Shown piece after piece: positions 1-64,000 of a stretch of DNA of 64,000 nt. The stretch covers positions 481,938 to 545,937 of the forward strand of contig CAWAOM010000001.1 of NCBI GenBank assembly GCA_963783695.1, in the 5' to 3' direction. Every line of letters starts with the position of its first letter. Positions within the stretch are counted from its first letter, which is position 1. The notes under the pieces were generated by a model. That model made no database searches, had not been told where the DNA came from, and was given only the letters and a program-made list of their open reading frames with translations. Made by a program: the position numbers and the translations under genes. Source of the DNA: an uncultured Gammaproteobacteria bacterium (GTDB taxonomy: Bacteria; Pseudomonadota; Gammaproteobacteria; Steroidobacterales; BM003).

Positions 1-3
1 GTA

Positions 4-1014
4 TTACTCGAGGCGCCAGCGAAAAAGCCACGTACCGCCGATAATAAAGACGGCCGTCATCAAGCCGAGGATCAACAGACTGCGGGAAATGTCGGCGAGG
101 CCAGCGCCATCGAGCATGATGGCGCGCGCGGCTTCGAGCACGTGAGTCAGGGGCAGAAGCTGCGCGGCCTGGCGCATGATCGGATTTGCACCCTCCATCG
201 AAAACCAGACACCGGACAACAACATCATTGGCCAGGTGATCATGTTGAGCACGCCACCAGCGAATTCCTCGCTGGTGGCGCGGGCCGCGACCAGCAAACC
301 GAGCGAGATCATGCAGATTGCTCCGAGCACAGCGACCAGCAGCAGCGCCAGGTAGCTGCCTTCCATCCGGAAGTGGATAAAGTAGTTGGTGCCGACAAAT
401 ACAAAAATGCTGACCGCCAGAATGAGCATCAATCGTGACACCACCTGGGCACCGATAAATTCTACTGCCCGCAACGGCGTGGCCTGCAGGCGTTTCAGGA
501 AACCGTTCTTGCGATAGCGCACGACGACGTAGCCGACGCCGAACAGGCAACTGAACATCATGTTCATGCCGAGGATACCGGGCAGCAACCAGTCGATATA
601 GCGAATCTGCTCGGCCGACACGGTCGCCTTCTCCAGGCGCGGATCGACCTGCAGCAACAATCGTTCAAGCACATAGCCTTTCGGCGAATCCGTGTTGACC
701 CAGTAGCGCTCGCGGGCCGGATCGAACAGCAGGTCAATACGGTGGCGGCTGAGCTTGTCGATGGACTCCTGTTCGTCAGTCAGTGCAACGAACTGCACGT
801 AGCGGGTGCCGAGGAACGGATGGCTGTCGAGATCTATCTCGGTACTGTCCTGCACAATACCGGCCTTGAACAATGGCCGCGGAGGTCCGGAGAAGATCAG
901 CCCCATGCCGACCACCAGCAGGATCGGCAACATGATGTTCCAGCCGAATGATGCGCGGTCGCGGACGAATTCGAGATTGCGGGCATGCAGGATTGCCAGC
1001 ATCCGGCGGATCAC
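4..1014 (-). CDS. ABC-2 type transporter permease
   Basis: 336-aa ORF with a multi-pass hydrophobic profile typical of ABC-2 permeases. GTGA start/stop overlap with the upstream ATPase gene. Confidence 0.8.
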   Translation of the reverse strand: MIRRMLAILHARNLEFVRDRASFGWNIMLPILLVVGMGLIFSGPPRPLFKAGIVQDSTEIDLDSHPFLGTRYVQFVALTDEQESIDKLSRHRIDLLFDPARERYWVNTDSPKGYVLERLLLQVDPRLEKATVSAEQIRYIDWLLPGILGMNMMFSCLFGVGYVVVRYRKNGFLKRLQATPLRAVEFIGAQVVSRLMLILAVSIFVFVGTNYFIHFRMEGSYLALLLVAVLGAICMISLGLLVAARATSEEFAGGVLNMITWPMMLLSGVWFSMEGANPIMRQAAQLLPLTHVLEAARAIMLDGAGLADISRSLLILGLMTAVFIIGGTWLFRWRLE

Positions 1015-1931
1015 GCGCGAAGTTCCTTGCCGGTGAGCTCTATGAACAGGTCTTCGAGATTGCGTGGCCGAATCCTGAGCCGCTGCATCGGAACTCCGGC
1101 CGCGCCCAGTGCGACCAGCGCCGCATTGACGTCAGCGGTCGATATTTCGACATTCTGACCTTCGCGCAGCACCTGGTAGTCGAATCCACTGAGGTCACGT
1201 GGCCAGTCTGCATCCGGTAGTTCCAGCACAACGTCATCGAAGTGCTCGGCGAGCAGTGCCTGAGGCGAACCCTCGGCAATGATTTTTCCATGGTCCATGA
1301 TCGCTATGGCATCACACAGAATATAAGCCTCTTCCATATAGTGCGTCGTCAGCAGGACGGTCGTGTTTTGCGCCTTGATGCCTTCGACCATTTGCCAGAA
1401 GTTGCGCCGTGCCTGGGGATCGAGACCCGTGGTCGGTTCGTCCAGAAATACCAGTGCGGGGCGATTGATCAGCGCGATGCCGAGCAGCAGGCGCTGGCGC
1501 TGGCCGCCGGACAGCTTGCGCGTATCACGGTCTAGCAGTTCGCCGAGGCTGCACAGCCGCACGACTTCGTCGATGCTGTCGACTCTGCCATACAGCTTTC
1601 GAAACAGATCGAGCGTCTCGGCAACGGTCAGGAAATCCTGCAGCGCGGTGGACTGGAACTGGATCCCGGCTTCTTCGCGAAATCGGCGCCCGATCGGCGC
1701 GCCGCGATACAGAATTGCACCGGAGGTTGCGGGGATGATGCCCTCCATGATTTCGACGGTCGTCGTCTTGCCGGCGCCGTTTGGACCGAGCAATCCGAAA
1801 CAGGTGCCTTCGGCAACCGAGAATCCAATGCCGTCGACCGCGCGTACGCCAGGATATTCCTTGACGAGATCGCGGACCTCGAGAATCGGCCTGGATGGGT
1901 TCATCCTTTTACCATGCGGTCGCCGCCTCAA
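1011..1931 (-). CDS. ABC transporter ATP-binding protein
   Basis: Walker A GPNGAGKTT, ABC signature LSGGQRQRL, Walker B LVFLDEPTTGLD. Start is ambiguous: TTG at 1931 (TTGA overlap with the upstream stop) or ATG at 1904. Confidence 0.9.
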   Translation of the reverse strand: MRRRPHGKRMNPSRPILEVRDLVKEYPGVRAVDGIGFSVAEGTCFGLLGPNGAGKTTTVEIMEGIIPATSGAILYRGAPIGRRFREEAGIQFQSTALQDFLTVAETLDLFRKLYGRVDSIDEVVRLCSLGELLDRDTRKLSGGQRQRLLLGIALINRPALVFLDEPTTGLDPQARRNFWQMVEGIKAQNTTVLLTTHYMEEAYILCDAIAIMDHGKIIAEGSPQALLAEHFDDVVLELPDADWPRDLSGFDYQVLREGQNVEISTADVNAALVALGAAGVPMQRLRIRPRNLEDLFIELTGKELRA

Positions 1932-4900
1932 CGTTCCCAGTAAAAGGCTTTTCTTTCACGCGGATGGTTGCCGATTTCGTGCATCGACATTGCGTCATAG
2001 AGTCGCCCGTTTACCATGACGTACTTGACCTTCTCGCTGTTGCGGATGTCTGTCAGAGGGTTGGCCTCAAGTATGATCAGATCCGCGAGTTTGCCTTTCT
2101 CCAGAGATCCGATGTCCTTGTCCATGCCGAGGTAGGTTGCGCCATTGATCGTCGCGGCTTTTAGCACTTCATGCGGTGTCATCCCGCCCTGTGCCAGCAT
2201 CCACATCTCCCAATGCGCACCGAGACCTTCGCGCTGGCCGTGCGCCCCGATCTGCACCGAAACGCCAGCAGCCGACAGTTCGGTCGCGCCACGGGCAATA
2301 TCGATATGGTTGTATTCTTCCTCCGGGGCAATCATGCGGCGCCGCGTCCGCGGATCGAGAACTTCGCGCGGTACGAATTGCGTAAGCCTTTCATGCGCAA
2401 ATACGTCCGATTCCTGGTACCAGTAATTTTCTCCCCAGATGCCGCCGTAAGCGACAACCAGCGTCGGTGTGTAGCCGACACTGGTCTGCGACCACAGTTG
2501 CACGACGTCGTCGTAAATCCGCGCCAGCGGCAGGCTGTGTTCGATGCCCGTGTGGCCGTCGACGATCATGTTCATGTTGTGCTGGTACAGCGCACCGCCT
2601 TCGGGATATACATTGATTTCCAACTCGCGCGCAGCGGTCAAAATCTGCTGGCGTTGATTGCGCCGCGGCTGATTGTAGCTCTTGACGCTTTCCGCACCGA
2701 GGGCGCGCATTCGGCGCAGGGTGGCACGGGCATCGTCGAGGCTATCGATCTCCGCCGTGAATTGCGTGCTTGCGCCGTAAAGAATCGTCCCGGTCGAGAA
2801 AATGCGCGGCGCCGTGATCAGGCCTGCGCGCGCCATTTCCTTGGCGGTGAAGATCTCACTCGAGTCGTTTGACGGGTCATGAATCGTGGTAACTCCGAAT
2901 GCCAGCGTCGCATAGTTGACCCAGTTTTGCTGTGGAATGATCTCGGCGCTGCCTTGCGGCCCGTGCCAGTGCGCATCGACGATGCCGGGCATCACCGTCA
3001 TCCCGCCCGCCAGCAGTGTCTCCGCATCGTCCGGAATCCTGACTTCGATCCTTGGCCCGGCCGCGCTGATCCGGTTGCCCTCGATCACGATGACGCCATC
3101 CTCGATGACTTCATCGCCATTCATCGTGATGATGCGTACTCCGGCAATGGCAATCTTGCCATCCGGTTTGTCTAGTTCCTGCTCGAAACCGAGCGCGACT
3201 CGCGCCGCGTCATCGGGTTCCCCCGCGCCCTTGGCGGAGTCGATTTCCAGCGCAAACAGATCCGGGCCCAACGACCAGTAAAGGGTGCGGCTGTCGCTTG
3301 ACCAGTTGAGGTAGTCGCCGGCATCGTCAGTGAGGCGTTTTACCCCGGCGGATTTCATATCCGGACTGACTTCGAGCGTTTTGCCGATCCCTGGAACCGG
3401 CACGAGGTAGACCTGGAAGCGCTCCTGCACGGCAAGCCACTTGCCGTCCGGGGAAATGACAAAGTCGCTGGCGAACTTGCTCTTTGCCATGACGTGCTCA
3501 GCGCCGTCTGAAAGGCGCCGGCTGATCAGCAGCAGTTCGTTGTCCTCGCCCTCACGAACCAGGTAGAGATGATCGCGGTCGGCGCCAAATCGCGGTCTGT
3601 CACCTTCGCGGGTCAGAAAATCGGCTTCCCCGCCGCGCGCGGATACTTCGTAGACGCCGGGTTCCTCGCCCCACCATGGCGCGCGCAACACATTCCCCGC
3701 CAGTTTGCGGTAGACGATACTCTGTCCATCCGGGGCAAAGCGCGGTTCGACGTAATGACCAGGATCCGGCGTCACCACTTCGCTGCGGCCGCCATCGGCG
3801 TCGATGACACGCACCGCGCCGAGTTCCTCGTCACTCCAGCTGACGTAGACGATTTTGCGACCGTCACGCGAGAACGACGGGTAGAACTCGAAATGCTCGT
3901 CCTGCGAAGTCAGGCGTTGGGTTTCTCCACCCGCCAGGTTTCTGACATACAGATGGCCCATCGCCGAAAACACGACCCGCTTGCCGTCCGGTGACATCTC
4001 CGGCCAGCGCAACATGCGTGACGTAAATTTATCCGGGGCGACAGTGACCGGAAAATGAACGGCTTCGCGCGCCTCCAGCGTGGTTGCGACCCTGAACTCG
4101 ATCGGCTGAGTCTGGCCACTCGTGGCATCGACCCGCAGAATTTTGCCCCCGGCCCATGCAAGGATCGCGCTACCGTCCGGCAGCCACGCCATGTTGGGAT
4201 ACACGCCATGGATGGACCATATTTCCTGGTTGTCCCGGTCCAGGCCGTCGTACAACGCCGTCTCGACACCGCTGCTAACGTCTTTTACGAACAAAACACT
4301 CTGGCCGCGAACTCTGCGCACAAAAGCGATGGATTTGCCATCCGGAGACGGCAGCGGACGGACTGCGCCGCCGGCGCCACCGATATAGGCGCGATCCTCG
4401 CCGGTGGCGCGGTCAAGACGGCGGATCTGGAAGATCTGGCCGTTAGCATCCTTGTTGTATTGGAAAGTCGCGCCGGGGCTGGCATCGAGGCTGTAATAGA
4501 GGTACTTGCCGTCAGGAGAAAACGCGGGTTCGTTTATGTCCTTCTGATCGCTGCGTTTTTCGATGACCTGAAGGCCATCGCCGCCGCCGCGATAGTAGAA
4601 CCAGATTTCGCCTGCGCCCAGCGACCGACGCTTGGTGAAATGCTTGCGCACCGCGATGAAGCGGCCATCGGGCGACCACGCGGGGTTGTGAACAAGGCGG
4701 AAATCCTCCTTGCTGACCTGGGTCGGGTCGGACCCGTCCGCGCCCATGATCCACAGGTTGTCGGCACCGTCGCGGTCGCTGATGAACGCGATGTGGCGAC
4801 CGTCAGGACTGAAGCGCGGCTGCATGTCCCAGGCCATGCCGGATGCCAGCGCCTTCGCCCGGCCACCTGTCACCGGCATGGTGTAGATGTCGCCAAGGAG

Positions 4901-5104
4901 GTCGAAAACGATCGTATTGCCATCCGGACTGATATCGACGCTGAGCCAGGTGCCTTCGGTGGTATCAATCGCGATTGACGTGGCCGCTCCGGGCGGATCG
5001 CTGATATCCCATTTCGTATCGTTGTCTGCCGCGGCCGCCGCAGCGTCGAGCGCCAGTGCCGGGAGCAAAATCAGAGTGCAGCGTGCAAGGTAGTGTTTAA
5101 ACAT
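1928..5104 (-). CDS. Secreted TolB-like beta-propeller (PD40 repeats) fused to an amidohydrolase-family domain
   Basis: Signal-peptide-like N-terminus MFKHYLARCTLILLPALALDAAAAAA. Repeated SPDG(K/R)xIAF-type propeller motifs. C-terminal IVDAHWHG and later H/D-rich amidohydrolase motifs. Confidence 0.8.
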   Translation of the reverse strand: MFKHYLARCTLILLPALALDAAAAAADNDTKWDISDPPGAATSIAIDTTEGTWLSVDISPDGNTIVFDLLGDIYTMPVTGGRAKALASGMAWDMQPRFSPDGRHIAFISDRDGADNLWIMGADGSDPTQVSKEDFRLVHNPAWSPDGRFIAVRKHFTKRRSLGAGEIWFYYRGGGDGLQVIEKRSDQKDINEPAFSPDGKYLYYSLDASPGATFQYNKDANGQIFQIRRLDRATGEDRAYIGGAGGAVRPLPSPDGKSIAFVRRVRGQSVLFVKDVSSGVETALYDGLDRDNQEIWSIHGVYPNMAWLPDGSAILAWAGGKILRVDATSGQTQPIEFRVATTLEAREAVHFPVTVAPDKFTSRMLRWPEMSPDGKRVVFSAMGHLYVRNLAGGETQRLTSQDEHFEFYPSFSRDGRKIVYVSWSDEELGAVRVIDADGGRSEVVTPDPGHYVEPRFAPDGQSIVYRKLAGNVLRAPWWGEEPGVYEVSARGGEADFLTREGDRPRFGADRDHLYLVREGEDNELLLISRRLSDGAEHVMAKSKFASDFVISPDGKWLAVQERFQVYLVPVPGIGKTLEVSPDMKSAGVKRLTDDAGDYLNWSSDSRTLYWSLGPDLFALEIDSAKGAGEPDDAARVALGFEQELDKPDGKIAIAGVRIITMNGDEVIEDGVIVIEGNRISAAGPRIEVRIPDDAETLLAGGMTVMPGIVDAHWHGPQGSAEIIPQQNWVNYATLAFGVTTIHDPSNDSSEIFTAKEMARAGLITAPRIFSTGTILYGASTQFTAEIDSLDDARATLRRMRALGAESVKSYNQPRRNQRQQILTAARELEINVYPEGGALYQHNMNMIVDGHTGIEHSLPLARIYDDVVQLWSQTSVGYTPTLVVAYGGIWGENYWYQESDVFAHERLTQFVPREVLDPRTRRRMIAPEEEYNHIDIARGATELSAAGVSVQIGAHGQREGLGAHWEMWMLAQGGMTPHEVLKAATINGATYLGMDKDIGSLEKGKLADLIILEANPLTDIRNSEKVKYVMVNGRLYDAMSMHEIGNHPRERKAFYWER

Positions 5105-5156
5105 GTGATGTTCCGTCCCGATCGAGCGACAGCTTGCGCAAAGACGCGAATGCTAA

Positions 5157-7292
<2,136 letters not shown>

Positions 7293-7407
7293 GCGCGATC
7301 AGCGGCGATTTCTGCCCGGATGTCACTTGCGGACGAAAGATGGCGTTGCCGGTGGCTTGTTTGTCCCGCGCCGAATCAGTCTCTGCGGCGACCTCCGCTG
7401 CCCGTGC

Positions 7408-8160
7408 ATGAGCTCACCGCTCAATAATCAGTTTGACCTGCTGGCTGACGCGGCAGCGATCGGTGGACTTAGCGTGCGTCGTAGCAGCAGGGCCAGGCGC
7501 ATGAGCATCCGGGTCGATCCACTGGGTAGCGTGGAGGTTGTCGTGCCCGCTCGCGCCCGCCCGCCCGAGGTACGCTCCTTTGTGGAAGAGAACCGTGCGT
7601 GGATCGAGCGTGCCCGTCACCATATGACCGGAGGTGTGGCTCGGCAATCCATGGAACGGCCGCAGCATATTGCGTTGAAAGCGATCGGTCGCGAGCGTGA
7701 AGTGTCCTATCACGACACGGATGCGCGCCGGCTGAGTCTGAAAGACGATGGCCGACGAATTGTTATCAGCGGAGCACTTCACGAGCAGCGTGACGTTTTC
7801 CGGGTTCTGATTAACTGGCTCAAAGGCGAGGCGCGCAAGGCCTTGCCGCCACGCCTCGATGCGCTGGGGCAAGGCTTCGGCCTGAATCATCAGCGGGTGC
7901 AGATTCGTGCCCAGCGCAGCCGCTGGGGAAGTTGCTCGCAACAAGGCACTATCAGCCTGAACTGCACACTGATGTTGCTTGATGAGTGTCTGGTGCGTTA
8001 TCTGCTCGTCCATGAATTGTGCCACCTGCGCCATATGAATCACTCACGCAGGTTTTGGCGTCTGGTCGAACAGTGTGAGGCGAATTACAAGGAACTGGAC
8101 CGGCGGCTGGCGCGGGCGTGGTCCGAATTGCCAGGCTGGGCGCTGGTTGGCCGCTGCTAA
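7408..8160 (+). CDS. YgjP-like (DUF45/M48-type) metal-dependent hydrolase
   Basis: C-terminal HELCHLRHMNHSRRFW zinc-binding HExxH motif typical of the family. ATG at 7408 chosen over the TTG ORF start at 7327. Confidence 0.75.
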   Translation: MSSPLNNQFDLLADAAAIGGLSVRRSSRARRMSIRVDPLGSVEVVVPARARPPEVRSFVEENRAWIERARHHMTGGVARQSMERPQHIALKAIGREREVSYHDTDARRLSLKDDGRRIVISGALHEQRDVFRVLINWLKGEARKALPPRLDALGQGFGLNHQRVQIRAQRSRWGSCSQQGTISLNCTLMLLDECLVRYLLVHELCHLRHMNHSRRFWRLVEQCEANYKELDRRLARAWSELPGWALVGRC

Positions 8161-8197
8161 CGGCAGATCCAAATGACGAATAACCGGGAGACCCCGC

Positions 8198-8797
8198 ATG
8201 AATTTCAGTCCTGACGCCGCCGGTGTGCGCGGTTTGCTGATCGCGAATGGCGTTATCTATTTGCTGCAAGGCCTGCTTGGCGTCAAATTCCTGGTGTTGT
8301 TTTCGTTGTTGCCGTATCCGGACACGTTGCCGTGGCAGTTGCTGACCTATGGTTTTCTGCATGGTGGTCTGATGCACCTGGTGTTCAACATGTACGGATT
8401 GTGGATATTCGGGACACAGGTCGAACATGTGTGGGGCACGCAGCGATTCGTCACCTATTACCTTGTTTGCGTGATCGGCGCCGCCATTGTGCAACTCATC
8501 GTCGGTGCCTTTACCGGTTCGCGCGCGCCGACGGTGGGCGCATCGGGCGGCGTTTTTGGCCTGTTACTCGCCTTTGCATTGATGTTCCCGAAACAAAAAC
8601 TGATGTTGTTGTTTCCGCCGATCCCGATTACCGCAATGTGGTTTGCGATTGGTTACGGGCTGTTGTCGCTATGGCTGGGGGTGACCGGCTCGGCTGCGGG
8701 TGTGGCTCATTTTGCCCACCTCGGCGGCATGATCTTCGGTTTCCTGTTGATCCAGTACTGGCGCTCCAGCGCGCGTGGCAAAGGCCGACGGCGTTAG
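8198..8797 (+). CDS. Rhomboid family intramembrane serine protease
   Basis: Multi-TM protein with catalytic GASGGVFG (GxSG) and the downstream HFAHLGG histidine motif. GGGAG-type RBS lies before the ATG. Confidence 0.85.
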   Translation: MNFSPDAAGVRGLLIANGVIYLLQGLLGVKFLVLFSLLPYPDTLPWQLLTYGFLHGGLMHLVFNMYGLWIFGTQVEHVWGTQRFVTYYLVCVIGAAIVQLIVGAFTGSRAPTVGASGGVFGLLLAFALMFPKQKLMLLFPPIPITAMWFAIGYGLLSLWLGVTGSAAGVAHFAHLGGMIFGFLLIQYWRSSARGKGRRR

Positions 8798-8829
8798 CCA
8801 GCGGTGCTGTCGCTACCGGTGCCATTGCC

Positions 8830-9588
8830 ATGAGCCGACTCGAATTGCTGTGGTGGACGTCGCTCACGACGCTGCCGGTATTGTTGCCACAGGCATTATA
8901 TGCACGCATTCGCACGCAGCGCTTGCCGCAGGCAGGACCGCCATGGCAAGGCGTATGCGGCACCGCGGGCAGGCGGGTGCGTCTTGCGGTCGTCGGCGAT
9001 TCCACTGTCGCCGGTGTAGGTGCCGGAGACCAGCGGCTGGCGGTGGCGGGTCGGACCGCTGCTGCGCTTGCCGGGTCCGGCGAGCACTGTATCAAGTGGC
9101 ATGCGTTTGGCCGCAATGGGGCGACGGTTGCCGATATCGAACGTGAATTCGTGGCGCCGGCAATTGCCTTCCGTCCGGACATCGTATTGCTAAGTGTCGG
9201 GGTCAACGACACGACGGCGATGACGTCGCGGCGACGCTGGCGGGATGGGCTGGTCGCAGTCGCGGACGCATTTCACGCCTCGGGCGTGGCCACCGTTGCG
9301 GTGTCGCGCCTGCCGCCGATGCATTTGTTCAGTGCCCTTCCGCAACCGCTGCGGGCATTCCTCGGTATGCGTGCCCGTATCCTCGATCAGGATTTACAGC
9401 GATTGGCAGGCGGACACCGCTGCCTGATCTATCTTGACGTCCGCTTTGAGCCGCGACCGGAATTTCTCGCGGAGGATGGTTACCATCCATCGGCAGCAGG
9501 CTGTGCAGTGTGGGGTCAGGGTCTGGCCGCGGGTTTGCGCGAGCGCGTCGACGCGCTCAGCCCTGATCGAGTAGCTCGCGCAGATTGA
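8830..9588 (+). CDS. SGNH/GDSL-type hydrolase
   Basis: Block I VVGDSTVAGVG with the catalytic Ser. C-terminal DGYHPS (DxxH) block. ATG at 8830 follows the rhomboid stop; the longer ORF from 8332 overlaps the rhomboid gene out of frame. Confidence 0.75.
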   Translation: MSRLELLWWTSLTTLPVLLPQALYARIRTQRLPQAGPPWQGVCGTAGRRVRLAVVGDSTVAGVGAGDQRLAVAGRTAAALAGSGEHCIKWHAFGRNGATVADIEREFVAPAIAFRPDIVLLSVGVNDTTAMTSRRRWRDGLVAVADAFHASGVATVAVSRLPPMHLFSALPQPLRAFLGMRARILDQDLQRLAGGHRCLIYLDVRFEPRPEFLAEDGYHPSAAGCAVWGQGLAAGLRERVDALSPDRVARAD

Positions 9589-10624
9589 TGACCGCTGAAT
9601 TCGCCCGTGACAGATACGACGCCATGACCAGCGAGTGATTCGGGAACAGGCCGAACCCCTTGCCGTTCATTACCAGCGGGCTGCGCATCGGTGACAGGCT
9701 CTCTTCGAGTTCGCGGATGATCTGGCGCAGACTAACGACTGCGTTTTTGTCTTCGAGCACCTGTTCAAAATCAAACTGCGCGGCGCGCAGGAAATGCAGC
9801 AATGCCCAGGCTGTGCCGCGCGCCTGATAGAAAACATCGTCGATCTCCAGCCACGGCGTTCTGACCAAACGATCGGCAGAACGCGGAGTTGCCATTTCTG
9901 CTGCGCGCTCGCCCGCCAGGTCGGTGTCAACACGCACCTGGCCGACGCTCGCGCTCAATTGTTGCGACAGGTTGCCGAGCCGTTTCTCCACGACGATCAG
10001 CCATTCACGCAGGTTGTCGGCACGCGCATAAAACTGGGTCTCGCTCTGGGTCTCGTCTTCGAGACGTACGAGGTAAGCCTGCAAATGGCGAATGCCCTCT
10101 CGGTATTTGCGTTCGCTGGCCGGCAACATCCAGGAATCATGATTGAAATTGAAGGCGGGTTCGGCCTGGGCCAGGTCCGAATCTTCCGCTGACTGCGATT
10201 GGGAGCGCGAATAATCGTTGCGCAATGCCTTGGTCAGATCACGAATCTGGATGATGACACCCTGTTCCCAGTTCGGCATGTTGTCCAGGAAGACGCTCGG
10301 CGGTGTAATGTCATTACTGAGAAAGCCGCCGGGTTTGTCGAGTAACGTCTGCGAGACCCGGATGAGTGTTTCCGTGGTGCTGTAACCGGTTACGGCCCGG
10401 CCAGCTTCATCTTTGCCGGTCACCCAGAACAGATCCGGTTCGCGGGACCACATCCACGCCAAAACGATCTGAACTAGCAAAAAGAGCGCAATTCCACCGA
10501 TTATCAGTGTCTTGCGTGTGCTTGTGCCGGCTGCGTCAGTGCTCGTTTCGGGCTGACGTCTGAACCTCTCCCCGATTCGGGCTGTGCTGTCGCGTAACCG
10601 TTCAATCCACTGTGCCATGATCAT
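9557..10624 (-). CDS. DUF2333-like membrane-anchored protein
   Basis: 355-aa ORF with a single N-terminal TM segment. The segment GGFLSNDITPPSVFLDNMPNWEQG resembles DUF2333 family proteins as I recall them. Unverified. Confidence 0.5.
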   Translation of the reverse strand: MIMAQWIERLRDSTARIGERFRRQPETSTDAAGTSTRKTLIIGGIALFLLVQIVLAWMWSREPDLFWVTGKDEAGRAVTGYSTTETLIRVSQTLLDKPGGFLSNDITPPSVFLDNMPNWEQGVIIQIRDLTKALRNDYSRSQSQSAEDSDLAQAEPAFNFNHDSWMLPASERKYREGIRHLQAYLVRLEDETQSETQFYARADNLREWLIVVEKRLGNLSQQLSASVGQVRVDTDLAGERAAEMATPRSADRLVRTPWLEIDDVFYQARGTAWALLHFLRAAQFDFEQVLEDKNAVVSLRQIIRELEESLSPMRSPLVMNGKGFGLFPNHSLVMASYLSRANSAVINLRELLDQG

Positions 10625-10707
10625 CCCTGCTGTCTGAGGTGTTCCTGCCCAAGCGCAATGGTAGCGATATCATTAACGATCGGCATCGTTTTTTCCGGCT
10701 CCGGGTT

Positions 10708-11469
10708 TCACGCGGGGTCGAGCAGGGCGGCGCTCATCTGCGGCAGGATTGCGCCGGCGGTGCCGCTCAGCGCGAACTCGGCCAGCTTTGTCACCGGGGT
10801 CGGGCTCGGGTTGACCTCTACCAGTATGGCGCCGCTTCGAAGCGCGATTTCCATCAGGCCTGCAGCGGGGTAGACAAGCGACGACGTGCCGATGGACAGA
10901 AACACGTCGCAACGCTCAGCCGCCTGCTGCGCCGCATCGAGGGCCGCAGCCGGGATCGCTTCACCGAACCATACGACATCGGGGCGCAGCATTCCGCCAC
11001 AGGCCGGGCAGCGCGGTGGAACGTCGTCGCCGGGCGCTGGCTGCGCCACGACGATATGCTCAATCGAGCATAAGTCGCGCATGATATTGCCGTGGTATTC
11101 GATGACATCTGTGCTGCCGGCGCGTTGGTGCAGGCCGTCGACGTTTTGTGTAATCAGGTTGAATCGGGGCAGTATTCGCGCCATTCGTGCCAGCGCACCA
11201 TGCCCCGGATTGGGTTGCGCTTCGCTGACCATTTCGCGCCGCCATGCATACCAGTCCCAGACCCGGCGTGGGTTGCGTGCGAAGGCCTCGGGCGTGGCGA
11301 GGTCCTCGGGGCGAAATTTCGCCCAGATACCGGTCTGCGCGTCACGGAATGTCGGGATACCGCTCTCCGCCGAAATCCCCGAGCCGGTAAGCACCGTCAC
11401 TTCGCGCGAACGGCGTAGCGTTTCGATCAGTTGTGGAGGGACTTGCGTCATCAACGACTCGTCGGCCAT
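10708..11469 (-). CDS. cobB: NAD-dependent protein deacylase (Sir2/CobB)
   Basis: GSGISAESGIPTFRD NAD-binding motif, catalytic HG (IEYHGN), Zn-ribbon CPACGG. ATG at 11469 avoids overlap with acnA. Confidence 0.85.
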   Translation of the reverse strand: MADESLMTQVPPQLIETLRRSREVTVLTGSGISAESGIPTFRDAQTGIWAKFRPEDLATPEAFARNPRRVWDWYAWRREMVSEAQPNPGHGALARMARILPRFNLITQNVDGLHQRAGSTDVIEYHGNIMRDLCSIEHIVVAQPAPGDDVPPRCPACGGMLRPDVVWFGEAIPAAALDAAQQAAERCDVFLSIGTSSLVYPAAGLMEIALRSGAILVEVNPSPTPVTKLAEFALSGTAGAILPQMSAALLDPA

Positions 11470-11521
11470 CGAGAGCAGGCCGGCACCGGCGCGACAGCGC
11501 CGGCATCGGCCTGGTTTGTGC

Positions 11522-14197
<2,676 letters not shown>

Positions 14198-14266
14198 GAA
14201 TGCTCCCGGGGGGGTAGGTTAGAGGGGATGCCAGCGAAGCCAGAGAATTATACGGAATCGGCAGGT

Positions 14267-15415
14267 TCAGGGCGATACGGCCTGCTCCCTGAGCTTGTTA
14301 TTGCTGCTGTTTTCGCTGGCCACACTACCGATTAGTTCAATGGTTGCGCCGCCGAGACAGCAATCCGCATCGTAAAACACGACAAATTGCCCCGGCGTCA
14401 GTGCCCGCTGAGGCTTGTCGAATGTCACTTCGAGGCGGCCATCGCGGCCCTGCCTGACGACGCAGGCCTGGTCGCGCTGGCGATAGCGCGCCTTGGCGTG
14501 GCAGCGCAGCGGCAATTTCGGCGGCGCACCGGCGATCCAGTGCGTATCGCCCGCGCTCAGCGTACTGCTCGTCAGCAACGGATGGTCGGTCTGTTGAACT
14601 ACCACCAGCACATTACGCCGGATATCTTTCGCTGCGACATACCAGGGGGACTCATCGCGGCCTTTTCTGCCTCCGATTCCGAGGCCCTTGCGCTGGCCAA
14701 GGGTATAGAACATCAGACCGTTGTGGCGCCCCAGAGGTGTGCCCTCGGGAGTTTCTATGTCTCCGGGCTGCACCGGGACGTAGCGATTGAGGAATTCCGT
14801 AAAGTTGCGCTCGCCAATAAAGCAGATGCCGGTGCTGTCGCGCTTGTCATGGGTTACGAAGCCCTGCTCGCGCGCAATCGCGCGCACCTCGGACTTGGCC
14901 AGTTCCCCGACCGGGAACAACGACTGTGCCAGGGCGGCGGCATCGACAGCGTGCAGGAAGTAACTCTGGTCCTTATTCTGGTCACGACCCTTGAGCAAAA
15001 CGGAGCCTTCGCTGCCTTTGCGGACACGGGCGTAGTGGCCCGTCGCGATGAGTTCAGCGCCGAGGCGCCGCGCGTAATTCAGAAACACGCCAAACTTGAT
15101 TTCGCGGTTGCAGAGTACGTCCGGATTGGGCGTCCGCCCAGCCTGGTACTCGTGAAGGAAATAGGCGAAAACGCGCTCACGGTACTCTGGAGCGAAATTG
15201 GCGCGGTGGAGCGGGATGCCGAGACGGCCGCAAATCGCAGCGGCATCGCGATAGTCGGCGGCGGCAGTACAGTATCCGTCTTCGTCCTCTTCCCAGTTGA
15301 CCATGAAAAGGCCGTGCACGTCATAGCCCTCGCGCTGCAAAAGGTACGCTGCGACCGAGGAATCGACCCCGCCGGACATGCCGACGACGACGCGTTTGCG
15401 GGAAATTTCAGGCAT
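14267..15415 (-). CDS. mnmA: tRNA 2-thiouridine(34) synthase
   Basis: PP-loop [18 protein letters not shown], conserved [12 protein letters not shown] and DQSYFL motifs. Confidence 0.95.
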
Positions 15416-15457
15416 CGCGCCATTATAGCAGTGGCGCGGTAGCAGACTGCCGGGCGT

Positions 15458-15946
15458 CTAAGAGACCCGGAGGCGGGCCGTGCCGGGCGGCTCGTCTACC
15501 AGATCAAGGCTGTCAAGAACGGCGAGCGGGATTCGCTGTCCGGCAAGAAAATCGTCCACGCCGCGCACGACCATCGGGCTGCGGAGCTGCGACTCGCGGT
15601 TGACTAACTGATCGCGCGTCAGCCACATGGCACGCTCGATCCCGTCATCGAGGACGAGGCCGGCGTCATGATCGGAGACGCTGCCCGCGAACGAAAACCG
15701 CAGGAAAGTCGAACCGTTTCGCGGTTGCCGCCAGAGGTAGATGCCGACCAGCGCTTGCGGCTCAAAATGCCAGGCGGTTTCTTCCCGCGTTTCGCGAATA
15801 ACGGCGTCGACCAGGCTCTCGCCGGGTTCGAGATGCCCGGCAGGCTGATTGATTACCAGATCGCCGGCGACTCGTTCCTCCACGAACAGAAACTGACCAT
15901 GGCGTTGCGCAACGGCGGCGACGGTGACGTGAGGTTTCCAGACCAT
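15458..15946 (-). CDS. NUDIX hydrolase (NudJ-like by position)
   Basis: Nudix box GHLEPGESLVDAVIRETREETAW. Lies immediately upstream of mnmA, as nudJ does in E. coli. Confidence 0.85.
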   Translation of the reverse strand: MVWKPHVTVAAVAQRHGQFLFVEERVAGDLVINQPAGHLEPGESLVDAVIRETREETAWHFEPQALVGIYLWRQPRNGSTFLRFSFAGSVSDHDAGLVLDDGIERAMWLTRDQLVNRESQLRSPMVVRGVDDFLAGQRIPLAVLDSLDLVDEPPGTARLRVS

Positions 15947-16095
15947 GGCGGCAGTATAGCCGGGTCTTTAATGGCAATGGTGCGGCGCCCTGAGACGCGC
16001 ATCACAGTTTGCGAAAGAGGTGGCGGATACATTATGTCATCCAAGTAAATCCAAGGCCGCGTCCGCGTTTTTCGCTGCCAGGTCCGGAACAGTCA

Positions 16096-17397
16096 ATGCG
16101 TCGCTTTAGCGCTACAATTCTGCTTGCTTTTTTCGCGCTGGGTGCAAGTGCGGACCCGCGGACATTTGCTGACGCCCGGAGCATGATCGACGATGGCGAT
16201 GCGGCCCAGGCGGTGGATTTGTTGTCTCCTCTGTCGGCGACCTATGGTGGCGATCCCGAGTTCGACTATCTGCTCGGCCTCGCGCTGCTGGAAAGCGGTC
16301 AGCCGGATGCTGCGATTGCGCCGTTGCAACGCGTGATTAATGCCGATCCGATGTTTGCTGGCGCGCGCATGGACCTCGCCCGGTCCTGCTATTTCTCCGG
16401 CCGCTACGATCAGGCACGCGAACATTTTGATATTTTGCTTGGACAGTCTCCGCCTGAGGTCGCGCGGCGTGCGATCGCCGAGTACCAGGCAGCGATGGAT
16501 GACAGGGAATCCACAGCCAAATGGACCCGCGAGGGGATGTTGCGGCCGGTGATCGGCTATGACAGCAACGCCAATGCCGCGACCGCCGCCAATGATTTTC
16601 TCGACTTCACGCTGGACCAGCAGAGCCAGGAGACCGGCAGTGCATTTGCCGAGCTGAACGGGGGTTTCGCGGCGAGTCGATACGTTCGCCGGGGAATGCG
16701 TGCCGGGATCAGATCCGACTTCCAGGCGCGGCATTATCCCGATGCTTCCTTCGTTGATTTTATTGGTGGCAACGTACGGGTTGGGGTGGGCTGGCTCAGC
16801 GAAGGACATAGTCGCGGCATCGGCTTGCGTGCCTATCGCTTGCACGTGGACAACGATTTCAACAATCACGGGCTGTCGCTCGAAGGTACCTGGGATCAGG
16901 CCGTTGGCGAACGCTCCCGGCTGGGCTTTTTCGTTCGCGCCGGCCTGCTGCGCTACGAAGATGATCTTGATACCAAGGACGTCGACCAGGTCCTGGCCGG
17001 GGTCTCCGCCAGTCGCCGGTTCGGCGCGAGCCGGGACAAGCTGATTACCCTGTCTGCGCTGATTGGCAGCGACGACGCAACTCGCTCTGATTCCCGCTAC
17101 GGCCGGACACTTTATGGGGCGCGCGTCAGCGGGAGGTGGCGCATACACCAGCGGATTCTGGCGCGGGCGAGTCTCGGCTTCCAGCGCTCCGATTATGACA
17201 AGCCATTTTTCGAGCTCGAATACGATGACGACCGCTCCGACGACATGCTCGATGCGGAAGCGGGCCTCGCGTGGACCATCGGCGAAGACTGGCAGCTCGA
17301 CTCCGGTCTGCGCTATTCGGACAACGATTCCAACGTCGATCTATACCGCTATGACCGATGGTTGTCTTTTGTCGGCCTGAGCAGGCGCTGGCGATAG
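16096..17397 (+). CDS. TPR-containing outer-membrane beta-barrel protein, DUF560/Slam (type XI secretion)-like
   Basis: Signal peptide MRRFSATILLAFFALGASA. N-terminal TPR-like helices. The C-terminal ~300 aa show an alternating beta-strand pattern ending RYSDNDSNVDLYRYDRWLSFVGLSRRWR. Adjacent to a gene with a TbpB-type barrel. Confidence 0.55.
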   Translation: MRRFSATILLAFFALGASADPRTFADARSMIDDGDAAQAVDLLSPLSATYGGDPEFDYLLGLALLESGQPDAAIAPLQRVINADPMFAGARMDLARSCYFSGRYDQAREHFDILLGQSPPEVARRAIAEYQAAMDDRESTAKWTREGMLRPVIGYDSNANAATAANDFLDFTLDQQSQETGSAFAELNGGFAASRYVRRGMRAGIRSDFQARHYPDASFVDFIGGNVRVGVGWLSEGHSRGIGLRAYRLHVDNDFNNHGLSLEGTWDQAVGERSRLGFFVRAGLLRYEDDLDTKDVDQVLAGVSASRRFGASRDKLITLSALIGSDDATRSDSRYGRTLYGARVSGRWRIHQRILARASLGFQRSDYDKPFFELEYDDDRSDDMLDAEAGLAWTIGEDWQLDSGLRYSDNDSNVDLYRYDRWLSFVGLSRRWR

Positions 17398-17481
17398 CGT
17401 CGCGGCATACCAGGGAGTGTGACGCACGTCACGAATCACCTTGTCGTTTCTGCCTTATTCTTGTTCTCGGCGAAAAAAGAC

Positions 17482-19065
17482 ATGGTCTCCCAGGGGGACA
17501 AAGTGATTCACTCCGTTGCTAATCTGGCGCGACTGCTGTTGCTTGCCACGATGCTTGCAGCACCCGTATCGGCGAACGCCGATGCAGGCGTTGTCAGTTT
17601 CGTCGCAGGGAATGCCTATCGCATCGAAAGTGACGGCAGCCGCAGTCTGGTCAGCAAGGGTATGCCGATTGCGCCGGGTGATCGAATTGCAACCGGGGTC
17701 AACGGGCGTGTCGAGTTACTGATGAGCGACGGTGGCCTGATCGCGTTGCGTCCGGACAGCGAGTTTATCGTCGAGTCGTTCAGTTATTCCGCGCCGCAGG
17801 CTGCAACGCCGCGAAGCTCAGCCGCGCCTGCTGGCGACAAGAGTTTCTTTTCGCTGATCAAAGGTGGATTGCGCTCGGTAACCGGTGCGGTCGGGGAATC
17901 CAACAAAGAGGCCTACCGGATGAATACGCCGGTGGCAACGATAGGCATTCGCGGCACCGATTACATCGCGCTTTACTGCTCCGCCATTTGTGGCAGCAAT
18001 AATCAGCTTGCGAGTGGCCTTCATGTCATCGTCTTGAGCGGTGCGATAGAGATGGCCAATGACGCTGGCAAGCATCTCTTGGGCCCGGGTGAAACCGGGT
18101 TTGTCGAAGACAGCGGGTCGGCGCCGGAGGCGGGTGTCCGTCCATCCGTTTTGTTAACCGAATTCAGCGAGCTGTTGCCACCCGCTGAATATCGCGACCT
18201 GGTATCGGAGCCGGAGATCGGCAGCCTGCCCGTGCCGGTAACTGCCGTGCCCGAAGAGAATGCGGAGGACGCGGAAAGCGGGCGCACCATGGTTGCATTT
18301 GTAGCGACCCGGGAGGAGGACGATCGCGTGCCGATGGTTGTGGCGGGTCCCGGTGCAGGGTCGGCGAACGCGGCAGGCGGCGAAGCAGCAGACACGCTGA
18401 CACAGGTTTTGCGCGGCGCCACGACTATCGCACCGAAGGATGCGCCTGCGGCTGCCGAGGACGGCGGCGATAACCTGCATGATGCGGTTGAGCTCGGCGA
18501 TGCCGTCATTGGTCCCAACGGTACAGTGATTGATTTGACGAGCGGCAGCGCCGAGCTTCCCGACATGCTGATTGCCGATGGCGGGAGCGACGCAGACGGC
18601 GGTAGCGGCCCCGCTCAAGGTTCCGGTGATGATTCCGGTGAAGGTTCCGGTGAAGGTTCCGGTGAAGGTTCCGGTGAAGGTTCCGGTGAAGGTTCCGGTG
18701 AAGGTTCCGGTGAAGGTTCCGGTGAAGGTTCCGGTGAAGGTTCCGGTGAAGGTTCCGGTGAAGGTTCCGGTGAAGGTTCCGGTGAAGGTTCCGGTGAAGG
18801 TTCCGGTGAAGGTTCCGGTGAAGGTTCCGGTGATGGTTCCGGTGATGGTTCCGGTGATGGTTCCGGTGATGGTTCCGGTGATGGTTCCGGTGATGGTTCC
18901 GGTGATGGTTCCGGTGATGGTTCCGGTGATGGTTCCGGTGATGGTTCCGGTGATGGTTCCGGTGATGGTTCCGGTGATGGTTCCGGTGATGGGTCCGGTG
19001 ATGGTTCCGGTGATGGGTCCGGTGATGGGTCCGGTGATGGGTCCGGTGATGACGGGTTCCGGTGA
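17482..19065 (+). CDS. FecR-domain secreted protein; N-terminal segment of a frameshifted Slam-cargo-like gene
   Basis: Type-I signal peptide ([16 protein letters not shown], no lipobox Cys). FecR-type motifs [30 protein letters not shown] and [13 protein letters not shown]. Then (GEGS)16(GDGS)18, ending GDDGFR-stop. Alternative start is GTG at 17503, preceded by AGGGGGA. Confidence 0.7.
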
Positions 19066-19222
19066 TGGGTCAGACGACGGGTCAGACGACGGGTCAGACG
19101 ACGGGTCAGACGACGGGTCAGACGACGGGTCAGACGACGGGTCAGACGACGGGTCAGACGACGGGTCAGACGACGGGTCAGACGACGGGTCAGACGACGG
19201 GTCAGACGACGGGTCAGACGAC
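18637..19222 (+). repeat. Three consecutive blocks of 12-bp tandem repeats inside a coding region
   Basis: 16 x ggtgaaggttcc (18637-18828, identical). 18 x ggtgatggttcc/ggtgatgggtcc (18829-19044). One aberrant 16-nt unit ggtgatgacgggttcc. 13 x gggtcagacgac (19067-19222, identical). Confidence 0.98.
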
Positions 19223-20092
19223 GGTTTCGGTGGCGACGATGGCGGTGACATCGGTCCCGGAGACGATGGCCCCGACGACGATGACGCGGGTAACGGCAAC
19301 GATAATCTGACGGTGATTGCGCTTGCTTATTCGGGTGGCGGCTACTTCGAGCGCGAAAACCGCAATGGCAACGACGCGGCAATGATCGGCAATATCCCGC
19401 TTTCCCTCGTCTTCGACGATGCCAGGGTAGTGGCGGACGGCGACGGCGGGCTTACGCAGATCCGCATTCGCGAATCCCGATACGACGGCGCCGGGTCGGT
19501 TTACCTTGTCCGTCAGAATGCGCGCAACGTCGACACCGGCCGCGATGACGCGACCGGGATTCGCTGGGGGCGTTGGGCGGATGGCAATATCGGCGTCAGA
19601 TCGCATGGTGGCAGAGGCAGCCACTTGCAGTTGGGTGACGGCGGGTTGCACTGGATACTGGCAGACGGACCGCGACCGCAATTACCGTCGTCGGGAACCC
19701 GTGAATTTGCGCTGGTCGGGGGCACCGCGCCGACCGACAATCACGGTAATGCCGGGGTTCTGGGTGGTGCATCGCTGACCGCCGACTTCACGTCGCAAAC
19801 GGTCGACGCCGCTATTGAGCTCAACATACCCGCAACGGGAACCGAGTGGGCGGCCGAGGCGGCCGGGCTGGATATTAACGTTCCGGCAGCCACTTTTTCT
19901 GGTGAGTTCGATACCGTTACGATCACCGGCAGCGACGGCCTGAATCACGATGGAGTCGGCAATCTCGATGGGTTTTTCAGTGGCGGCGAGGATGGCGGGC
20001 TGGGTGGCGCAGCGTTCGGTTTCTCGCTGAGCGATGGCGATGACACGAGCGTATCGGGTACCGCTGCATTCGAGGTTCAGCCCGATCCCTGA
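19055..20092 (+). CDS. C-terminal segment (+1 frame) of the same gene: acidic GSDD repeats plus a TbpB-like handle/beta-barrel domain
   Basis: Reads (GSDD)13 and a D/G-rich tail. It then continues WGRWADG...LHWI...[46 protein letters not shown]...FSGEF...[24 protein letters not shown]...GTAAFEV, which matches the motif order of TbpB/haemophilin-type barrels. There is no start codon or signal peptide of its own at a sensible place. Confidence 0.6.
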
Positions 20093-20122
20093 TTCACCGC
20101 GGGGCAGCGCTGTTTCCGCGGG

Positions 20123-20629
20123 TCAAAGATGCAGCCGCCGGAATTCCGGTTCTGCATAACTCGCGTGCCAGATATGATCGAATTCCTCGAGATATTTGCG
20201 CGCAACGGCGCGGTTTGAACTGTCGCATATGCCGTGCATCCGGCGGGCGTCGGCACGATAGACTACGCCTTTGTCATCGGCAACCAGGTACGCTTCGCCG
20301 TGTTGGTCGCGATAGTCCTTGTGGACATTGCGAAACTCGACATAGCTGCTGAGCCTTCGACCGAGTCCCACCAGTCGGTTGCCATCACGGATGGCGCGAT
20401 AAGGATCCGCCAGCAGCACCCGAACCCGGGCGAAACTTCGAGCCAGTATCAGCCGCTTGATGATCTCGATGAACTGGTCGTCGTCGTAGGCGAACGGTTC
20501 GAGGTCCTGGGTGAAAATGGCAACGGACCGTTGCGCGCTGGCGGTGATTTCCAGAATGGCGTCGCGGATCTCGGCAGTACTGGTCAGGACTTTTCTGGTC
20601 TCGGACCGAGTTTCTTCCTGGTTGCTCAT
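20123..20629 (-). CDS. Conserved hypothetical protein (168 aa)
   Basis: Intact ORF whose ATG overlaps the GNAT stop (ATGA). No motif I can name. Confidence 0.6.
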   Translation of the reverse strand: MSNQEETRSETRKVLTSTAEIRDAILEITASAQRSVAIFTQDLEPFAYDDDQFIEIIKRLILARSFARVRVLLADPYRAIRDGNRLVGLGRRLSSYVEFRNVHKDYRDQHGEAYLVADDKGVVYRADARRMHGICDSSNRAVARKYLEEFDHIWHASYAEPEFRRLHL

Positions 20630-21069
20630 GGTTTCAGTCGTAGCCTCATGCGTACATGCGGAATGTTGGCTTCGAGAAATTGCTCTCCCTCTGCCCCGAA
20701 CCCGTGTCGCGTGTAAAAAGGTACTGCATGGGTCTGCGCATTTAGGTAGACCTCTTGTAATTGGCGGTCTTTCGCCGCTTCGATCAGGGATTGCATGATC
20801 AGCGAGCCGACACCTGTCCCGCGATAGGCTTTGAGCACGGCCATTCGCCCGATCTTACCCGTTATGTCTAATCGGCCAGTGCCAACTGCGTCACATTTTT
20901 GAGTCTCGGCAAGCACGTGCAAGCAGCTTTGGTCGGCTTCGTCCCATTCTTCGCCGGGATCGACGCTCTGCTCAACCACGAAAACAGTGTCACGAACATG
21001 ACGGATGGCGCCGAGGTCGCGCTGCCAGTCTGCCACCCGAATACTGACTTGATAAGTTTTGCTGCTCAT
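20626..21069 (-). CDS. GNAT family N-acetyltransferase
   Basis: Acetyl-CoA-binding motif AYRGTGVGSLIM (R/QxxGxG) and typical ~147-aa length. ATGA overlap with the upstream gene. Confidence 0.85.
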   Translation of the reverse strand: MSSKTYQVSIRVADWQRDLGAIRHVRDTVFVVEQSVDPGEEWDEADQSCLHVLAETQKCDAVGTGRLDITGKIGRMAVLKAYRGTGVGSLIMQSLIEAAKDRQLQEVYLNAQTHAVPFYTRHGFGAEGEQFLEANIPHVRMRLRLKP

Positions 21070-22241
21070 TCGTCCTCGAAAACCAGTTTGCCCATGCTCA
21101 ACAGATGGAGGATCAACTCATTGGCCAGCATATCTTCGAGCCATGGCCGCAACTCCGAAGCCTCAAGTCTGCCGTGATCGGAGCAGAACCTCAAAAGCAG
21201 TGGCTTCAATTGGTCGGTCAGGTGCATATGTTCCCCGTCGACGAAAAAATCCAGCGCAGTGCCAGACTCGCACCATGCCATCAGAGCAAAAGGATGTCTT
21301 TTGACACCGATTCCGGCCTCCGCGCGTTGCACCAGTTCGGCAGCTCCGGGAACCTGCTCGCGCGGTTCCGCGGTGAGCCAGTTTTTGGGCTCCGTGACAA
21401 GGGTGCCGAAACAAACTGCGAGTTCGGCGTCGCTGAGAGCGTTGCAGCGCCGCAGCAGTGAGCGCACACGTCCCAGTGAGGCTGCAGAAATCAGTCCAGG
21501 AACGCTCTCGTCCTCGACAAGATCAGGGTCGCAATAACGGGGCAGCGTTTCGGTTTTGGCCGCAAGGGCTTCGGCTACCGAATGCAGCAACTCGTCGGCG
21601 CCGGGAGCGCGCAGCCCTACTGACAGCGTGATGCAGGGAGACTCATCCGCGAGCGCAGTGCCCCAGTGCGGCAGCCCGGGGGGCAGATACAGCACGTCGC
21701 CGCACCCGACTTCCCAGGTTTCCGTCGCCTGGAAATTGTCGATCTGGCGCAGTCCTTCAGTGTCGGATAGCGCGGCCGGTTCGCCTCTTCCATCCACCTG
21801 CCAGCGGCGGCGGCCGCTGAGCTGGACGAGGAATACGTCATAGTTGTCCAGATGGGGTCCGACCCCGCCGCCGGGTGTTGCCAGGCTGATCATCAGGTCT
21901 TCGATGCGCCACCGTGGCAGAAAGCTGAAAGGAACGAGGAGATTCTGCAGTTCGGGAAAGTGCTTCTCAATGTCCTGCACGAGGACAGTCCATGCAAGTC
22001 CGTCAAGACGCGAAATATCCCCGCCCTCGAATGGACCGGGACGCATGTGCCAGCGCCCGTCGTCGACCCAGGCGAGGCGAGCCTCCATGTCGGGGTCGCA
22101 GGCGAGGCCTACTATCTGTTCGGCGCTGAACGGGCTGCGTATATCCGGCAAGGCCTCACGCAATAACCGATGCCGTTTCTGCCAGTAACGGTCGAGAAAG
22201 CCTGAAGTCGTCAGCGCCTCAGGCCATCGCAGCGAAGCCAT
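21066..22241 (-). CDS. roxA: JmjC/cupin ribosomal oxygenase (RoxA/YcfD-like, L16 arginine hydroxylase family)
   Basis: Colinear with E. coli YcfD as recalled: FLDRYWQKR, WRIEDLMISLATPGGGVGPHLDNYDVFLVQLSGRRRWQV (HxD iron motif), DVLYLPPGLPHWG. The ATG lies 3 nt after the purB stop. Confidence 0.85.
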   Translation of the reverse strand: MASLRWPEALTTSGFLDRYWQKRHRLLREALPDIRSPFSAEQIVGLACDPDMEARLAWVDDGRWHMRPGPFEGGDISRLDGLAWTVLVQDIEKHFPELQNLLVPFSFLPRWRIEDLMISLATPGGGVGPHLDNYDVFLVQLSGRRRWQVDGRGEPAALSDTEGLRQIDNFQATETWEVGCGDVLYLPPGLPHWGTALADESPCITLSVGLRAPGADELLHSVAEALAAKTETLPRYCDPDLVEDESVPGLISAASLGRVRSLLRRCNALSDAELAVCFGTLVTEPKNWLTAEPREQVPGAAELVQRAEAGIGVKRHPFALMAWCESGTALDFFVDGEHMHLTDQLKPLLLRFCSDHGRLEASELRPWLEDMLANELILHLLSMGKLVFEDE

Positions 22242-22244
22242 GAG

Positions 22245-23624
<1,380 letters not shown>

Positions 23625-23763
23625 CTATCTGAATGCTAGGATCGCGAATCATAACCCAAACGTCCGGGATCGAGGGCGTTGCCCGGGGACGCACCTGGCG
23701 GGTTTGTCCCTGCGGCAACCGCGTATTCGGGTGCGTTTGTCGAGGCGCCAGCGGGAGGCACAC

Positions 23764-25146
23764 ATGTCAGACGCGGAATACAGGATTGAGAAAGACAGTC
23801 TCGGCGTCGTGCAAGTCCCGCAGTCGGCGGGCTGGGGTCCGCAGACCCAGCGCGCGGTAGAAAATTTTCGTCTGAGCGGCATGGCGATGCCACGCCAATT
23901 TATCCGCGCCCTGGGGCTGGTCAAGTGGGCGGCGGCGCGCAGTAATGAATCGCTCGGTTTGCTCGATCAACGAATTGCCGGCGCCGTCGGGGATGCCGCG
24001 ATGCGAGTCGCACGTGGCGAACTCGATACACAGTTCCCGGTAGACATCTTTCAGACTGGCTCCGGGACCAGTTCAAACATGAATGCCAACGAGGTGATCG
24101 CGCGCCTCGCGGCTATCAGCTCGGGCCGGGAGATTCATCCGAACGATCACGTCAACATGTGTCAAAGCAGCAACGACGTGATTCCGACCGTGATACATGT
24201 CGCCGCGATGCTTTCGTGGCAAGAGTGTCTTGAACCGGCACTGGAGCGGCTGTCCGCGGCGCTGGCCGAACGCGAAACCCAATGCGCCGAAATCGTGAAA
24301 ACAGGACGCACGCATTTGATGGATGCGATGCCTTTGACGCTGGGCCAGGAGATATCGGCGTGGCGCAGCCAGGTTGAAGCGTGCTCGGCACGTCTGCGGG
24401 ATTGCCTGCCACGCCTGCGTCAGCTCGCGCTGGGCGCGACGGCGGTGGGAACCGGCGTAAATGCCCATCCGCGCTTTGCCGCCACGGCGGTTGCGTTGAT
24501 AGCGCGAGAGACCGCCATCGAGTTTCGGGTCGGCGACAACGCCTTTGCCAGTCTGGCCGCGCCGGACACGGCGGTCGAATTGTCGGGACACCTGCGAACT
24601 CTGGCCGTTGCGCTGACAAAGCTCTGCAACGACTTGCGCTGGATGAGCAGCGGTCCGCTGACCGGGTTGGCGGAACTCGCATTGCCGGCACTGCAACCCG
24701 GAAGCAGCATCATGCCGGGCAAGGTGAATCCCGTCGTTCCCGAGGCAGTGGCGATGGCGTGTGCCCAGGTCATCGGCAATGACGTCACCGTCACGGTGGC
24801 CGGTCAGTCGGGAAATTTTCAGCTCAACGTCATGCTCCCGGTGATCGCGGCCAATCTCGACCAAAGCCTGCGCTTGCTCGGCAACGGCTGTGATGCGCTG
24901 GCCGCGAAAGTCATCGCCGGATTCGTTCCGGACGAGGCGCGCATCAGCGGTCAGGTGGCGCGAAACCCGGTACTGGCGACGGCCCTGAACCCGCTGATCG
25001 GCTACGACCGGGCGGCGGAGATTGCGAAACGCGCCTATCGTGAGAAACGACCGGTTTACGATGTGGCGCGCGAAATGACCGACATCGGCGACGACGAGCT
25101 GCGGCGTCTGCTTGATCCGCTGCGGATGACACGGAATGACGTCTAG
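23764..25146 (+). CDS. fumC: Class II fumarate hydratase
   Basis: WGPQTQRAVENF, QTGSGTSSNMNANEV, and signature GSSIMPGKVNP. The QTGSGT and N-terminal pattern favour FumC over AspA. ATG at 23764. Confidence 0.85.
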   Translation: MSDAEYRIEKDSLGVVQVPQSAGWGPQTQRAVENFRLSGMAMPRQFIRALGLVKWAAARSNESLGLLDQRIAGAVGDAAMRVARGELDTQFPVDIFQTGSGTSSNMNANEVIARLAAISSGREIHPNDHVNMCQSSNDVIPTVIHVAAMLSWQECLEPALERLSAALAERETQCAEIVKTGRTHLMDAMPLTLGQEISAWRSQVEACSARLRDCLPRLRQLALGATAVGTGVNAHPRFAATAVALIARETAIEFRVGDNAFASLAAPDTAVELSGHLRTLAVALTKLCNDLRWMSSGPLTGLAELALPALQPGSSIMPGKVNPVVPEAVAMACAQVIGNDVTVTVAGQSGNFQLNVMLPVIAANLDQSLRLLGNGCDALAAKVIAGFVPDEARISGQVARNPVLATALNPLIGYDRAAEIAKRAYREKRPVYDVAREMTDIGDDELRRLLDPLRMTRNDV

Positions 25147-25224
25147 ACTGCTCTGCGGGCAACAATGGCGTTCTCGTCTCGGGTCAGTTCATGAGGCATC
25201 GTAAATAACTGATGGAACAATATC

Positions 25225-25842
25225 TTGAGAATAATTATTGAGCAGAAACTTCAAGATACGGCACCGCCTGAGGATCCCTGTTCGGTCGTCCCGTTCAATA
25301 CCCCGGGCGACCTCCCGGGCATCCTGCGTCTTCTCGGCCGTCGCCGTCTGACGCCGGCTGCAGTGCTGGTTCCGATCGTCGAGCGCCCCGCAGGGCTTAC
25401 CGTGCTTCTGACCCAGCGCGCCGAGACGCTGAAACACCATCCGGGTCAGATCAGCTTTCCGGGCGGGCGCATCGAGACAAGCGACGCGGACCCGGCGGCC
25501 GCGGCCAAGCGTGAGGCTTTCGAGGAAATCGGGCTCGATCCCGGCTTTGTCGAAGTCCGGGGTTACCTCGACAATTACCTGACGATTACCGGCTATACCG
25601 TGACCCCGGTCGTGGCCTTCGTCCGTCCCGGGTTTGCGGCGCAACCGGACCAGGTGGAGGTCACCGAGGCGTTCGAAGTTCCGCTGGAATTCCTGATGGA
25701 CCCGGTCAACCACGTGCGCAGGCAACGAACCGTTTTCGATCGCGCAGTTGCGGTTTACGAGATTCGTTACGGTGATCGGAATATCTGGGGCGCGACTGCG
25801 GGTATGTTGATTAATATGTATGAAAAGATATTTAAAACATAA
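25225..25842 (+). CDS. CoA pyrophosphatase (NudL-type NUDIX hydrolase)
   Basis: LLTQRAETLKHHPGQISFPGG CoA-pyrophosphatase signature followed by Nudix box REAFEEIGL. TTG start at 25225 is uncertain. Confidence 0.8.
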   Translation: MRIIIEQKLQDTAPPEDPCSVVPFNTPGDLPGILRLLGRRRLTPAAVLVPIVERPAGLTVLLTQRAETLKHHPGQISFPGGRIETSDADPAAAAKREAFEEIGLDPGFVEVRGYLDNYLTITGYTVTPVVAFVRPGFAAQPDQVEVTEAFEVPLEFLMDPVNHVRRQRTVFDRAVAVYEIRYGDRNIWGATAGMLINMYEKIFKT

Positions 25843-25846
25843 TTTT

Positions 25847-26626
25847 ATGAGACAAATAGAGAAGTTACTTGAGATAATGGCCCGGCTTCGCGACCCGGTT
25901 GATGGCTGTCCGTGGGACCTTGAGCAGAATTTCGCCAGCATCGCGCCCTACACGATAGAAGAAGCATACGAGGTGGCGGATGCCATTGATCGCGGTGATA
26001 CCGCGGCGCTGCGTGACGAGTTGGGCGATCTGCTGTTGCAGGTCGTCTACCACGCGCAGATGGCCCGGGAGGAAGGTAGTTTCGACTTCGATGACGTCGT
26101 CGTTGCGATCTGCGAAAAGATGGTCAGGCGTCACCCGCACGTTTTTGCCGACGCGGATATCGGCGATGCTCGGGCGCAGACCCGGGCGTGGGAGGAACAC
26201 AAACAGTCAGAACGCCGGGAACGCGCTGAACATGGCGTGCTTGCCGGCGTGCCACTGGCTATGCCAGCTCTGGCTCGGGCCGCAAAGCTTGGCAAGCGAG
26301 CCTCTCGTGTCGGGTTCGACTGGCCCGATGTCGCGGGCGTAGTAGCAAAAATCAGGGAAGAAGTAGGTGAACTGGAACAGGAACTCGCAGAGATGAGCCC
26401 CACCCGCCTGAGCGATGAAGTCGGTGACCTGCTTTTCGCGACGGTCAATCTGGCGCGGCATCTGCGGGTGGATCCGGAAGAGGCTTTACGCCGTTCCAAC
26501 CAGCGTTTCGAAAAGCGTTTCAATTATGTCGAATCAAGCCTGAGCGCAAGCGGCGAGGCGATCGAAGAAACGGCTCTCGATAAACTCGAGGCGCTTTGGT
26601 CCGAGGCTAAATCCAGCGGACTCTGA
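25847..26626 (+). CDS. mazG: Nucleoside triphosphate pyrophosphohydrolase
   Basis: DGCPWDLEQNFASIAPYTIEEAYEVADAI and a second EExGDLLF-type repeat (EVGDLLFATVNLARH). The ATG lies 5 nt after the previous stop. Confidence 0.92.
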   Translation: MRQIEKLLEIMARLRDPVDGCPWDLEQNFASIAPYTIEEAYEVADAIDRGDTAALRDELGDLLLQVVYHAQMAREEGSFDFDDVVVAICEKMVRRHPHVFADADIGDARAQTRAWEEHKQSERRERAEHGVLAGVPLAMPALARAAKLGKRASRVGFDWPDVAGVVAKIREEVGELEQELAEMSPTRLSDEVGDLLFATVNLARHLRVDPEEALRRSNQRFEKRFNYVESSLSASGEAIEETALDKLEALWSEAKSSGL

Positions 26627-26726
26627 CTTTTTTTAGCGGTTCAGTTCGCGTTCAGTGTCGGACGCTTAGTCTGGTGTCAAGCCGGAATAACCGGCGGGCA
26701 AAAGCCAGGCTAAAGGAGGCACTATC

Positions 26727-27293
26727 ATGATTCGCAAATTGACCACTGTTGCATTGGGGGCGCTTGTTTTGACCGCGAGTGCAGCAGCGCAGGCGGACAA
26801 TCGCGGAAACCGTGGCAATCACGATTACGACTTTGCCCGGGTGACCGACGTAGTCCCGATCGTTTCCTACGTCGAGGTGCGGCGACCGCACCGGGAATGC
26901 TGGGATGACGTCGTTTACTACGAGGAACCGCGTCGCCGCAGTACCGCGGGTTCGACCCTTGTCGGCGGCATCGTCGGGGGGGTAATCGGGCGCCAGTTCG
27001 GCGATGGACGCGGCCGTGACGCGATGACGGTGGTCGGGACGCTGGTCGGCTCCGCAATAGGCCACGATGCTGCCGTAAAGCGCCAGCGCCGTGACGGTTA
27101 CGAGCTGCGTTCGCGCACCGTGGAGCGCTGCCAGACCAGCTACACGCTCGACCGCGAGGAGCGTATAGACGGCTATAACGTCACCTATCGCTACCATGGC
27201 CGCAGCTTCACGACCCGCACGGACAGCCATCCTGGCGAGCGTATCCGGGTGCGTGTATCGGTGACGCCGCTGGCGGGTCGGCGTGAAGCTTGA
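26727..27293 (+). CDS. Glycine-zipper (17-kDa antigen-like) secreted/outer-membrane protein
   Basis: Signal peptide MIRKLTTVALGALVLTASAAAQA and glycine zipper GGIVGGVIGRQFG...VVGTLVGSAIG. Confidence 0.7.
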   Translation: MIRKLTTVALGALVLTASAAAQADNRGNRGNHDYDFARVTDVVPIVSYVEVRRPHRECWDDVVYYEEPRRRSTAGSTLVGGIVGGVIGRQFGDGRGRDAMTVVGTLVGSAIGHDAAVKRQRRDGYELRSRTVERCQTSYTLDREERIDGYNVTYRYHGRSFTTRTDSHPGERIRVRVSVTPLAGRREA

Positions 27294-27364
27294 TGCAACG
27301 GCCGGCAGGCGGGGAAACGGTGCGTGCATTGCGTCCGAACCGGGCTCGGGCGAGAATCTGAATC

Positions 27365-27688
27365 GTGAATACACGACTGCCCATGAAATTACTCATTCCC
27401 TGCCTGCTGGTTGCCGGCTTTATTGCGGCCGATGCGGCCGCGCTGACTCGTGCCGCGCAATCTGCGCCGGTTTCGCTGGCCGATCTGTCCGCTGCAGCGC
27501 GAACCCTGAAAGACGGCGTTTCGCTTGACGAGGCCGTGTCGATGGTGCGCAAACGCTATGGCGGCCGCGTGATCAATGCCAGGACCAGCAACGACAACGG
27601 GCGCAAAGTCCATGTCATCAAGATCCTGAGCGATGAGGGACGGGTGCGCGAAGTCCGGGTCGACGCGAATAGCGGCAACCTGATGTAG
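27365..27688 (+). CDS. PepSY domain-containing protein
   Basis: Signal sequence plus C-terminal ...GGRVINARTSNDNGRKVHVIKILSDEGRVREVRVDANSG, a PepSY-like fold pattern. Positioned directly before a two-component system. Alternative ATG at 27383. Confidence 0.7.
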   Translation: MNTRLPMKLLIPCLLVAGFIAADAAALTRAAQSAPVSLADLSAAARTLKDGVSLDEAVSMVRKRYGGRVINARTSNDNGRKVHVIKILSDEGRVREVRVDANSGNLM

Positions 27689-27699
27689 GGGAAACAGCC

Positions 27700-28380
27700 A
27701 TGAGATTGCTGGTTGTCGAAGACGAACAGGCTTTGCGCTCGATGCTCGTCGCGCAGTTTGCCGAGCAGGGGTTTGTCGTTGACGCCGCTGCTGACGGCGT
27801 CGAAGGGCTCTATTTCGCTACGGAATATCCAATCGATCTGGCCATCGTCGACCTCGGCTTGCCCGAGCTGCCGGGCATGGAGCTTATCCGGCGCATGCGC
27901 GAGGCCGGCAAGACCTGTCCGGTGTTGATCCTGACCGCGCGCGGACAATGGCAGGAAAAGGTCGAGGGGCTCCAGGCCGGAGCCGATGACTACGTAGTCA
28001 AGCCGTTTCATTTCGAGGAAGTGCTGGCACGGGTCCAGGCGTTGCTGCGCCGCTCCGGCGGCTGGGCCGATGCGGTCCTGCGCTCCGGCCCGGTCAGCCT
28101 CGATACGCGCAGCCAGCAGGTGAGCGTTGGCGACGAAGATGTCGATCTGACCAGTTTCGAATACCGCATGCTTGAATGTCTGATGCTGAGCGCCGGCAAG
28201 GTAATGTCCAAGGCCGAGCTGACCGACCGGCTCTACAACCAGGACTTCGAGCGTGACAGCAACACCATTGAGGTTTTTATTCGGCGCCTGCGCAAGAAGC
28301 TCGATCCGGACAGCATGCTGCAACCCATCGAAACACTGCGCGGCCGCGGTTATCGCTGGAATCTCGAAAAGGGTGCCTGA
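27700..28380 (+). CDS. OmpR/PhoP-family response regulator
   Basis: Receiver domain (MRLLVVEDE...DLAIVDLGLP...ILTAR...K) plus a winged-helix C-terminus (EYRMLECLM...TIEVFIRRLRKKL...LQPIETLRGRGYRW). Confidence 0.92.
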   Translation: MRLLVVEDEQALRSMLVAQFAEQGFVVDAAADGVEGLYFATEYPIDLAIVDLGLPELPGMELIRRMREAGKTCPVLILTARGQWQEKVEGLQAGADDYVVKPFHFEEVLARVQALLRRSGGWADAVLRSGPVSLDTRSQQVSVGDEDVDLTSFEYRMLECLMLSAGKVMSKAELTDRLYNQDFERDSNTIEVFIRRLRKKLDPDSMLQPIETLRGRGYRWNLEKGA

Positions 28381-28391
28381 TCGGCGCAGCC

Positions 28392-29756
28392 ATGTACTCT
28401 CTCAATAATCGCCTCCTGACGGCGGCGAGCGTGCTGCTGCTGGTGTTTTTTGCTCTGACGGTGCTGGCGCTGGATGCCGCATTCAAAGACACCGGGTTGC
28501 GCGGCATGGAAGACGTGCTCGATGCCCGCATCATTACTCTGCTGGCCGTGGCCGAGCCGGGGCCCGCCAATTCACTGCTGATCCCGCCGGACCTGCCCGA
28601 AGCGCGCCTTGCGCATCCGGGGTCTGGGCTGTTTGCGCGGCTGACCGACGGCTCGGGCAACGAACTCTGGCGCTCGCCTTCGTCGCTGGGATCGGCTGTC
28701 GATTACGGTCCGGTGCCCGCGGTTGGTGAGCACTACACGCAAAAATCCCGCCTCGCGGAGGATGCCAAAGTCCTGACGCACAGTTTTGCGATCGAATGGG
28801 AGTTTGCTGACGGTTCGGTGCGCCCGTTTGTCTTTGGCGTAGCCGAGAGCATGGATAGCTATTTCGCCCAGGTGAGCCGGTTTCGCCAGCAGATGATGGG
28901 CTGGTTCCTGTTGCTATGGGTGCTGATGCTGCTGGCGCTGGCGTTTTTGCTGCGTTGGGGGCTGCGCCCGGTCCGGCGGATTGCCGCGGAGATTGTTGCG
29001 GTCGAGCAGGGCGCGCGCGAGGATCTCGGTACCGGCTATCCGCGCGAACTCGAGGGCGTACGCCGCAATATGAACGGCTTGATTGGCAGTCAGCGCGACC
29101 GGCTGCGGCGCTACCGCGATGCCCTCGGTGATCTCGCACACAGCCTTAAAACCCCTCTCGCGGTGCTGCGCGGTCAGACCGAAAACCCGCGCGATCCCGA
29201 TTTTTCCGTACTGCGCGATCAGGTCACCCGGATGGACGAGATTGTCAGCTATCAGCTCAAGCGTGCCGCGGCCGCCGGGCGTGGCGGGCTGGGCGAGAAA
29301 CCGGTCGATGTCAGTGAGGTGCTCGGCGGGCTGAAAAGTGCGCTCGACAAAGTCTATGCGGACAAGAACATAGCGTTGAAGATATCGCTGGAAGGCGATC
29401 CGCTGTTTTTCGGCGATCGCGGCGATCTCACCGAAATAGCGGGTAATTTGCTGGATAACGCATGCAAGTGGGGTAACGCTGAAGTGCAGATTGCCGTAGC
29501 GTCGCTCGATCCGGCTGAGCGGGGGCGCAATCGCGGCCTGTTGCTACAGATAGACGATGACGGCGCCGGTGTTGCCACGGAGATCGAGGCGCAGATTCTC
29601 GAACGCGGCGGGCGCGCCAGCAGCGATATCGAGGGGCAGGGGATCGGGCTTGCGGTCGTGCGCGAAATCGTCGCAGGTTATCGTGGCACGGTGGAATTTT
29701 CCCGTTCGCCGGCGGGGGGTGCCCGCGTGACCGTAACGCTTCCCGGCGGCGGGTGA
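28392..29756 (+). CDS. PhoQ-like sensor histidine kinase
   Basis: Two TM segments flank a periplasmic domain. H-box LAHSLKTPLAVLRG, N-box NLLDNACKWG, G1 DDDGAGV, G2 GQGIGLAVV. Confidence 0.9.
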   Translation: MYSLNNRLLTAASVLLLVFFALTVLALDAAFKDTGLRGMEDVLDARIITLLAVAEPGPANSLLIPPDLPEARLAHPGSGLFARLTDGSGNELWRSPSSLGSAVDYGPVPAVGEHYTQKSRLAEDAKVLTHSFAIEWEFADGSVRPFVFGVAESMDSYFAQVSRFRQQMMGWFLLLWVLMLLALAFLLRWGLRPVRRIAAEIVAVEQGAREDLGTGYPRELEGVRRNMNGLIGSQRDRLRRYRDALGDLAHSLKTPLAVLRGQTENPRDPDFSVLRDQVTRMDEIVSYQLKRAAAAGRGGLGEKPVDVSEVLGGLKSALDKVYADKNIALKISLEGDPLFFGDRGDLTEIAGNLLDNACKWGNAEVQIAVASLDPAERGRNRGLLLQIDDDGAGVATEIEAQILERGGRASSDIEGQGIGLAVVREIVAGYRGTVEFSRSPAGGARVTVTLPGGG

Positions 29757-32700
29757 CGGGCTTGAAAGACGCGGACCCGTCCAACCCGGCGATCTTGCGA
29801 ATGCCCGGCGACACAGAGCCCGTGCTGATGTGTCGCGATCGGTCCGCGATGATCAGGCTCGAACAGCGCATTGCCAGGCGTGAATCGACGGGCCGTCCAG
29901 TGGGTCGCGAACGCGAAGAACTCCGGCGCCTGGTACAGGCCTCAGCACGCGAAGTTGAAAGGCGTCGCGCATCCGTACCGCAAATCGTCTATCCGCCCGA
30001 ATTGCCTATTGCCGCGCGCCGTGAAGAACTGGCCGAACTGATTGCGGCCAACCAGGTCGTGATCGTTTGTGGTGAAACCGGCTCGGGCAAAAGCACTCAG
30101 TTGCCGAAATTGTGTCTCGAACTCGGGCTGGGGTTGAGCGGAATGATCGGCCACACGCAGCCGCGGCGGATAGCGGCGCGCGCGGTGGCGGCCCGGGTTG
30201 CTGAGGAAACCGGGTTGACGCTTGGCAAGGGTGTCGGCTTCAAGTTGCGATTCAGCGACCAGACAGATTCATCGACTCTGATCAAAGTCATGACCGACGG
30301 TATTCTGCTTGCCGAAATGCAGCGTCAACGCCTGTTCGAAAGTTATGCCACGTTGATCATCGACGAAGCGCACGAACGCAGTCTCAACATCGATTTCCTC
30401 CTCGGCTATCTGCGCAGGATTCTTCCGCGACGGCCCGATCTGAAGCTGATCATCACGTCTGCGACGATCGATATCGACAAATTCTCGCGCCATTTCGACA
30501 CCGCCCCGGTAATCGAAATCAGCGGCCGCAGCTACCCGGTTGAGATCCGTTATCGCGACGCGAGTCAGGATGGCGACAACGCGGATCTTTCCGACAGGGT
30601 CGTCGCGGCACTGACCGGGTTGGCGCGAGACGATGCGCTGGTGTTCCTGCCGGGCGAACGCGATATCCGCGACACGGCCGATAAGCTTCGCCGCGCGGGG
30701 GAGGACGATAGCGAAATTTTGCCGTTGTTTGCACGATTGTCGGCAGCGGAGCAGGCGCGGGTGTTCAGGGCGGGGTCTGCCAGGCGTATTGTGCTGGCGA
30801 CCAACGTGGCAGAGACGTCACTGACGGTGCCGGGAATACGCTATGTCATCGATAGCGGGCTGGCACGCCACAGCCGCTATAGCTATCGCAGCAAGATCCA
30901 GCGTTTGCCCGTCGAGCCAATCTCACAGTCCAGCGCCGCGCAGCGAGCCGGACGATGCGGCCGGGTCCGGGCCGGGATCTGTGTCCGCCTTTACAGCGAG
31001 GACGACTTCCGGCAACGGCCCGAATTCACCGATGCGGAAATCCTGCGCACCAACCTTGCCTCGGTAATACTAAGGATGGCCGATCTCGGTCTTGGCCAAA
31101 TTGACGATTTTCCGTTCATTGATGCGCCGGATGCGCGGTTTGTTCGCGACGGTTACCGCCTGCTGCGCGAATTGCAGGCGGTCGATGCGAGCGGGAAAAT
31201 TACCCGACTCGGTCGCAAGCTCGCCAGATTCCCGGTCGATCCGATGCTGGCGCGAATCATTCTCGCCGGTGCGAGTGGCGATGCATTGCGCGAGGTACTG
31301 GCGATTGTAGCGGCACTGTCGATACGGGATCCGCGCGAGCGCCCCACGGAAAGGGCGCAGGAGGCTGATCGCCGCCATGCTGAGTTTGACGATCCACGCT
31401 CGGATTTCGTGGGCCTGCTGAGCCTGTGGCGCGAATGGGGCCGGGTTCGTAAAGAGTGCTCCTCCAGCCAGCAACGGAAGTGGTGCCGGGAGCGTTTTAT
31501 TTCTTTTCTGCGGATGCGTGAATGGGTGGACATTCATCAGCAATTGCGGGTCCAGGCGCGCGACCTCGGCCTGGCGATTAACGACCAGCCGGCCTCTTAC
31601 GAGAAAATTCACACGGCCCTTCTGACCGGTTTCGTCGGACATATCGGCAAACTCGACGAGGACAGAGTTTACAGCGGCCCAAGATCGAGTCGGTTTCGGA
31701 TCTTCCCCGGTTCAGCGCTTGCCGCGCGGCCGCCGCAGTGGGTAATGGCGGCAAGTCTCGTGGAGACCACGCGGGTCTATGCTCGCGCCGTCGCCAGCAT
31801 CGCCCCGGAGTGGATTGAGCGCGCTGCTGCGCATCTTGTGACCCGCTCCCACAGCGAGCCACACTGGCAGCCCCGTGCCGGGCGTGTCGTCGCCACCGAG
31901 ACCGTGACCCTGTACGGTCTGGTCCTGGTATCGGGACGGCGTGTGGCGTTCGGCAGGATCGACCAGCCGCGCGCCAGAGGTATGTTCATCGACGCGGCGC
32001 TGGTCAGGAGTGACTCTGCGTTAAGAGAAGATTTTCTCGAAACGAATCGGGCTCTGGTCGAGCGCATCGCCGATATCGAGGCGCGCGAACGCGGCGGCCG
32101 TCACCTGATCAACGACGACAAGATCGCGGCGTTCTTTGATCAGCGAATCCCGCCGGATGTCGTCGATGTCGCCGGCTTTCGCCGTTGGTGGAAAACGGCG
32201 CGAACCGAAAACCCGCGGTTGCTGGATCTGAGCGAGGCCGATGTGGTCGACGATACCGCGGCCCTGCAATACGACCACAATCTGTTTCCGGCGGTCATCG
32301 AACTGGGCGGCGCGACGATTCCCGTCACCTACCGCTTCGAGCCGGGCAGCGACAGCGACGGGCCGGTCCTGCACGTTCCTCTGCCAGCATTGGCGCAGAT
32401 AAACGAAATTGAAATGGCGTGGCTGGTGCCAGGTATGTTGCGCGAGAAAATCATCGCCTGGCTCCGCGGCTTGCCGAAACGGCTGCGGCGAAACTTCGTT
32501 CCGGTCCCCGATTTTGCCGATGCCTGCCTGCCACGGCTCGTTACCCGCGACGGCGATCTTCGTCAGGCATTGTGCGGTGAGCTCGAGCGCATGACCGGCG
32601 TAGTACTTGACCCCGCCGGTTTTGACGAAGCGACCTTGCCGCAGCACCTGCGATTCTATTTGCAGGTCGAGGACGAAAAGGGCCTGGTGGTGGCAGGCGG

Positions 32701-33700
32701 GCGCGACCTCGCGGCTCTGAGGTCGCAGCTCAATGATCTCCCGCGCACGGTTTCCGCGACGGACGATGCTGTGGGGTGGCAACGCAGCGGGGTGACGCAG
32801 TGGGACTTCGGTGAGATTCCGGAGCATGTGGCGGTACGCCACGGCGCCCATGACCTGCGTCTGTTTCCAGCGCTGCGCGACTGCGGTGAAAGCGTCGAAT
32901 TGTGTCTCGAGGAGTCGGCCGATGCGGCACGGCGAGTCAGTCATGACGGCGTGCTGCGCTTGCTGGTGCTGAAAATGGGGCGCGAATACCGCCAGCTCAG
33001 AAAGGAGTTCATCGGCGACCGTGCTTTGCAACTCGGCTGTCTCGCGTTGAAATCGCCGCTGCCGATGGATCAGGCGTTTGCCGAGCGGGTGTTCGAAATC
33101 GTGTTTCTGCCCGGGGATCTTCCCGCTGTTCGCGACGCTGAGGATTTCGATGCGCGGATTCGCCTCGGCCGCGGCAATGTGTTTCCGCTAGGACTGGAAT
33201 TGCGGCATGCGCTGTCAGCCGCGATGACCGGGATGCAGCAGGTCAGAAGCAGGCTCGACCTGCTCGCCGAGCGTGGCTTTGCAGATACGGTTGACGACGT
33301 TCGCAACCAGATGGAGACGCTTTTTGCGGCGGGCTTCCTGCGCGCGGTGTCGTTGCGCCGTCTCGGTTACTACGACCGCTACATCGGGGCGGTGCTGTGG
33401 CGCCTGGAGAAACTGGAAGAAGACCCGCGCCGCGACTATCGTCGGCTGGATGAGATTCGGCCCTTTCAGAGCGCGCTGGAGGACTTGCTCGCCCTGGATG
33501 AGCCTTTCCGCACGCTGGATGCGGTTGGCGCCTACGCATGGCTGCTGCAGGAATACCGGGTATCGGTGTTTGCTCAGCATCTCGGCACGGCACAGCCGGC
33601 GTCGGCCAAACGTCTGCGCCGCCAGTGGCGCGAGGTCAGAACGGCGCTCGCCGCAGCCGGAGCGGACACTGCGCGGCTGGACTCACTCACACCTCCCTGA
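29753..33700 (+). CDS. hrpA: ATP-dependent RNA helicase HrpA (DEAH-box)
   Basis: [48 protein letters not shown], and the long HrpA-specific C-terminal region. GTG at 29753 overlaps the kinase stop (GTGA). Alternative ATG at 29801. Confidence 0.95.
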
Positions 33701-34486
33701 TGTCGGGGTCGGGGTCGGGGTCGGCGCAGCAGTCGCTGCGATGCCGGGTTTGGCGATCATCGGGCTGATCACATCCATTGGCAACGGAAAGACGATCGTG
33801 GAACTCTTGTCGCCGGCAATTTCCGTCAGTGTCTGCAGGTAACGCAGCTGCAATGCTTTCGGATCCACCGCCAGTTTTTGCGCCGCTTTGACCAGCGCCG
33901 CTGCTGCCTGCTCTTCGCCTTCGGCATGGATTATCTTGGCGCGCCGGGTGCGTTCGGCCTCGGCCTGCTTGGCTATCGCGCGAATCATGCTTTCGTCGAG
34001 ATCCACATGCTTGATCTCGACGTTCGACACTTTAATGCCCCAGGCATCGGTGCTCTGGTCGAGTATCTTCTGGACGTCGGAATTGAGCCGCTCGCGTTGT
34101 GACAACATCTCGTCGAGTTCGTGCTGGCCCAGCACCGAGCGCAGTGTCGTTTGCGCGAGCTGGCTGGTCGCCTCGAGAAAATTCTCGACCTGGATAATCG
34201 CCTTTTCCGGATCCACCACGCGGAAATATACGACTGCGTTGACCTTGACCGACACGTTATCGCGGGAAATGACATCCTGGGTCGGGACATCCATCACGAC
34301 CACGCGCAGATCGACCTTGGTCATGGTCTGCAGGACCGGGATGACCAGGATCAGCCCGGGGCCTTTTACCTTGTAGAATCGACCGAGCTGGAAGATGACA
34401 CCGCGTTCGTATTCCTTGAGGATCTTGATCGCGCTGAACAGCACGCCAAGCACCAGCACAACAGCAACAATTCCAAAATCGAACAT
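33683..34486 (-). CDS. SPFH/band-7 (stomatin-like, slipin) protein
   Basis: N-terminal TM then [17 protein letters not shown]... stomatin core and a coiled-coil [14 protein letters not shown]. (PT)n tail. The 3' end overlaps the hrpA 3' end by 18 bp. Confidence 0.9.
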
Positions 34487-34492
34487 AATGAT

Positions 34493-35845
34493 TCAGTCCT
34501 TTTCGTTGTAACGCTCGACGACGAGTGTCAGCCCATCCATATCCATCACCCGCACTTTGTCACCCGCCTGCAACGGACTTGCGGCGCGTGCGTTCCACAG
34601 CTCGCTATGCACCCACACCGAGCCGGTATCAGCAATGTCTGTGCGCGCCTCGCCAATGCCGCCGATCATCTCTTCGCGCCCGGTAACGACAGGCGCGCGG
34701 CGTGCCTTGACCGCCACGGCGAGTATTGCAAATACAAGCAGTCCGCCGGCCAGCGCCATCGAGAAAATAAGGCTCAGGGAGATCGAGAAACCGGGTACGT
34801 CGGTATCGATCAGGATAACCGAGCCGATCACGAACGCGATTACGCCACCAATGCCGAGCGCTCCGAAACTCGGCGCAAACAATTCGGCCACCATCAAAAC
34901 GACACCGAGTGCGATCAGCGCGAGTCCGGCATAGTTGACCGGTAACAGCTGCAGCGCGTAGGCGGCGACGAGCAGACAGATGGCGCCGACGACGCCCGGT
35001 ACGATGGCGCCGGGGTTGTAGCCTTCGAATATCAGGCCGTAGATACCGACGAGGAGCAACAAATAGGCGACGCTCGGGTTGGTGATCACTGACAATAATC
35101 GGGTTCGCCAGTCGGGGAGCTGACGCTCGACGACGAGACCGTCCGTCGCCAGTGTTACCGTGCCAAATTCGGTGGTGACCGTGCGCCCGTCGATGGCTTT
35201 TAGCAAGCCGGGTATATCGTTACTGATTACCTCGATTACGCCCAGTTCGAGCGCGGCCTCGGCTGAAAGGCTCTCACCCTCGCTAACGGCGCTTTCCGCC
35301 CAGTCGGCATTGCGCTCGCGCAGTTCCGCGAGGCTGCGAATGTACGCGATCGCGTCATTGACCGCCTTGCGTTTCTGCGCCGATCCCGGGTCGGGTGCGG
35401 CGTCGCCGTCGGATTCGTCACCTGGTTTGTCTTGCCCGGCGCCCGGTCCGCCGCCGATGGGTACCGGCGTCGCCGCGCCGAGGTTGGTGGCCGGCGCCAT
35501 CGCGGCGATGTGGCTTGCATACAGGATATAGGTGCCTGCGCTTGCCGCCCGCGAGCCGGATGGATAGACGAAGGTGGCGACCGGTACCGGCGATGCCAGT
35601 ATGGCCTTGATGATGTCCCGCATCGATGAGTCGAGACCGCCCGGCGTGTCGAGCACGATAATGACCAGTTCGGCATCGCTCTCGGCGGCTGATTCAATAC
35701 CGCGTCGCAGATAATCGCTGGTGGCGGGACCTATCGCGTCGGCGACTTCCAGCACCACGACCGCGGCACTGCCGTTCGCGCCGTATCCCGGTGCGGCTGC
35801 CGCAGCGAGCAGAAAAAACACGGTGAGTCGAAACAGAAGTCTCAT
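34493..35845 (-). CDS. NfeD-family membrane-bound serine protease (ClpP class)
   Basis: Signal peptide, ClpP-like domain (LDTPGGLDSSMRDI...GSRAASAGTYILYASHIAAMAP), multi-TM region and a C-terminal NfeD OB-fold. Lies upstream of the SPFH gene. ATG at 35845. Confidence 0.88.
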   Translation of the reverse strand: MRLLFRLTVFFLLAAAAAPGYGANGSAAVVVLEVADAIGPATSDYLRRGIESAAESDAELVIIVLDTPGGLDSSMRDIIKAILASPVPVATFVYPSGSRAASAGTYILYASHIAAMAPATNLGAATPVPIGGGPGAGQDKPGDESDGDAAPDPGSAQKRKAVNDAIAYIRSLAELRERNADWAESAVSEGESLSAEAALELGVIEVISNDIPGLLKAIDGRTVTTEFGTVTLATDGLVVERQLPDWRTRLLSVITNPSVAYLLLLVGIYGLIFEGYNPGAIVPGVVGAICLLVAAYALQLLPVNYAGLALIALGVVLMVAELFAPSFGALGIGGVIAFVIGSVILIDTDVPGFSISLSLIFSMALAGGLLVFAILAVAVKARRAPVVTGREEMIGGIGEARTDIADTGSVWVHSELWNARAASPLQAGDKVRVMDMDGLTLVVERYNEKD

Positions 35846-35936
35846 GACAATCGACACGCTGCGACCGGAGTTGTCCATAATATCAGTATTCGCATGGCGA
35901 TCGCCGCCGTGCCGTGTGACAAAAAGGGACGAGGAC

Positions 35937-36425
35937 TTGGACAGACTGCGCATTTTCACCACCGGCGGAACGATCGACAAAGTCTATTTCGATGCCAGGA
36001 GCGAGTTTGAAATCGGTGAACCGACCGTCGAGCATATTCTGCGTGAGGCGCTTTCCAGCCTGGATGTGGTCGTTGAGCCACTGATGCGCAAGGACAGCCT
36101 GGAAATCGATGCGGCCGACCGGGCCACTATTCGCGCCGCGGTTGAACGCTGCGAAGAAGCGCATGTGCTGATTACCCATGGCACCGATACGATGGCGGAA
36201 ACGGCTGTCGAACTGGCTGGCATCCGCGCCAAGACGATTGTCCTGACCGGGGCATTGAGCCCGGCCCGGTTTCGTTCCACCGACGCGGTGTTCAATGTCG
36301 GTCTGGCAATCGGCGCTCTGCACATGGCGGCGCCGGGTGTCTACGTCGCAATCAACGGAGTTGTGTTCGACGGGGCTCGGGTCAGAAAGAACCGCGCGGC
36401 CAATCGGTTTGAGGCCGTAGACTGA
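35937..36425 (+). CDS. Short asparaginase-domain protein (N-terminal domain only)
   Basis: IFTTGGTIDK (asparaginase TGGTI motif) and ITHGTDTMAETA. No in-frame ATG; start is TTG at 35937 (AAGGGA 8 nt upstream) or GTG at 35916. Confidence 0.65.
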   Translation: MDRLRIFTTGGTIDKVYFDARSEFEIGEPTVEHILREALSSLDVVVEPLMRKDSLEIDAADRATIRAAVERCEEAHVLITHGTDTMAETAVELAGIRAKTIVLTGALSPARFRSTDAVFNVGLAIGALHMAAPGVYVAINGVVFDGARVRKNRAANRFEAVD

Positions 36426-36588
36426 CTGGTTCGGATTCGGGCGCACCCGCCCAGAAGTAGGGCAGGCCACGATTTTCCCGGGCATCCGATTGCGGCCGAG
36501 CCGCGAAACCTCCGGAGCAGAGGCGGTCGCCGGAGGCCGTTTGGCAGCCTCTGGAATGGATAATCAACAGAAGATCCGGGGAGTTCCA

Positions 36589-37482
36589 ATGCGTAAATTA
36601 CTTTTACTGGGGGCACTTGTCCCGCTGCTCGTACCTGCGCTGGCGCCAGCTCAGGACTTTGACAGTGTCGAGCTGAAAACCACTGCGGTGGGCGGCAGTG
36701 TGCACGCAATCTTCGGCCGGGGCGGCAATATCGGCGTGTCGGCAGGCGAGGACGGGGTATTTCTCATCGATGATCAGTTTGCGCCGCTGACTGACAAGAT
36801 CAAGACGCAGGTTGCCGCGCTTGGAGCGGGTGAAGTCCGTTTTATCGTGAATACCCATTGGCACTTCGATCACACGGGCGGCAACGAGATTTTCGCTGGT
36901 GACGGTGCGCTCATCGTGGCCCACGACAACGTGCGCGAGAGAATGAGCGTCGACCAGTTCATCGAGGCATTTGATCGCGAAGTGCCGGCATCACCCAAAA
37001 TCGCACTGCCGGTCGTGACGTTCGACGACGGCGTGACGTTCCACTTAAACGGCGACACGATCCGGGTCATTCATGTGCCGCGTGCACACACCGACGGCGA
37101 TGCGATCGTCTATTTTTCCGTTGCCAATGTCATTCATGCCGGCGATACGGTCTGGACCAGCGGTTATCCTTTTATCGATACGGGCAGCGGCGGCAGTATC
37201 GATGGCGTCATCGCGGCGACCGAGCGCATGCTGGAGCTTTCAGACAGCACGACGCGCATCATCCCGGGCCATGGTGAGCTGACAGATCGTGCGGGTCTCG
37301 CGGCATACCGCGACATGCTGGTGTCGGTTGCCACGGCCGTGCGCAGTCTCATCGGCGACGGGAAGAGTCTGCAACAGATCCAGGCTGCGAAGCCGACCGC
37401 GGCTTTTGACGAGAAATGGGGCAAGGGATCGTTCACGCCCGACAGGTGGGTGGCGATGGTGCACGAGGATCTCGCCCGCTGA
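36589..37482 (+). CDS. MBL-fold metallo-hydrolase, secreted
   Basis: Signal peptide MRKLLLLGALVPLLVPALAPAQD and the HxHxDH motif NTHWHFDHTGGN. GGGGAG RBS lies before the ATG at 36589. Confidence 0.88.
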   Translation: MRKLLLLGALVPLLVPALAPAQDFDSVELKTTAVGGSVHAIFGRGGNIGVSAGEDGVFLIDDQFAPLTDKIKTQVAALGAGEVRFIVNTHWHFDHTGGNEIFAGDGALIVAHDNVRERMSVDQFIEAFDREVPASPKIALPVVTFDDGVTFHLNGDTIRVIHVPRAHTDGDAIVYFSVANVIHAGDTVWTSGYPFIDTGSGGSIDGVIAATERMLELSDSTTRIIPGHGELTDRAGLAAYRDMLVSVATAVRSLIGDGKSLQQIQAAKPTAAFDEKWGKGSFTPDRWVAMVHEDLAR

Positions 37483-37520
37483 ATCTGATGCGCCGGGGCG
37501 ACGTGCCCCGGCGCAACCAG

Positions 37521-39071
37521 TCAGTTATCCAGGTCGAACGTAATGCCCTGCGCGAGCGGTAAATCGGTACCCCAGTTGATCGTGCTGGTCTGCCGCCGCA
37601 TGTAGGCTTTCCACGCGTCGGATCCGGATTCGCGACCGCCACCGGTCTCTTTCTCGCCGCCGAATGCGCCGCCGACTTCGGCACCCGATGTGCCGATATT
37701 GACGTTGGCGATACCACAGTCGCTGCCGAGCGCCGATAGGAAGCGTTCCGCATGCTGCACCTTGTCGGTAAAAATCGCCGACGACAGGCCCTGTGGAACG
37801 GCATTGTGCAACCTCAGCGCCTCATCCAGGTCGGCGACTTTGATCAGGTAGAGTATCGGCGCAAAAGTCTCGTTCTGGACGACGTCCCAGTCATTGTCGG
37901 CGGTCGCTATCGCCGGTTCGACAAAGTGACCTGGCCCGTCGATGCGCGCACCGCCGCACAGAACTTCGCCGCCTGCCTCGGTCACGGCGAGCACCGCTGC
38001 CTCGAAGCGTTCGACGGCGCTCTCGTCAATCAACGGACCCATCAAAGTACCCTCGGCCAACGGATCGCCGATGCGTACCTGTTTGTAGGCGTTGACCAGA
38101 TGGGTTTTCAGCTCTTCAAACCGGCTCTCATGCACCAGCACCCGGCGGGTTGTGGTACAGCGCTGACCTGCAGTGCCGACCGCGCCAAACACGATTGCCG
38201 GAACAGCGAGATCGAGATTGGCATGCTCATCCACGATAATCGCGTTATTGCCACCCAGTTCGAGAATCGATTTGCCCATTCGCGCGGCAACGCGCTGACC
38301 GACGGTGCGCCCGACCTCGCAAGAGCCGGTGAAAGAAATCAGCGCTACCCGGGGATCATCGACCAGCTTCTTTGCGAGTTCGTTGCCGTCCTCGACGATA
38401 AGCTGGAAAATCGGCGGGCAGCCCAGGTCTTCCAGCACCCGATTGCAGATATTTTGCACGGCGATCGCCGTAAGCGGCGTTTTCGGCGACGGTTTCCAGA
38501 TACTGATGTTGCCGCAGATTGCGGCAATAAACGCATTCCATGCCCAGACCGCTACAGGGAAATTGAATGCCGAGATGATCCCGGTGATGCCCAGCGGATG
38601 CCACTGCTCGTACATCCTGTGCTGCGGACGCTCGGAATGCATCGTTTTGCCATACAACATGCGTGACTGGCCGACCGCAAAATCTGCGATATCGATCATT
38701 TCCTGAACCTCGCCGTCGCCTTCGGCCTTGATCTTGCCCATTTCCAGCGCGACCAGGCTGCCCAGCGCATCCTTTTGCCGGCGCAGCTCTTCAGCTACGG
38801 CGCGCACGACTTCGCCGCGCTTTGGCGCCGGAACCGTGCGCCATTGACGAAATGCCAGCTCTGCCGACCGGATCACCGCCTCGTAGTCCTTCTCCGACGC
38901 CGGCGCAACCGAAGCCAGGGTCTTGCCGGTGCTGGGGTTGATCGAAACCAGCTTTTCCGCGCCGCTGTCGCCGCTCCATCCACTACTGCCGCAGTAGCAG
39001 CCATAATTCTCGTCGCGGAGTCCGAGCAACTCGAACATCCAGAACTTGCCGATAGCACGCGCAATCGTCAT
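37521..39071 (-). CDS. ALDH7-family aldehyde dehydrogenase (alpha-aminoadipic semialdehyde / piperideine-6-carboxylate dehydrogenase type)
   Basis: Near-colinear with human ALDH7A1 as recalled ([81 protein letters not shown]). Start could be the internal ATG at 39038. Confidence 0.9.
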
Positions 39072-39256
39072 GTCGAAACCCTCAAATGATCAGCCGTTCG
39101 CACCGCAGACCGCGGCGGCTCGTTGCAGGGGAGGCATTGTGCCAACCCGCAGCCGGTGGTTCCAGTAGGTCTTGGCTCCGAAGCCGGTCGCAGGTAGTCT
39201 GCGAGGTTCGACCGGACCACGCACGGGTGAGGTTTGCCCGGGGGAAGACAATCCAG

Positions 39257-40617
<1,361 letters not shown>

Positions 40618-40621
<4 letters not shown>

Positions 40622-41196
40622 TTGTGGCCGGACAGATAGCCGTCCAGTAGCCGCCAGGCCTGGCGGTTGGTCAGCATTCGGGTCGTGCCGGGTTGTAGCC
40701 CATCCAATCTGAACGGGCCGATCGCGCAGCGGATCAGCCTGAGCGTGGGAAAACCGACCGCCGCCGTCATTCTGCGTACCTGGCGGTTGCGGCCTTCGCG
40801 CAATTGCAGTTCGATCCAGCTGGTCGGGACGTTTTTTCGATAACGGATGGGTGGTTCCCGGCGCCACACTGCCGGCTCCGCGAGCGCCTGCGCCCGGCAT
40901 GGCAACGTCGCGCCGTCCGCAATGCTCACACCGCCGCGTAAACGCTGCAGCGCCTCTGTGTCGATGCTGCCCTCGACCTGGGCCCAGTAGATTTTCCAGC
41001 ACTGGCCCGGCTGGCTCAGGCGTGCCTGGAAGCGGCCATCGTCGGTCAGCGCCAGCAACCCCTCTGAGTCGCGGTCCAGCCGGCCGGCCGGATAGACGCC
41101 CGGCGTAGTGACATAATCTGCCAGCGTCGGCCGGCCATCACTGGCGCTGAACTGGCACAGCACGCCGACCGGTTTGTTAAGCAGTATCAAGGACAT
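40618..41196 (-). CDS. rluE: 23S rRNA pseudouridine synthase E
   Basis: [13 protein letters not shown], catalytic [17 protein letters not shown], and KIYWAQVEG, colinear with E. coli RluE as recalled. Confidence 0.85.
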
Positions 41197-41330
41197 GAGA
41201 ATCCATTGCTGGCGGCGTGACCTGGCTACGCCGGGTTAACCGACGGCTAATGTTGCAGCTAACCAAAGCGACGGTCTATTATGATGCGTTGCATCAAACG
41301 CCGCTGCTGCCCGGAGGGACGAAAAGGCAA

Positions 41331-42935
41331 ATGGACAAATCCGAGTCGAATCAACAGCTTCCTTGCAACGTTACCGGGCCGGTGTGTGCCGAGTTCGAAC
41401 CCATATTGTCTGCGGGCGCGCTTGAGTTTATCGCGCTATTGACGCGCCGTTTCCGCCCCCGGGTGGCGCAGTTGCTGGAAGCGCGAGAGCAGCGCCAGGC
41501 GCGCCTGGATGGCGGTGAGATGCCCGGCTTCCTTGCCGAGACCCGCGAGATTCGCGAGTCTGACTGGCGCGTCACTACCGTGCCGGCCGATCTTCAGGAC
41601 CGTCGCGTGGAAATCACCGGTCCCACCGAGCGGAAAATGGTAATCAATGCGCTCAACTCCGGTGCGCGCGTATTCATGGCTGACTGCGAGGATTCGCTGA
41701 GCCCGACCTGGGACAATATCGTCCGCGGTCAGATTAATCTCCGTGATGCCGTTGATCGCAGTATCGAGTTCACCAATCCCAACGGCAAGCAATACCGCCT
41801 TAACCCGGATATCGCGACATTGATCGTGCGTCCGCGCGGCTGGCATCTGAACGAGAAAAATATTGCCGTGGATGGTGAGGTCGTGCCGGGCGCATTCGTC
41901 GATTTCGGTCTTTACCTCTTTCACAACGCGCGCACGCTGATTGATGCCGGTACCGGGCCCTATTTTTATCTGCCCAAACTGGAGAGCCATCTTGAGGCGA
42001 GATTGTGGGCGGATGTGTTCAGGTTCAGCGAAGAACATCTTGCCTTGCCGGCATCGACAATCAAGGCGACCGTGCTGATCGAGACGATACTCGCTGCATT
42101 CGAGATGGACGAAATCCTCTATGAGCTGCGCGATTTTATCGTCGGGTTGAACTGCGGGCGGTGGGACTACATTTTCAGTTTCATCAAACGCTTCCGCAAC
42201 AATCCGCAATTCGTGATGCCTGACCGTCATGATGTCGGGATGACGCGTCATTTCCTGCGCTCTTATTCGCAGCTTCTGATCAAGACATGTCATCATCGCG
42301 GCGCTTTTGCGATGGGTGGGATGGCCGCGCAGATTCCGATCAAGAACGATCCGGAGGCAAACGAAATCGCGCTCGAAAAAGTGCGCCAGGATAAAGAACG
42401 TGAAGCCGGAGACGGGCACGATGGCACCTGGGTGGCACACCCGGGCCTGGTGCCGATTGCCATGGAGATTTTCGACCGCCACATGCCGCAGGCAAATCAA
42501 CTCGACCGGTTGCGTGAAGATGTCACTGTCGACGCGGCCGATTTGCTCAAAGTGCCACACGGCGAGATAACCGAAGCTGGCGTTCGCAGCAACATCAATG
42601 TCGCCATTCAGTACCTTGCGGCGTGGCTTGACGGCAACGGTTGCGTGCCGATCAACAACCTGATGGAGGATGCGGCAACAGCCGAGATCAGCCGTGCCCA
42701 GATCTGGCAGTGGCTGCGCCACCCCGGCGGGGTTCTCAGCGACGGCAGACGGGTCACCATCGAGTTGTTTGACGGACTGATGAGCGAGGAGATGGAGGCG
42801 CTGGCCGAGCAACTCGGCCAGGATGTCTTCGCTGCGGGCAAGTACGAGCAGGCCCGCGATCTGATGCGCGAGATTACTGTGGCTGATGAGTTTGTTGAGT
42901 TCATCACGCTGCCGGGTTACGAACGAATCGATTAA
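41331..42935 (+). CDS. aceB: Malate synthase A
   Basis: 534 aa from the ATG at 41331. [43 protein letters not shown] and [12 protein letters not shown] motifs. Confidence 0.95.
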
Positions 42936-42969
42936 GACGTATTTCACGATTACCGCAGGAGAAGAGAGC

Positions 42970-44250
42970 ATGAAGAGCGCTGAGCAGTTGCAAAAGGAAT
43001 GGCAGGAAAGCCCCCGTTGGGCAGGCGTGGAACGCCCGTACACCGCCGCGGATGTGCTGCGCCTCAGCGGCACGGTGCAGATCGATCACACGCTCGCACG
43101 CCTTGGCGCCGAGAAGCTGTGGGGGTATCTGCAGGAGAAGGAATTCACCAATGCCCTCGGTGCGCTGACCGGCAACCAGGCAATGCAGCAGGTCAAAGCC
43201 GGCCTGAAAGCGATCTACCTGTCCGGCTGGCAGGTCGCGGGCGACGCGAACCTGTCCGGCGAGATGTATCCCGACCAGTCGCTTTACCCGGCGAACTCGG
43301 TGCCGGCGGTTATCAAGCGCATCAATAACACACTGATGCGGGCCGATCAGATTCATCATGCCGAAGGTGACGACAGCGTCGACTGGATGCAGCCGATCGT
43401 GGCTGATGCCGAGGCTGGCTTCGGTGGTGTGCTCAACGCTTTTGAACTGATGAAACAGATGATCGAGGCTGGCGCGGCCGGCGTGCACTTCGAGGATCAG
43501 CTGTCGTCGGCGAAAAAATGTGGCCACATGGGCGGCAAGGTCCTGGTGCCGACCCAGGAGGCAGTGAACAAGCTGGTTGCCGCCCGCATGGCGGCCGACG
43601 TGTGTGGTGTGCCGACTGTCCTGGTTGCACGCACCGATGCCGATGCAGCCAACCTGCTTACTGCCGATGTCGATGAGCGTGATCGTCCGTTTATTCAGGG
43701 CGAACGCACCGCCGAGGGTTTCTTCCGGGTCAATGCCGGTCTCGACCAGGCGATTTCGCGCGGCCTGGCCTACGCGCCGTATGCCGACCTGATCTGGTGC
43801 GAGACTTCGGTGCCTGATCTCGACCAGGCGCGCAAGTTCTCCGAGACCATCCGCAAGGAGTTCCCGGAACAAATGCTGGCCTATAACTGTTCGCCGTCGT
43901 TCAACTGGAAACGTCACCTCGACGACGCCACGATCGCGAAATTCCAGCGTGAACTGGCGGCGATGGGTTACAAGTTCCAGTTCATTACTCTGGCCGGTTT
44001 CCACGCTCTCAACTACAGCATGTTCCAGTTGGCCTCTGGCTACCGCGATACGCAGATGAAGGCCTATGTAGAGCTTCAGGAAGCGGAATTTGCGGCCGAG
44101 AAAGACGGCTACACCGCGACCAAGCATCAGCGCGAGGTCGGTGCCGGTTATTTCGATGCGGTCACGCAGGCGGTTACTGCGGGCACCAGTTCGATTACCG
44201 CTTTGGCCGGATCGACCGAGGAAGAGCAGTTCGAAGAGGCGACGGGCTAA
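42970..44250 (+). CDS. aceA: Isocitrate lyase
   Basis: [13 protein letters not shown] signature, [14 protein letters not shown] and ADLIWCETS. The ATG at 42970 lies 34 nt after aceB. Confidence 0.97.
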
Positions 44251-44277
44251 ACCGACGCCGGCTGGGTAAGATTGCCG

Positions 44278-44311
44278 ATGGGGCGGACGCATGAGTCCGC
44301 CCCATTGGTTT
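44278..44311 (+). terminator. Putative Rho-independent terminator after aceA
   Basis: Perfect 11-bp stem atggggcggac/gtccgccccat with loop gcatga, followed by an interrupted T-tract tggttt. Confidence 0.45.
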
Positions 44312-44336
44312 GGATTGACAGCAAACGGGTAGGACT

Positions 44337-46124
44337 ATGAGCGATTACTACGCGCCAACGCGCGATATGCGTTTTCTGATTCACGATGTTCTTGATCTCG
44401 AGTCGGTCAATGCGCTTCCGGGTTACGAAGAAGCCAGCGCCGATATCGTTGACGCCGTCCTCGAAGAGGCAGGGTTACTTGCGAACGGCGTGCTCGCGCC
44501 GACCAACAGGCTTGGCGACACTCAGGGTGCCCGCGTCGAAAACAACGGGGTCATAGTCGCTGACGAATTCAAAGAGGCTTATCGCCAGTACCAGGAAAGC
44601 GGCTGGCCGGCCTTGTCCATGAAGCCGGAGTACGGAGGCCAGGGACTGCCGCATCTGATCGGCACCGCGGTCGAGGAAATGTGGCAGTCGGCCAATCTCG
44701 CATTCTCGTTGTGTCCGCTGCTGACCCAGGGCGCTATTTCGGCGATTTCGGCGCATGGAAGCCAGGATTTGAAAGACACCTATCTCGAGAAAATGGTCAG
44801 CGGCGAATGGACCGGCACGATGAATCTAACCGAGCCGCAGGCCGGTTCGGATCTCGCCGCACTGCGCTGCCAGGCGCAGCGTGAGGGCGACCATTACCGG
44901 ATCACCGGGCAGAAGATCTATATCACCTGGGGCGATCACGAGATGACCGACAACATCGTTCATCTTGTGCTGGCACGACTGCCCGACGCGCCTGACGGGG
45001 TGCGTGGCATCTCGTTGTTCCTGGTGCCGAAATTCCTGGTCAATGGCGACGGCTCTCCGGGCGAGCGCAATGACGTCTACCCGATCTCGGTTGAACACAA
45101 GCTCGGCATCCATGGCAGCCCGACCTGCGTGATGGCCTTTGGCGGTAAAGGCGAGGGTGCAATCGGCTACCTGGTGGGAGAGGAAAACAAGGGCCTGGCC
45201 GGCATGTTCACGATGATGAACCATGCCCGACTCAGTGTTGGTCTTGAAGGCGTGTCGATTTCCGAGCGCGCTTACCAGCTTGCGTTGAGCTATGCGAAGG
45301 ACCGGGTTCAGGGCAACGTGCCGGGTAAGCCCGGGCGTGTCACGATCATCAACCATCCGGATGTGCGGCGCATGCTGATGTTCATGAAGGCGCAGACCGA
45401 AGCCATGCGTGCGCTTGCTTATTCCACTGCCGCGGCAATGGATCATGCCGAACATGGCAGCGATCCCGAGTTGAGCGCGGTTCGCCAGGCACGCGTCGAT
45501 CTGCTGACTCCGATCGTAAAAGGCTGGTGCACCGAGATGTGCCAGGAAGTGACTTACTGGGGTATCCAGATTCACGGCGGAATGGGGTTTGTCGAGGAAA
45601 CCGGTGCTGCGCAGCATTATCGTGACGCTCGAATCACGACGATCTACGAGGGAACGACCGGCATCCAGGCCAATGATCTCGTCGGGCGGAAATTGCTGCG
45701 CGACGGCGGCAAGGCAATGAGCGAGTTGCTTGCCGAGATTCGCGATTTTATCGATGCGACCGATGGCAGTGTGTCGCCACATCTCGATTGCATGTTGACC
45801 GAGCTGGGGCGCGGTGTCGATAACCTCGAGACTGCCGTAAAGAGCATTTTTGCCGGGTACGAAGCCGATATGTCGCTACCGGGTTCGGTGGCGTTCAGCC
45901 TGTTGATGCTGGGAGGTGTCGTGACCGGCGGTTACGAACTGGCGCGCAGCGCGGTCAGGGCCGCGGCCAAGCTCGAAGCCGGCCAGGACAAGGACTTTTA
46001 CGAGGCCAAGCTCGTCACGGCGCGGTTCTTCGCCGAGCATATCCTTACCCGCGGCCACGGCTATCTCGCGTCAGTTAGCGCCGGTTCGGCCAGCACAATG
46101 GGACTGAGCGAGGCGCAGTTCTAG
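44337..46124 (+). CDS. Long-type acyl-CoA dehydrogenase (~595 aa, with C-terminal extension domain)
   Basis: ACAD N/M/C domain pattern (GWPALSMKPEYGGQGLP, LTEPQAGSDL, ITWGDHEMTDNIVHLVLAR, YEGTTGIQANDLVGRK). Confidence 0.9.
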   Translation: MSDYYAPTRDMRFLIHDVLDLESVNALPGYEEASADIVDAVLEEAGLLANGVLAPTNRLGDTQGARVENNGVIVADEFKEAYRQYQESGWPALSMKPEYGGQGLPHLIGTAVEEMWQSANLAFSLCPLLTQGAISAISAHGSQDLKDTYLEKMVSGEWTGTMNLTEPQAGSDLAALRCQAQREGDHYRITGQKIYITWGDHEMTDNIVHLVLARLPDAPDGVRGISLFLVPKFLVNGDGSPGERNDVYPISVEHKLGIHGSPTCVMAFGGKGEGAIGYLVGEENKGLAGMFTMMNHARLSVGLEGVSISERAYQLALSYAKDRVQGNVPGKPGRVTIINHPDVRRMLMFMKAQTEAMRALAYSTAAAMDHAEHGSDPELSAVRQARVDLLTPIVKGWCTEMCQEVTYWGIQIHGGMGFVEETGAAQHYRDARITTIYEGTTGIQANDLVGRKLLRDGGKAMSELLAEIRDFIDATDGSVSPHLDCMLTELGRGVDNLETAVKSIFAGYEADMSLPGSVAFSLLMLGGVVTGGYELARSAVRAAAKLEAGQDKDFYEAKLVTARFFAEHILTRGHGYLASVSAGSASTMGLSEAQF

Positions 46125-46142
46125 GTCTTTGGCGCGGTGGCT

Positions 46143-46685
46143 CTAGCCGAAAAGTCGCCAGCCGCGGTGGCGCCGGCGTCGCATTGCGTCGCGGCGCCTC
46201 CGCATTCTGTCCTGCAGCATTTCGCGTTTCGCGATAAGCCAGTCGCGACGGGTGAAGTCGTGTTGCGCTACCCGCCGTTCGGAACGGAAAGCGCAGAAAT
46301 CCTCATAAGCATGGATCTCGTGCTGGAGTTCGCGGACCAGTAGTTCGATCAGTATTGCATCGTCGAGAAAACCCAGAACCGGGGTACCGTCGGGAATCAG
46401 GTCCTCTCCGGTATTGAGGTAGGCCAGTGCGGTCAGCACCCGACGCCGATCTTTCGTCGGCAGCTGCCAGTCGCTGTCTTCGACCATCCGAATCAACAGC
46501 TCGACCCGGTTGAGGCGTTCCTCGACGAATTTGGGAGGCTTCGCCTGGGACGCCGAATTAACCAGACTCCGTGCCGCGGCGATTACCGCCACGGGCTCGT
46601 CCAGCACAGGTTTCGCCTGGGCCATGATCTGGCGCAGATGTTTGAGGTCGGAATCGTCCAGGTCAAACGAAATTCGAACTGTCAC
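46143..46685 (-). CDS. DUF1232 (YkvA-like) domain protein
   Basis: LTALAYLNTGEDLIPDGTPVLGFLDDAIL matches the DUF1232 core motif (DLIPD..P.lGflDD). Confidence 0.65.
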   Translation of the reverse strand: MTVRISFDLDDSDLKHLRQIMAQAKPVLDEPVAVIAAARSLVNSASQAKPPKFVEERLNRVELLIRMVEDSDWQLPTKDRRRVLTALAYLNTGEDLIPDGTPVLGFLDDAILIELLVRELQHEIHAYEDFCAFRSERRVAQHDFTRRDWLIAKREMLQDRMRRRRDAMRRRRHRGWRLFG

Positions 46686-46736
46686 TGCATTGCTCTCCTG
46701 CGTTTATTGGTTTTTTGCTGTTACAGGCCGGGATGC

Positions 46737-47648
46737 CTAAGTGTAGTTCGCAGCAACGGGGTCTGCAGGGACGATTCGAAGCAGGGAGAATTGTGCAGTG
46801 CGTTTGCTGGTTTCGGCGCCGCAGCTGGCCCGGGACTGAATGTACTCCCGTCTGACCGCGATAGTGAATGACTTCCCGGTTGCGCCACAGCGGAATGTGG
46901 TGGTGCTCGTGTCCTGGTCGGGATCGCTGCTGTCGATGAGCTGCAGGCGGTCAGGGTTCGCCAGTACCCGCGAATTCAGCAGAAAACACTCCGCCGCCTG
47001 CACCGATGGCGCATAGGCACTGCGTCCGCGCAGATGCTCAAGGGCGCTATTACGATCGCCATGCATCGCCACGGCTTCGGCCGGAGACAGCCGCCCGAAA
47101 CACAACCCTTCGGGCAGCGACATGATGACGGGCGCCAGCCGGTGGCCGCCAAGATGGGTCGTCTGCCACACGTCTTGCGGCGCCACCGCACGCAACGCGT
47201 CGTAAACCGGACCGCCAAATCGTGCGCAACAGGCATCGCGTCGGCCGTTGGTGCATACCAGCACAATCGGTTGCAGGTTCACGGTGTCGCACTGGGGCAG
47301 GGGATCCAGGCGGAGATGGGCGAGTTCGTGGTGCTCCATGACGGTCGTCCCTACCAGGCGCTGCCGGGTGGGGCGGGTGTCGGCAACCGCCAGCAGAAGC
47401 GGCGCGTTGCGCCTGCCGCGCTGCTTGATGAACTGGGTTCGCGGCCGCAGCCCGTTTTTGCGCAGGGCCTGCTCCTGATCCTCGATCCAGGCGCCCACAG
47501 CCGCCGGCAAAGAGTTGTCGGCGATGGCCCTGGCGTTCCACGACGCGCGGTATTCAATCAGGATCCAGATGTCGGCTTGCGGCGCCGAGCCAAAAAGTGA
47601 CTCTCCGGCGGTCAGGGCTGATTGCGAGCAGTAGACATCTTTTGTCAA
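46737..47648 (-). CDS. Sucrase/ferredoxin-like (thioredoxin-like [2Fe-2S]) family protein
   Basis: VLVCTNGRRDACCARFG and THLGGHRLAPVIMSLPEGLCFGRL motifs. Start proposed at TTG 47648, preceded by ACGGAGGC plus a 5-nt spacer. The ORF is open up to 47747. Confidence 0.65.
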   Translation of the reverse strand: MTKDVYCSQSALTAGESLFGSAPQADIWILIEYRASWNARAIADNSLPAAVGAWIEDQEQALRKNGLRPRTQFIKQRGRRNAPLLLAVADTRPTRQRLVGTTVMEHHELAHLRLDPLPQCDTVNLQPIVLVCTNGRRDACCARFGGPVYDALRAVAPQDVWQTTHLGGHRLAPVIMSLPEGLCFGRLSPAEAVAMHGDRNSALEHLRGRSAYAPSVQAAECFLLNSRVLANPDRLQLIDSSDPDQDTSTTTFRCGATGKSFTIAVRREYIQSRASCGAETSKRTAQFSLLRIVPADPVAANYT

Positions 47649-48111
47649 TTTTGCCTCCGTCGTTTTGGACAGGCAGATGAATTCGGCACGACCGCAGCCC
47701 GTTATCGCCCACGACGATTCGCGCGTGGGTGGCCAGCGACCGGTCACTGAAAACCCGAATAGTAGCGCACTAGGGGAGTCGCACTACCGCCAGTTCACCG
47801 GGCTGTTTTTTCGCGACTGACCTTCTGCTGTTGCGGTTGTTGTTTTTTCCGTGCTGGCCGCTGCGCGCCGGCCCGTCATGGTTATCCTGCCGGTGTCGTT
47901 CGCGCCTGCGGATCTGCTCCAGCGCGGTTGGAGTGGAGCGTGGGGTAGGGAGCGATCAGCCGCCATAACCGGCGCGGACGACAGCCATGCCGCGTCGAGC
48001 TGCCGCGATACAGAATGCTAGTATCCCGGGTGCTCGTGCGGTTCCTGGCACCGTGCGGCAGCGCCGGCGCATACGTGATTGGCGGGGCAACCGATTTCCG
48101 GGGTACGTTGG

Positions 48112-49986
48112 ATGAAAAATATTGTCGCGATCTGGCGCCGTGTGGGAACAGACTTTGTGTTTGCATGGCGCGCCCTGTTTGCGACCGATGTTCTCTACAA
48201 ACTGCTTGCTTTGGCGGCGCTGGTGCCGCTGGTTGCCGTAATGCTGAGGCTGTTCCTGCATCTGTCCGGGGATGTGGTCAAGGCGGATCAGGACATCCTG
48301 TTCTTCATACTGAGCCCGCTTGGCATCGTGACCTTTATAGTCATTGGCGCGGGTCTTGTCACCGTGCTTGCGATGGAAACAGCGTGTCTGTTGTGTATCG
48401 CCCGGGCAGCGCGACGGCGCCTGCATTTACCGGTCCTGGCGGCACTCCGGTTTACGTTGTCACGGGCACACGCAGTATTGCGGGTGACTGCGAGACTGGT
48501 GGTCCGATTTCTGGTGCTTGCGCTGCCTTTTCTGGCGCTTGCCGCGCTGATTGTCTTCTGGCTGCTCAGCGAGCACGACATCAATTTCTATCTTGCGGAA
48601 AAGCCACCGGCATTTCTACTCGCCGTGGCCTGCGTTGGGTTTGTCCTTCTGGTGCTGGCAATTGTCGTGATACGCAAGCTCGCCTCGTGGTTTTTTGTTT
48701 TGCCGCTGGTAATGTTCGAGGGATTCTCGCCTGCGGCAAGCTTTGCTGAAAGTGAACGACGCACGGCGGGCCAGCGTCGCGAAATCGCGTTTCTGGTTGC
48801 TTCCTGGTTTGTGGTTTTTGCCATGTTGTCGAGCATGTTGCTCGGCCTCGTGGGGGAAGGCGCCGCGATTGCGACAGGCCTTTCCGGGGACCGGGTGCCA
48901 ATGCTCGTCACTGCGCTGGCCGTCGTGCTCTTCGCCTGGTTTGCGGCAAGCCTGTTGCTCAACCTTCTGACCAACTGTTTTTTTGCTTTGTTTGTCGCAG
49001 ACCGGTATTTCGACTCAGCCGACAGCGACGGGCGGGTCGTTGCGAAACTCGATGCCGATGCGGCGACGCAAACGGGGCCGCTTGCTGCCCGGGCCGTGAC
49101 TTTTATCGTCGTGCTCGTAACCCTCATAGCGGTTGGGGCGGGTCTGATATTGCTGCGTGGGGTACAGATTACGAAACCCGTGACAGTGGTGGCCCATCGT
49201 GGCGCGGCCGGGCATGCGCCGGAAAACACAATGGCGGCTATCGAAACCGCGATAGAAATGGGCGCCGACTCGGTTGAGATAGATGTACAGGAAACGTCCG
49301 ACGGTGTTGTTGTAGTCATCCACGACAGCGATCTGATGAGAATTGGTGGCGTGCCGCTCAAGGTCTGGGATGCTAACTACGCCGAGATTTCGTCGCACGA
49401 CGTCGGCAGCCGCTATGGCGGCGAATTTGCCGACCAACGGGTGCCTACTCTCGATGAAGTGCTCGAGCTGGTGGATGGACGGGCGCGGCTGACAATCGAA
49501 CTCAAATACTATGGTCACGATCAGAATCTCGAACAACGCGTGATCGATCTCGTCGAGGCGCGCGGCATGGCATCCGAGGTCGTCGTGATCTCGCTCAAAT
49601 ACGCGGCGTTGCAAAAGATCCGGGCGCTGCGCCCGGAGTGGAGACTGGGTCTGCTCACCGCGCGCGCGATGGGTGACCTGACCCGGGTTGATGTCGATTT
49701 CCTTGCCGTCAACGTCGGTATGGCGTCGAGACGTTTCATTCGCCGTGCCCACGCCGCCGGCAAAGAAGTCTATGTATGGACTGCCAACGATGCCGGCACT
49801 CTGTCGAAAATGATCAGCCACGGCGTCGATGGGCTGATAACCGACTATCCTGATCTCGCCCGCGGCGTACTCCGCCAGCGCGACGGACTGGGCAGTGTTG
49901 AGCGACTGATGCTCGATCTCGGCCTGTACTTTGGCCTCGACCCCGCGCCGGTCGATATTGCCGCTGAGACGGCTGGCGAGTACTAA
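48112..49986 (+). CDS. Membrane-anchored glycerophosphodiester phosphodiesterase family protein
   Basis: N-terminal multi-TM domain (~330 aa) followed by a GDPD domain VVAHRGAAGHAPENTMAAIETAIEMGADSVEIDVQETSDGVVVVIHD. ATG at 48112. Confidence 0.88.
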   Translation: MKNIVAIWRRVGTDFVFAWRALFATDVLYKLLALAALVPLVAVMLRLFLHLSGDVVKADQDILFFILSPLGIVTFIVIGAGLVTVLAMETACLLCIARAARRRLHLPVLAALRFTLSRAHAVLRVTARLVVRFLVLALPFLALAALIVFWLLSEHDINFYLAEKPPAFLLAVACVGFVLLVLAIVVIRKLASWFFVLPLVMFEGFSPAASFAESERRTAGQRREIAFLVASWFVVFAMLSSMLLGLVGEGAAIATGLSGDRVPMLVTALAVVLFAWFAASLLLNLLTNCFFALFVADRYFDSADSDGRVVAKLDADAATQTGPLAARAVTFIVVLVTLIAVGAGLILLRGVQITKPVTVVAHRGAAGHAPENTMAAIETAIEMGADSVEIDVQETSDGVVVVIHDSDLMRIGGVPLKVWDANYAEISSHDVGSRYGGEFADQRVPTLDEVLELVDGRARLTIELKYYGHDQNLEQRVIDLVEARGMASEVVVISLKYAALQKIRALRPEWRLGLLTARAMGDLTRVDVDFLAVNVGMASRRFIRRAHAAGKEVYVWTANDAGTLSKMISHGVDGLITDYPDLARGVLRQRDGLGSVERLMLDLGLYFGLDPAPVDIAAETAGEY

Positions 49987-50330
49987 ACCGCGCTGTAGCA
50001 TCCAGATCCCGCGCCGCCCTCTCCGGGCACGTTGACCCGTTTTATTCCCCCTAATTGGCAGTACGTAGAAGTCCGTAATCGCCTTGTAACTTCACCCTAT
50101 TGCGAAGATTGCTGCAGCGCGGAAAATGCGTCCTGAGCATACATGAAGAAAAGTTAATTTAGTTAAACCTAAATAAGAATTATTCGCAACTACGCAAATG
50201 AGAACCAAAGGTAAACAGGGGCCGGCCCTATCGGCCCGGGCTTGCGCAAACAGAGGATCGCGGGTTCGCCGGATTGAATGCCAGACCGGTTCGCCCATTG
50301 GTAAAACTTCTCAACTTGGGGGTTATTAGC

Positions 50331-51986
50331 ATGAACGCACTGAGGCAAGGGAAATTCCGGCTTGCCACGCTCATTTCCATTGCCATATTCGCTTTCGCCG
50401 TGGCCGGTTGCGACGATGGTGACGATGGTAATGACGGGCCGCCTGGACCAGCCGGTGCAGACGGTTCTGATGGGGTGGCCTGTTGGGACCTCAACGAGAA
50501 CGGTGTGGGGGATCTTCCGGATGAAGATCTCAACGGCGATGGCGTCGTCGACGTCTTAGATTGCAACGCATTGGCGAGCGGGGCCTACGATGCCGAGGCA
50601 CTGCACACGGGCTATTTCACCGAGAAACCTTATGAAGGCACGCAGTCGTGCCTGAATTGCCATGGCGACGATCGGCGACGACATGCTTGGCAAGGCCCAT
50701 TTCACCTGGAAGGGCGCTGCGTCAGGGGATCAAAGGCTTCGAGGCTGATCGGCACGGCAAGACCGATCTGATCAACAATTTCTGCATTGCGGTCCCGAGT
50801 AACGAGGGCCGTTGCAGCCAGTGCCATGCCGGTTACGGTATACGCTGACGATTCGTTCTATTTTCGGCGATCCGCAAAGCGGTGGACTGCCTGGTCTGCC
50901 ATGACCAGTCCGGTACCTACAAGAAGGCAACGACCACCGCCGGTCTGCCCGAGGAAACGGCGTTGATCTGCAGATGGTTGCGCGCAGCGTTGCGCAAAAT
51001 GGCGGTGTCCCGACCATCAATAACTGCATCGACTGCCATGCCAAAGCCGGTGGCGGAGACAACGTCAAGCACGGCGATCTGGCGCTGTCGCTGGCCGAAA
51101 CCACGCGCGAATACGATGTCCACATGGGCACCGATGGCGGCGATTTTGAATGCGTTGCCTGCCACCAGGTCAAAAGGACGGCCGATGGTGCACAGATCGA
51201 TCACGGGATCGGTGGCCAGGAGTATCCATTCGCTTGACCAGGGCGAAGATGGAAGACCTGCATGGATTGCCACGGCGATCGCGCCAACATCCATGCCGGT
51301 AAATCTGTAGAAGGGATTGTAAGCCTGCATACGACGCTTGCCTGCCAGGTGTGCCATATCCCGGCAATTGCGCGTGAAACGTCGACTAAGACCGAATGGT
51401 ACTGGGAAACGGCGGGGCAGGACATCCCGGCGGAAGATATCCCGAAGTCCGAGGACGGACGTAGACATGTACGACAAGAAGAAGGGCAACTTCGTCTGGA
51501 CCAAGAACGTTCGTCCCGAACTTCTCTACCATGACGGCGAGTGGAACCGCATGATGATCAACACCAACGAGCAGTACACGAGCGTGCCGGTCGATCTCGG
51601 TTCCCCCTCGGCCGACTACAACACGCCGGGTGCGATGATCTATCCGTTCAAGAGGATGATCGGCAACCAGGTCGCCGACGCCGGCAACAACACGATGCTG
51701 GTGCCGCACCTGTTTGGCCCGAAAGGCGGGCCCAACCCGTACTGGAAGGTTTTCGACTGGGATCTCGCGCTGCAGGACGGCGCCGCCTATACCGGTCAAA
51801 CCTACACGGGTGCGTTCGAGTTCGTGGACACCTTTATGTACCTGTCAGTCAACCATGAAGTGGCGCCGAAAGAACAGGCGTATCGGTAACGACGGCGCCT
51901 GTGGTGATTGCCATGGCGACGACAAGATCGATTGGGCCGCCCTTGGCTGGGATAACGACCCGGTTCAAGGTGGAACCCGGCCGTAA
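50331..51986 (+). pseudogene. Octahaem c-type cytochrome lipoprotein (tetrathionate-reductase/Otr-like family), disrupted by multiple frameshifts and in-frame stops
   Basis: Lipobox FAVAGC after the ATG at 50331. There are eight CXXCH motifs, spread over three frames: 50649 (frame 0), 50813 (2), 50888 (2), 51025 (1), 51151 (1), 51259 (1), 51343 (1), 51900 (0). Coding pieces lie in ORFs 50274-50771, 50648-50848, 50882-51310, 50974-51237, 51262-51534, 51338-51889 and 51714-51986. Confidence 0.8.
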
Positions 51987-52013
51987 CCAACCCCAGGCAT
52001 AGCCTGATCAACC

Positions 52014-52047
52014 GGCGCCCGCGACAAAATCGCGGGCGCCTTTTTTT
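52014..52047 (+). terminator. Rho-independent terminator after the cytochrome gene
   Basis: Perfect 11-bp GC-rich stem ggcgcccgcga/tcgcgggcgcc with loop caaaa, followed by ttttttt. Confidence 0.85.
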
Positions 52048-52208
52048 GTGGCCAGGGCACTGCGATCCTGGTGGGCACAAAGATCGCTATATGTCGCCTT
52101 GACGACATTATCGGCGTGCCGGAGTGTGTACGATCCTCGCGTTATTGCATGATGGCGTTTAGCGGGTCACACCCCTCCAGACTGAAAGGACTTAGCAGCG
52201 GCGCCGAT

Positions 52209-52232
52209 GGGGACAGGACGTCCCCTTTTTTT
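52209..52232 (+). terminator. Second, orphan Rho-independent terminator-like hairpin
   Basis: Stem ggggac/gtcccc with loop aggac, followed by ttttttt. No credible ORF ends just upstream. Confidence 0.55.
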
Positions 52233-52290
52233 ATGCGTGATTTCCGGTTGCATTGGTCCGCTGAATGCTCGTGGCAGGGCCCCGCATTGT

Positions 52291-52863
52291 TCAGGAGCCG
52301 CCGGGCCGTTGCACGTAGCTCTGAAAGCCCACGTCGTCGGTACCGCTGAGCGACAACGACACCCAGTTCGAATTGACGTCATCCATCGCCCATCCTCGGC
52401 CACCAGGATAAGAGTCGACGGGAACGCCAGGAAGAATGCCGCAGGATCCTGTCGGGTTACTCAGCACGAGTGCCAGTTGATCTCCGGCGCTAACGCGAAC
52501 GCGGCCGCCAAACGAAATCGAGGTGAGATCAGTGCTGACGATTTCAGGGAAGTGTCCCGCGCGATATCTCCGTGTCGCGATTACATTCGATCCGGGCACG
52601 CCCGAACTCGCGTCGATGTCGCGAATTTCTGCGATGAGTCTTCCGGACTCACAACCGACTGGCACGCGAATTTCCGTAAGCCGGCCGTCAAGGCCGACGG
52701 TTAGCGTCTGTGCGATCGCTTGCGCGTAAAGGCCACCAATGGCAAAAGTCGAAGGTGCCGCAGGGTCTCCCGGGTTTTGTTGATCGAGAACCGGCGCCGC
52801 GGCATAGACCGGGGCCGCCGCCAGTGCGCCGAGAACTGCGAGTCTGGCCAATTTGTTTTTCAT
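52291..52863 (-). CDS. Secreted hypothetical protein (190 aa)
   Basis: Clear signal peptide MKNKLARLAVLGALAAAPVYAAAP. The coding frame has no competing annotation. No recognisable domain. Confidence 0.6.
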   Translation of the reverse strand: MKNKLARLAVLGALAAAPVYAAAPVLDQQNPGDPAAPSTFAIGGLYAQAIAQTLTVGLDGRLTEIRVPVGCESGRLIAEIRDIDASSGVPGSNVIATRRYRAGHFPEIVSTDLTSISFGGRVRVSAGDQLALVLSNPTGSCGILPGVPVDSYPGGRGWAMDDVNSNWVSLSLSGTDDVGFQSYVQRPGGS

Positions 52864-53147
52864 GGACGTTATCTCCCAGGCGGAATCGAGGTTCCTCTCT
52901 CTAGAAGATGTAGACCAGTTTTACCGTGTTCGCCAGCTGGATATTTTTTTTGCTTCAGTGCATTAACAAGTGCATTTGCATGGAGTTGGACCGCACAGGC
53001 CACGCCGGTGGCGGCAGCCAATAGCGATGCTGCCTGCGGATATCTTGCGCAGAAAATTGACCAGATCCGCAAAAACCGGCGGGCATCGAGCCGATTCGCT
53101 CAAATGCCCGCCGGGTCAAGGTCTGGCCTGAAAACCGGCCGGGCGTA

Positions 53148-53342
53148 TTACTTGCCCTTCAATACGTCGGCCGCCTTGTCGACGAGGTCCGCAGCGGAAT
53201 CGCTGATCGATTCCACTGCATCCTTGACACTGCCAGTAGCCTGCTGCGTCTTGCCTTCGGCTTTCATTTTGTCATCGTCGAGCAATACGCCGCCCGCTTC
53301 CTTGAGTTTGCCTTCCATTTTGTCGACCGTTCCGCTTGACAT
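53148..53342 (-). CDS. CsbD-family stress-response protein
   Basis: MSSGTVDKMEGKLKEAGG...KAEGKTQQATGSVKDA is the typical CsbD repeat pattern. Alternative upstream ATGs at 53354 and 53378. Confidence 0.8.
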   Translation of the reverse strand: MSSGTVDKMEGKLKEAGGVLLDDDKMKAEGKTQQATGSVKDAVESISDSAADLVDKAADVLKGK

Positions 53343-53518
53343 AGCTCGCTCCATTGAAGTTTGTGAAAAATAGCGCACTCGACAATTAACATCGAGCGGG
53401 GTGTACGGTAGCGGGTTCGTCAGCCTTTCGCAGATGGATGCCGACTTGCCCGGATCGCTATGCTCCGATCGGGCCGCATGTCCCTTCGCGCCGGAGGTTG
53501 CGTGACTCGTTATCCCTG

Positions 53519-53827
53519 TCAGGCCTTGCTCCAGCTCACGCTGTGGCCACCTTCCGCCGCGCGGCGGAGAAGCTCTATCAACGGAAACGCGCGCTGGTGC
53601 AGTGAAACCGGTGATTTCTTTTCCGGGTCCTCTTCATCTTCGTCCGCCTCGGGCGCCTCCGGCGCATCGGCGACGGCTTTTTCCAGCCGGGCGAGTGCCG
53701 TTGGAATGTCCTCGGCAAGAATTGCGCTGGGGATCGTCCCGCTGTGGCCCATCATGTGGAGCAGCGTTTCGGCGGTTTCTTCGAACATTGAAAAACTGCC
53801 GACATGGCTGTCAAATTTTACAAGCAT
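53519..53827 (-). CDS. DUF1840-like small protein
   Basis: MLVKFDSHVGSFSMFEETAETLLHMMGHSG...acidic linker...VSLHQRAFPLIELLRRA resembles DUF1840 proteins as recalled. Unverified. Confidence 0.5.
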   Translation of the reverse strand: MLVKFDSHVGSFSMFEETAETLLHMMGHSGTIPSAILAEDIPTALARLEKAVADAPEAPEADEDEEDPEKKSPVSLHQRAFPLIELLRRAAEGGHSVSWSKA

Positions 53828-53855
53828 GTTTCCCTTTGCCTCCTGAATTGAACGG

Positions 53856-53887
53856 AAAAAGCCGCAAGCTGACGCTGGCAGTTGCGG
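53856..53887 (-). terminator. Putative terminator after the WS/DGAT gene
   Basis: On the minus strand: ccgcaa-N14-ttgcgg followed by cttttt. An alternative 9-bp stem gctggcagt/actgccagc overlaps it. Confidence 0.4.
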
Positions 53888-53941
53888 TTTCGGATAAGCG
53901 ACTGCCAGCCATTGTCGTCGGTCTTCGATTCGATAGCGTTG

Positions 53942-55345
53942 CTATTTTGCGTCGCGCACTCGCGGCGTGAAAACGGCCTGCTCGAGTTCGACAAATGCGT
54001 CTTCGATATAGGTGGCAAGCTTGGCGACATCGCGCAGTTCGCGGGTGGCCAGCAGACCGAAGTGCAAGGTGCCGGCATAGCTGTAAAGCGTGATATTTAA
54101 ATGATTGCCCGGCATCAGCGTACTGACGGGACACATCTCCGTCATTCGCGCGCCTTTGAGATATAGCGGCTTGCGCGGCCCCGGAACATTGGACACGAGG
54201 GTATCGCTGATCGGTGGCAGAACGTTGTTGAGCTTGAGCATTTCGGTCAGCTGAGCGGCGACGCCAAGAAGAATCGAATACTGTGCTACCGCCGCCGGGG
54301 GCACGCCGTCAATCTGGTTGCGGACGTTACGCAACGTGAAGCCGATCTCACGCAGGCGCTGGTAGGGGTCGTCCGTTCGATTGGCGAGTTCGACCGTCAC
54401 AATACCGATCTTGTTGCCACCCTTGGAATCGTTTTCATCGCGCAGGTTAACCGGCATCTGGATCGATATCGGACGTCGCAGGTCCGCGCCGCTCTCCGCA
54501 ATGTACCGGTGCAGGGCGCCGTCTATACAGGTCAGCGCAACGTGGTTGAGAGTCGCCCTGCACATATCGCGGATCCTCTGCACCCGATCCATCGAAACAC
54601 TGGCCTTGGCAAACTGGCGCGCAGCAGTGACTTGCCCGGTCAACGGCGTGCGCCCGTCCGAACGGAAGGGCAACGATACCGCGTTCTTGGTCAGTCCGAG
54701 TTGTTCGAGCCCCAGTTGCATCGACAGCTTGGCAATGCCCGCAGTGGTTTTCAGCTGTTCCAGGGAGCCGCGCAGCACGGTGGCAAGCAGGGTTTTCGCA
54801 TCAGTGCCGGCTCGCCGGCTGCGCTTTCCGGGCGAGCTGTGCGACACCCATACCGGGTTGATAGTTTTGGACCTTGGCGACTCGGTCAGGCTATGCGCCG
54901 TCCAGCTCGTCAGCGTAATGCCGTCTGCGTAGGAGTGATGAATTTTGAAATAGATCGCGAAGCGGCCGCCAGCAACACGGTCGATCATATGAAATTGCCA
55001 CAACGGTTTACTGCGATCGAGCATTGGGCCATGTAGTTCGGCTATCAGCTCATACAGGGCGGCGTCGTCCAGCACCTTTTTTGGTCGATGAAAGAACAGA
55101 TGCTGATCGATGTCGAAGTCGGTGCACTGTTGCCATTGCGGGCCACCGAGCGCGGTGAAATTGATTACCTGGTCGAACGGCTCGCCCGGCTCGTCGAATT
55201 CCAGGAATTCCTCGTACAGATTCGCCACGAATCGCGCCGGGCTCTTGGCCGGCCGCTTAAATATCATCAATCCGGCAACGTGCTTCGGGCTATCTTCTGA
55301 TTCCGTGACGAAAAAGGCGAGATCGAGCAGCGACAATTTTTTCAT
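53942..55345 (-). CDS. Wax ester synthase/diacylglycerol acyltransferase (WS/DGAT)
   Basis: Catalytic HHxxxDG motif (KIHHSYADGITL). N-terminal LSLLDLAFF...SPKHVAGL pattern and C-terminal NVPGP motif; 467 aa. Confidence 0.9.
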   Translation of the reverse strand: MKKLSLLDLAFFVTESEDSPKHVAGLMIFKRPAKSPARFVANLYEEFLEFDEPGEPFDQVINFTALGGPQWQQCTDFDIDQHLFFHRPKKVLDDAALYELIAELHGPMLDRSKPLWQFHMIDRVAGGRFAIYFKIHHSYADGITLTSWTAHSLTESPRSKTINPVWVSHSSPGKRSRRAGTDAKTLLATVLRGSLEQLKTTAGIAKLSMQLGLEQLGLTKNAVSLPFRSDGRTPLTGQVTAARQFAKASVSMDRVQRIRDMCRATLNHVALTCIDGALHRYIAESGADLRRPISIQMPVNLRDENDSKGGNKIGIVTVELANRTDDPYQRLREIGFTLRNVRNQIDGVPPAAVAQYSILLGVAAQLTEMLKLNNVLPPISDTLVSNVPGPRKPLYLKGARMTEMCPVSTLMPGNHLNITLYSYAGTLHFGLLATRELRDVAKLATYIEDAFVELEQAVFTPRVRDAK

Positions 55346-55607
55346 TTATAGAGGTCCATCAGGTTCGTTTTGTGAGCGGCCCCGGCATGACCGGCTGGCG
55401 TATGTTATCTATTCTAGCGGCGAATCGGGACGCCGACAGGTTAGCGGCTGGTTACGAGCCGGATCGCAATGCCGCCGGAATCGTCCCGGCGCGATAATTG
55501 CTCCGGCCGGCAAGAGGTTCAGTATCGCATGCGCAACGGCGGCATTGGTCGACGCAGTCCCTAAGAGTATGCGAAAGTAACCGGCTGAACTCTGCGCCAC
55601 CGCCATG

Positions 55608-55636
55608 TTCGAATTCGAATAAGGTCGCGGCGACCT
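55608..55636. promoter_or_regulatory. Two adjacent palindromes upstream of the RND operon (candidate operator)
   Basis: Perfect 12-bp palindrome ttcgaattcgaa (55608-55619) and 7+1+7 palindrome aggtcgc-g-gcgacct (55622-55636), 22 nt before the ATG at 55658. Confidence 0.3.
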
Positions 55637-55657
55637 CGAATTTTAGGGATTTCTCAT

Positions 55658-56869
55658 ATGAAGCGGAAGCTCGCCCGTGTAGCGCTTATTGCATCGATCT
55701 TCCTCGTGGCTATTGTTGGCGCGGGAATGCTGGCCAAGATGAAGCCGCCGCCGGAGAAAAAAGAGAACACCGATGTCGACCTCCTGGTCCAGGTAGCGCC
55801 GCTGAAGACGGAAACGGTGACTTTCACAGTGCAGAGCCAGGGTAATGTCCGGCCCCGTACCGAGACGTTACTGAGTGCCGAGGTGTCCGGCGCGATCGTG
55901 GAGATATCTCCCAAGTTCATTCCGGGTGGAGTTTTTGCAAAAAACGAAGTGTTGATGCGAATTGACCCGACCAACTACCGGGTTGCGGTCGATCAGGCCG
56001 AGGCCGTGCTTGCCCAGCGGCAAATTGAGTACGACGGCGCTGTCAAGCTGCGCAAGCAAGGATACCGCGCCGAGGCGGAGCTGGCTTCGGCCGCGGCGGC
56101 GCTCGAAACCGCCAGGGCCGACCTCGTGCGGGCAAAGCGAAATCTCCAACTGACCGCGATTCGCCTGCCGTACGAGGGCATGGTGCGGAGCAAGGATGCG
56201 GATCTCGGCCAGTATGTGACCGCCGGCAGCCGGCTCGGTGTCACGTTTGCCACCGACTATGCTGAAGTGCGTTTGCCTTTGACCGACCAGGACCTCGCAT
56301 TTGTCGAGCTGCCGGGTGCGGGCCAGATCGAGAAGTCGGGCAGTGCGAGCGGCCCTGAAGTGATTCTGTCTGCGGTCCAGCGCGGCAAGATGCAGCAATG
56401 GAGCGGAAGAATCGTGCGCAGCGAGGGCGTCGTTGACGAGAATACCCGGGTTACCTATGCGGTCGTGCGAATCGAAGATCCTTACCGGCGCCACGCGTCC
56501 GATACTGAATCGACGCCATTGCCGGTTGGCACGTTTGTCTCCGCAGCGGTAGCGGGAAACAGCGCCGAAAACGTGATTCGCGTGCCGCGTTCGGTGATCC
56601 GTGGTAATGGCCAGATCGTGGTCGTCAACGACGACAATCGTCTCGAAATTCGCGACGTCGACATTCTGCGTTCGGATTCGACGCATGCGTATCTCAGCGG
56701 CGGCGTGGCGGCCGGCGAGAGAATTGCAGTGACCTCCATTGAAAACCCGATCAACGGCATGCGGGTACGAACCGGCGACGCGGACGAGGATGCGGGCGTC
56801 GAAGACGACGGTACCGAGTTGGCGACGGGCGAAGGGGTGGATGAAACCGTCGCCAAGGGCGATGAATAA
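55658..56869 (+). CDS. RND efflux periplasmic adaptor (membrane fusion protein)
   Basis: N-terminal anchor, barrel-sandwich/hairpin pattern (AEVSGAIVEI...coiled-coil AQRQIEYDGAV...LETARADLVRAKRNL...IRLPYEGMV). Immediately upstream of the RND permease. Confidence 0.9.
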   Translation: MKRKLARVALIASIFLVAIVGAGMLAKMKPPPEKKENTDVDLLVQVAPLKTETVTFTVQSQGNVRPRTETLLSAEVSGAIVEISPKFIPGGVFAKNEVLMRIDPTNYRVAVDQAEAVLAQRQIEYDGAVKLRKQGYRAEAELASAAAALETARADLVRAKRNLQLTAIRLPYEGMVRSKDADLGQYVTAGSRLGVTFATDYAEVRLPLTDQDLAFVELPGAGQIEKSGSASGPEVILSAVQRGKMQQWSGRIVRSEGVVDENTRVTYAVVRIEDPYRRHASDTESTPLPVGTFVSAAVAGNSAENVIRVPRSVIRGNGQIVVVNDDNRLEIRDVDILRSDSTHAYLSGGVAAGERIAVTSIENPINGMRVRTGDADEDAGVEDDGTELATGEGVDETVAKGDE

Positions 56870-56881
56870 GAGGTTGGCGCG

Positions 56882-59800
56882 ATGAAGGGACAGCCGGGAG
56901 TCACGACTGAAACAGGCCTGATTGCCTGGTTTGCCAGCAACCATGTGGCGGCAAACCTGCTGATGTTGATGATCATTGCGTTCGGTGTGGTTTCGGCGTT
57001 CACGATACGCAAGCAAACGACTCCGGACTTCGAGCTCAACACGATCCAGGTGCGCGTGCCATATCTCGGTGCGGCGCCGCAGGAAGTTGAGGAAGGGGTC
57101 GTCGTCAAGATCGAGGAAGCGATCCAGGACATCGACGGCATTACCCAGATAGATTCGGTCGCCAGCGAGGGAGAGGGTTCGGTTGTGGCGGAAGTCGCGA
57201 CCGGCGAGGACATCAACGAAATCCTCAGCGAGATCAAGACCCGCGTCGATGCAATCTCGACATTTCCGAACCTCACCGAGAAGCCGGTCATATATAAGCA
57301 AGAAGTGCCGATTCACGTGGTTTTTCTATCGATCTACGGTGAGATGGATGCATTCGCCCGCAAGACGCTTGCCCAGCAGGTGCAAAACGAGTTAATGGTC
57401 CTGCCGGAGGTCAACCAGGTCCAGTTTCTCGGTGACCGCGACTACGAGATCAGCGTCGAGGTGCCTGAACAGACATTGCGGCAATACGGCTTGTCAATGA
57501 GCGAAGTGTCGCAGGCGATCCGCGATTCTTCGCTCGATCTTCCGGGCGGGACGATCAAGACCGAGGGCGGCGATATTCTGCTGCGGACGGAAGGCCAACG
57601 GTATACCGGGCAGGAGTTTTCGCGGCTGGTGCTGCGGACTTTTCCGGACGGGACGCGGCTGACTCTCGGCGATATTGCAACGATACAAGACGGCTTTGTC
57701 GAGACCGATGGCTATGGCCGTTTCGACGGCCAAACGACGGCGATCCTGCGGGTACTCGCCGGCGGCCAGCAGAACGAACTGAAAACTGCCAAGGCGGTGC
57801 GTGAGTACGTCGAAAAGAAGGCCAAGACGCTGCCTGAAGGTATCAATATCGATGTCTGGATCGACCGCTCGCACTATCTGCAGGGCCGGCTCGACATGAT
57901 GATGAAGAACATGCTGCAGGGTGCCTTGCTGGTATTTATCGTACTGTCATTGTTCCTGCGATTTAAGGTTGCGGCGTGGGTCATTGTCGGTATCCCGATC
58001 ACGTTCTTCGGCGCTTTGTGGCTGATGCCGCTTGGACCGTGGCCGGTGACTATCAACATGATCAGCCTGTTCGGGTTCATACTCGTTTTGGGGATAGTCG
58101 TCGATGACGCGATCATCATCGGCGAGAGTGTCTATACCCGGATACGCGCCGACGGGCAGACACTGGATAACGTGATTCGCGGTGCGAAGAAAGTCGCGGT
58201 ACCGGCAACGTTCGGGGTGCTGACGACAATGGCGGCCTTCGCACCGATGCTGTTTATCGGCGGCGTTGTCGGGCCGTTTTTCGAGGCCATGTCGATGGTC
58301 GTGATTTTGTGCCTGTTGTTCTCGTTGATCGAGTCGAAGCTGATCCTTCCGGCGCATCTCGCGCACGCAAAAATCACGCCGCAGAATGAGGCCGAACTTT
58401 TCAAGCCGTTTCGGGAGACGCCGCTGCGGTTGTGGCTCGTGCGCCCCTTTCAGCGATTGAACTGGCGTATTCAAAATGGGATGCAGTCGTTTGTCGAGAA
58501 GGTCTATCGACCGCTGCTGGAGAAGGCGCTCGATAATCGGGGTATTACTTTCAGTCTTTTTGCTGCGATTCTTATCCTGACCATCGGTGTCATGCAAAGC
58601 GGTATCGTGCGGACGGTGCTGTTTCCCGATGTACCGGGTGATTTCATCCGGGTCGAGTTGCAAATGCAAAACGGGACTGCACCACAAGTCCGCAACGAGG
58701 TGATGAGCCGGATCGAGAATGCCGCGCTGGAACTGAATGCCGAGTACGCTGCCGATAACCCGGGTGTCGACGAGCCGATCAATCACATCGGCGTGTTTAC
58801 CCGGGGCGACACCGGCGGAGTAGTGTTTGCCGAGATGCCGATGAACGAGGACCGTCCGCTGAACGGCGACGATATCGAGGTCATGTGGCGCGACCGGGTT
58901 GGGGAGATCCCCGGGGTCAAGGAACTGACATTTTCCGGTGGTGACAATGTCGGCGGCGGTGCCGCACTCAGTTTCAACCTGACCGGATCCAGCTTTGAGT
59001 CGCTTGGCGGTGCGGCGCAGGAACTCGAAGAGAAACTGGCCGAGTACGACGGCGTATTCGATATCCGCAATTCACTGAATGCGGGCGGCGAGGAGATCCG
59101 GCTCGCAATCAAACCCGAGGCCGAGGCGCTCGGCATCACGATGTCCTCGCTGGGGCGCCAGGTACGCCAGGCGTTTTACGGCGAGGAAGCACAGCGTATC
59201 CAGCGCGGCAAGGACGAACTCAAGGTGATGGTGCGCTACCCGCTGGAAGAGCGGCGCTCGCTTGCGGATCTCGAGAACATGCGTATTCGCACGCCGGGCG
59301 GCGATGAGGTGCCGTTTGCCTCGGTTGCCGAATTGTCTTTTGGCGAAAGTTATTCGAGCATTACGCGGCAGAATCGAAAACGCGTCGTGACGGTGTCGGC
59401 CGACATTGACCCGACAGTTGTCGAGCCTGGCGAAGTTTTGAAAGAGATCACCGAAGACTACCTGCCACAGTTGCTCTCGCGTCACCCTGGTGTCGGCTAC
59501 GAACTCGAGGGAGCGAGCAGGGAGGAAATGGAGCTGGTTCGCAATCTGACCCTTGCCTCGATTGCGGCGATGTTCCTGATCTTCGCTCTGATTGCGATCC
59601 CGTTGCACTCGTATGTGCAGCCGATGATCATCATGTCGGTGATCCCGTTCGGCCTTATCGGCGCGGTGGTCGGGCATATCGTGATGGGCAAGGCGATCAG
59701 CATGTTCTCCTTGTTTGGCCTGATCGCGCTTGCGGGTGTTGTGGTGAACGATAGTCTGATCATGGTGGATTTCATCAACAAGGCACTGCAAAACGGAGTG

Positions 59801-60109
59801 CCGTTGAGGAGAGCCGTGGTCGAGTCGGGTACGCAACGATTCCGTGCCATCGTGCTGACTTCACTGACTACGGCGGCCGGACTGATGCCGATTATGCTCG
59901 AGAAAAGCGTGCAGGCGCAGTTCGTGATCCCGATGGCGATTTCGCTCGCGTTCGGCATCATCTTTGCCACGGTCATCACGCTGTTCCTGATTCCGTGTCT
60001 GTACGTGCTCGAGCTCGATTTCCGCCGCGGCTTGCGCAACACCCGGAACTTGCTGCTCGGTCGCGAGCCCGAACCCGAGACCGAGGCACAGATGCGCGAG
60101 TCGCTCTAG
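56882..60109 (+). CDS. RND efflux transporter permease (AcrB/HAE-type)
   Basis: 1075 aa with 12-TM RND topology and two large periplasmic loops. Conserved GIVVDDAII and GVVVNDSLIMVDF motifs. Confidence 0.95.
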   Translation: MKGQPGVTTETGLIAWFASNHVAANLLMLMIIAFGVVSAFTIRKQTTPDFELNTIQVRVPYLGAAPQEVEEGVVVKIEEAIQDIDGITQIDSVASEGEGSVVAEVATGEDINEILSEIKTRVDAISTFPNLTEKPVIYKQEVPIHVVFLSIYGEMDAFARKTLAQQVQNELMVLPEVNQVQFLGDRDYEISVEVPEQTLRQYGLSMSEVSQAIRDSSLDLPGGTIKTEGGDILLRTEGQRYTGQEFSRLVLRTFPDGTRLTLGDIATIQDGFVETDGYGRFDGQTTAILRVLAGGQQNELKTAKAVREYVEKKAKTLPEGINIDVWIDRSHYLQGRLDMMMKNMLQGALLVFIVLSLFLRFKVAAWVIVGIPITFFGALWLMPLGPWPVTINMISLFGFILVLGIVVDDAIIIGESVYTRIRADGQTLDNVIRGAKKVAVPATFGVLTTMAAFAPMLFIGGVVGPFFEAMSMVVILCLLFSLIESKLILPAHLAHAKITPQNEAELFKPFRETPLRLWLVRPFQRLNWRIQNGMQSFVEKVYRPLLEKALDNRGITFSLFAAILILTIGVMQSGIVRTVLFPDVPGDFIRVELQMQNGTAPQVRNEVMSRIENAALELNAEYAADNPGVDEPINHIGVFTRGDTGGVVFAEMPMNEDRPLNGDDIEVMWRDRVGEIPGVKELTFSGGDNVGGGAALSFNLTGSSFESLGGAAQELEEKLAEYDGVFDIRNSLNAGGEEIRLAIKPEAEALGITMSSLGRQVRQAFYGEEAQRIQRGKDELKVMVRYPLEERRSLADLENMRIRTPGGDEVPFASVAELSFGESYSSITRQNRKRVVTVSADIDPTVVEPGEVLKEITEDYLPQLLSRHPGVGYELEGASREEMELVRNLTLASIAAMFLIFALIAIPLHSYVQPMIIMSVIPFGLIGAVVGHIVMGKAISMFSLFGLIALAGVVVNDSLIMVDFINKALQNGVPLRRAVVESGTQRFRAIVLTSLTTAAGLMPIMLEKSVQAQFVIPMAISLAFGIIFATVITLFLIPCLYVLELDFRRGLRNTRNLLLGREPEPETEAQMRESL

Positions 60110-60205
60110 ATTTCGCGGCGCCATGCAGCTTCGCGAGCTGCCGGGGCAGGGCGAGGACTCCGGGTCGTTGTAGTAGCGTCGAGAAGCGATCGACCCTGAG
60201 CGGCG

Positions 60206-62062
60206 TTATTTTTGCGGTTTCGGTTTGCCCTTGCTCGCGTCTTTCCGGCCAGTCGGTTTGGTCCGTGCGGGTTTCTTGCCACCAGGCTTTTTGCCACCCG
60301 CTTTCCTGGCACCGGTTTTCTTCCGCAGCGACTTTTTCTTTTCCCGTTTTTCGGCTTTGTCGAGGCTTTCGATGCGTAGCGGCTGTCCGCGGACATATAC
60401 CTTCTTGAGATGCTGAAACACCTCGCGCGGCATGCCGGCGGGGAGTTCCACCGTGCTGTAGTCGTCGTAAAGTGCGATCCGCCCGATATAGACACTGTCG
60501 ATGTCCGCCTCGTTGGCGATGGCGCCCACGATGTCACCCGGTTTGACGTCGTGGATGTGACCGACCGCGAGGCGAAAGCGCTCCATGTCGATGCCTTCGG
60601 TCTCCTCACGTTTTTTGTGGCGCGGAGTCGTCTGCCGTTTCGTGGAATCTTGCGCTGATTCGGTGCGTCGTTTTTCCGCCGGCCGCCGCTTTGCGTCCCG
60701 CTCGCGGGCTTCCTTGAATGGCGCTGCCTCGGCCTTGCCGGTATCCGCGAGAAGCAGCGGACGGTCGCGTTGAGCGAGACAGGCGAGCGCCGCGGCAACC
60801 CGTTGCGGGTCGGTGTCGGTCTCATCGAGGTACTGCTGCACGAGGTCGTGGAAGAAAGGCATATGTTCGCCTTCCATCGCCTCGGTAATGCTGACCTTGA
60901 ATTGCTCGATCCGACGGCTGTTTACCTGTTCCCGTGTCGGCAATTCCATCGGAGCAATGGACTGGCGGGTAGATTTCTCTATCGCTCGCAACAGGCGCCG
61001 CTCGCGCGGTGCTACGAACAGGATCGCCTTGCCACTGCGGCCGGCGCGGCCGGTGCGACCGATACGGTGTACATAGGCCTCGGCGTCGTACGGAATGTCG
61101 TAATTGATGACATGACTGATTCGGTTTACATCGATACCGCGGGCGGCAACATCCGTGGCGACGAGAATATCGGTTTTGCCGTTTTTCAGGCGCTCGATAG
61201 TCCGTTCGCGCTGTTGCTGGTTCATATCGCCATTGATCGCGGCCGCTGCATAGCCGCGCGCCTCGAGTTTCTCGGCGAGTTCGGCGGTAAGCGTCTTGGT
61301 GCGCACGAATACGATGATGCCGTCGAAATCCTCCGCTTCGAGGATACGCGTCAACGCGTCCAGCTTGTGTACGCCGCTGACGATCCAGTACCGCTGTTCG
61401 GTTTGTTCGACCGTCGTCGTGCGATTGGTGATTTTCACTTCCGCGGGCGCGCGGAGATACTTATTGGCGACGCGTCGGATAGGGGGCGGCATGGTGGCCG
61501 AGAACAGCGCAACCTGCCTTTCCTCCGGGGTGTGTTCCAGTATCCAGGTGACATCGTCGATAAACCCCATGCGCAGCATCTCGTCGGCTTCGTCGAGCAC
61601 GACGGTTTCGAGATCATCGAGCTTCAGGGTGCCACGACGCAGGTGATCCATTACCCGGCCCGGTGTGCCCACAATGACATGGGCGCCACGGCGCAACTGG
61701 CGCAACTGGACGCTGATGTTCTGGCCACCGTAGACCGGCAGCACATGGAAGCCGCGCATCGCCGATGCATAGGTTTGAAACGCCTCGGCGACCTGGATCG
61801 CGAGTTCGCGGGTCGGGGTCAGAACCAGTACCTGCGGGTTCTTCGAGCCCATGTCGAGCCGCGACAACAATGGCAGCGCGAACGCCGCGGTCTTGCCCGT
61901 ACCGGTCTGCGCAGTACCGAGCAGATCACGTCCCTGCAGAAGCGGCGGAATGCTCTCGGCCTGGATCGGTGTCGGGCGTTCGTAGCCGATACGCGCAAGT
62001 GCATCGAGGACCGGTGCCGCGAGCGCCAGGTCGGCGAAAGCGGGAGTGGAATCGGATGTCAT
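60206..62062 (-). CDS. deaD: DEAD-box ATP-dependent RNA helicase DeaD/CsdA
   Basis: Colinear with E. coli DeaD as recalled: Q-motif, AQTGTGKTAAF, VLDEADEML, SAT, HRIGRTGRAG, and the DbpA-like domain DIVGAIANEADI. Lys-rich tail. Confidence 0.95.
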   Translation of the reverse strand: MTSDSTPAFADLALAAPVLDALARIGYERPTPIQAESIPPLLQGRDLLGTAQTGTGKTAAFALPLLSRLDMGSKNPQVLVLTPTRELAIQVAEAFQTYASAMRGFHVLPVYGGQNISVQLRQLRRGAHVIVGTPGRVMDHLRRGTLKLDDLETVVLDEADEMLRMGFIDDVTWILEHTPEERQVALFSATMPPPIRRVANKYLRAPAEVKITNRTTTVEQTEQRYWIVSGVHKLDALTRILEAEDFDGIIVFVRTKTLTAELAEKLEARGYAAAAINGDMNQQQRERTIERLKNGKTDILVATDVAARGIDVNRISHVINYDIPYDAEAYVHRIGRTGRAGRSGKAILFVAPRERRLLRAIEKSTRQSIAPMELPTREQVNSRRIEQFKVSITEAMEGEHMPFFHDLVQQYLDETDTDPQRVAAALACLAQRDRPLLLADTGKAEAAPFKEARERDAKRRPAEKRRTESAQDSTKRQTTPRHKKREETEGIDMERFRLAVGHIHDVKPGDIVGAIANEADIDSVYIGRIALYDDYSTVELPAGMPREVFQHLKKVYVRGQPLRIESLDKAEKREKKKSLRKKTGARKAGGKKPGGKKPARTKPTGRKDASKGKPKPQK

Positions 62063-62201
62063 GATGGAGCCTTCGAGTCAGGGCGATGTTCGCTGACGCC
62101 AGAACATCGCACGCCGCGGGGAAAGATACGCTCGCGAGTGTACGTCGCCGCGTCGCCAAAGGGAAATTGCGATGCCTCCACCGGGGTCTTTTTCAGGGCA
62201 G

Positions 62202-62230
62202 AAAAAAGGGGCTGCGCTGCAGCCCCTTTT
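62202..62230 (-). terminator. Rho-independent (bidirectional-looking) terminator after the OmpA-like gene
   Basis: 8-bp stem ggggctgc/gcagcccc with a 3-nt loop, flanked by aaaaaa upstream and tttt downstream on the plus strand (tttttt after the stem on the minus strand). Confidence 0.8.
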
Positions 62231-62263
62231 CCCGCCAGTGGGTGGTTGTGAAGACCGCAACGG

Positions 62264-63403
62264 TCATCGATACGGATGTAGTCCGACGCGACGGTTGAGC
62301 GCGCGACCGCGATCGGAATCGTTGCTGACATGCGGCCGGGTGTCGCCATAACCTTTTGCCCGCAAGCGCGAGCTCGAAACGCCGCTGGCGATCATATACT
62401 CCATAACCGCCTCCGCGCGGCGCTGCGACAGGTTAACGTTGTAGGCCGGGTCGCCGACGTTATCGGTATGCCCCTGGATCTCGACATTGATCTCGGGATT
62501 TGCCTTCAACAGGGTGATGGCCTCATCGAGCATAAAGGTACTTTTGATGAGGGCCTTGTCAAAATCGAACAGAACGTCTTCTTCGCCCAGCCACCAGCAC
62601 CCGACCGAGTTGACCCGGGCGCCCGGAGGGGTTGTCGGGCAGCGATCGCGGTCGTCTGCCACGCCGTCGCCGTCGGCGTCGCCCCTATCCGGGGCCGTCA
62701 TCAGTAGTGTTTTCGTGATGTAGCCGGACATTGCCGCGGCGGAGGAAATCGAGCCGGCGTCGATGACCGAGCCGCAATTGGTGGTCGCGCCGAGGCGGTC
62801 CCGGAAAGCGGCAGCCTTTTTATCCCCGCCCAGCTGGACCGCATGCACGCAAACCCGGCCGTCGTATTTTTCGTCCAGTGCATGCAGCGCTTTCATCGCC
62901 TTTGTCGAGTCGATGTCGCGAAAATCGCTGACGACCAAGATGGCGACCTTGCCCGGCACGGACGCCGGGGCCATGGTGCTGGCGTCGAAACCGCGGTCGA
63001 GCGGGGTAACGCCACCCGCGCACTGAATCTTGCCGAGCGCAGTGCCGAGATCGGCGCTGCTATAGGCGGCCGGTCCATGCCAGACCCGGGCCAGGCCCTT
63101 GTCGAGGAGGCAGCCCGGCCCGAAAGTGACCAGCGCACCCTGATAGCCCAGCTCCGGAATCGTCTGGTTCATCGCGTTTACGGCGTCTTTGGCCGCAAAG
63201 AAATGGCGATTCTGGTTCTCTGCCATCGACGATGATGTATCCATCAGGATGACGAATGCATTGACCGCAGGCACAAAGGCGGACTGGTCGATGGCCACCG
63301 GCGAATAGGCCCGTGGCTGGTACACCGGATCGTTGCTGGCGCAACCGGCGACGGCAATTACCGCGGCGAGCCACGCCGCCCCGAGTTTAACTCTGTTATA
63401 CAT
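62264..63403 (-). CDS. Lipoprotein with vWA-like, thrombospondin type-3 repeat and OmpA C-terminal domains
   Basis: Lipobox IAVAGC after the ATG at 63403. MIDAS-like DTSSS...GGVTP...ILVVSDF. DADGDGVADDRDRCP repeat. OmpA_C motifs NVEIQGHTDNVG...YNVNLSQRRAEAV. Confidence 0.88.
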   Translation of the reverse strand: MYNRVKLGAAWLAAVIAVAGCASNDPVYQPRAYSPVAIDQSAFVPAVNAFVILMDTSSSMAENQNRHFFAAKDAVNAMNQTIPELGYQGALVTFGPGCLLDKGLARVWHGPAAYSSADLGTALGKIQCAGGVTPLDRGFDASTMAPASVPGKVAILVVSDFRDIDSTKAMKALHALDEKYDGRVCVHAVQLGGDKKAAAFRDRLGATTNCGSVIDAGSISSAAAMSGYITKTLLMTAPDRGDADGDGVADDRDRCPTTPPGARVNSVGCWWLGEEDVLFDFDKALIKSTFMLDEAITLLKANPEINVEIQGHTDNVGDPAYNVNLSQRRAEAVMEYMIASGVSSSRLRAKGYGDTRPHVSNDSDRGRALNRRVGLHPYR

Positions 63404-64000
63404 GACAAACTCCCTTTGAGTCGTAAAGAAATGGATCGGAATTTGGGGGCCGGGGCTGTCCCTCGGCTGGATACCTGGCGGGATTGAGTGGTTACACGCT
63501 CCATAACGCGGTGCGACCCGGGTCAGGCATTCACGCTTCACAACCATGCTCCATGCGCGTCTGCAGTCACGAACGGTATTGCGTCTGGCTAACGCGCCTA
63601 TCGGCATATCTGATCCGGTCGGGGCGGCGCTGTCGCCGCAATGGAGCGAACCGCGTTGCTGCAGGGCCATGCTGGCACGGCGAAATCCACAGTCGCGCTG
63701 CGCTCGACACCGGCACGCTAGACCTTTCACTTTTCAGTTTTTTTGCAGCGAGAAGAACTCCCGCGCGACCGCGGCTATTCCACCGCAGGATCTCCCTGGA
63801 GCATTGCTCTGACTGTCGAAAATTCGCACATTACGGCGTGAGGCGACAGGCTTGCTGTACACAACCGTCCCTGCTGGTCGCCTCGCATCGTTGACGTCAG
63901 GCAGCCTGATACCGGGGTAGCATCGCCACTTTCCGCGGTTGTGGCGTTAGAATCGGCAATCTGCAGCGATGCCCCGGGATAACTTATGACTGATTTAGCT

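Follow-up and report, generated by a model that had tools for sequence, protein, structure and literature searches.

A probable Slam-like, type-11-secretion-like gene pair with a FecR-headed, TbpB-like partner protein in an uncultured gammaproteobacterium

The window, a stretch of 64,000 nucleotides from an uncultured Gammaproteobacteria bacterium, carries on its plus strand two neighbouring genes separated by a gap of 85 nt. The upstream gene (16096-17397), recognised from its ORF and Pfam profiles, encodes a Slam/type-11-like outer-membrane protein of 433 aa, and the downstream gene (17482-20092), visible as two overlapping ORFs, encodes a FecR/TbpB-like partner protein of 869 aa after removal of one base. 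The N-terminus of the outer-membrane protein, MRRFSATILLAFFALGASA followed by DP, has by inspection the look of a type-I signal peptide (16096-16152, aa 1-19, cleavage after ...ALGASA and before DP), which has low pLDDT in the model, and the translated ORF ends with ...SNVDLYRYDRWLSFVGLSRRWR. The AlphaFold2 model of this protein (pLDDT 93) consists of a periplasmic TPR domain (16156-16512, aa 21-139) of seven helices, from residues 21-32 to residues 121-139, followed by a 14-strand beta-barrel (16525-17391, aa 144-432), whose strands run from residues 144-156 to residues 419-432. The Slam-type architecture that an earlier note on this DNA had proposed is thus observed in the model, with TPR helices and 14 strands rather than 16-18.

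Profile searches revealed that TPR_19 (53.7 bits) and TPR_16 are the significant Pfam matches of the outer-membrane protein. SlipAM/DUF560 (PF04575) falls short of its 22-bit cutoff at 16.3 bits (E 0.0076), the alignment spanning profile positions 12-286 of 288 at this sub-threshold score, and TPR_Slam (PF24575), with 18.8 bits, is likewise below its cutoff (35.2). In the family of the barrel protein, SlipAM is matched at E<1e-3 by 29 of 64 members, the best at 8.7e-10, and TPR_Slam at the same threshold by 31 of 64. In structural comparison by Foldseek, the 14-strand barrels OmpG and CymA gave the top target-normalised TM-scores, and the first match by E-value was BcsC, with a TM-score of 0.35-0.43 in a comparison set that holds no solved Slam structure. 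A polysaccharide porin of the BcsC/PgaA type was rejected, as the barrel has 14 strands and not 16, the TPR region is only about 120 aa long and no synthase genes lie nearby.

The partner gene is broken in the assembled sequence, where frame A runs from 17482 to a stop at 19063-19065 and frame B continues to 20092. Comparison of the frames places the extra base at 19053-19057 (GAT GAC G GGT TCC), and removing any one base at 19054-19058 restores the single 869-aa ORF, in keeping with the earlier proposal that one nucleotide be discounted. The break near 19055 is probably a long-read assembly error within the repeat, because the relatives L004 and L005 are broken elsewhere in the repeat and dN/dS past the break is 0.17 and 0.14. 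It is highly improbable that the partner is here a pseudogene, frameshifted in the repeat, with a truncated product of FecR-like domain and linker only: the stop in the assembled sequence and the broken frames of the nearest relatives, L004 and L005, would fit such decay, but the position of the break differs from assembly to assembly, the repeat region of L005 shows further obvious noise typical of long-read consensus errors, and the 258 downstream codons are free of stops and have the low dN/dS just given. Intact single ORFs are also found in more distant homologues, and in P0084 and P0085 the partner gene is uninterrupted. Regarding the start codon, a conserved GTG at 17503 appears more likely than the ATG at 17482, because this ATG is absent from the relative L004, where the gene call begins at the GTG.

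The partner protein begins with a type-I signal peptide assigned by inspection (17482-17580, aa 1-33, cleavage after ...APVSANA and before DAG). Its only cysteines are residues 166 and 170, and as residues 1-165 contain none, there is no lipobox, which agrees with the earlier reading. A FecR-like domain (17521-18255; family profile aa 14-258) was delimited with Pfam and a family HMM, its Pfam core (PF04773; 17680-18048, aa 67-189) scoring 36.5 bits against a cutoff of 24, and PF04773 is also matched by 40 of 47 members of the partner family. The FecR-N family HMM matches the window protein at E 4e-77. The two cysteines form a C-x3-C pair within this domain, and C-x(2-4)-C occurs in 103 of 144 family members. 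Over its N-terminal ~65 residues, the FecR-like domain aligns with the LapA retention module (NCBIfam NF033682) at 37.8 bits (E 2e-9), below the cutoff of 50, and the same profile is matched by 20 of 47 relatives. An anti-sigma regulator of the FecR type was rejected as the identity of the partner, since FecR directly follows the signal peptide and neither an ECF sigma factor gene nor a TonB-dependent transducer gene adjoins it. Downstream of the FecR-like domain lies a long, acidic, low-complexity linker (18256-19303, about 350 aa), which was delimited by Tandem Repeats Finder and linker statistics and bears out the acidic spacer described earlier. It contains 49 near-perfect 12-nt repeats, namely 36 copies encoding GSGE/GSGD (18619-19051, 98% matches) and 13 copies encoding GSDD (19067-19224, 100% matches). 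Measured between the two flanking profiles, the span covers aa 259-686 (428 aa, to about 19537) with 25% D+E; across the family, the linker has a median of 79 aa and a mean D+E content of 10%.

The C-terminal module of the partner (19304-20089, 262 aa), defined by AlphaFold2, Foldseek and a family profile, was modelled as an all-beta fold (pLDDT 87.5, pTM 0.86), in which a beta-strand handle or pedestal with a WGRW...LHW motif precedes the eight last strands that form the barrel (about 19697-20077). Foldseek with the whole module returned TbpB (9clm_B, 5kkx, 3ve1) and LbpB (7n88) as the best PDB matches, the TbpB C-lobe or full TbpB being found at E 3e-4 and probability 1.0 with modest TM-scores of 0.38-0.45. 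The module is therefore like a TbpB/LbpB lobe in fold, and the TbpB-type C-terminus that the earlier note had recognised from the order of motifs is recovered in the model. At the level of sequence, the C-terminus of the window partner has no Pfam match at E<=1, TbpB_B_D (PF01298) included, and PF01298 matches 0 of 28 members of the C-terminal family even at E<=10; a PDB search by sequence with the module gave no match either. Thus, among the profiles that the note had named for the two proteins, FecR holds, PF04575 is sub-threshold here and matched at E<1e-3 by under half of the relatives, and PF01298 fails. The NCBIfam profile for Slam-dependent surface lipoproteins (slam_lipo, NF041636) does not match the window partner but matches 3 of 47 relatives, and the relative P0109 is hit at E 7.4e-8 within a single module copy, below the 80-bit cutoff. 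The C-terminal motif block is conserved across the homologues, and a profile of the conserved module leads to 966 representative clusters. Across the partner family, the module is present in 0 to 7 copies, and the FecR-N domain is constant.

The adjacency of the two genes is near-obligate. At informative genome loci, the partner gene has the barrel gene with it in 64 of 66 cases, immediately upstream on the same strand in 61 and adjacent or in the same cluster in 3 more. At informative metagenome loci, which were retrieved with the barrel protein as the query, a FecR-N gene is immediately downstream of the barrel gene in 51 of 55 cases and overlaps the barrel ORF in 3 more, so that the partner stands beside the barrel gene in about 54 of 55. 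Even a partner composed of FecR-N only (L090) adjoins a barrel gene. The linkage anticipated by the earlier note is thereby confirmed, and judged by sequence comparison the pair is a large family, kept in hundreds of environmental bacteria, and not a one-off. It is distributed in free-living Gamma- and Betaproteobacteria of sediment, soil and groundwater, including Woeseiaceae, Halieaceae, Steroidobacteraceae, Gallionella and Sideroxydans. Further genes adjoin the pair in many relatives, namely those for a CHASE2 adenylate/guanylate cyclase together with a cNMP-binding redox protein, or for a large lipoprotein, and a CHASE2-Guanylate_cyc gene often lies directly upstream; in about half of the relatives, CHASE2 is absent from the surroundings of the pair. 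The window holds the core pair only, with no CHASE2 gene in its 64 kb and neither the cNMP-binding protein nor the large lipoprotein. The neighbours of the pair here are housekeeping genes, no haem or metal genes lie near it, and a Pfam scan that covered the ten longest plausible ORFs in the window (454-1315 aa) found no TonB-dependent receptor, consistent with the earlier observation.

The tests suggested in the earlier note mostly bear it out. These findings indicate that the pair is real, previously undescribed as a secretion pair, and probably type 11 secretion with new features. It is probably a self-contained, Slam-like module of the type-11-secretion-like kind, made of a divergent DUF560-type channel and a dedicated, non-lipidated partner. 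By analogy with known type 11 secretion, both proteins would reach the periplasm by Sec, and the barrel protein would recognise the handle-plus-barrel module of the partner and move this module to the cell surface. Going further and with less certainty, the FecR-like domain could be a constant, periplasm-facing end with a role in retention or signalling, the partner could cross the outer membrane inside the barrel, and the 428-aa, 25% acidic stretch in the window could serve as an unusually long tether. The FecR-like domain may be the periplasmic rather than the exported end of the partner, because FecR-N is constant, resembles the LapA retention module and lies beside a CHASE2 cyclase in many relatives. 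Of the earlier proposal of a FecR passenger on an acidic tether, the FecR domain and the tether stand, and the passenger role is doubtful. As CHASE2 cyclases and cNMP-binding redox proteins flank the pair in many relatives, the family may carry a surface signal to a periplasmic CHASE2 domain; FecR-domain proteins paired with CHASE2 sensors have been reported elsewhere (PMC5192318, PMC9239204).

How much of the partner is exported can be read in several ways. One possibility, tentatively put forward, is that the partner is a trans-outer-membrane tether, with its TbpB-like module(s) exported, its linker threading the barrel and its FecR plug in the periplasm, where in relatives it contacts CHASE2. 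The disulfide-capable FecR-like domain would then stay folded as a plug, like the LapA retention module, and the Slam-like barrel would export only the C-terminal TbpB-like module(s), leaving the periplasmic end to communicate with the CHASE2 domain of the adjacent cyclase in relatives; the device in the window would lack the cyclase, through loss or from the outset, and would have acquired a giant polyanionic tether. Such retention of the FecR end is without precedent in type 11 secretion, because known systems export the whole cargo. Classical type 11 secretion as the earlier note proposed it, in which the whole partner is exported, to be displayed or released, FecR is an extracellular binding passenger on the acidic tether and the C-terminal barrel serves only for targeting, would accord with this uniform behaviour of characterised cargo, with the type-I signal peptide and missing lipobox, with the release of the soluble type-I-signal cargo haemophilin and HrpC (PMC8406197; PMC12282271), and with the great diversity of known cargo N-terminal domains. 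It is nevertheless doubtful, given that FecR-N is invariant whereas the module supposed to serve for targeting occurs in anything from 0 to 7 copies and is dispensed with in the FecR-N-only partner that still adjoins its barrel gene, that the FecR-like domain resembles a known periplasmic plug, and that periplasm-sensing CHASE2 cyclases adjoin the pair in many relatives.

The same CHASE2 genes could be taken to mean that nothing is translocated, the barrel being a receptor or entry channel comparable to S. meliloti NsrA and the partner a wholly periplasmic adaptor, both within a CHASE2-type signalling complex of periplasm and outer membrane. In Campylobacterota, a cluster that encodes a CHASE2 cyclase together with a FecR-domain protein and a TPR protein has been described as a probable single signalling pathway (PMC9239204), and in S. 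meliloti the CHASE2 cyclases depend on NsrA, an outer-membrane protein with TPR and barrel (PMC7529298). This explanation is very unlikely, however, for it leaves unexplained the constant pairing of a DUF560-like 14-strand barrel with a TbpB/LbpB-like module, which is defining for type 11 secretion, and CHASE2 genes are lacking near the pair in the window and in about half of the relatives.

To our knowledge, type 11 secretion has been described almost exclusively in bacteria associated with hosts, as a means of metal and haem piracy, and discovery of its cargo has so far depended on TbpB-type HMMs. Taken as type 11 secretion, the pair would form a large environmental branch, overlooked because its cargo escapes TbpB-type HMMs and bears a constant FecR-like head. 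The frequent occurrence of the pair in operons together with genes for CHASE2 cyclases and for cNMP-binding redox proteins suggests a signalling role for type 11 secretion and makes the pair a concrete candidate partner for the CHASE2 domain, for which no ligand is named in PMC5192318. If the tether reading is true, type 11 secretion would provide the outer-membrane half of a novel surface signalling route to cAMP/cGMP, and the long-orphan CHASE2 sensor would gain a partner. If the alternative topology is true, a surface protein would be held by a plug made of protein and not by a lipid anchor, a mode of attachment that would be new.

Known type 11 or Slam channels include Slam1, NilB and HrpB, and their cargo includes TbpB, LbpB, fHbp, haemophilin, HrpC and Pls. 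The pair shares with these systems the two-gene unit, the channel with signal peptide, TPR helices, 14-strand barrel and sub-threshold SlipAM/TPR_Slam similarity, and the Sec-type partner that is predicted to end in a TbpB/LbpB-type handle and 8-strand module. Several handle-barrel copies occur in some partners, as in TbpB and in Sphingomonas and Psychrobacter proteins (PMC12282271). In contrast, the window channel lies under the Pfam thresholds, the C-terminal module is missed by PF01298, and the N-terminal FecR fold is not among the roughly ten described cargo architectures; as the earlier note had supposed, a FecR-type cargo finds no mention in the searchable type 11 secretion literature. 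The pair also differs in its free-living hosts, in the absence of neighbouring genes for a TonB-dependent receptor, haem or metals, and in the linkage of many relatives to CHASE2 cyclases instead of uptake systems.

Compared by description, the Campylobacterota CHASE2/FecR/TPR cluster (PMC9239204) likewise co-encodes a secreted FecR-domain protein and a "TPR protein", and the operons of LysM-FecR and CHASE2 histidine kinase in Burkholderia (PMC5192318) combine a FecR-domain protein with a CHASE2 partner, as in many relatives of the pair. Those reports did not recognise the Slam-like barrel identity of the TPR protein or the TbpB-like tail. The window differs from such clusters in having no CHASE2 gene within 64 kb. 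In LapA, the retention module folds in the periplasm into a plug by which a surface protein is kept in its outer-membrane channel; LapA is exported by type 1 secretion through a TolC-like channel and has a cleavage site for LapG. The N-terminal ~65 residues of the FecR-like domain here resemble the LapA retention module, a resemblance only, below the 50-bit cutoff, and RTX repeats, an ABC transporter and LapG/LapD genes were not seen in the neighbourhood of the pair. In the FecR/PupR regulators of cell-surface signalling, the FecR domain is periplasmic and makes contact with a partner in the outer membrane. The Pfam FecR domain (PF04773) is common to these anti-sigma proteins and to the partner described here, which carries a cleavable signal peptide where those regulators have a membrane anchor and an anti-sigma domain in the cytoplasm.

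The barrel protein (433 aa) is encoded on the forward strand at 16096-17397 and begins, by inspection, with a type-I-like signal peptide, MRRFSATILLAFFALGASA/DP. The partner gene starts 85 bases downstream on the same strand and extends from an ATG at 17482 to 20092, split between two frames. Conservation favours a GTG at 17503, which follows GGGGGA, as the start; in the homologous locus L004 the ATG is absent and the partner is called from the GTG. The GTG is likely the true start, leaving the n-region of the signal peptide seven residues shorter. The first frame stops at a TGA (19063-19065), and the second carries on to 20092; removal of any single base at 19054-19058 (GAT GAC G GGT TCC) yields one smooth protein of 869 aa. 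The break falls between two near-perfect blocks of 12-nt tandem repeats, at 18619-19051 (36 copies, 98% matches, coding for GSGE and then GSGD) and at 19067-19224 (13 copies, 100% matches, coding for GSDD). A promoter and terminator scan of 15800-20400 gave nothing above background. All elements listed in the earlier note were found where it had placed them.

Regarding the frame break, the closest relatives, L005 (99% identical) and L004 (88% identical), are also broken in the repeat, each elsewhere than the window. The number of acidic repeat units differs between the window (18619-19224) and L005 (7520-8200), in which the gene span is 69 nt longer, and the window, L005 and L004 (repeat at 7560-7930) each have a one-base frame break of their own, which suggests that the repeat is polymorphic in length and carries long-read consensus errors as well. 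Contig names and lengths suggest that these are long-read assemblies; the L005 repeat is noisy elsewhere as well (e.g., a 13-nt unit, GGTTCCGGGAGGAATCCAGTG), and the short-read contigs L006 and L008 terminate inside the repeat. Across 258 aligned codons 3′ of the break there are zero stops, and dN/dS is 0.17 against L004 and 0.14 against L008, compared with 0.25 for the N-terminal part of the partner and 0.08 for the barrel gene. In the more distant homologues P0084 and P0085, the gene is one uninterrupted ORF of about 500 aa. Because the breaks of relatives lie elsewhere, downstream stops are lacking, dN/dS is low and homologues are intact, the partner gene was treated as putatively functional and the break as probably an artefact; a true pseudogene, which the split frame taken at face value would indicate, is a minor rival. 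Programmed frameshifting was rejected, as no slippery sequence resembling known +1 sites is present and the break positions of the relatives differ.

The barrel protein gives significant matches to generic TPR families in Pfam, and its matches to SlipAM/DUF560 (16.3 bits, cutoff 22; profile positions 12-286 of 288) and TPR_Slam (18.8 bits, cutoff 35.2) are sub-threshold. A database search returned about 72 full-length homologues. When relatives were scanned singly at E<1e-3, SlipAM was matched by 29 of 64 (best 8.7e-10) and TPR_Slam by 31 of 64, while any other barrel family was matched by at most four of the 64. In an AlphaFold2 model built on the homologue alignment (pLDDT 93), seven TPR-type helices (aa 21-139) precede exactly 14 strands, the number that the earlier note had anticipated, rather than 16-18. 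The top PDB match by E-value is BcsC (TPR plus 16 strands; TM 0.35-0.43), target-normalised TM-scores are best for the 14-strand barrels OmpG and CymA (0.57-0.69), and no Slam-annotated structure is among the PDB matches listed. Based on the model, the matches of the relatives and the likeness to 14-strand barrels, the protein is predicted to have Slam architecture and to represent a divergent DUF560 superfamily branch. The proposed DUF560 identity is thus supported by architecture, strand number and relatives, although the window protein itself lies below the SlipAM cutoff. A polysaccharide porin of the BcsC/PgaA or EpsL/BBP2 type was rejected on the basis of the strand count, the weak scores and the ever-adjacent protein partner; the NCBIfam EpsL match reaches 28.8 bits against a cutoff of 275.

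The FecR domain proposed for the partner is borne out by a Pfam match at residues 67-189 (36.5 bits, cutoff 24). The LapA "retention module" of NCBIfam is matched at residues 35-100 under its cutoff (37.8 bits, cutoff 50), with the Leptospira FecR-domain proteins Lsa33 and LipL45 as weaker NCBIfam matches. The two cysteines of the partner, its only ones, form a C-x3-C pair (residues 166 and 170), and a C-x(2-4)-C pair is found in 103 of 144 family members. The C-terminal 262 aa (the module) have no sequence match in Pfam, NCBIfam, PHROGs or PDB; a PDB sequence search with the C-terminal profile gave a chance match only (E 2.1), and the N-terminal region gave nothing relevant. Homologues share the C-terminal pattern ...TGIRWGRW...LHWI...LP.SGT..F.LVGGT.PTDNHGN.G.L..A.LTADFT.QTVD...W.A...F.G.FD...G.G.L.GFF.G...G..GAG..YSL.D...T.V.G.AAF. 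The AlphaFold2 model of the module (28 sequences; pLDDT 87.5, pTM 0.86) is all beta, with about twelve strands followed by eight final ones from residue 132. A Foldseek search against the PDB ranked TbpB first (9clm_B; C-lobe 5kkx; 3ve1), with E 3.7e-4, probability 1.0 and TM 0.41/0.45 for 5kkx, and LbpB (7n88) was also matched with a probability of 0.95. The multi-module homologue P0109 matches NCBIfam NF041636, "Slam-dependent surface lipoprotein" (E 7.4e-8), at residues 619-736, inside a module copy at 615-792; NF041636 is matched by three of 47 single-module relatives as well (E<1e-3). The module would therefore be TbpB-like by fold and remote similarity, not a member of Pfam TbpB_B_D: the TbpB-type C-terminal barrel of the earlier note finds support in the fold matches and the eight final strands, but not in a Pfam match. 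Between the two profile matches lies a linker of 428 aa with 25% D+E (family median 79 aa, mean D+E 10%), and this giant acidic tether is peculiar to the lineage of the window.

The pair is not unique to the window genome. In a module-first sample of 80 loci, one genome per species, 66 had enough upstream DNA, and a barrel homologue lies directly upstream on the same strand in 61 of these. In L009 and L018 the barrel gene is adjacent and the partner frame-split, in L053 a CHASE2 gene lies between the two, and in L055 and L058 (2/66) the barrel gene is absent within 8 kb. In a barrel-first sample of 80 metagenome loci, drawn from 537 confirmed relatives, 55 had at least 900 nt downstream; a gene of the N-terminal FecR-like family (FecR-N) directly follows the barrel gene in 51, and three further loci count once overlapping stop-to-stop ORFs are allowed. 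This genomic linkage, for which the earlier note had proposed a check, is about as strong as co-occurrence evidence gets. Hosts of the 80 genome loci are Gammaproteobacteria (Woeseiaceae, Steroidobacteraceae, Halieaceae, Pseudomonadales/Cellvibrionales, "Chromatiales") and Betaproteobacteria (Gallionella, Sideroxydans, Burkholderiales) of sediment, soil and groundwater; one Sideroxydans carrier is the MAG L070.

Searched against 1.84 billion representative proteins, the module profile matched 966 at E<1e-3 and 260 at E<1e-30. There are two main forms, a protein of about 500 aa with one module and a longer one with 2-8 tandem modules and up to 3351 aa. The N-terminal FecR domain is present in 40 of 47 single-module representatives, the seven without it probably being the seven short entries (194-345 aa), and in six of the nine top-scoring multi-module proteins scanned. 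As module copies vary from 1 to 7 per locus (79 genome loci), the FecR domain is the constant part of the family and module number the variable part. The most expanded forms, with 3-7 tandem modules and non-acidic linkers of 500-1400 aa, occur in betaproteobacterial iron-oxidiser lineages (Gallionella, Sideroxydans, Burkholderiales; L032, L060, L063, L074, L082, L084). P0112 (1239 aa) combines a Slam-like barrel (residues 39-413) with three modules in one predicted protein without FecR-N, and in L046 (5649-8516) barrel and partner share a single stop-to-stop ORF; either genuine fusion or read-through from assembly indels may account for these cases. At a few loci, for example L090 (8356-9324, 322 aa), L109 (8140-9963), L116/117 (L116 4074-5354) and L137 (4443-6131), the barrel gene is followed by a FecR-N protein with no detectable module. 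Such partners would be hard to explain if targeting needs the C-terminal barrel, and they point to the FecR-N domain itself as the part of the partner that goes with the barrel protein.

In the window and close relatives, the pair is flanked by housekeeping genes, with acnA, mnmA and a NUDIX gene upstream and DUF7931, an acetyltransferase, a JmjC protein and purB downstream. No TonB-dependent receptor is encoded among the largest ORFs of the window, in agreement with the earlier note, and the window has no homologues of the CHASE2 cyclase, cNMP-binding protein, FHA-cytochrome or large lipoprotein found near relatives. Those with a signalling context carry a CHASE2 + Guanylate_cyc protein directly upstream of the barrel gene and, 3′ of the partner, a Pyr_redox/cNMP_binding/4Fe-4S protein and then an FHA/multihaem cytochrome; of the 80 metagenome loci, more than half have a CHASE2 homologue, as do 13 of 80 genome loci. 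The conserved operon order (L029 1538-12352, with its cyclase at 1538-4246; L088, L090, L097, L125 and others) places a ~300-aa unknown protein between the last two, and its carriers are mainly Woeseiaceae-like genomes and marine-sediment metagenomes. Another recurrent neighbour is a protein of 800-2600 aa, encoded directly 3′ of the pair in 33 of 80 genome loci (L010 8658-11066, L025 8569-11583, L041 5374-8244, L001 9604-17508 and 29 more). It has a lipobox-type signal peptide (e.g., ...LAMAGC, ...LLSGC), a conserved N-terminal region of about 300 aa, and HYR, He_PIG, cadherin-like, Big_9 or FG-GAP domains; HMMs detected no TbpB-like module in it. This lipoprotein may be another client of the Slam-like barrel, in this case a lipidated one.

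According to the analysis, both products are Sec-type precursors, one with TPR helices and a 14-strand barrel, the other with a FecR head and a TbpB-like tail, and their genes are paired in a near-obligate manner. In type 11 systems, the C-terminal barrel of the cargo is the targeting domain (PMC12282271, PMC8406197); by extension, the module would be recognised by the barrel protein and moved across the outer membrane. The FecR-like domain may remain periplasmic while the linker passes through the barrel and the module or modules lie outside. Classical export of the entire partner, with FecR as an extracellular passenger, is quite possible. We lean to the periplasmic topology, since the FecR domain is family-invariant, has a conserved cysteine pair, is LapA plug-like and belongs to a domain family acting in the periplasm beside CHASE2 sensors. 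With FecR in the periplasm, a surface event in the relatives might be coupled to cyclic-nucleotide synthesis; in the window the device would stand alone, its long polyanionic linker holding the module far from the surface and possibly binding cations as well.

No paper combining DUF560 with FecR was found in the searched literature. The 2025 catalogue of type 11 cargo, with about ten architectures, and the 2017 Slam survey mention neither FecR, cyclase nor CHASE, in keeping with the earlier note, whose author knew of no described cargo of this type, and a 2023 haemophilin preprint names FecR only as a neighbouring regulator. Burkholderia CHASE2 histidine kinases are paired with LysM-FecR proteins (PMC5192318). 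In S. meliloti, CHASE2 cyclases need the outer-membrane protein NsrA, modelled by its authors with a beta-barrel portion, and the same pathway has the FecR-domain protein SMc02177 among its targets (PMC5498481, PMC7529298). Hints of the FecR/CHASE2 signalling association are thus already in print. What the searched literature does not report is that the TPR protein is Slam-like and that the FecR protein ends in a TbpB-like tail. A Campylobacterota cluster, described as a CHASE2 cyclase with FecR-domain and TPR proteins in a probable single signalling pathway (PMC9239204), resembles the window pair by description. As a whole, the original interpretation holds up and the feature is real. Of interest are how large the family is, that current cargo HMMs miss it, and its unexpected link to CHASE2/cNMP signalling. 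The pair represents a variant form of type 11 secretion, rather than a wholly new system: its barrel belongs to a divergent branch and its cargo to a previously undescribed class.

Follow-up and report, generated by a model that had tools for sequence, protein, structure and literature searches.

The window analysed here is a 64,000-nt stretch of a contig of 1,187,671 nt that is deposited in NCBI, ENA, and Logan and appears to be unannotated, as no protein accession is listed for its proteins. On its forward strand, positions 50331-51986 encode a lipoprotein-type octahaem cytochrome c that begins with ATG and was read by three-frame translation (Table 1). This translation matched exactly what an earlier note, made from the letters of this DNA, had said of the 8 CXXCH haem motifs, namely that they lie in frames 0, 2, 2, 1, 1, 1, 1, and 0, and it also returned the FAVAGC lipobox and the frame-2 block YDKKKGNFVW...NHEV described there. 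The N-terminus is identical to that of the intact orthologue P0001, and the Cys-bracketed module of the acidic linker was found by a scan of genome contigs to be N-terminal in many unrelated proteins as well, archaeal ones included.

Table 1. Features of the octahaem cytochrome c locus, in window positions. Inserted bases are given as capitals in their sequence context.
Feature	Position	Strand	Remarks
Octahaem cytochrome c gene, Otr family	50331..51986	+	1656 nt as written; 1644 nt / 547 codons without the 12 extra bases
Lipoprotein signal peptide	50331..50411	+	Lipobox FAVAG/C, Cys codon 27; putative, from motif in the translation
Acidic Gly/Asp-rich linker	50409..50620	+	Cys-bracketed D-x-D-x-NGDG module (CWDLNENGVGDLPDEDLNGDGVVDVLDC)
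Haem motif 1, CLNCH	50649..50663	+	Frame 0
Event 1, +1	50670	+	gcgacGatcgg; missing in five orthologues and L036
Event 2, +1	50721	+	gctgcGtcagg, or one G of a GGGG run; missing in orthologues and L036
Haem motif 2, CSQCH	50813..50827	+	Frame 2; preceded by HGKTDLINNFC
Event 3, +1 A	50840	+	acggtAtacgc; missing in orthologues and L036
Event 4, +1 T	50859	+	cgttcTatttt, placement ambiguous by a few nt; missing in orthologues and L036
Event 5, +1	50875	+	atccgCaaagc, equally G at ~50881; missing in orthologues and L036
Haem motif 3, CLVCH	50888..50902	+	Frame 2
Event 6, +2	50955..50956	+	cgaggAAacgg; relative to L001, L032, L007, and L036 (would be -4 relative to L034 and L005)
Haem motif 4, CIDCH	51025..51039	+	Frame 1
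Haem motif 5, CVACH	51151..51165	+	Frame 1
Event 7, +1 C	51226	+	agtatCcattc; within scrambled stretch of L036
Event 8, two extra G	51248..51252	+	gcgaaGatgGaagac; one +2 or two +1; within scrambled stretch of L036
Haem motif 6, CMDCH	51259..51273	+	Frame 1
Haem motif 7, CQVCH	51343..51357	+	Frame 1
Event 9, +1	51462	+	ggacgTagaca; column empty in 4 of 5 orthologues and L036
Event 10, +1	51884	+	cgtatCggtaa; missing in orthologues and L036
Haem motif 8, CGDCH	51900..51914	+	Frame 0
Intrinsic-terminator-like hairpin	52014..52050	+	11-bp stem with 10 G-C pairs, then T7; 28 nt past the stop codon

Family assignment and likeness to Shewanella OTR

Joined by hand, the translated pieces match TIGR04315 (NCBIfam, tetrathionate reductase family octaheme c-type cytochrome; curated cut-off 375 bits) with 404.5 bits and E = 6e-121 over profile positions 15-438 of 440, and the C-terminal half also matches Pfam Cytochrome_cB (PF11783). 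The sole solved relative, the OTR of Shewanella oneidensis (1SP3), aligns with the window protein over its residues 16-435 of 443 at E = 1e-90. The pieces are colinear throughout and the haem motifs are colinear with those of 1SP3 and of 120 homologues, in the order and spacing conserved in TIGR04315, which upholds both the Otr family that the earlier note had suggested and its premise that the pieces make up one colinear homologue.

The window protein shares with Shewanella OTR the order of the 8 CXXCH motifs, and its segment HGKTDLINNFC aligns to RGKKNSINNFC of 1SP3, the first K of which is chain position 56 by manual count. Lys56 was reportedly described by Mowat and colleagues in 2004 as an unusual ligand of the active-site haem in that enzyme, and at the level of residue conservation in the alignment, its equivalent is retained in the window protein. 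Unlike OTR, the window protein carries around 100 additional N-terminal residues (lipoprotein signal plus acidic Gly/Asp linker with its Cys-bracketed Asp-rich module), and the gene as written has a reading frame that is interrupted 10 times.

Our search returned 3506 homologues at E <= 1e-20, the best 120 of which are 527-568 aa long. Judged by these alignments, the assignment to TIGR04315 and the Otr family is sound, with the joined pieces matching far beyond chance, and the window gene belongs as an ordinary member to a family of which thousands of intact homologues exist.

Ten frame-changing events, all of them insertions

We aligned the window gene at the nucleotide level with MAFFT to 5 intact orthologues (loci L001, L032, L034, L005, and L007). 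This alignment resolved the frame switches, of which the earlier note had counted about 10, into exactly 10 window-specific events, every one a net insertion, that add 12 bases within 50670-51884; deletions and nonsense changes are both at 0. Seven events are missing from all 5 intact orthologues and event 9 from 4 of them (the distant L007 has a C in that column, in a poorly aligned stretch), while event 6 is an insertion relative to 3. The resulting frame path, 0-1-2-0-1-2-1-2-1-2-0, reproduces the frames of the haem motifs, and the use of 3 frames within 50838-50890, to which the note had drawn attention, is real.

As written, frame 0 runs into a stop at 50769-50771. Removal of the 12 bases leaves a stop-free ORF of 547 codons (1644 nt), and because no stop is left in it, the TGAs at 50846 and 51235 are by-products of the frameshifts: they had been taken for in-frame stops in the note, but with the frames correctly assigned, both are out of frame. 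The inserted bases sum to 0 mod 3 so that the last segment is back in the frame of the first, which we treat as a coincidence with P = 1/3. A methylation motif behind errors was ruled out since the 10 contexts have no common motif.

Orthologues, synteny, and a mosaic allele

The closest homologues come from MAGs of Woeseiaceae, “Chromatiales”, and other Gammaproteobacteria, with 85, 84, and 80% identity for the closest 3 among the matches listed. The intact orthologues P0001-P0003 fall at 80-85% protein identity to the window protein and P0004 at 71%, all with 548-552 aa. The orthologous loci from MAGs labelled Woeseiaceae or “Chromatiales bacterium” (L001, L005, L032, and L034) have the N-terminal lipoprotein module in common with the window gene, but read in one uninterrupted frame where the latter has its extra bases. 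The neighbourhood in L001 and L032 is much like that in the window, with genes for an acyl-CoA dehydrogenase, DUF1232, Suc_Fer-like, and GDPD proteins ahead of the cytochrome and for a 190-191-aa protein, DUF1840, WS/DGAT, and the start of an RND pump behind it; a CsbD neighbour is found in L001 only and an additional Polyketide_cyc2 gene in L032. Overall, L001 is syntenic with 40344-61972 of the window at 84% DNA identity.

Identity is unevenly spread along the gene. Codons 0-50 (~50331-50480) are 98% identical at the DNA level to L001, L034, and L005, loci that are otherwise ~84% identical, and codons 250-350 are nearest to L001 while codons 400-450 are nearest to L034 and L005. By this pattern, the window gene is a mosaic, and it forms a polymorphic, recombining patch.

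Searches for the window allele itself gave little. Among species representatives, the scan of genome contigs returned relatives of at most 84% identity. No intact near-identical protein (>85% identity) was found in the protein database, a 154-aa query over events 7-9 returned only 9 distant fragments of at most 68% identity, and when JGI metagenome contigs were scanned with exact or degenerate DNA patterns, there were 0 hits to the allele. No exact product turned up for the ORFs 50331-50771, 51338-51889, 51467-51889, 51262-51534, and 50974-51237, a result that tells nothing either way, since it depends on the start codons chosen by the gene caller and single-run contigs are fragmented.

A second assembly broken at different places

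The locus is also present in a second assembly (contig CALOFQ010000027.1 of NCBI GCA_942492655.1; L036), for which an accession look-up found no literature. Compared in blocks of 500 columns over 46195-50195 and 51693-62864, window and L036 share 99.0-100% identity, and most of these blocks show no difference at all (exactly 100%); the sole block outside this range is SNP-dense and lies at ~57193 (95.4%). An identical copy of the protein encoded just 3' of the cytochrome gene (52291-52863, reverse strand) is found on L036 as well. Over 42312-46195, L036 is only 70-90% identical with many gaps and is in this respect an imperfect witness. Window and L036 may also go back to one and the same sample.

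Within the cytochrome gene, the two differ by around 40 SNPs as well as by indels; AAT at 50655-50657 and CCAGGAG at 51216-51222 are examples of SNPs diagnostic of the window. Events 1-6, 9, and 10 are absent from L036, which has insertion-free, orthologue-like sequence there. Its gene keeps to frame 0 from ATG to stop apart from 85 scrambled nt at 51171-51255, over which the net shift is 0. In this stretch, the window follows the orthologues as far as events 7 and 8, and the 30 nt around these two events are thus intact in no assembly of the strain. The lesions of the window gene are therefore not reproduced as those of a pseudogene should be: L036 lacks 8 of 10, and the other 2 fall into its scrambled stretch. 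The coupling of indels with SNP clusters recurs elsewhere in L036, where -1 at 57269 and +1 at 57330, in a patch of SNPs at multiples of 3 nt, split an RND-pump gene that the window has intact. On the evidence of this comparison, the window and L036 represent essentially one strain assembled twice, with the cytochrome gene broken in both but not at the same places.

Since many of the SNPs between window and L036 are states found in other orthologues, each of the two is in part a genuine allele. An SNP between window and L036 lies within 6 nt of 6 of the 8 insertions for which L036 offers a comparison (P ~0.005 by a chance estimate). Furthermore, a contig from SRR22269795 that matches 48059-50250 stops one base short of the window/L036 SNP at 50251, which is what a graph bubble would give if one sample contained both variants, and another public-run contig breaks off at 51956, still within the 3' end of the gene. 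Public-run contigs break every few kb in the cytochrome region anyway.

Constraint on the repaired gene and the case for a pseudogene

With the 12 bases taken out, the translation scores 410 bits against TIGR04315, and the intact orthologues P0001-P0004 score 405-413. Compared to 120 homologues, the repaired protein retains all 106 invariant and 89 of 91 near-invariant (>=95%) columns, the 2 exceptions being D>E and K>R; this amounts to 195 of 197 conserved columns where intact controls retain 187-190 of 191-192. Its dN/dS relative to the orthologues is 0.14-0.18, compared to 0.11-0.22 between intact orthologues (Nei-Gojobori), so that neither measure shows the relaxed selection that a pseudogene should display.

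Substitutions make up the bulk of changes in natural mutation spectra and in bacterial pseudogenes, and the latter lean towards deletions. In contrast, the window gene has gained 12 bases and lost none, and its unique indels and unique substitutions stand at a ratio of ~1:1. We simulated neutral decay as random substitutions over the damaged span in 5000 trials that were scored for “no stop, no conserved-column hit”. With as many substitutions as inserted bases (12, or 1:1), this outcome had P = 0.011; with 24, 60, or 120, not one of the 5000 trials produced it.

These measures show no evolutionary decay of the window gene and lend no support to reading it as a pseudogene. The earlier note had argued for a real decaying respiratory gene, a conclusion that gives way before insertion-only lesions, a normal dN/dS and HMM score, and the lack of 8 of the 10 events in L036; its remark that indels without loss of motifs are odd was the right clue, as this is the signature of sequence error. 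A very recent pseudogene, formed by a clustered, indel-only burst or by import of a broken allele while the sister strain behind L036 stayed nearly intact, is unlikely but deserves to be weighed. The lesions are, after all, present in the deposited sequence, the remaining contig has proved accurate wherever a check is possible, the SNPs relative to L036 show that the window allele is partly genuine and distinct, and recombination tracts between the strains behind window and L036 exist elsewhere. Genuine pseudogenes of host-restricted or recently niche-shifted bacteria also combine several disabling frameshifts with intact neighbours, as is seen in the window. Unlike them, however, the window gene lacks nonsense and missense decay along with deletions, and the simulation rejects decay even at the 1:1 ratio. 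A single frameshift would already have been lethal to the gene, so that 9 more with no other damage would need a special mechanism, one that only inserts bases and leaves every conserved residue alone, and L036 has similar lesions at other sites.

A related possibility is that the extra bases are real and record an insertion-only burst of frameshifts with clustered SNPs across 1.2 kb of a recombination-prone cytochrome gene in one sediment strain. We consider this very unlikely; if true, it would point to a novel targeted or template-switch mutational process at the locus.

The damage is local

If the whole contig were error-rich, the cytochrome gene would be just one of many broken genes. Two observations lean this way, a second frame break in a 12-bp tandem-repeat gene at ~19052 and a T9/T8 homopolymer difference at 52944, the single mismatch in a 1640-nt match of 99.94% identity to a contig from public run ERR11523668. 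Against L001 over 40344-61972, however, many gaps fall into the cytochrome gene while most 200-column blocks within flanking genes are gap-free, in keeping with the statement of the earlier note that the damage is local. Other gaps relative to L001 lie in low-identity 200-column blocks, mostly at gene ends or in intergenic spacers as far as gaps were mapped to annotation. A Logan contig from ERR11523668 is 100% identical to the window over 4851 nt in the region where L036 is degraded; together, these 2 matches to public-run contigs indicate that the error is local. The remainder of the window is filled with long ORFs, and targeted Pfam checks for further broken genes left only the tandem-repeat gene suspect, while a GC3/ORF screen of the window for more broken genes was too unspecific at 60% GC. 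Generally poor sequence is thus hardly credible as an explanation.

Recoding of a correct sequence by repeated +1 ribosomal frameshifting or transcript editing, for which the consistent “extra base” direction and the shared frame of first and last segments might speak, can practically be dismissed given 10 sites in 10 unrelated contexts without a conserved shift site or a common slippery or stimulatory motif, single-frame orthologues (L001, L032, L034, and L005) that lack all 10 events apart from the ambiguous event 6, the ordinary length of the best 120 of 3506 homologues, and a near-identical strain (L036) without 8 of the events. We know of no bacterial system of repeated +1 frameshifting or editing that recodes a gene in this manner.

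Probable consensus error in a strain-variable patch

Very probably, then, the organism has an intact and functional gene of 547 codons for an Otr-family lipoprotein, and the 10 frame breaks are local errors in the assembly consensus. The relatives are annotated as MAGs and the source contig presumably stems from a metagenome assembly as well, with its length of 1.19 Mb and the absent protein accessions suggesting long-read technology. For long-read metagenome assemblies, indels are described as a main cause of frameshifted ORFs, and the collapse of strains into a consensus is documented (PMC8302730).

The errors probably arose because co-existing strains carry different recombinant alleles in the cytochrome patch and the patch consensus was backed by mixed-allele or sparse reads. 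Small insertions, often beside a true SNP, would then have survived polishing and left ~1% insertions in the consensus, though the exact assembler route to the extra bases is one that we infer. The window resembles long-read strain-collapse errors in that its frame breaks are confined to an SNP-dense polymorphic patch, that the protein is undamaged, and that a second assembly is broken elsewhere. It differs from the commonest reported long-read errors in that most insertions lie outside long homopolymers, and this speaks against consensus error, as does the fact that an insertion-only pattern is no platform's textbook error profile.

Implications for metabolic reconstruction

If the breaks were real, a sediment lineage that is abundant would have lost one of its options for respiration, namely the reduction of tetrathionate, nitrite, or hydroxylamine, and the mutational route to this loss would be odd. 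Most likely, however, the breaks are an artefact of assembly, and the gene beneath them is an ordinary Otr-family gene in a gammaproteobacterium of marine sediment. To annotate it as a pseudogene would then wrongly leave the MAG without an Otr-type reductase when its metabolism is reconstructed. As a practical rule, the combination of many frameshifts, no nonsense changes, unchanged dN/dS, and disagreement with a sister assembly points to consensus error in a strain-variable patch. For this MAG, our analysis chiefly cautions against an Otr-negative call.

Assembly differences and strain-level variation

The gene encoding a FecR-domain protein contains two 12-bp tandem arrays (see table), and the irregular unit between them is the site of a frame switch (junction at about 19045-19070). 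As a result, the first ORF (17419-19065) terminates there, and the GSDD array together with the C-terminal domain lies in another frame (ORF 18572-20092). The switch is either real or another consensus error, the second one, arising at a repeat. A homopolymer in the spacer that precedes the 190-aa gene differs in length: the window has T9 at position 52944 versus T8 in an otherwise identical contig (L037) assembled from the public run ERR11523668.

The sister assembly GCA_942492655.1, which is essentially of the same strain, matches window positions 42312-46195 at only 70-90% identity with many gaps (loci L036 and L038), and in this part its genes for malate synthase, isocitrate lyase, and acyl-CoA dehydrogenase are broken into pieces. 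By contrast, the same region is intact in the window and a 100% match to L035, another contig assembled from ERR11523668. This stretch of the public MAG is of low quality or chimeric.

Differences of another kind between the window and L036 are short patches of clustered SNPs, many of them spaced at multiples of 3 nt, within sequence that is otherwise identical. The patches look like recombination tracts between co-existing strains. In the patch at 57265-57400, a -1/+1 indel pair in L036 breaks the RND transporter gene of that assembly.

Features located in the window
Feature	Position	Context
FecR-domain protein gene	17419-20092	+ strand; two 12-bp tandem arrays inside
Array 1, GGTTCCGGTGAT x36	18619-19051	FecR-domain gene; reads GSGE/GSGD
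Array 2, GGGTCAGACGAC x13	19067-19224	FecR-domain gene; reads GSDD
Cys-bracketed acidic module, CWDLNENGVGDLPDEDLNGDGVVDVLDC	50409-50570	N-terminal part of cytochrome gene; preceded by collagen-like G-x-x stretch
Clustered-SNP patches versus L036	53018-53310, 56431-56467, 57265-57400, 59338-59845	

Conservation of the cytochrome locus

Gene order across window positions 40344-61972 is mostly kept in related Woeseiaceae-like species. Both L001 and L032, two loci with intact cytochrome orthologues, show the order malate synthase, isocitrate lyase, acyl-CoA dehydrogenase, DUF1232, Suc_Fer-like, membrane GDPD, Otr cytochrome, 190-aa unknown, DUF1840, and WS/DGAT. L001 further carries CsbD, an RND pump, and a DEAD-box helicase; L032, which stops within the first RND gene, has an additional Polyketide_cyc2 gene and no called CsbD.

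At the 5' end of the cytochrome gene, the RBS, signal peptide, and first 50-75 codons (about 50316-50555) share 97-98% DNA identity with L001 and two further orthologous loci (L034 and L005), whereas the remainder of these loci reaches only about 84% and the spacer upstream of the gene about 70%. This contrast suggests that the 5' cassette was recently exchanged or gene-converted.

Copies of the acidic module with 50-90% identity are found across many unrelated genomes (loci L010-L030), including Methanomassiliicoccales, Thermoplasmatota, Nitrosotenuis, Phycisphaerae, and Chitinophagales, and one Chromatiales MAG has two (L005 and L025). The module thus seems to be a widespread element at protein N-termini, either a tether or Ca-binding-like.
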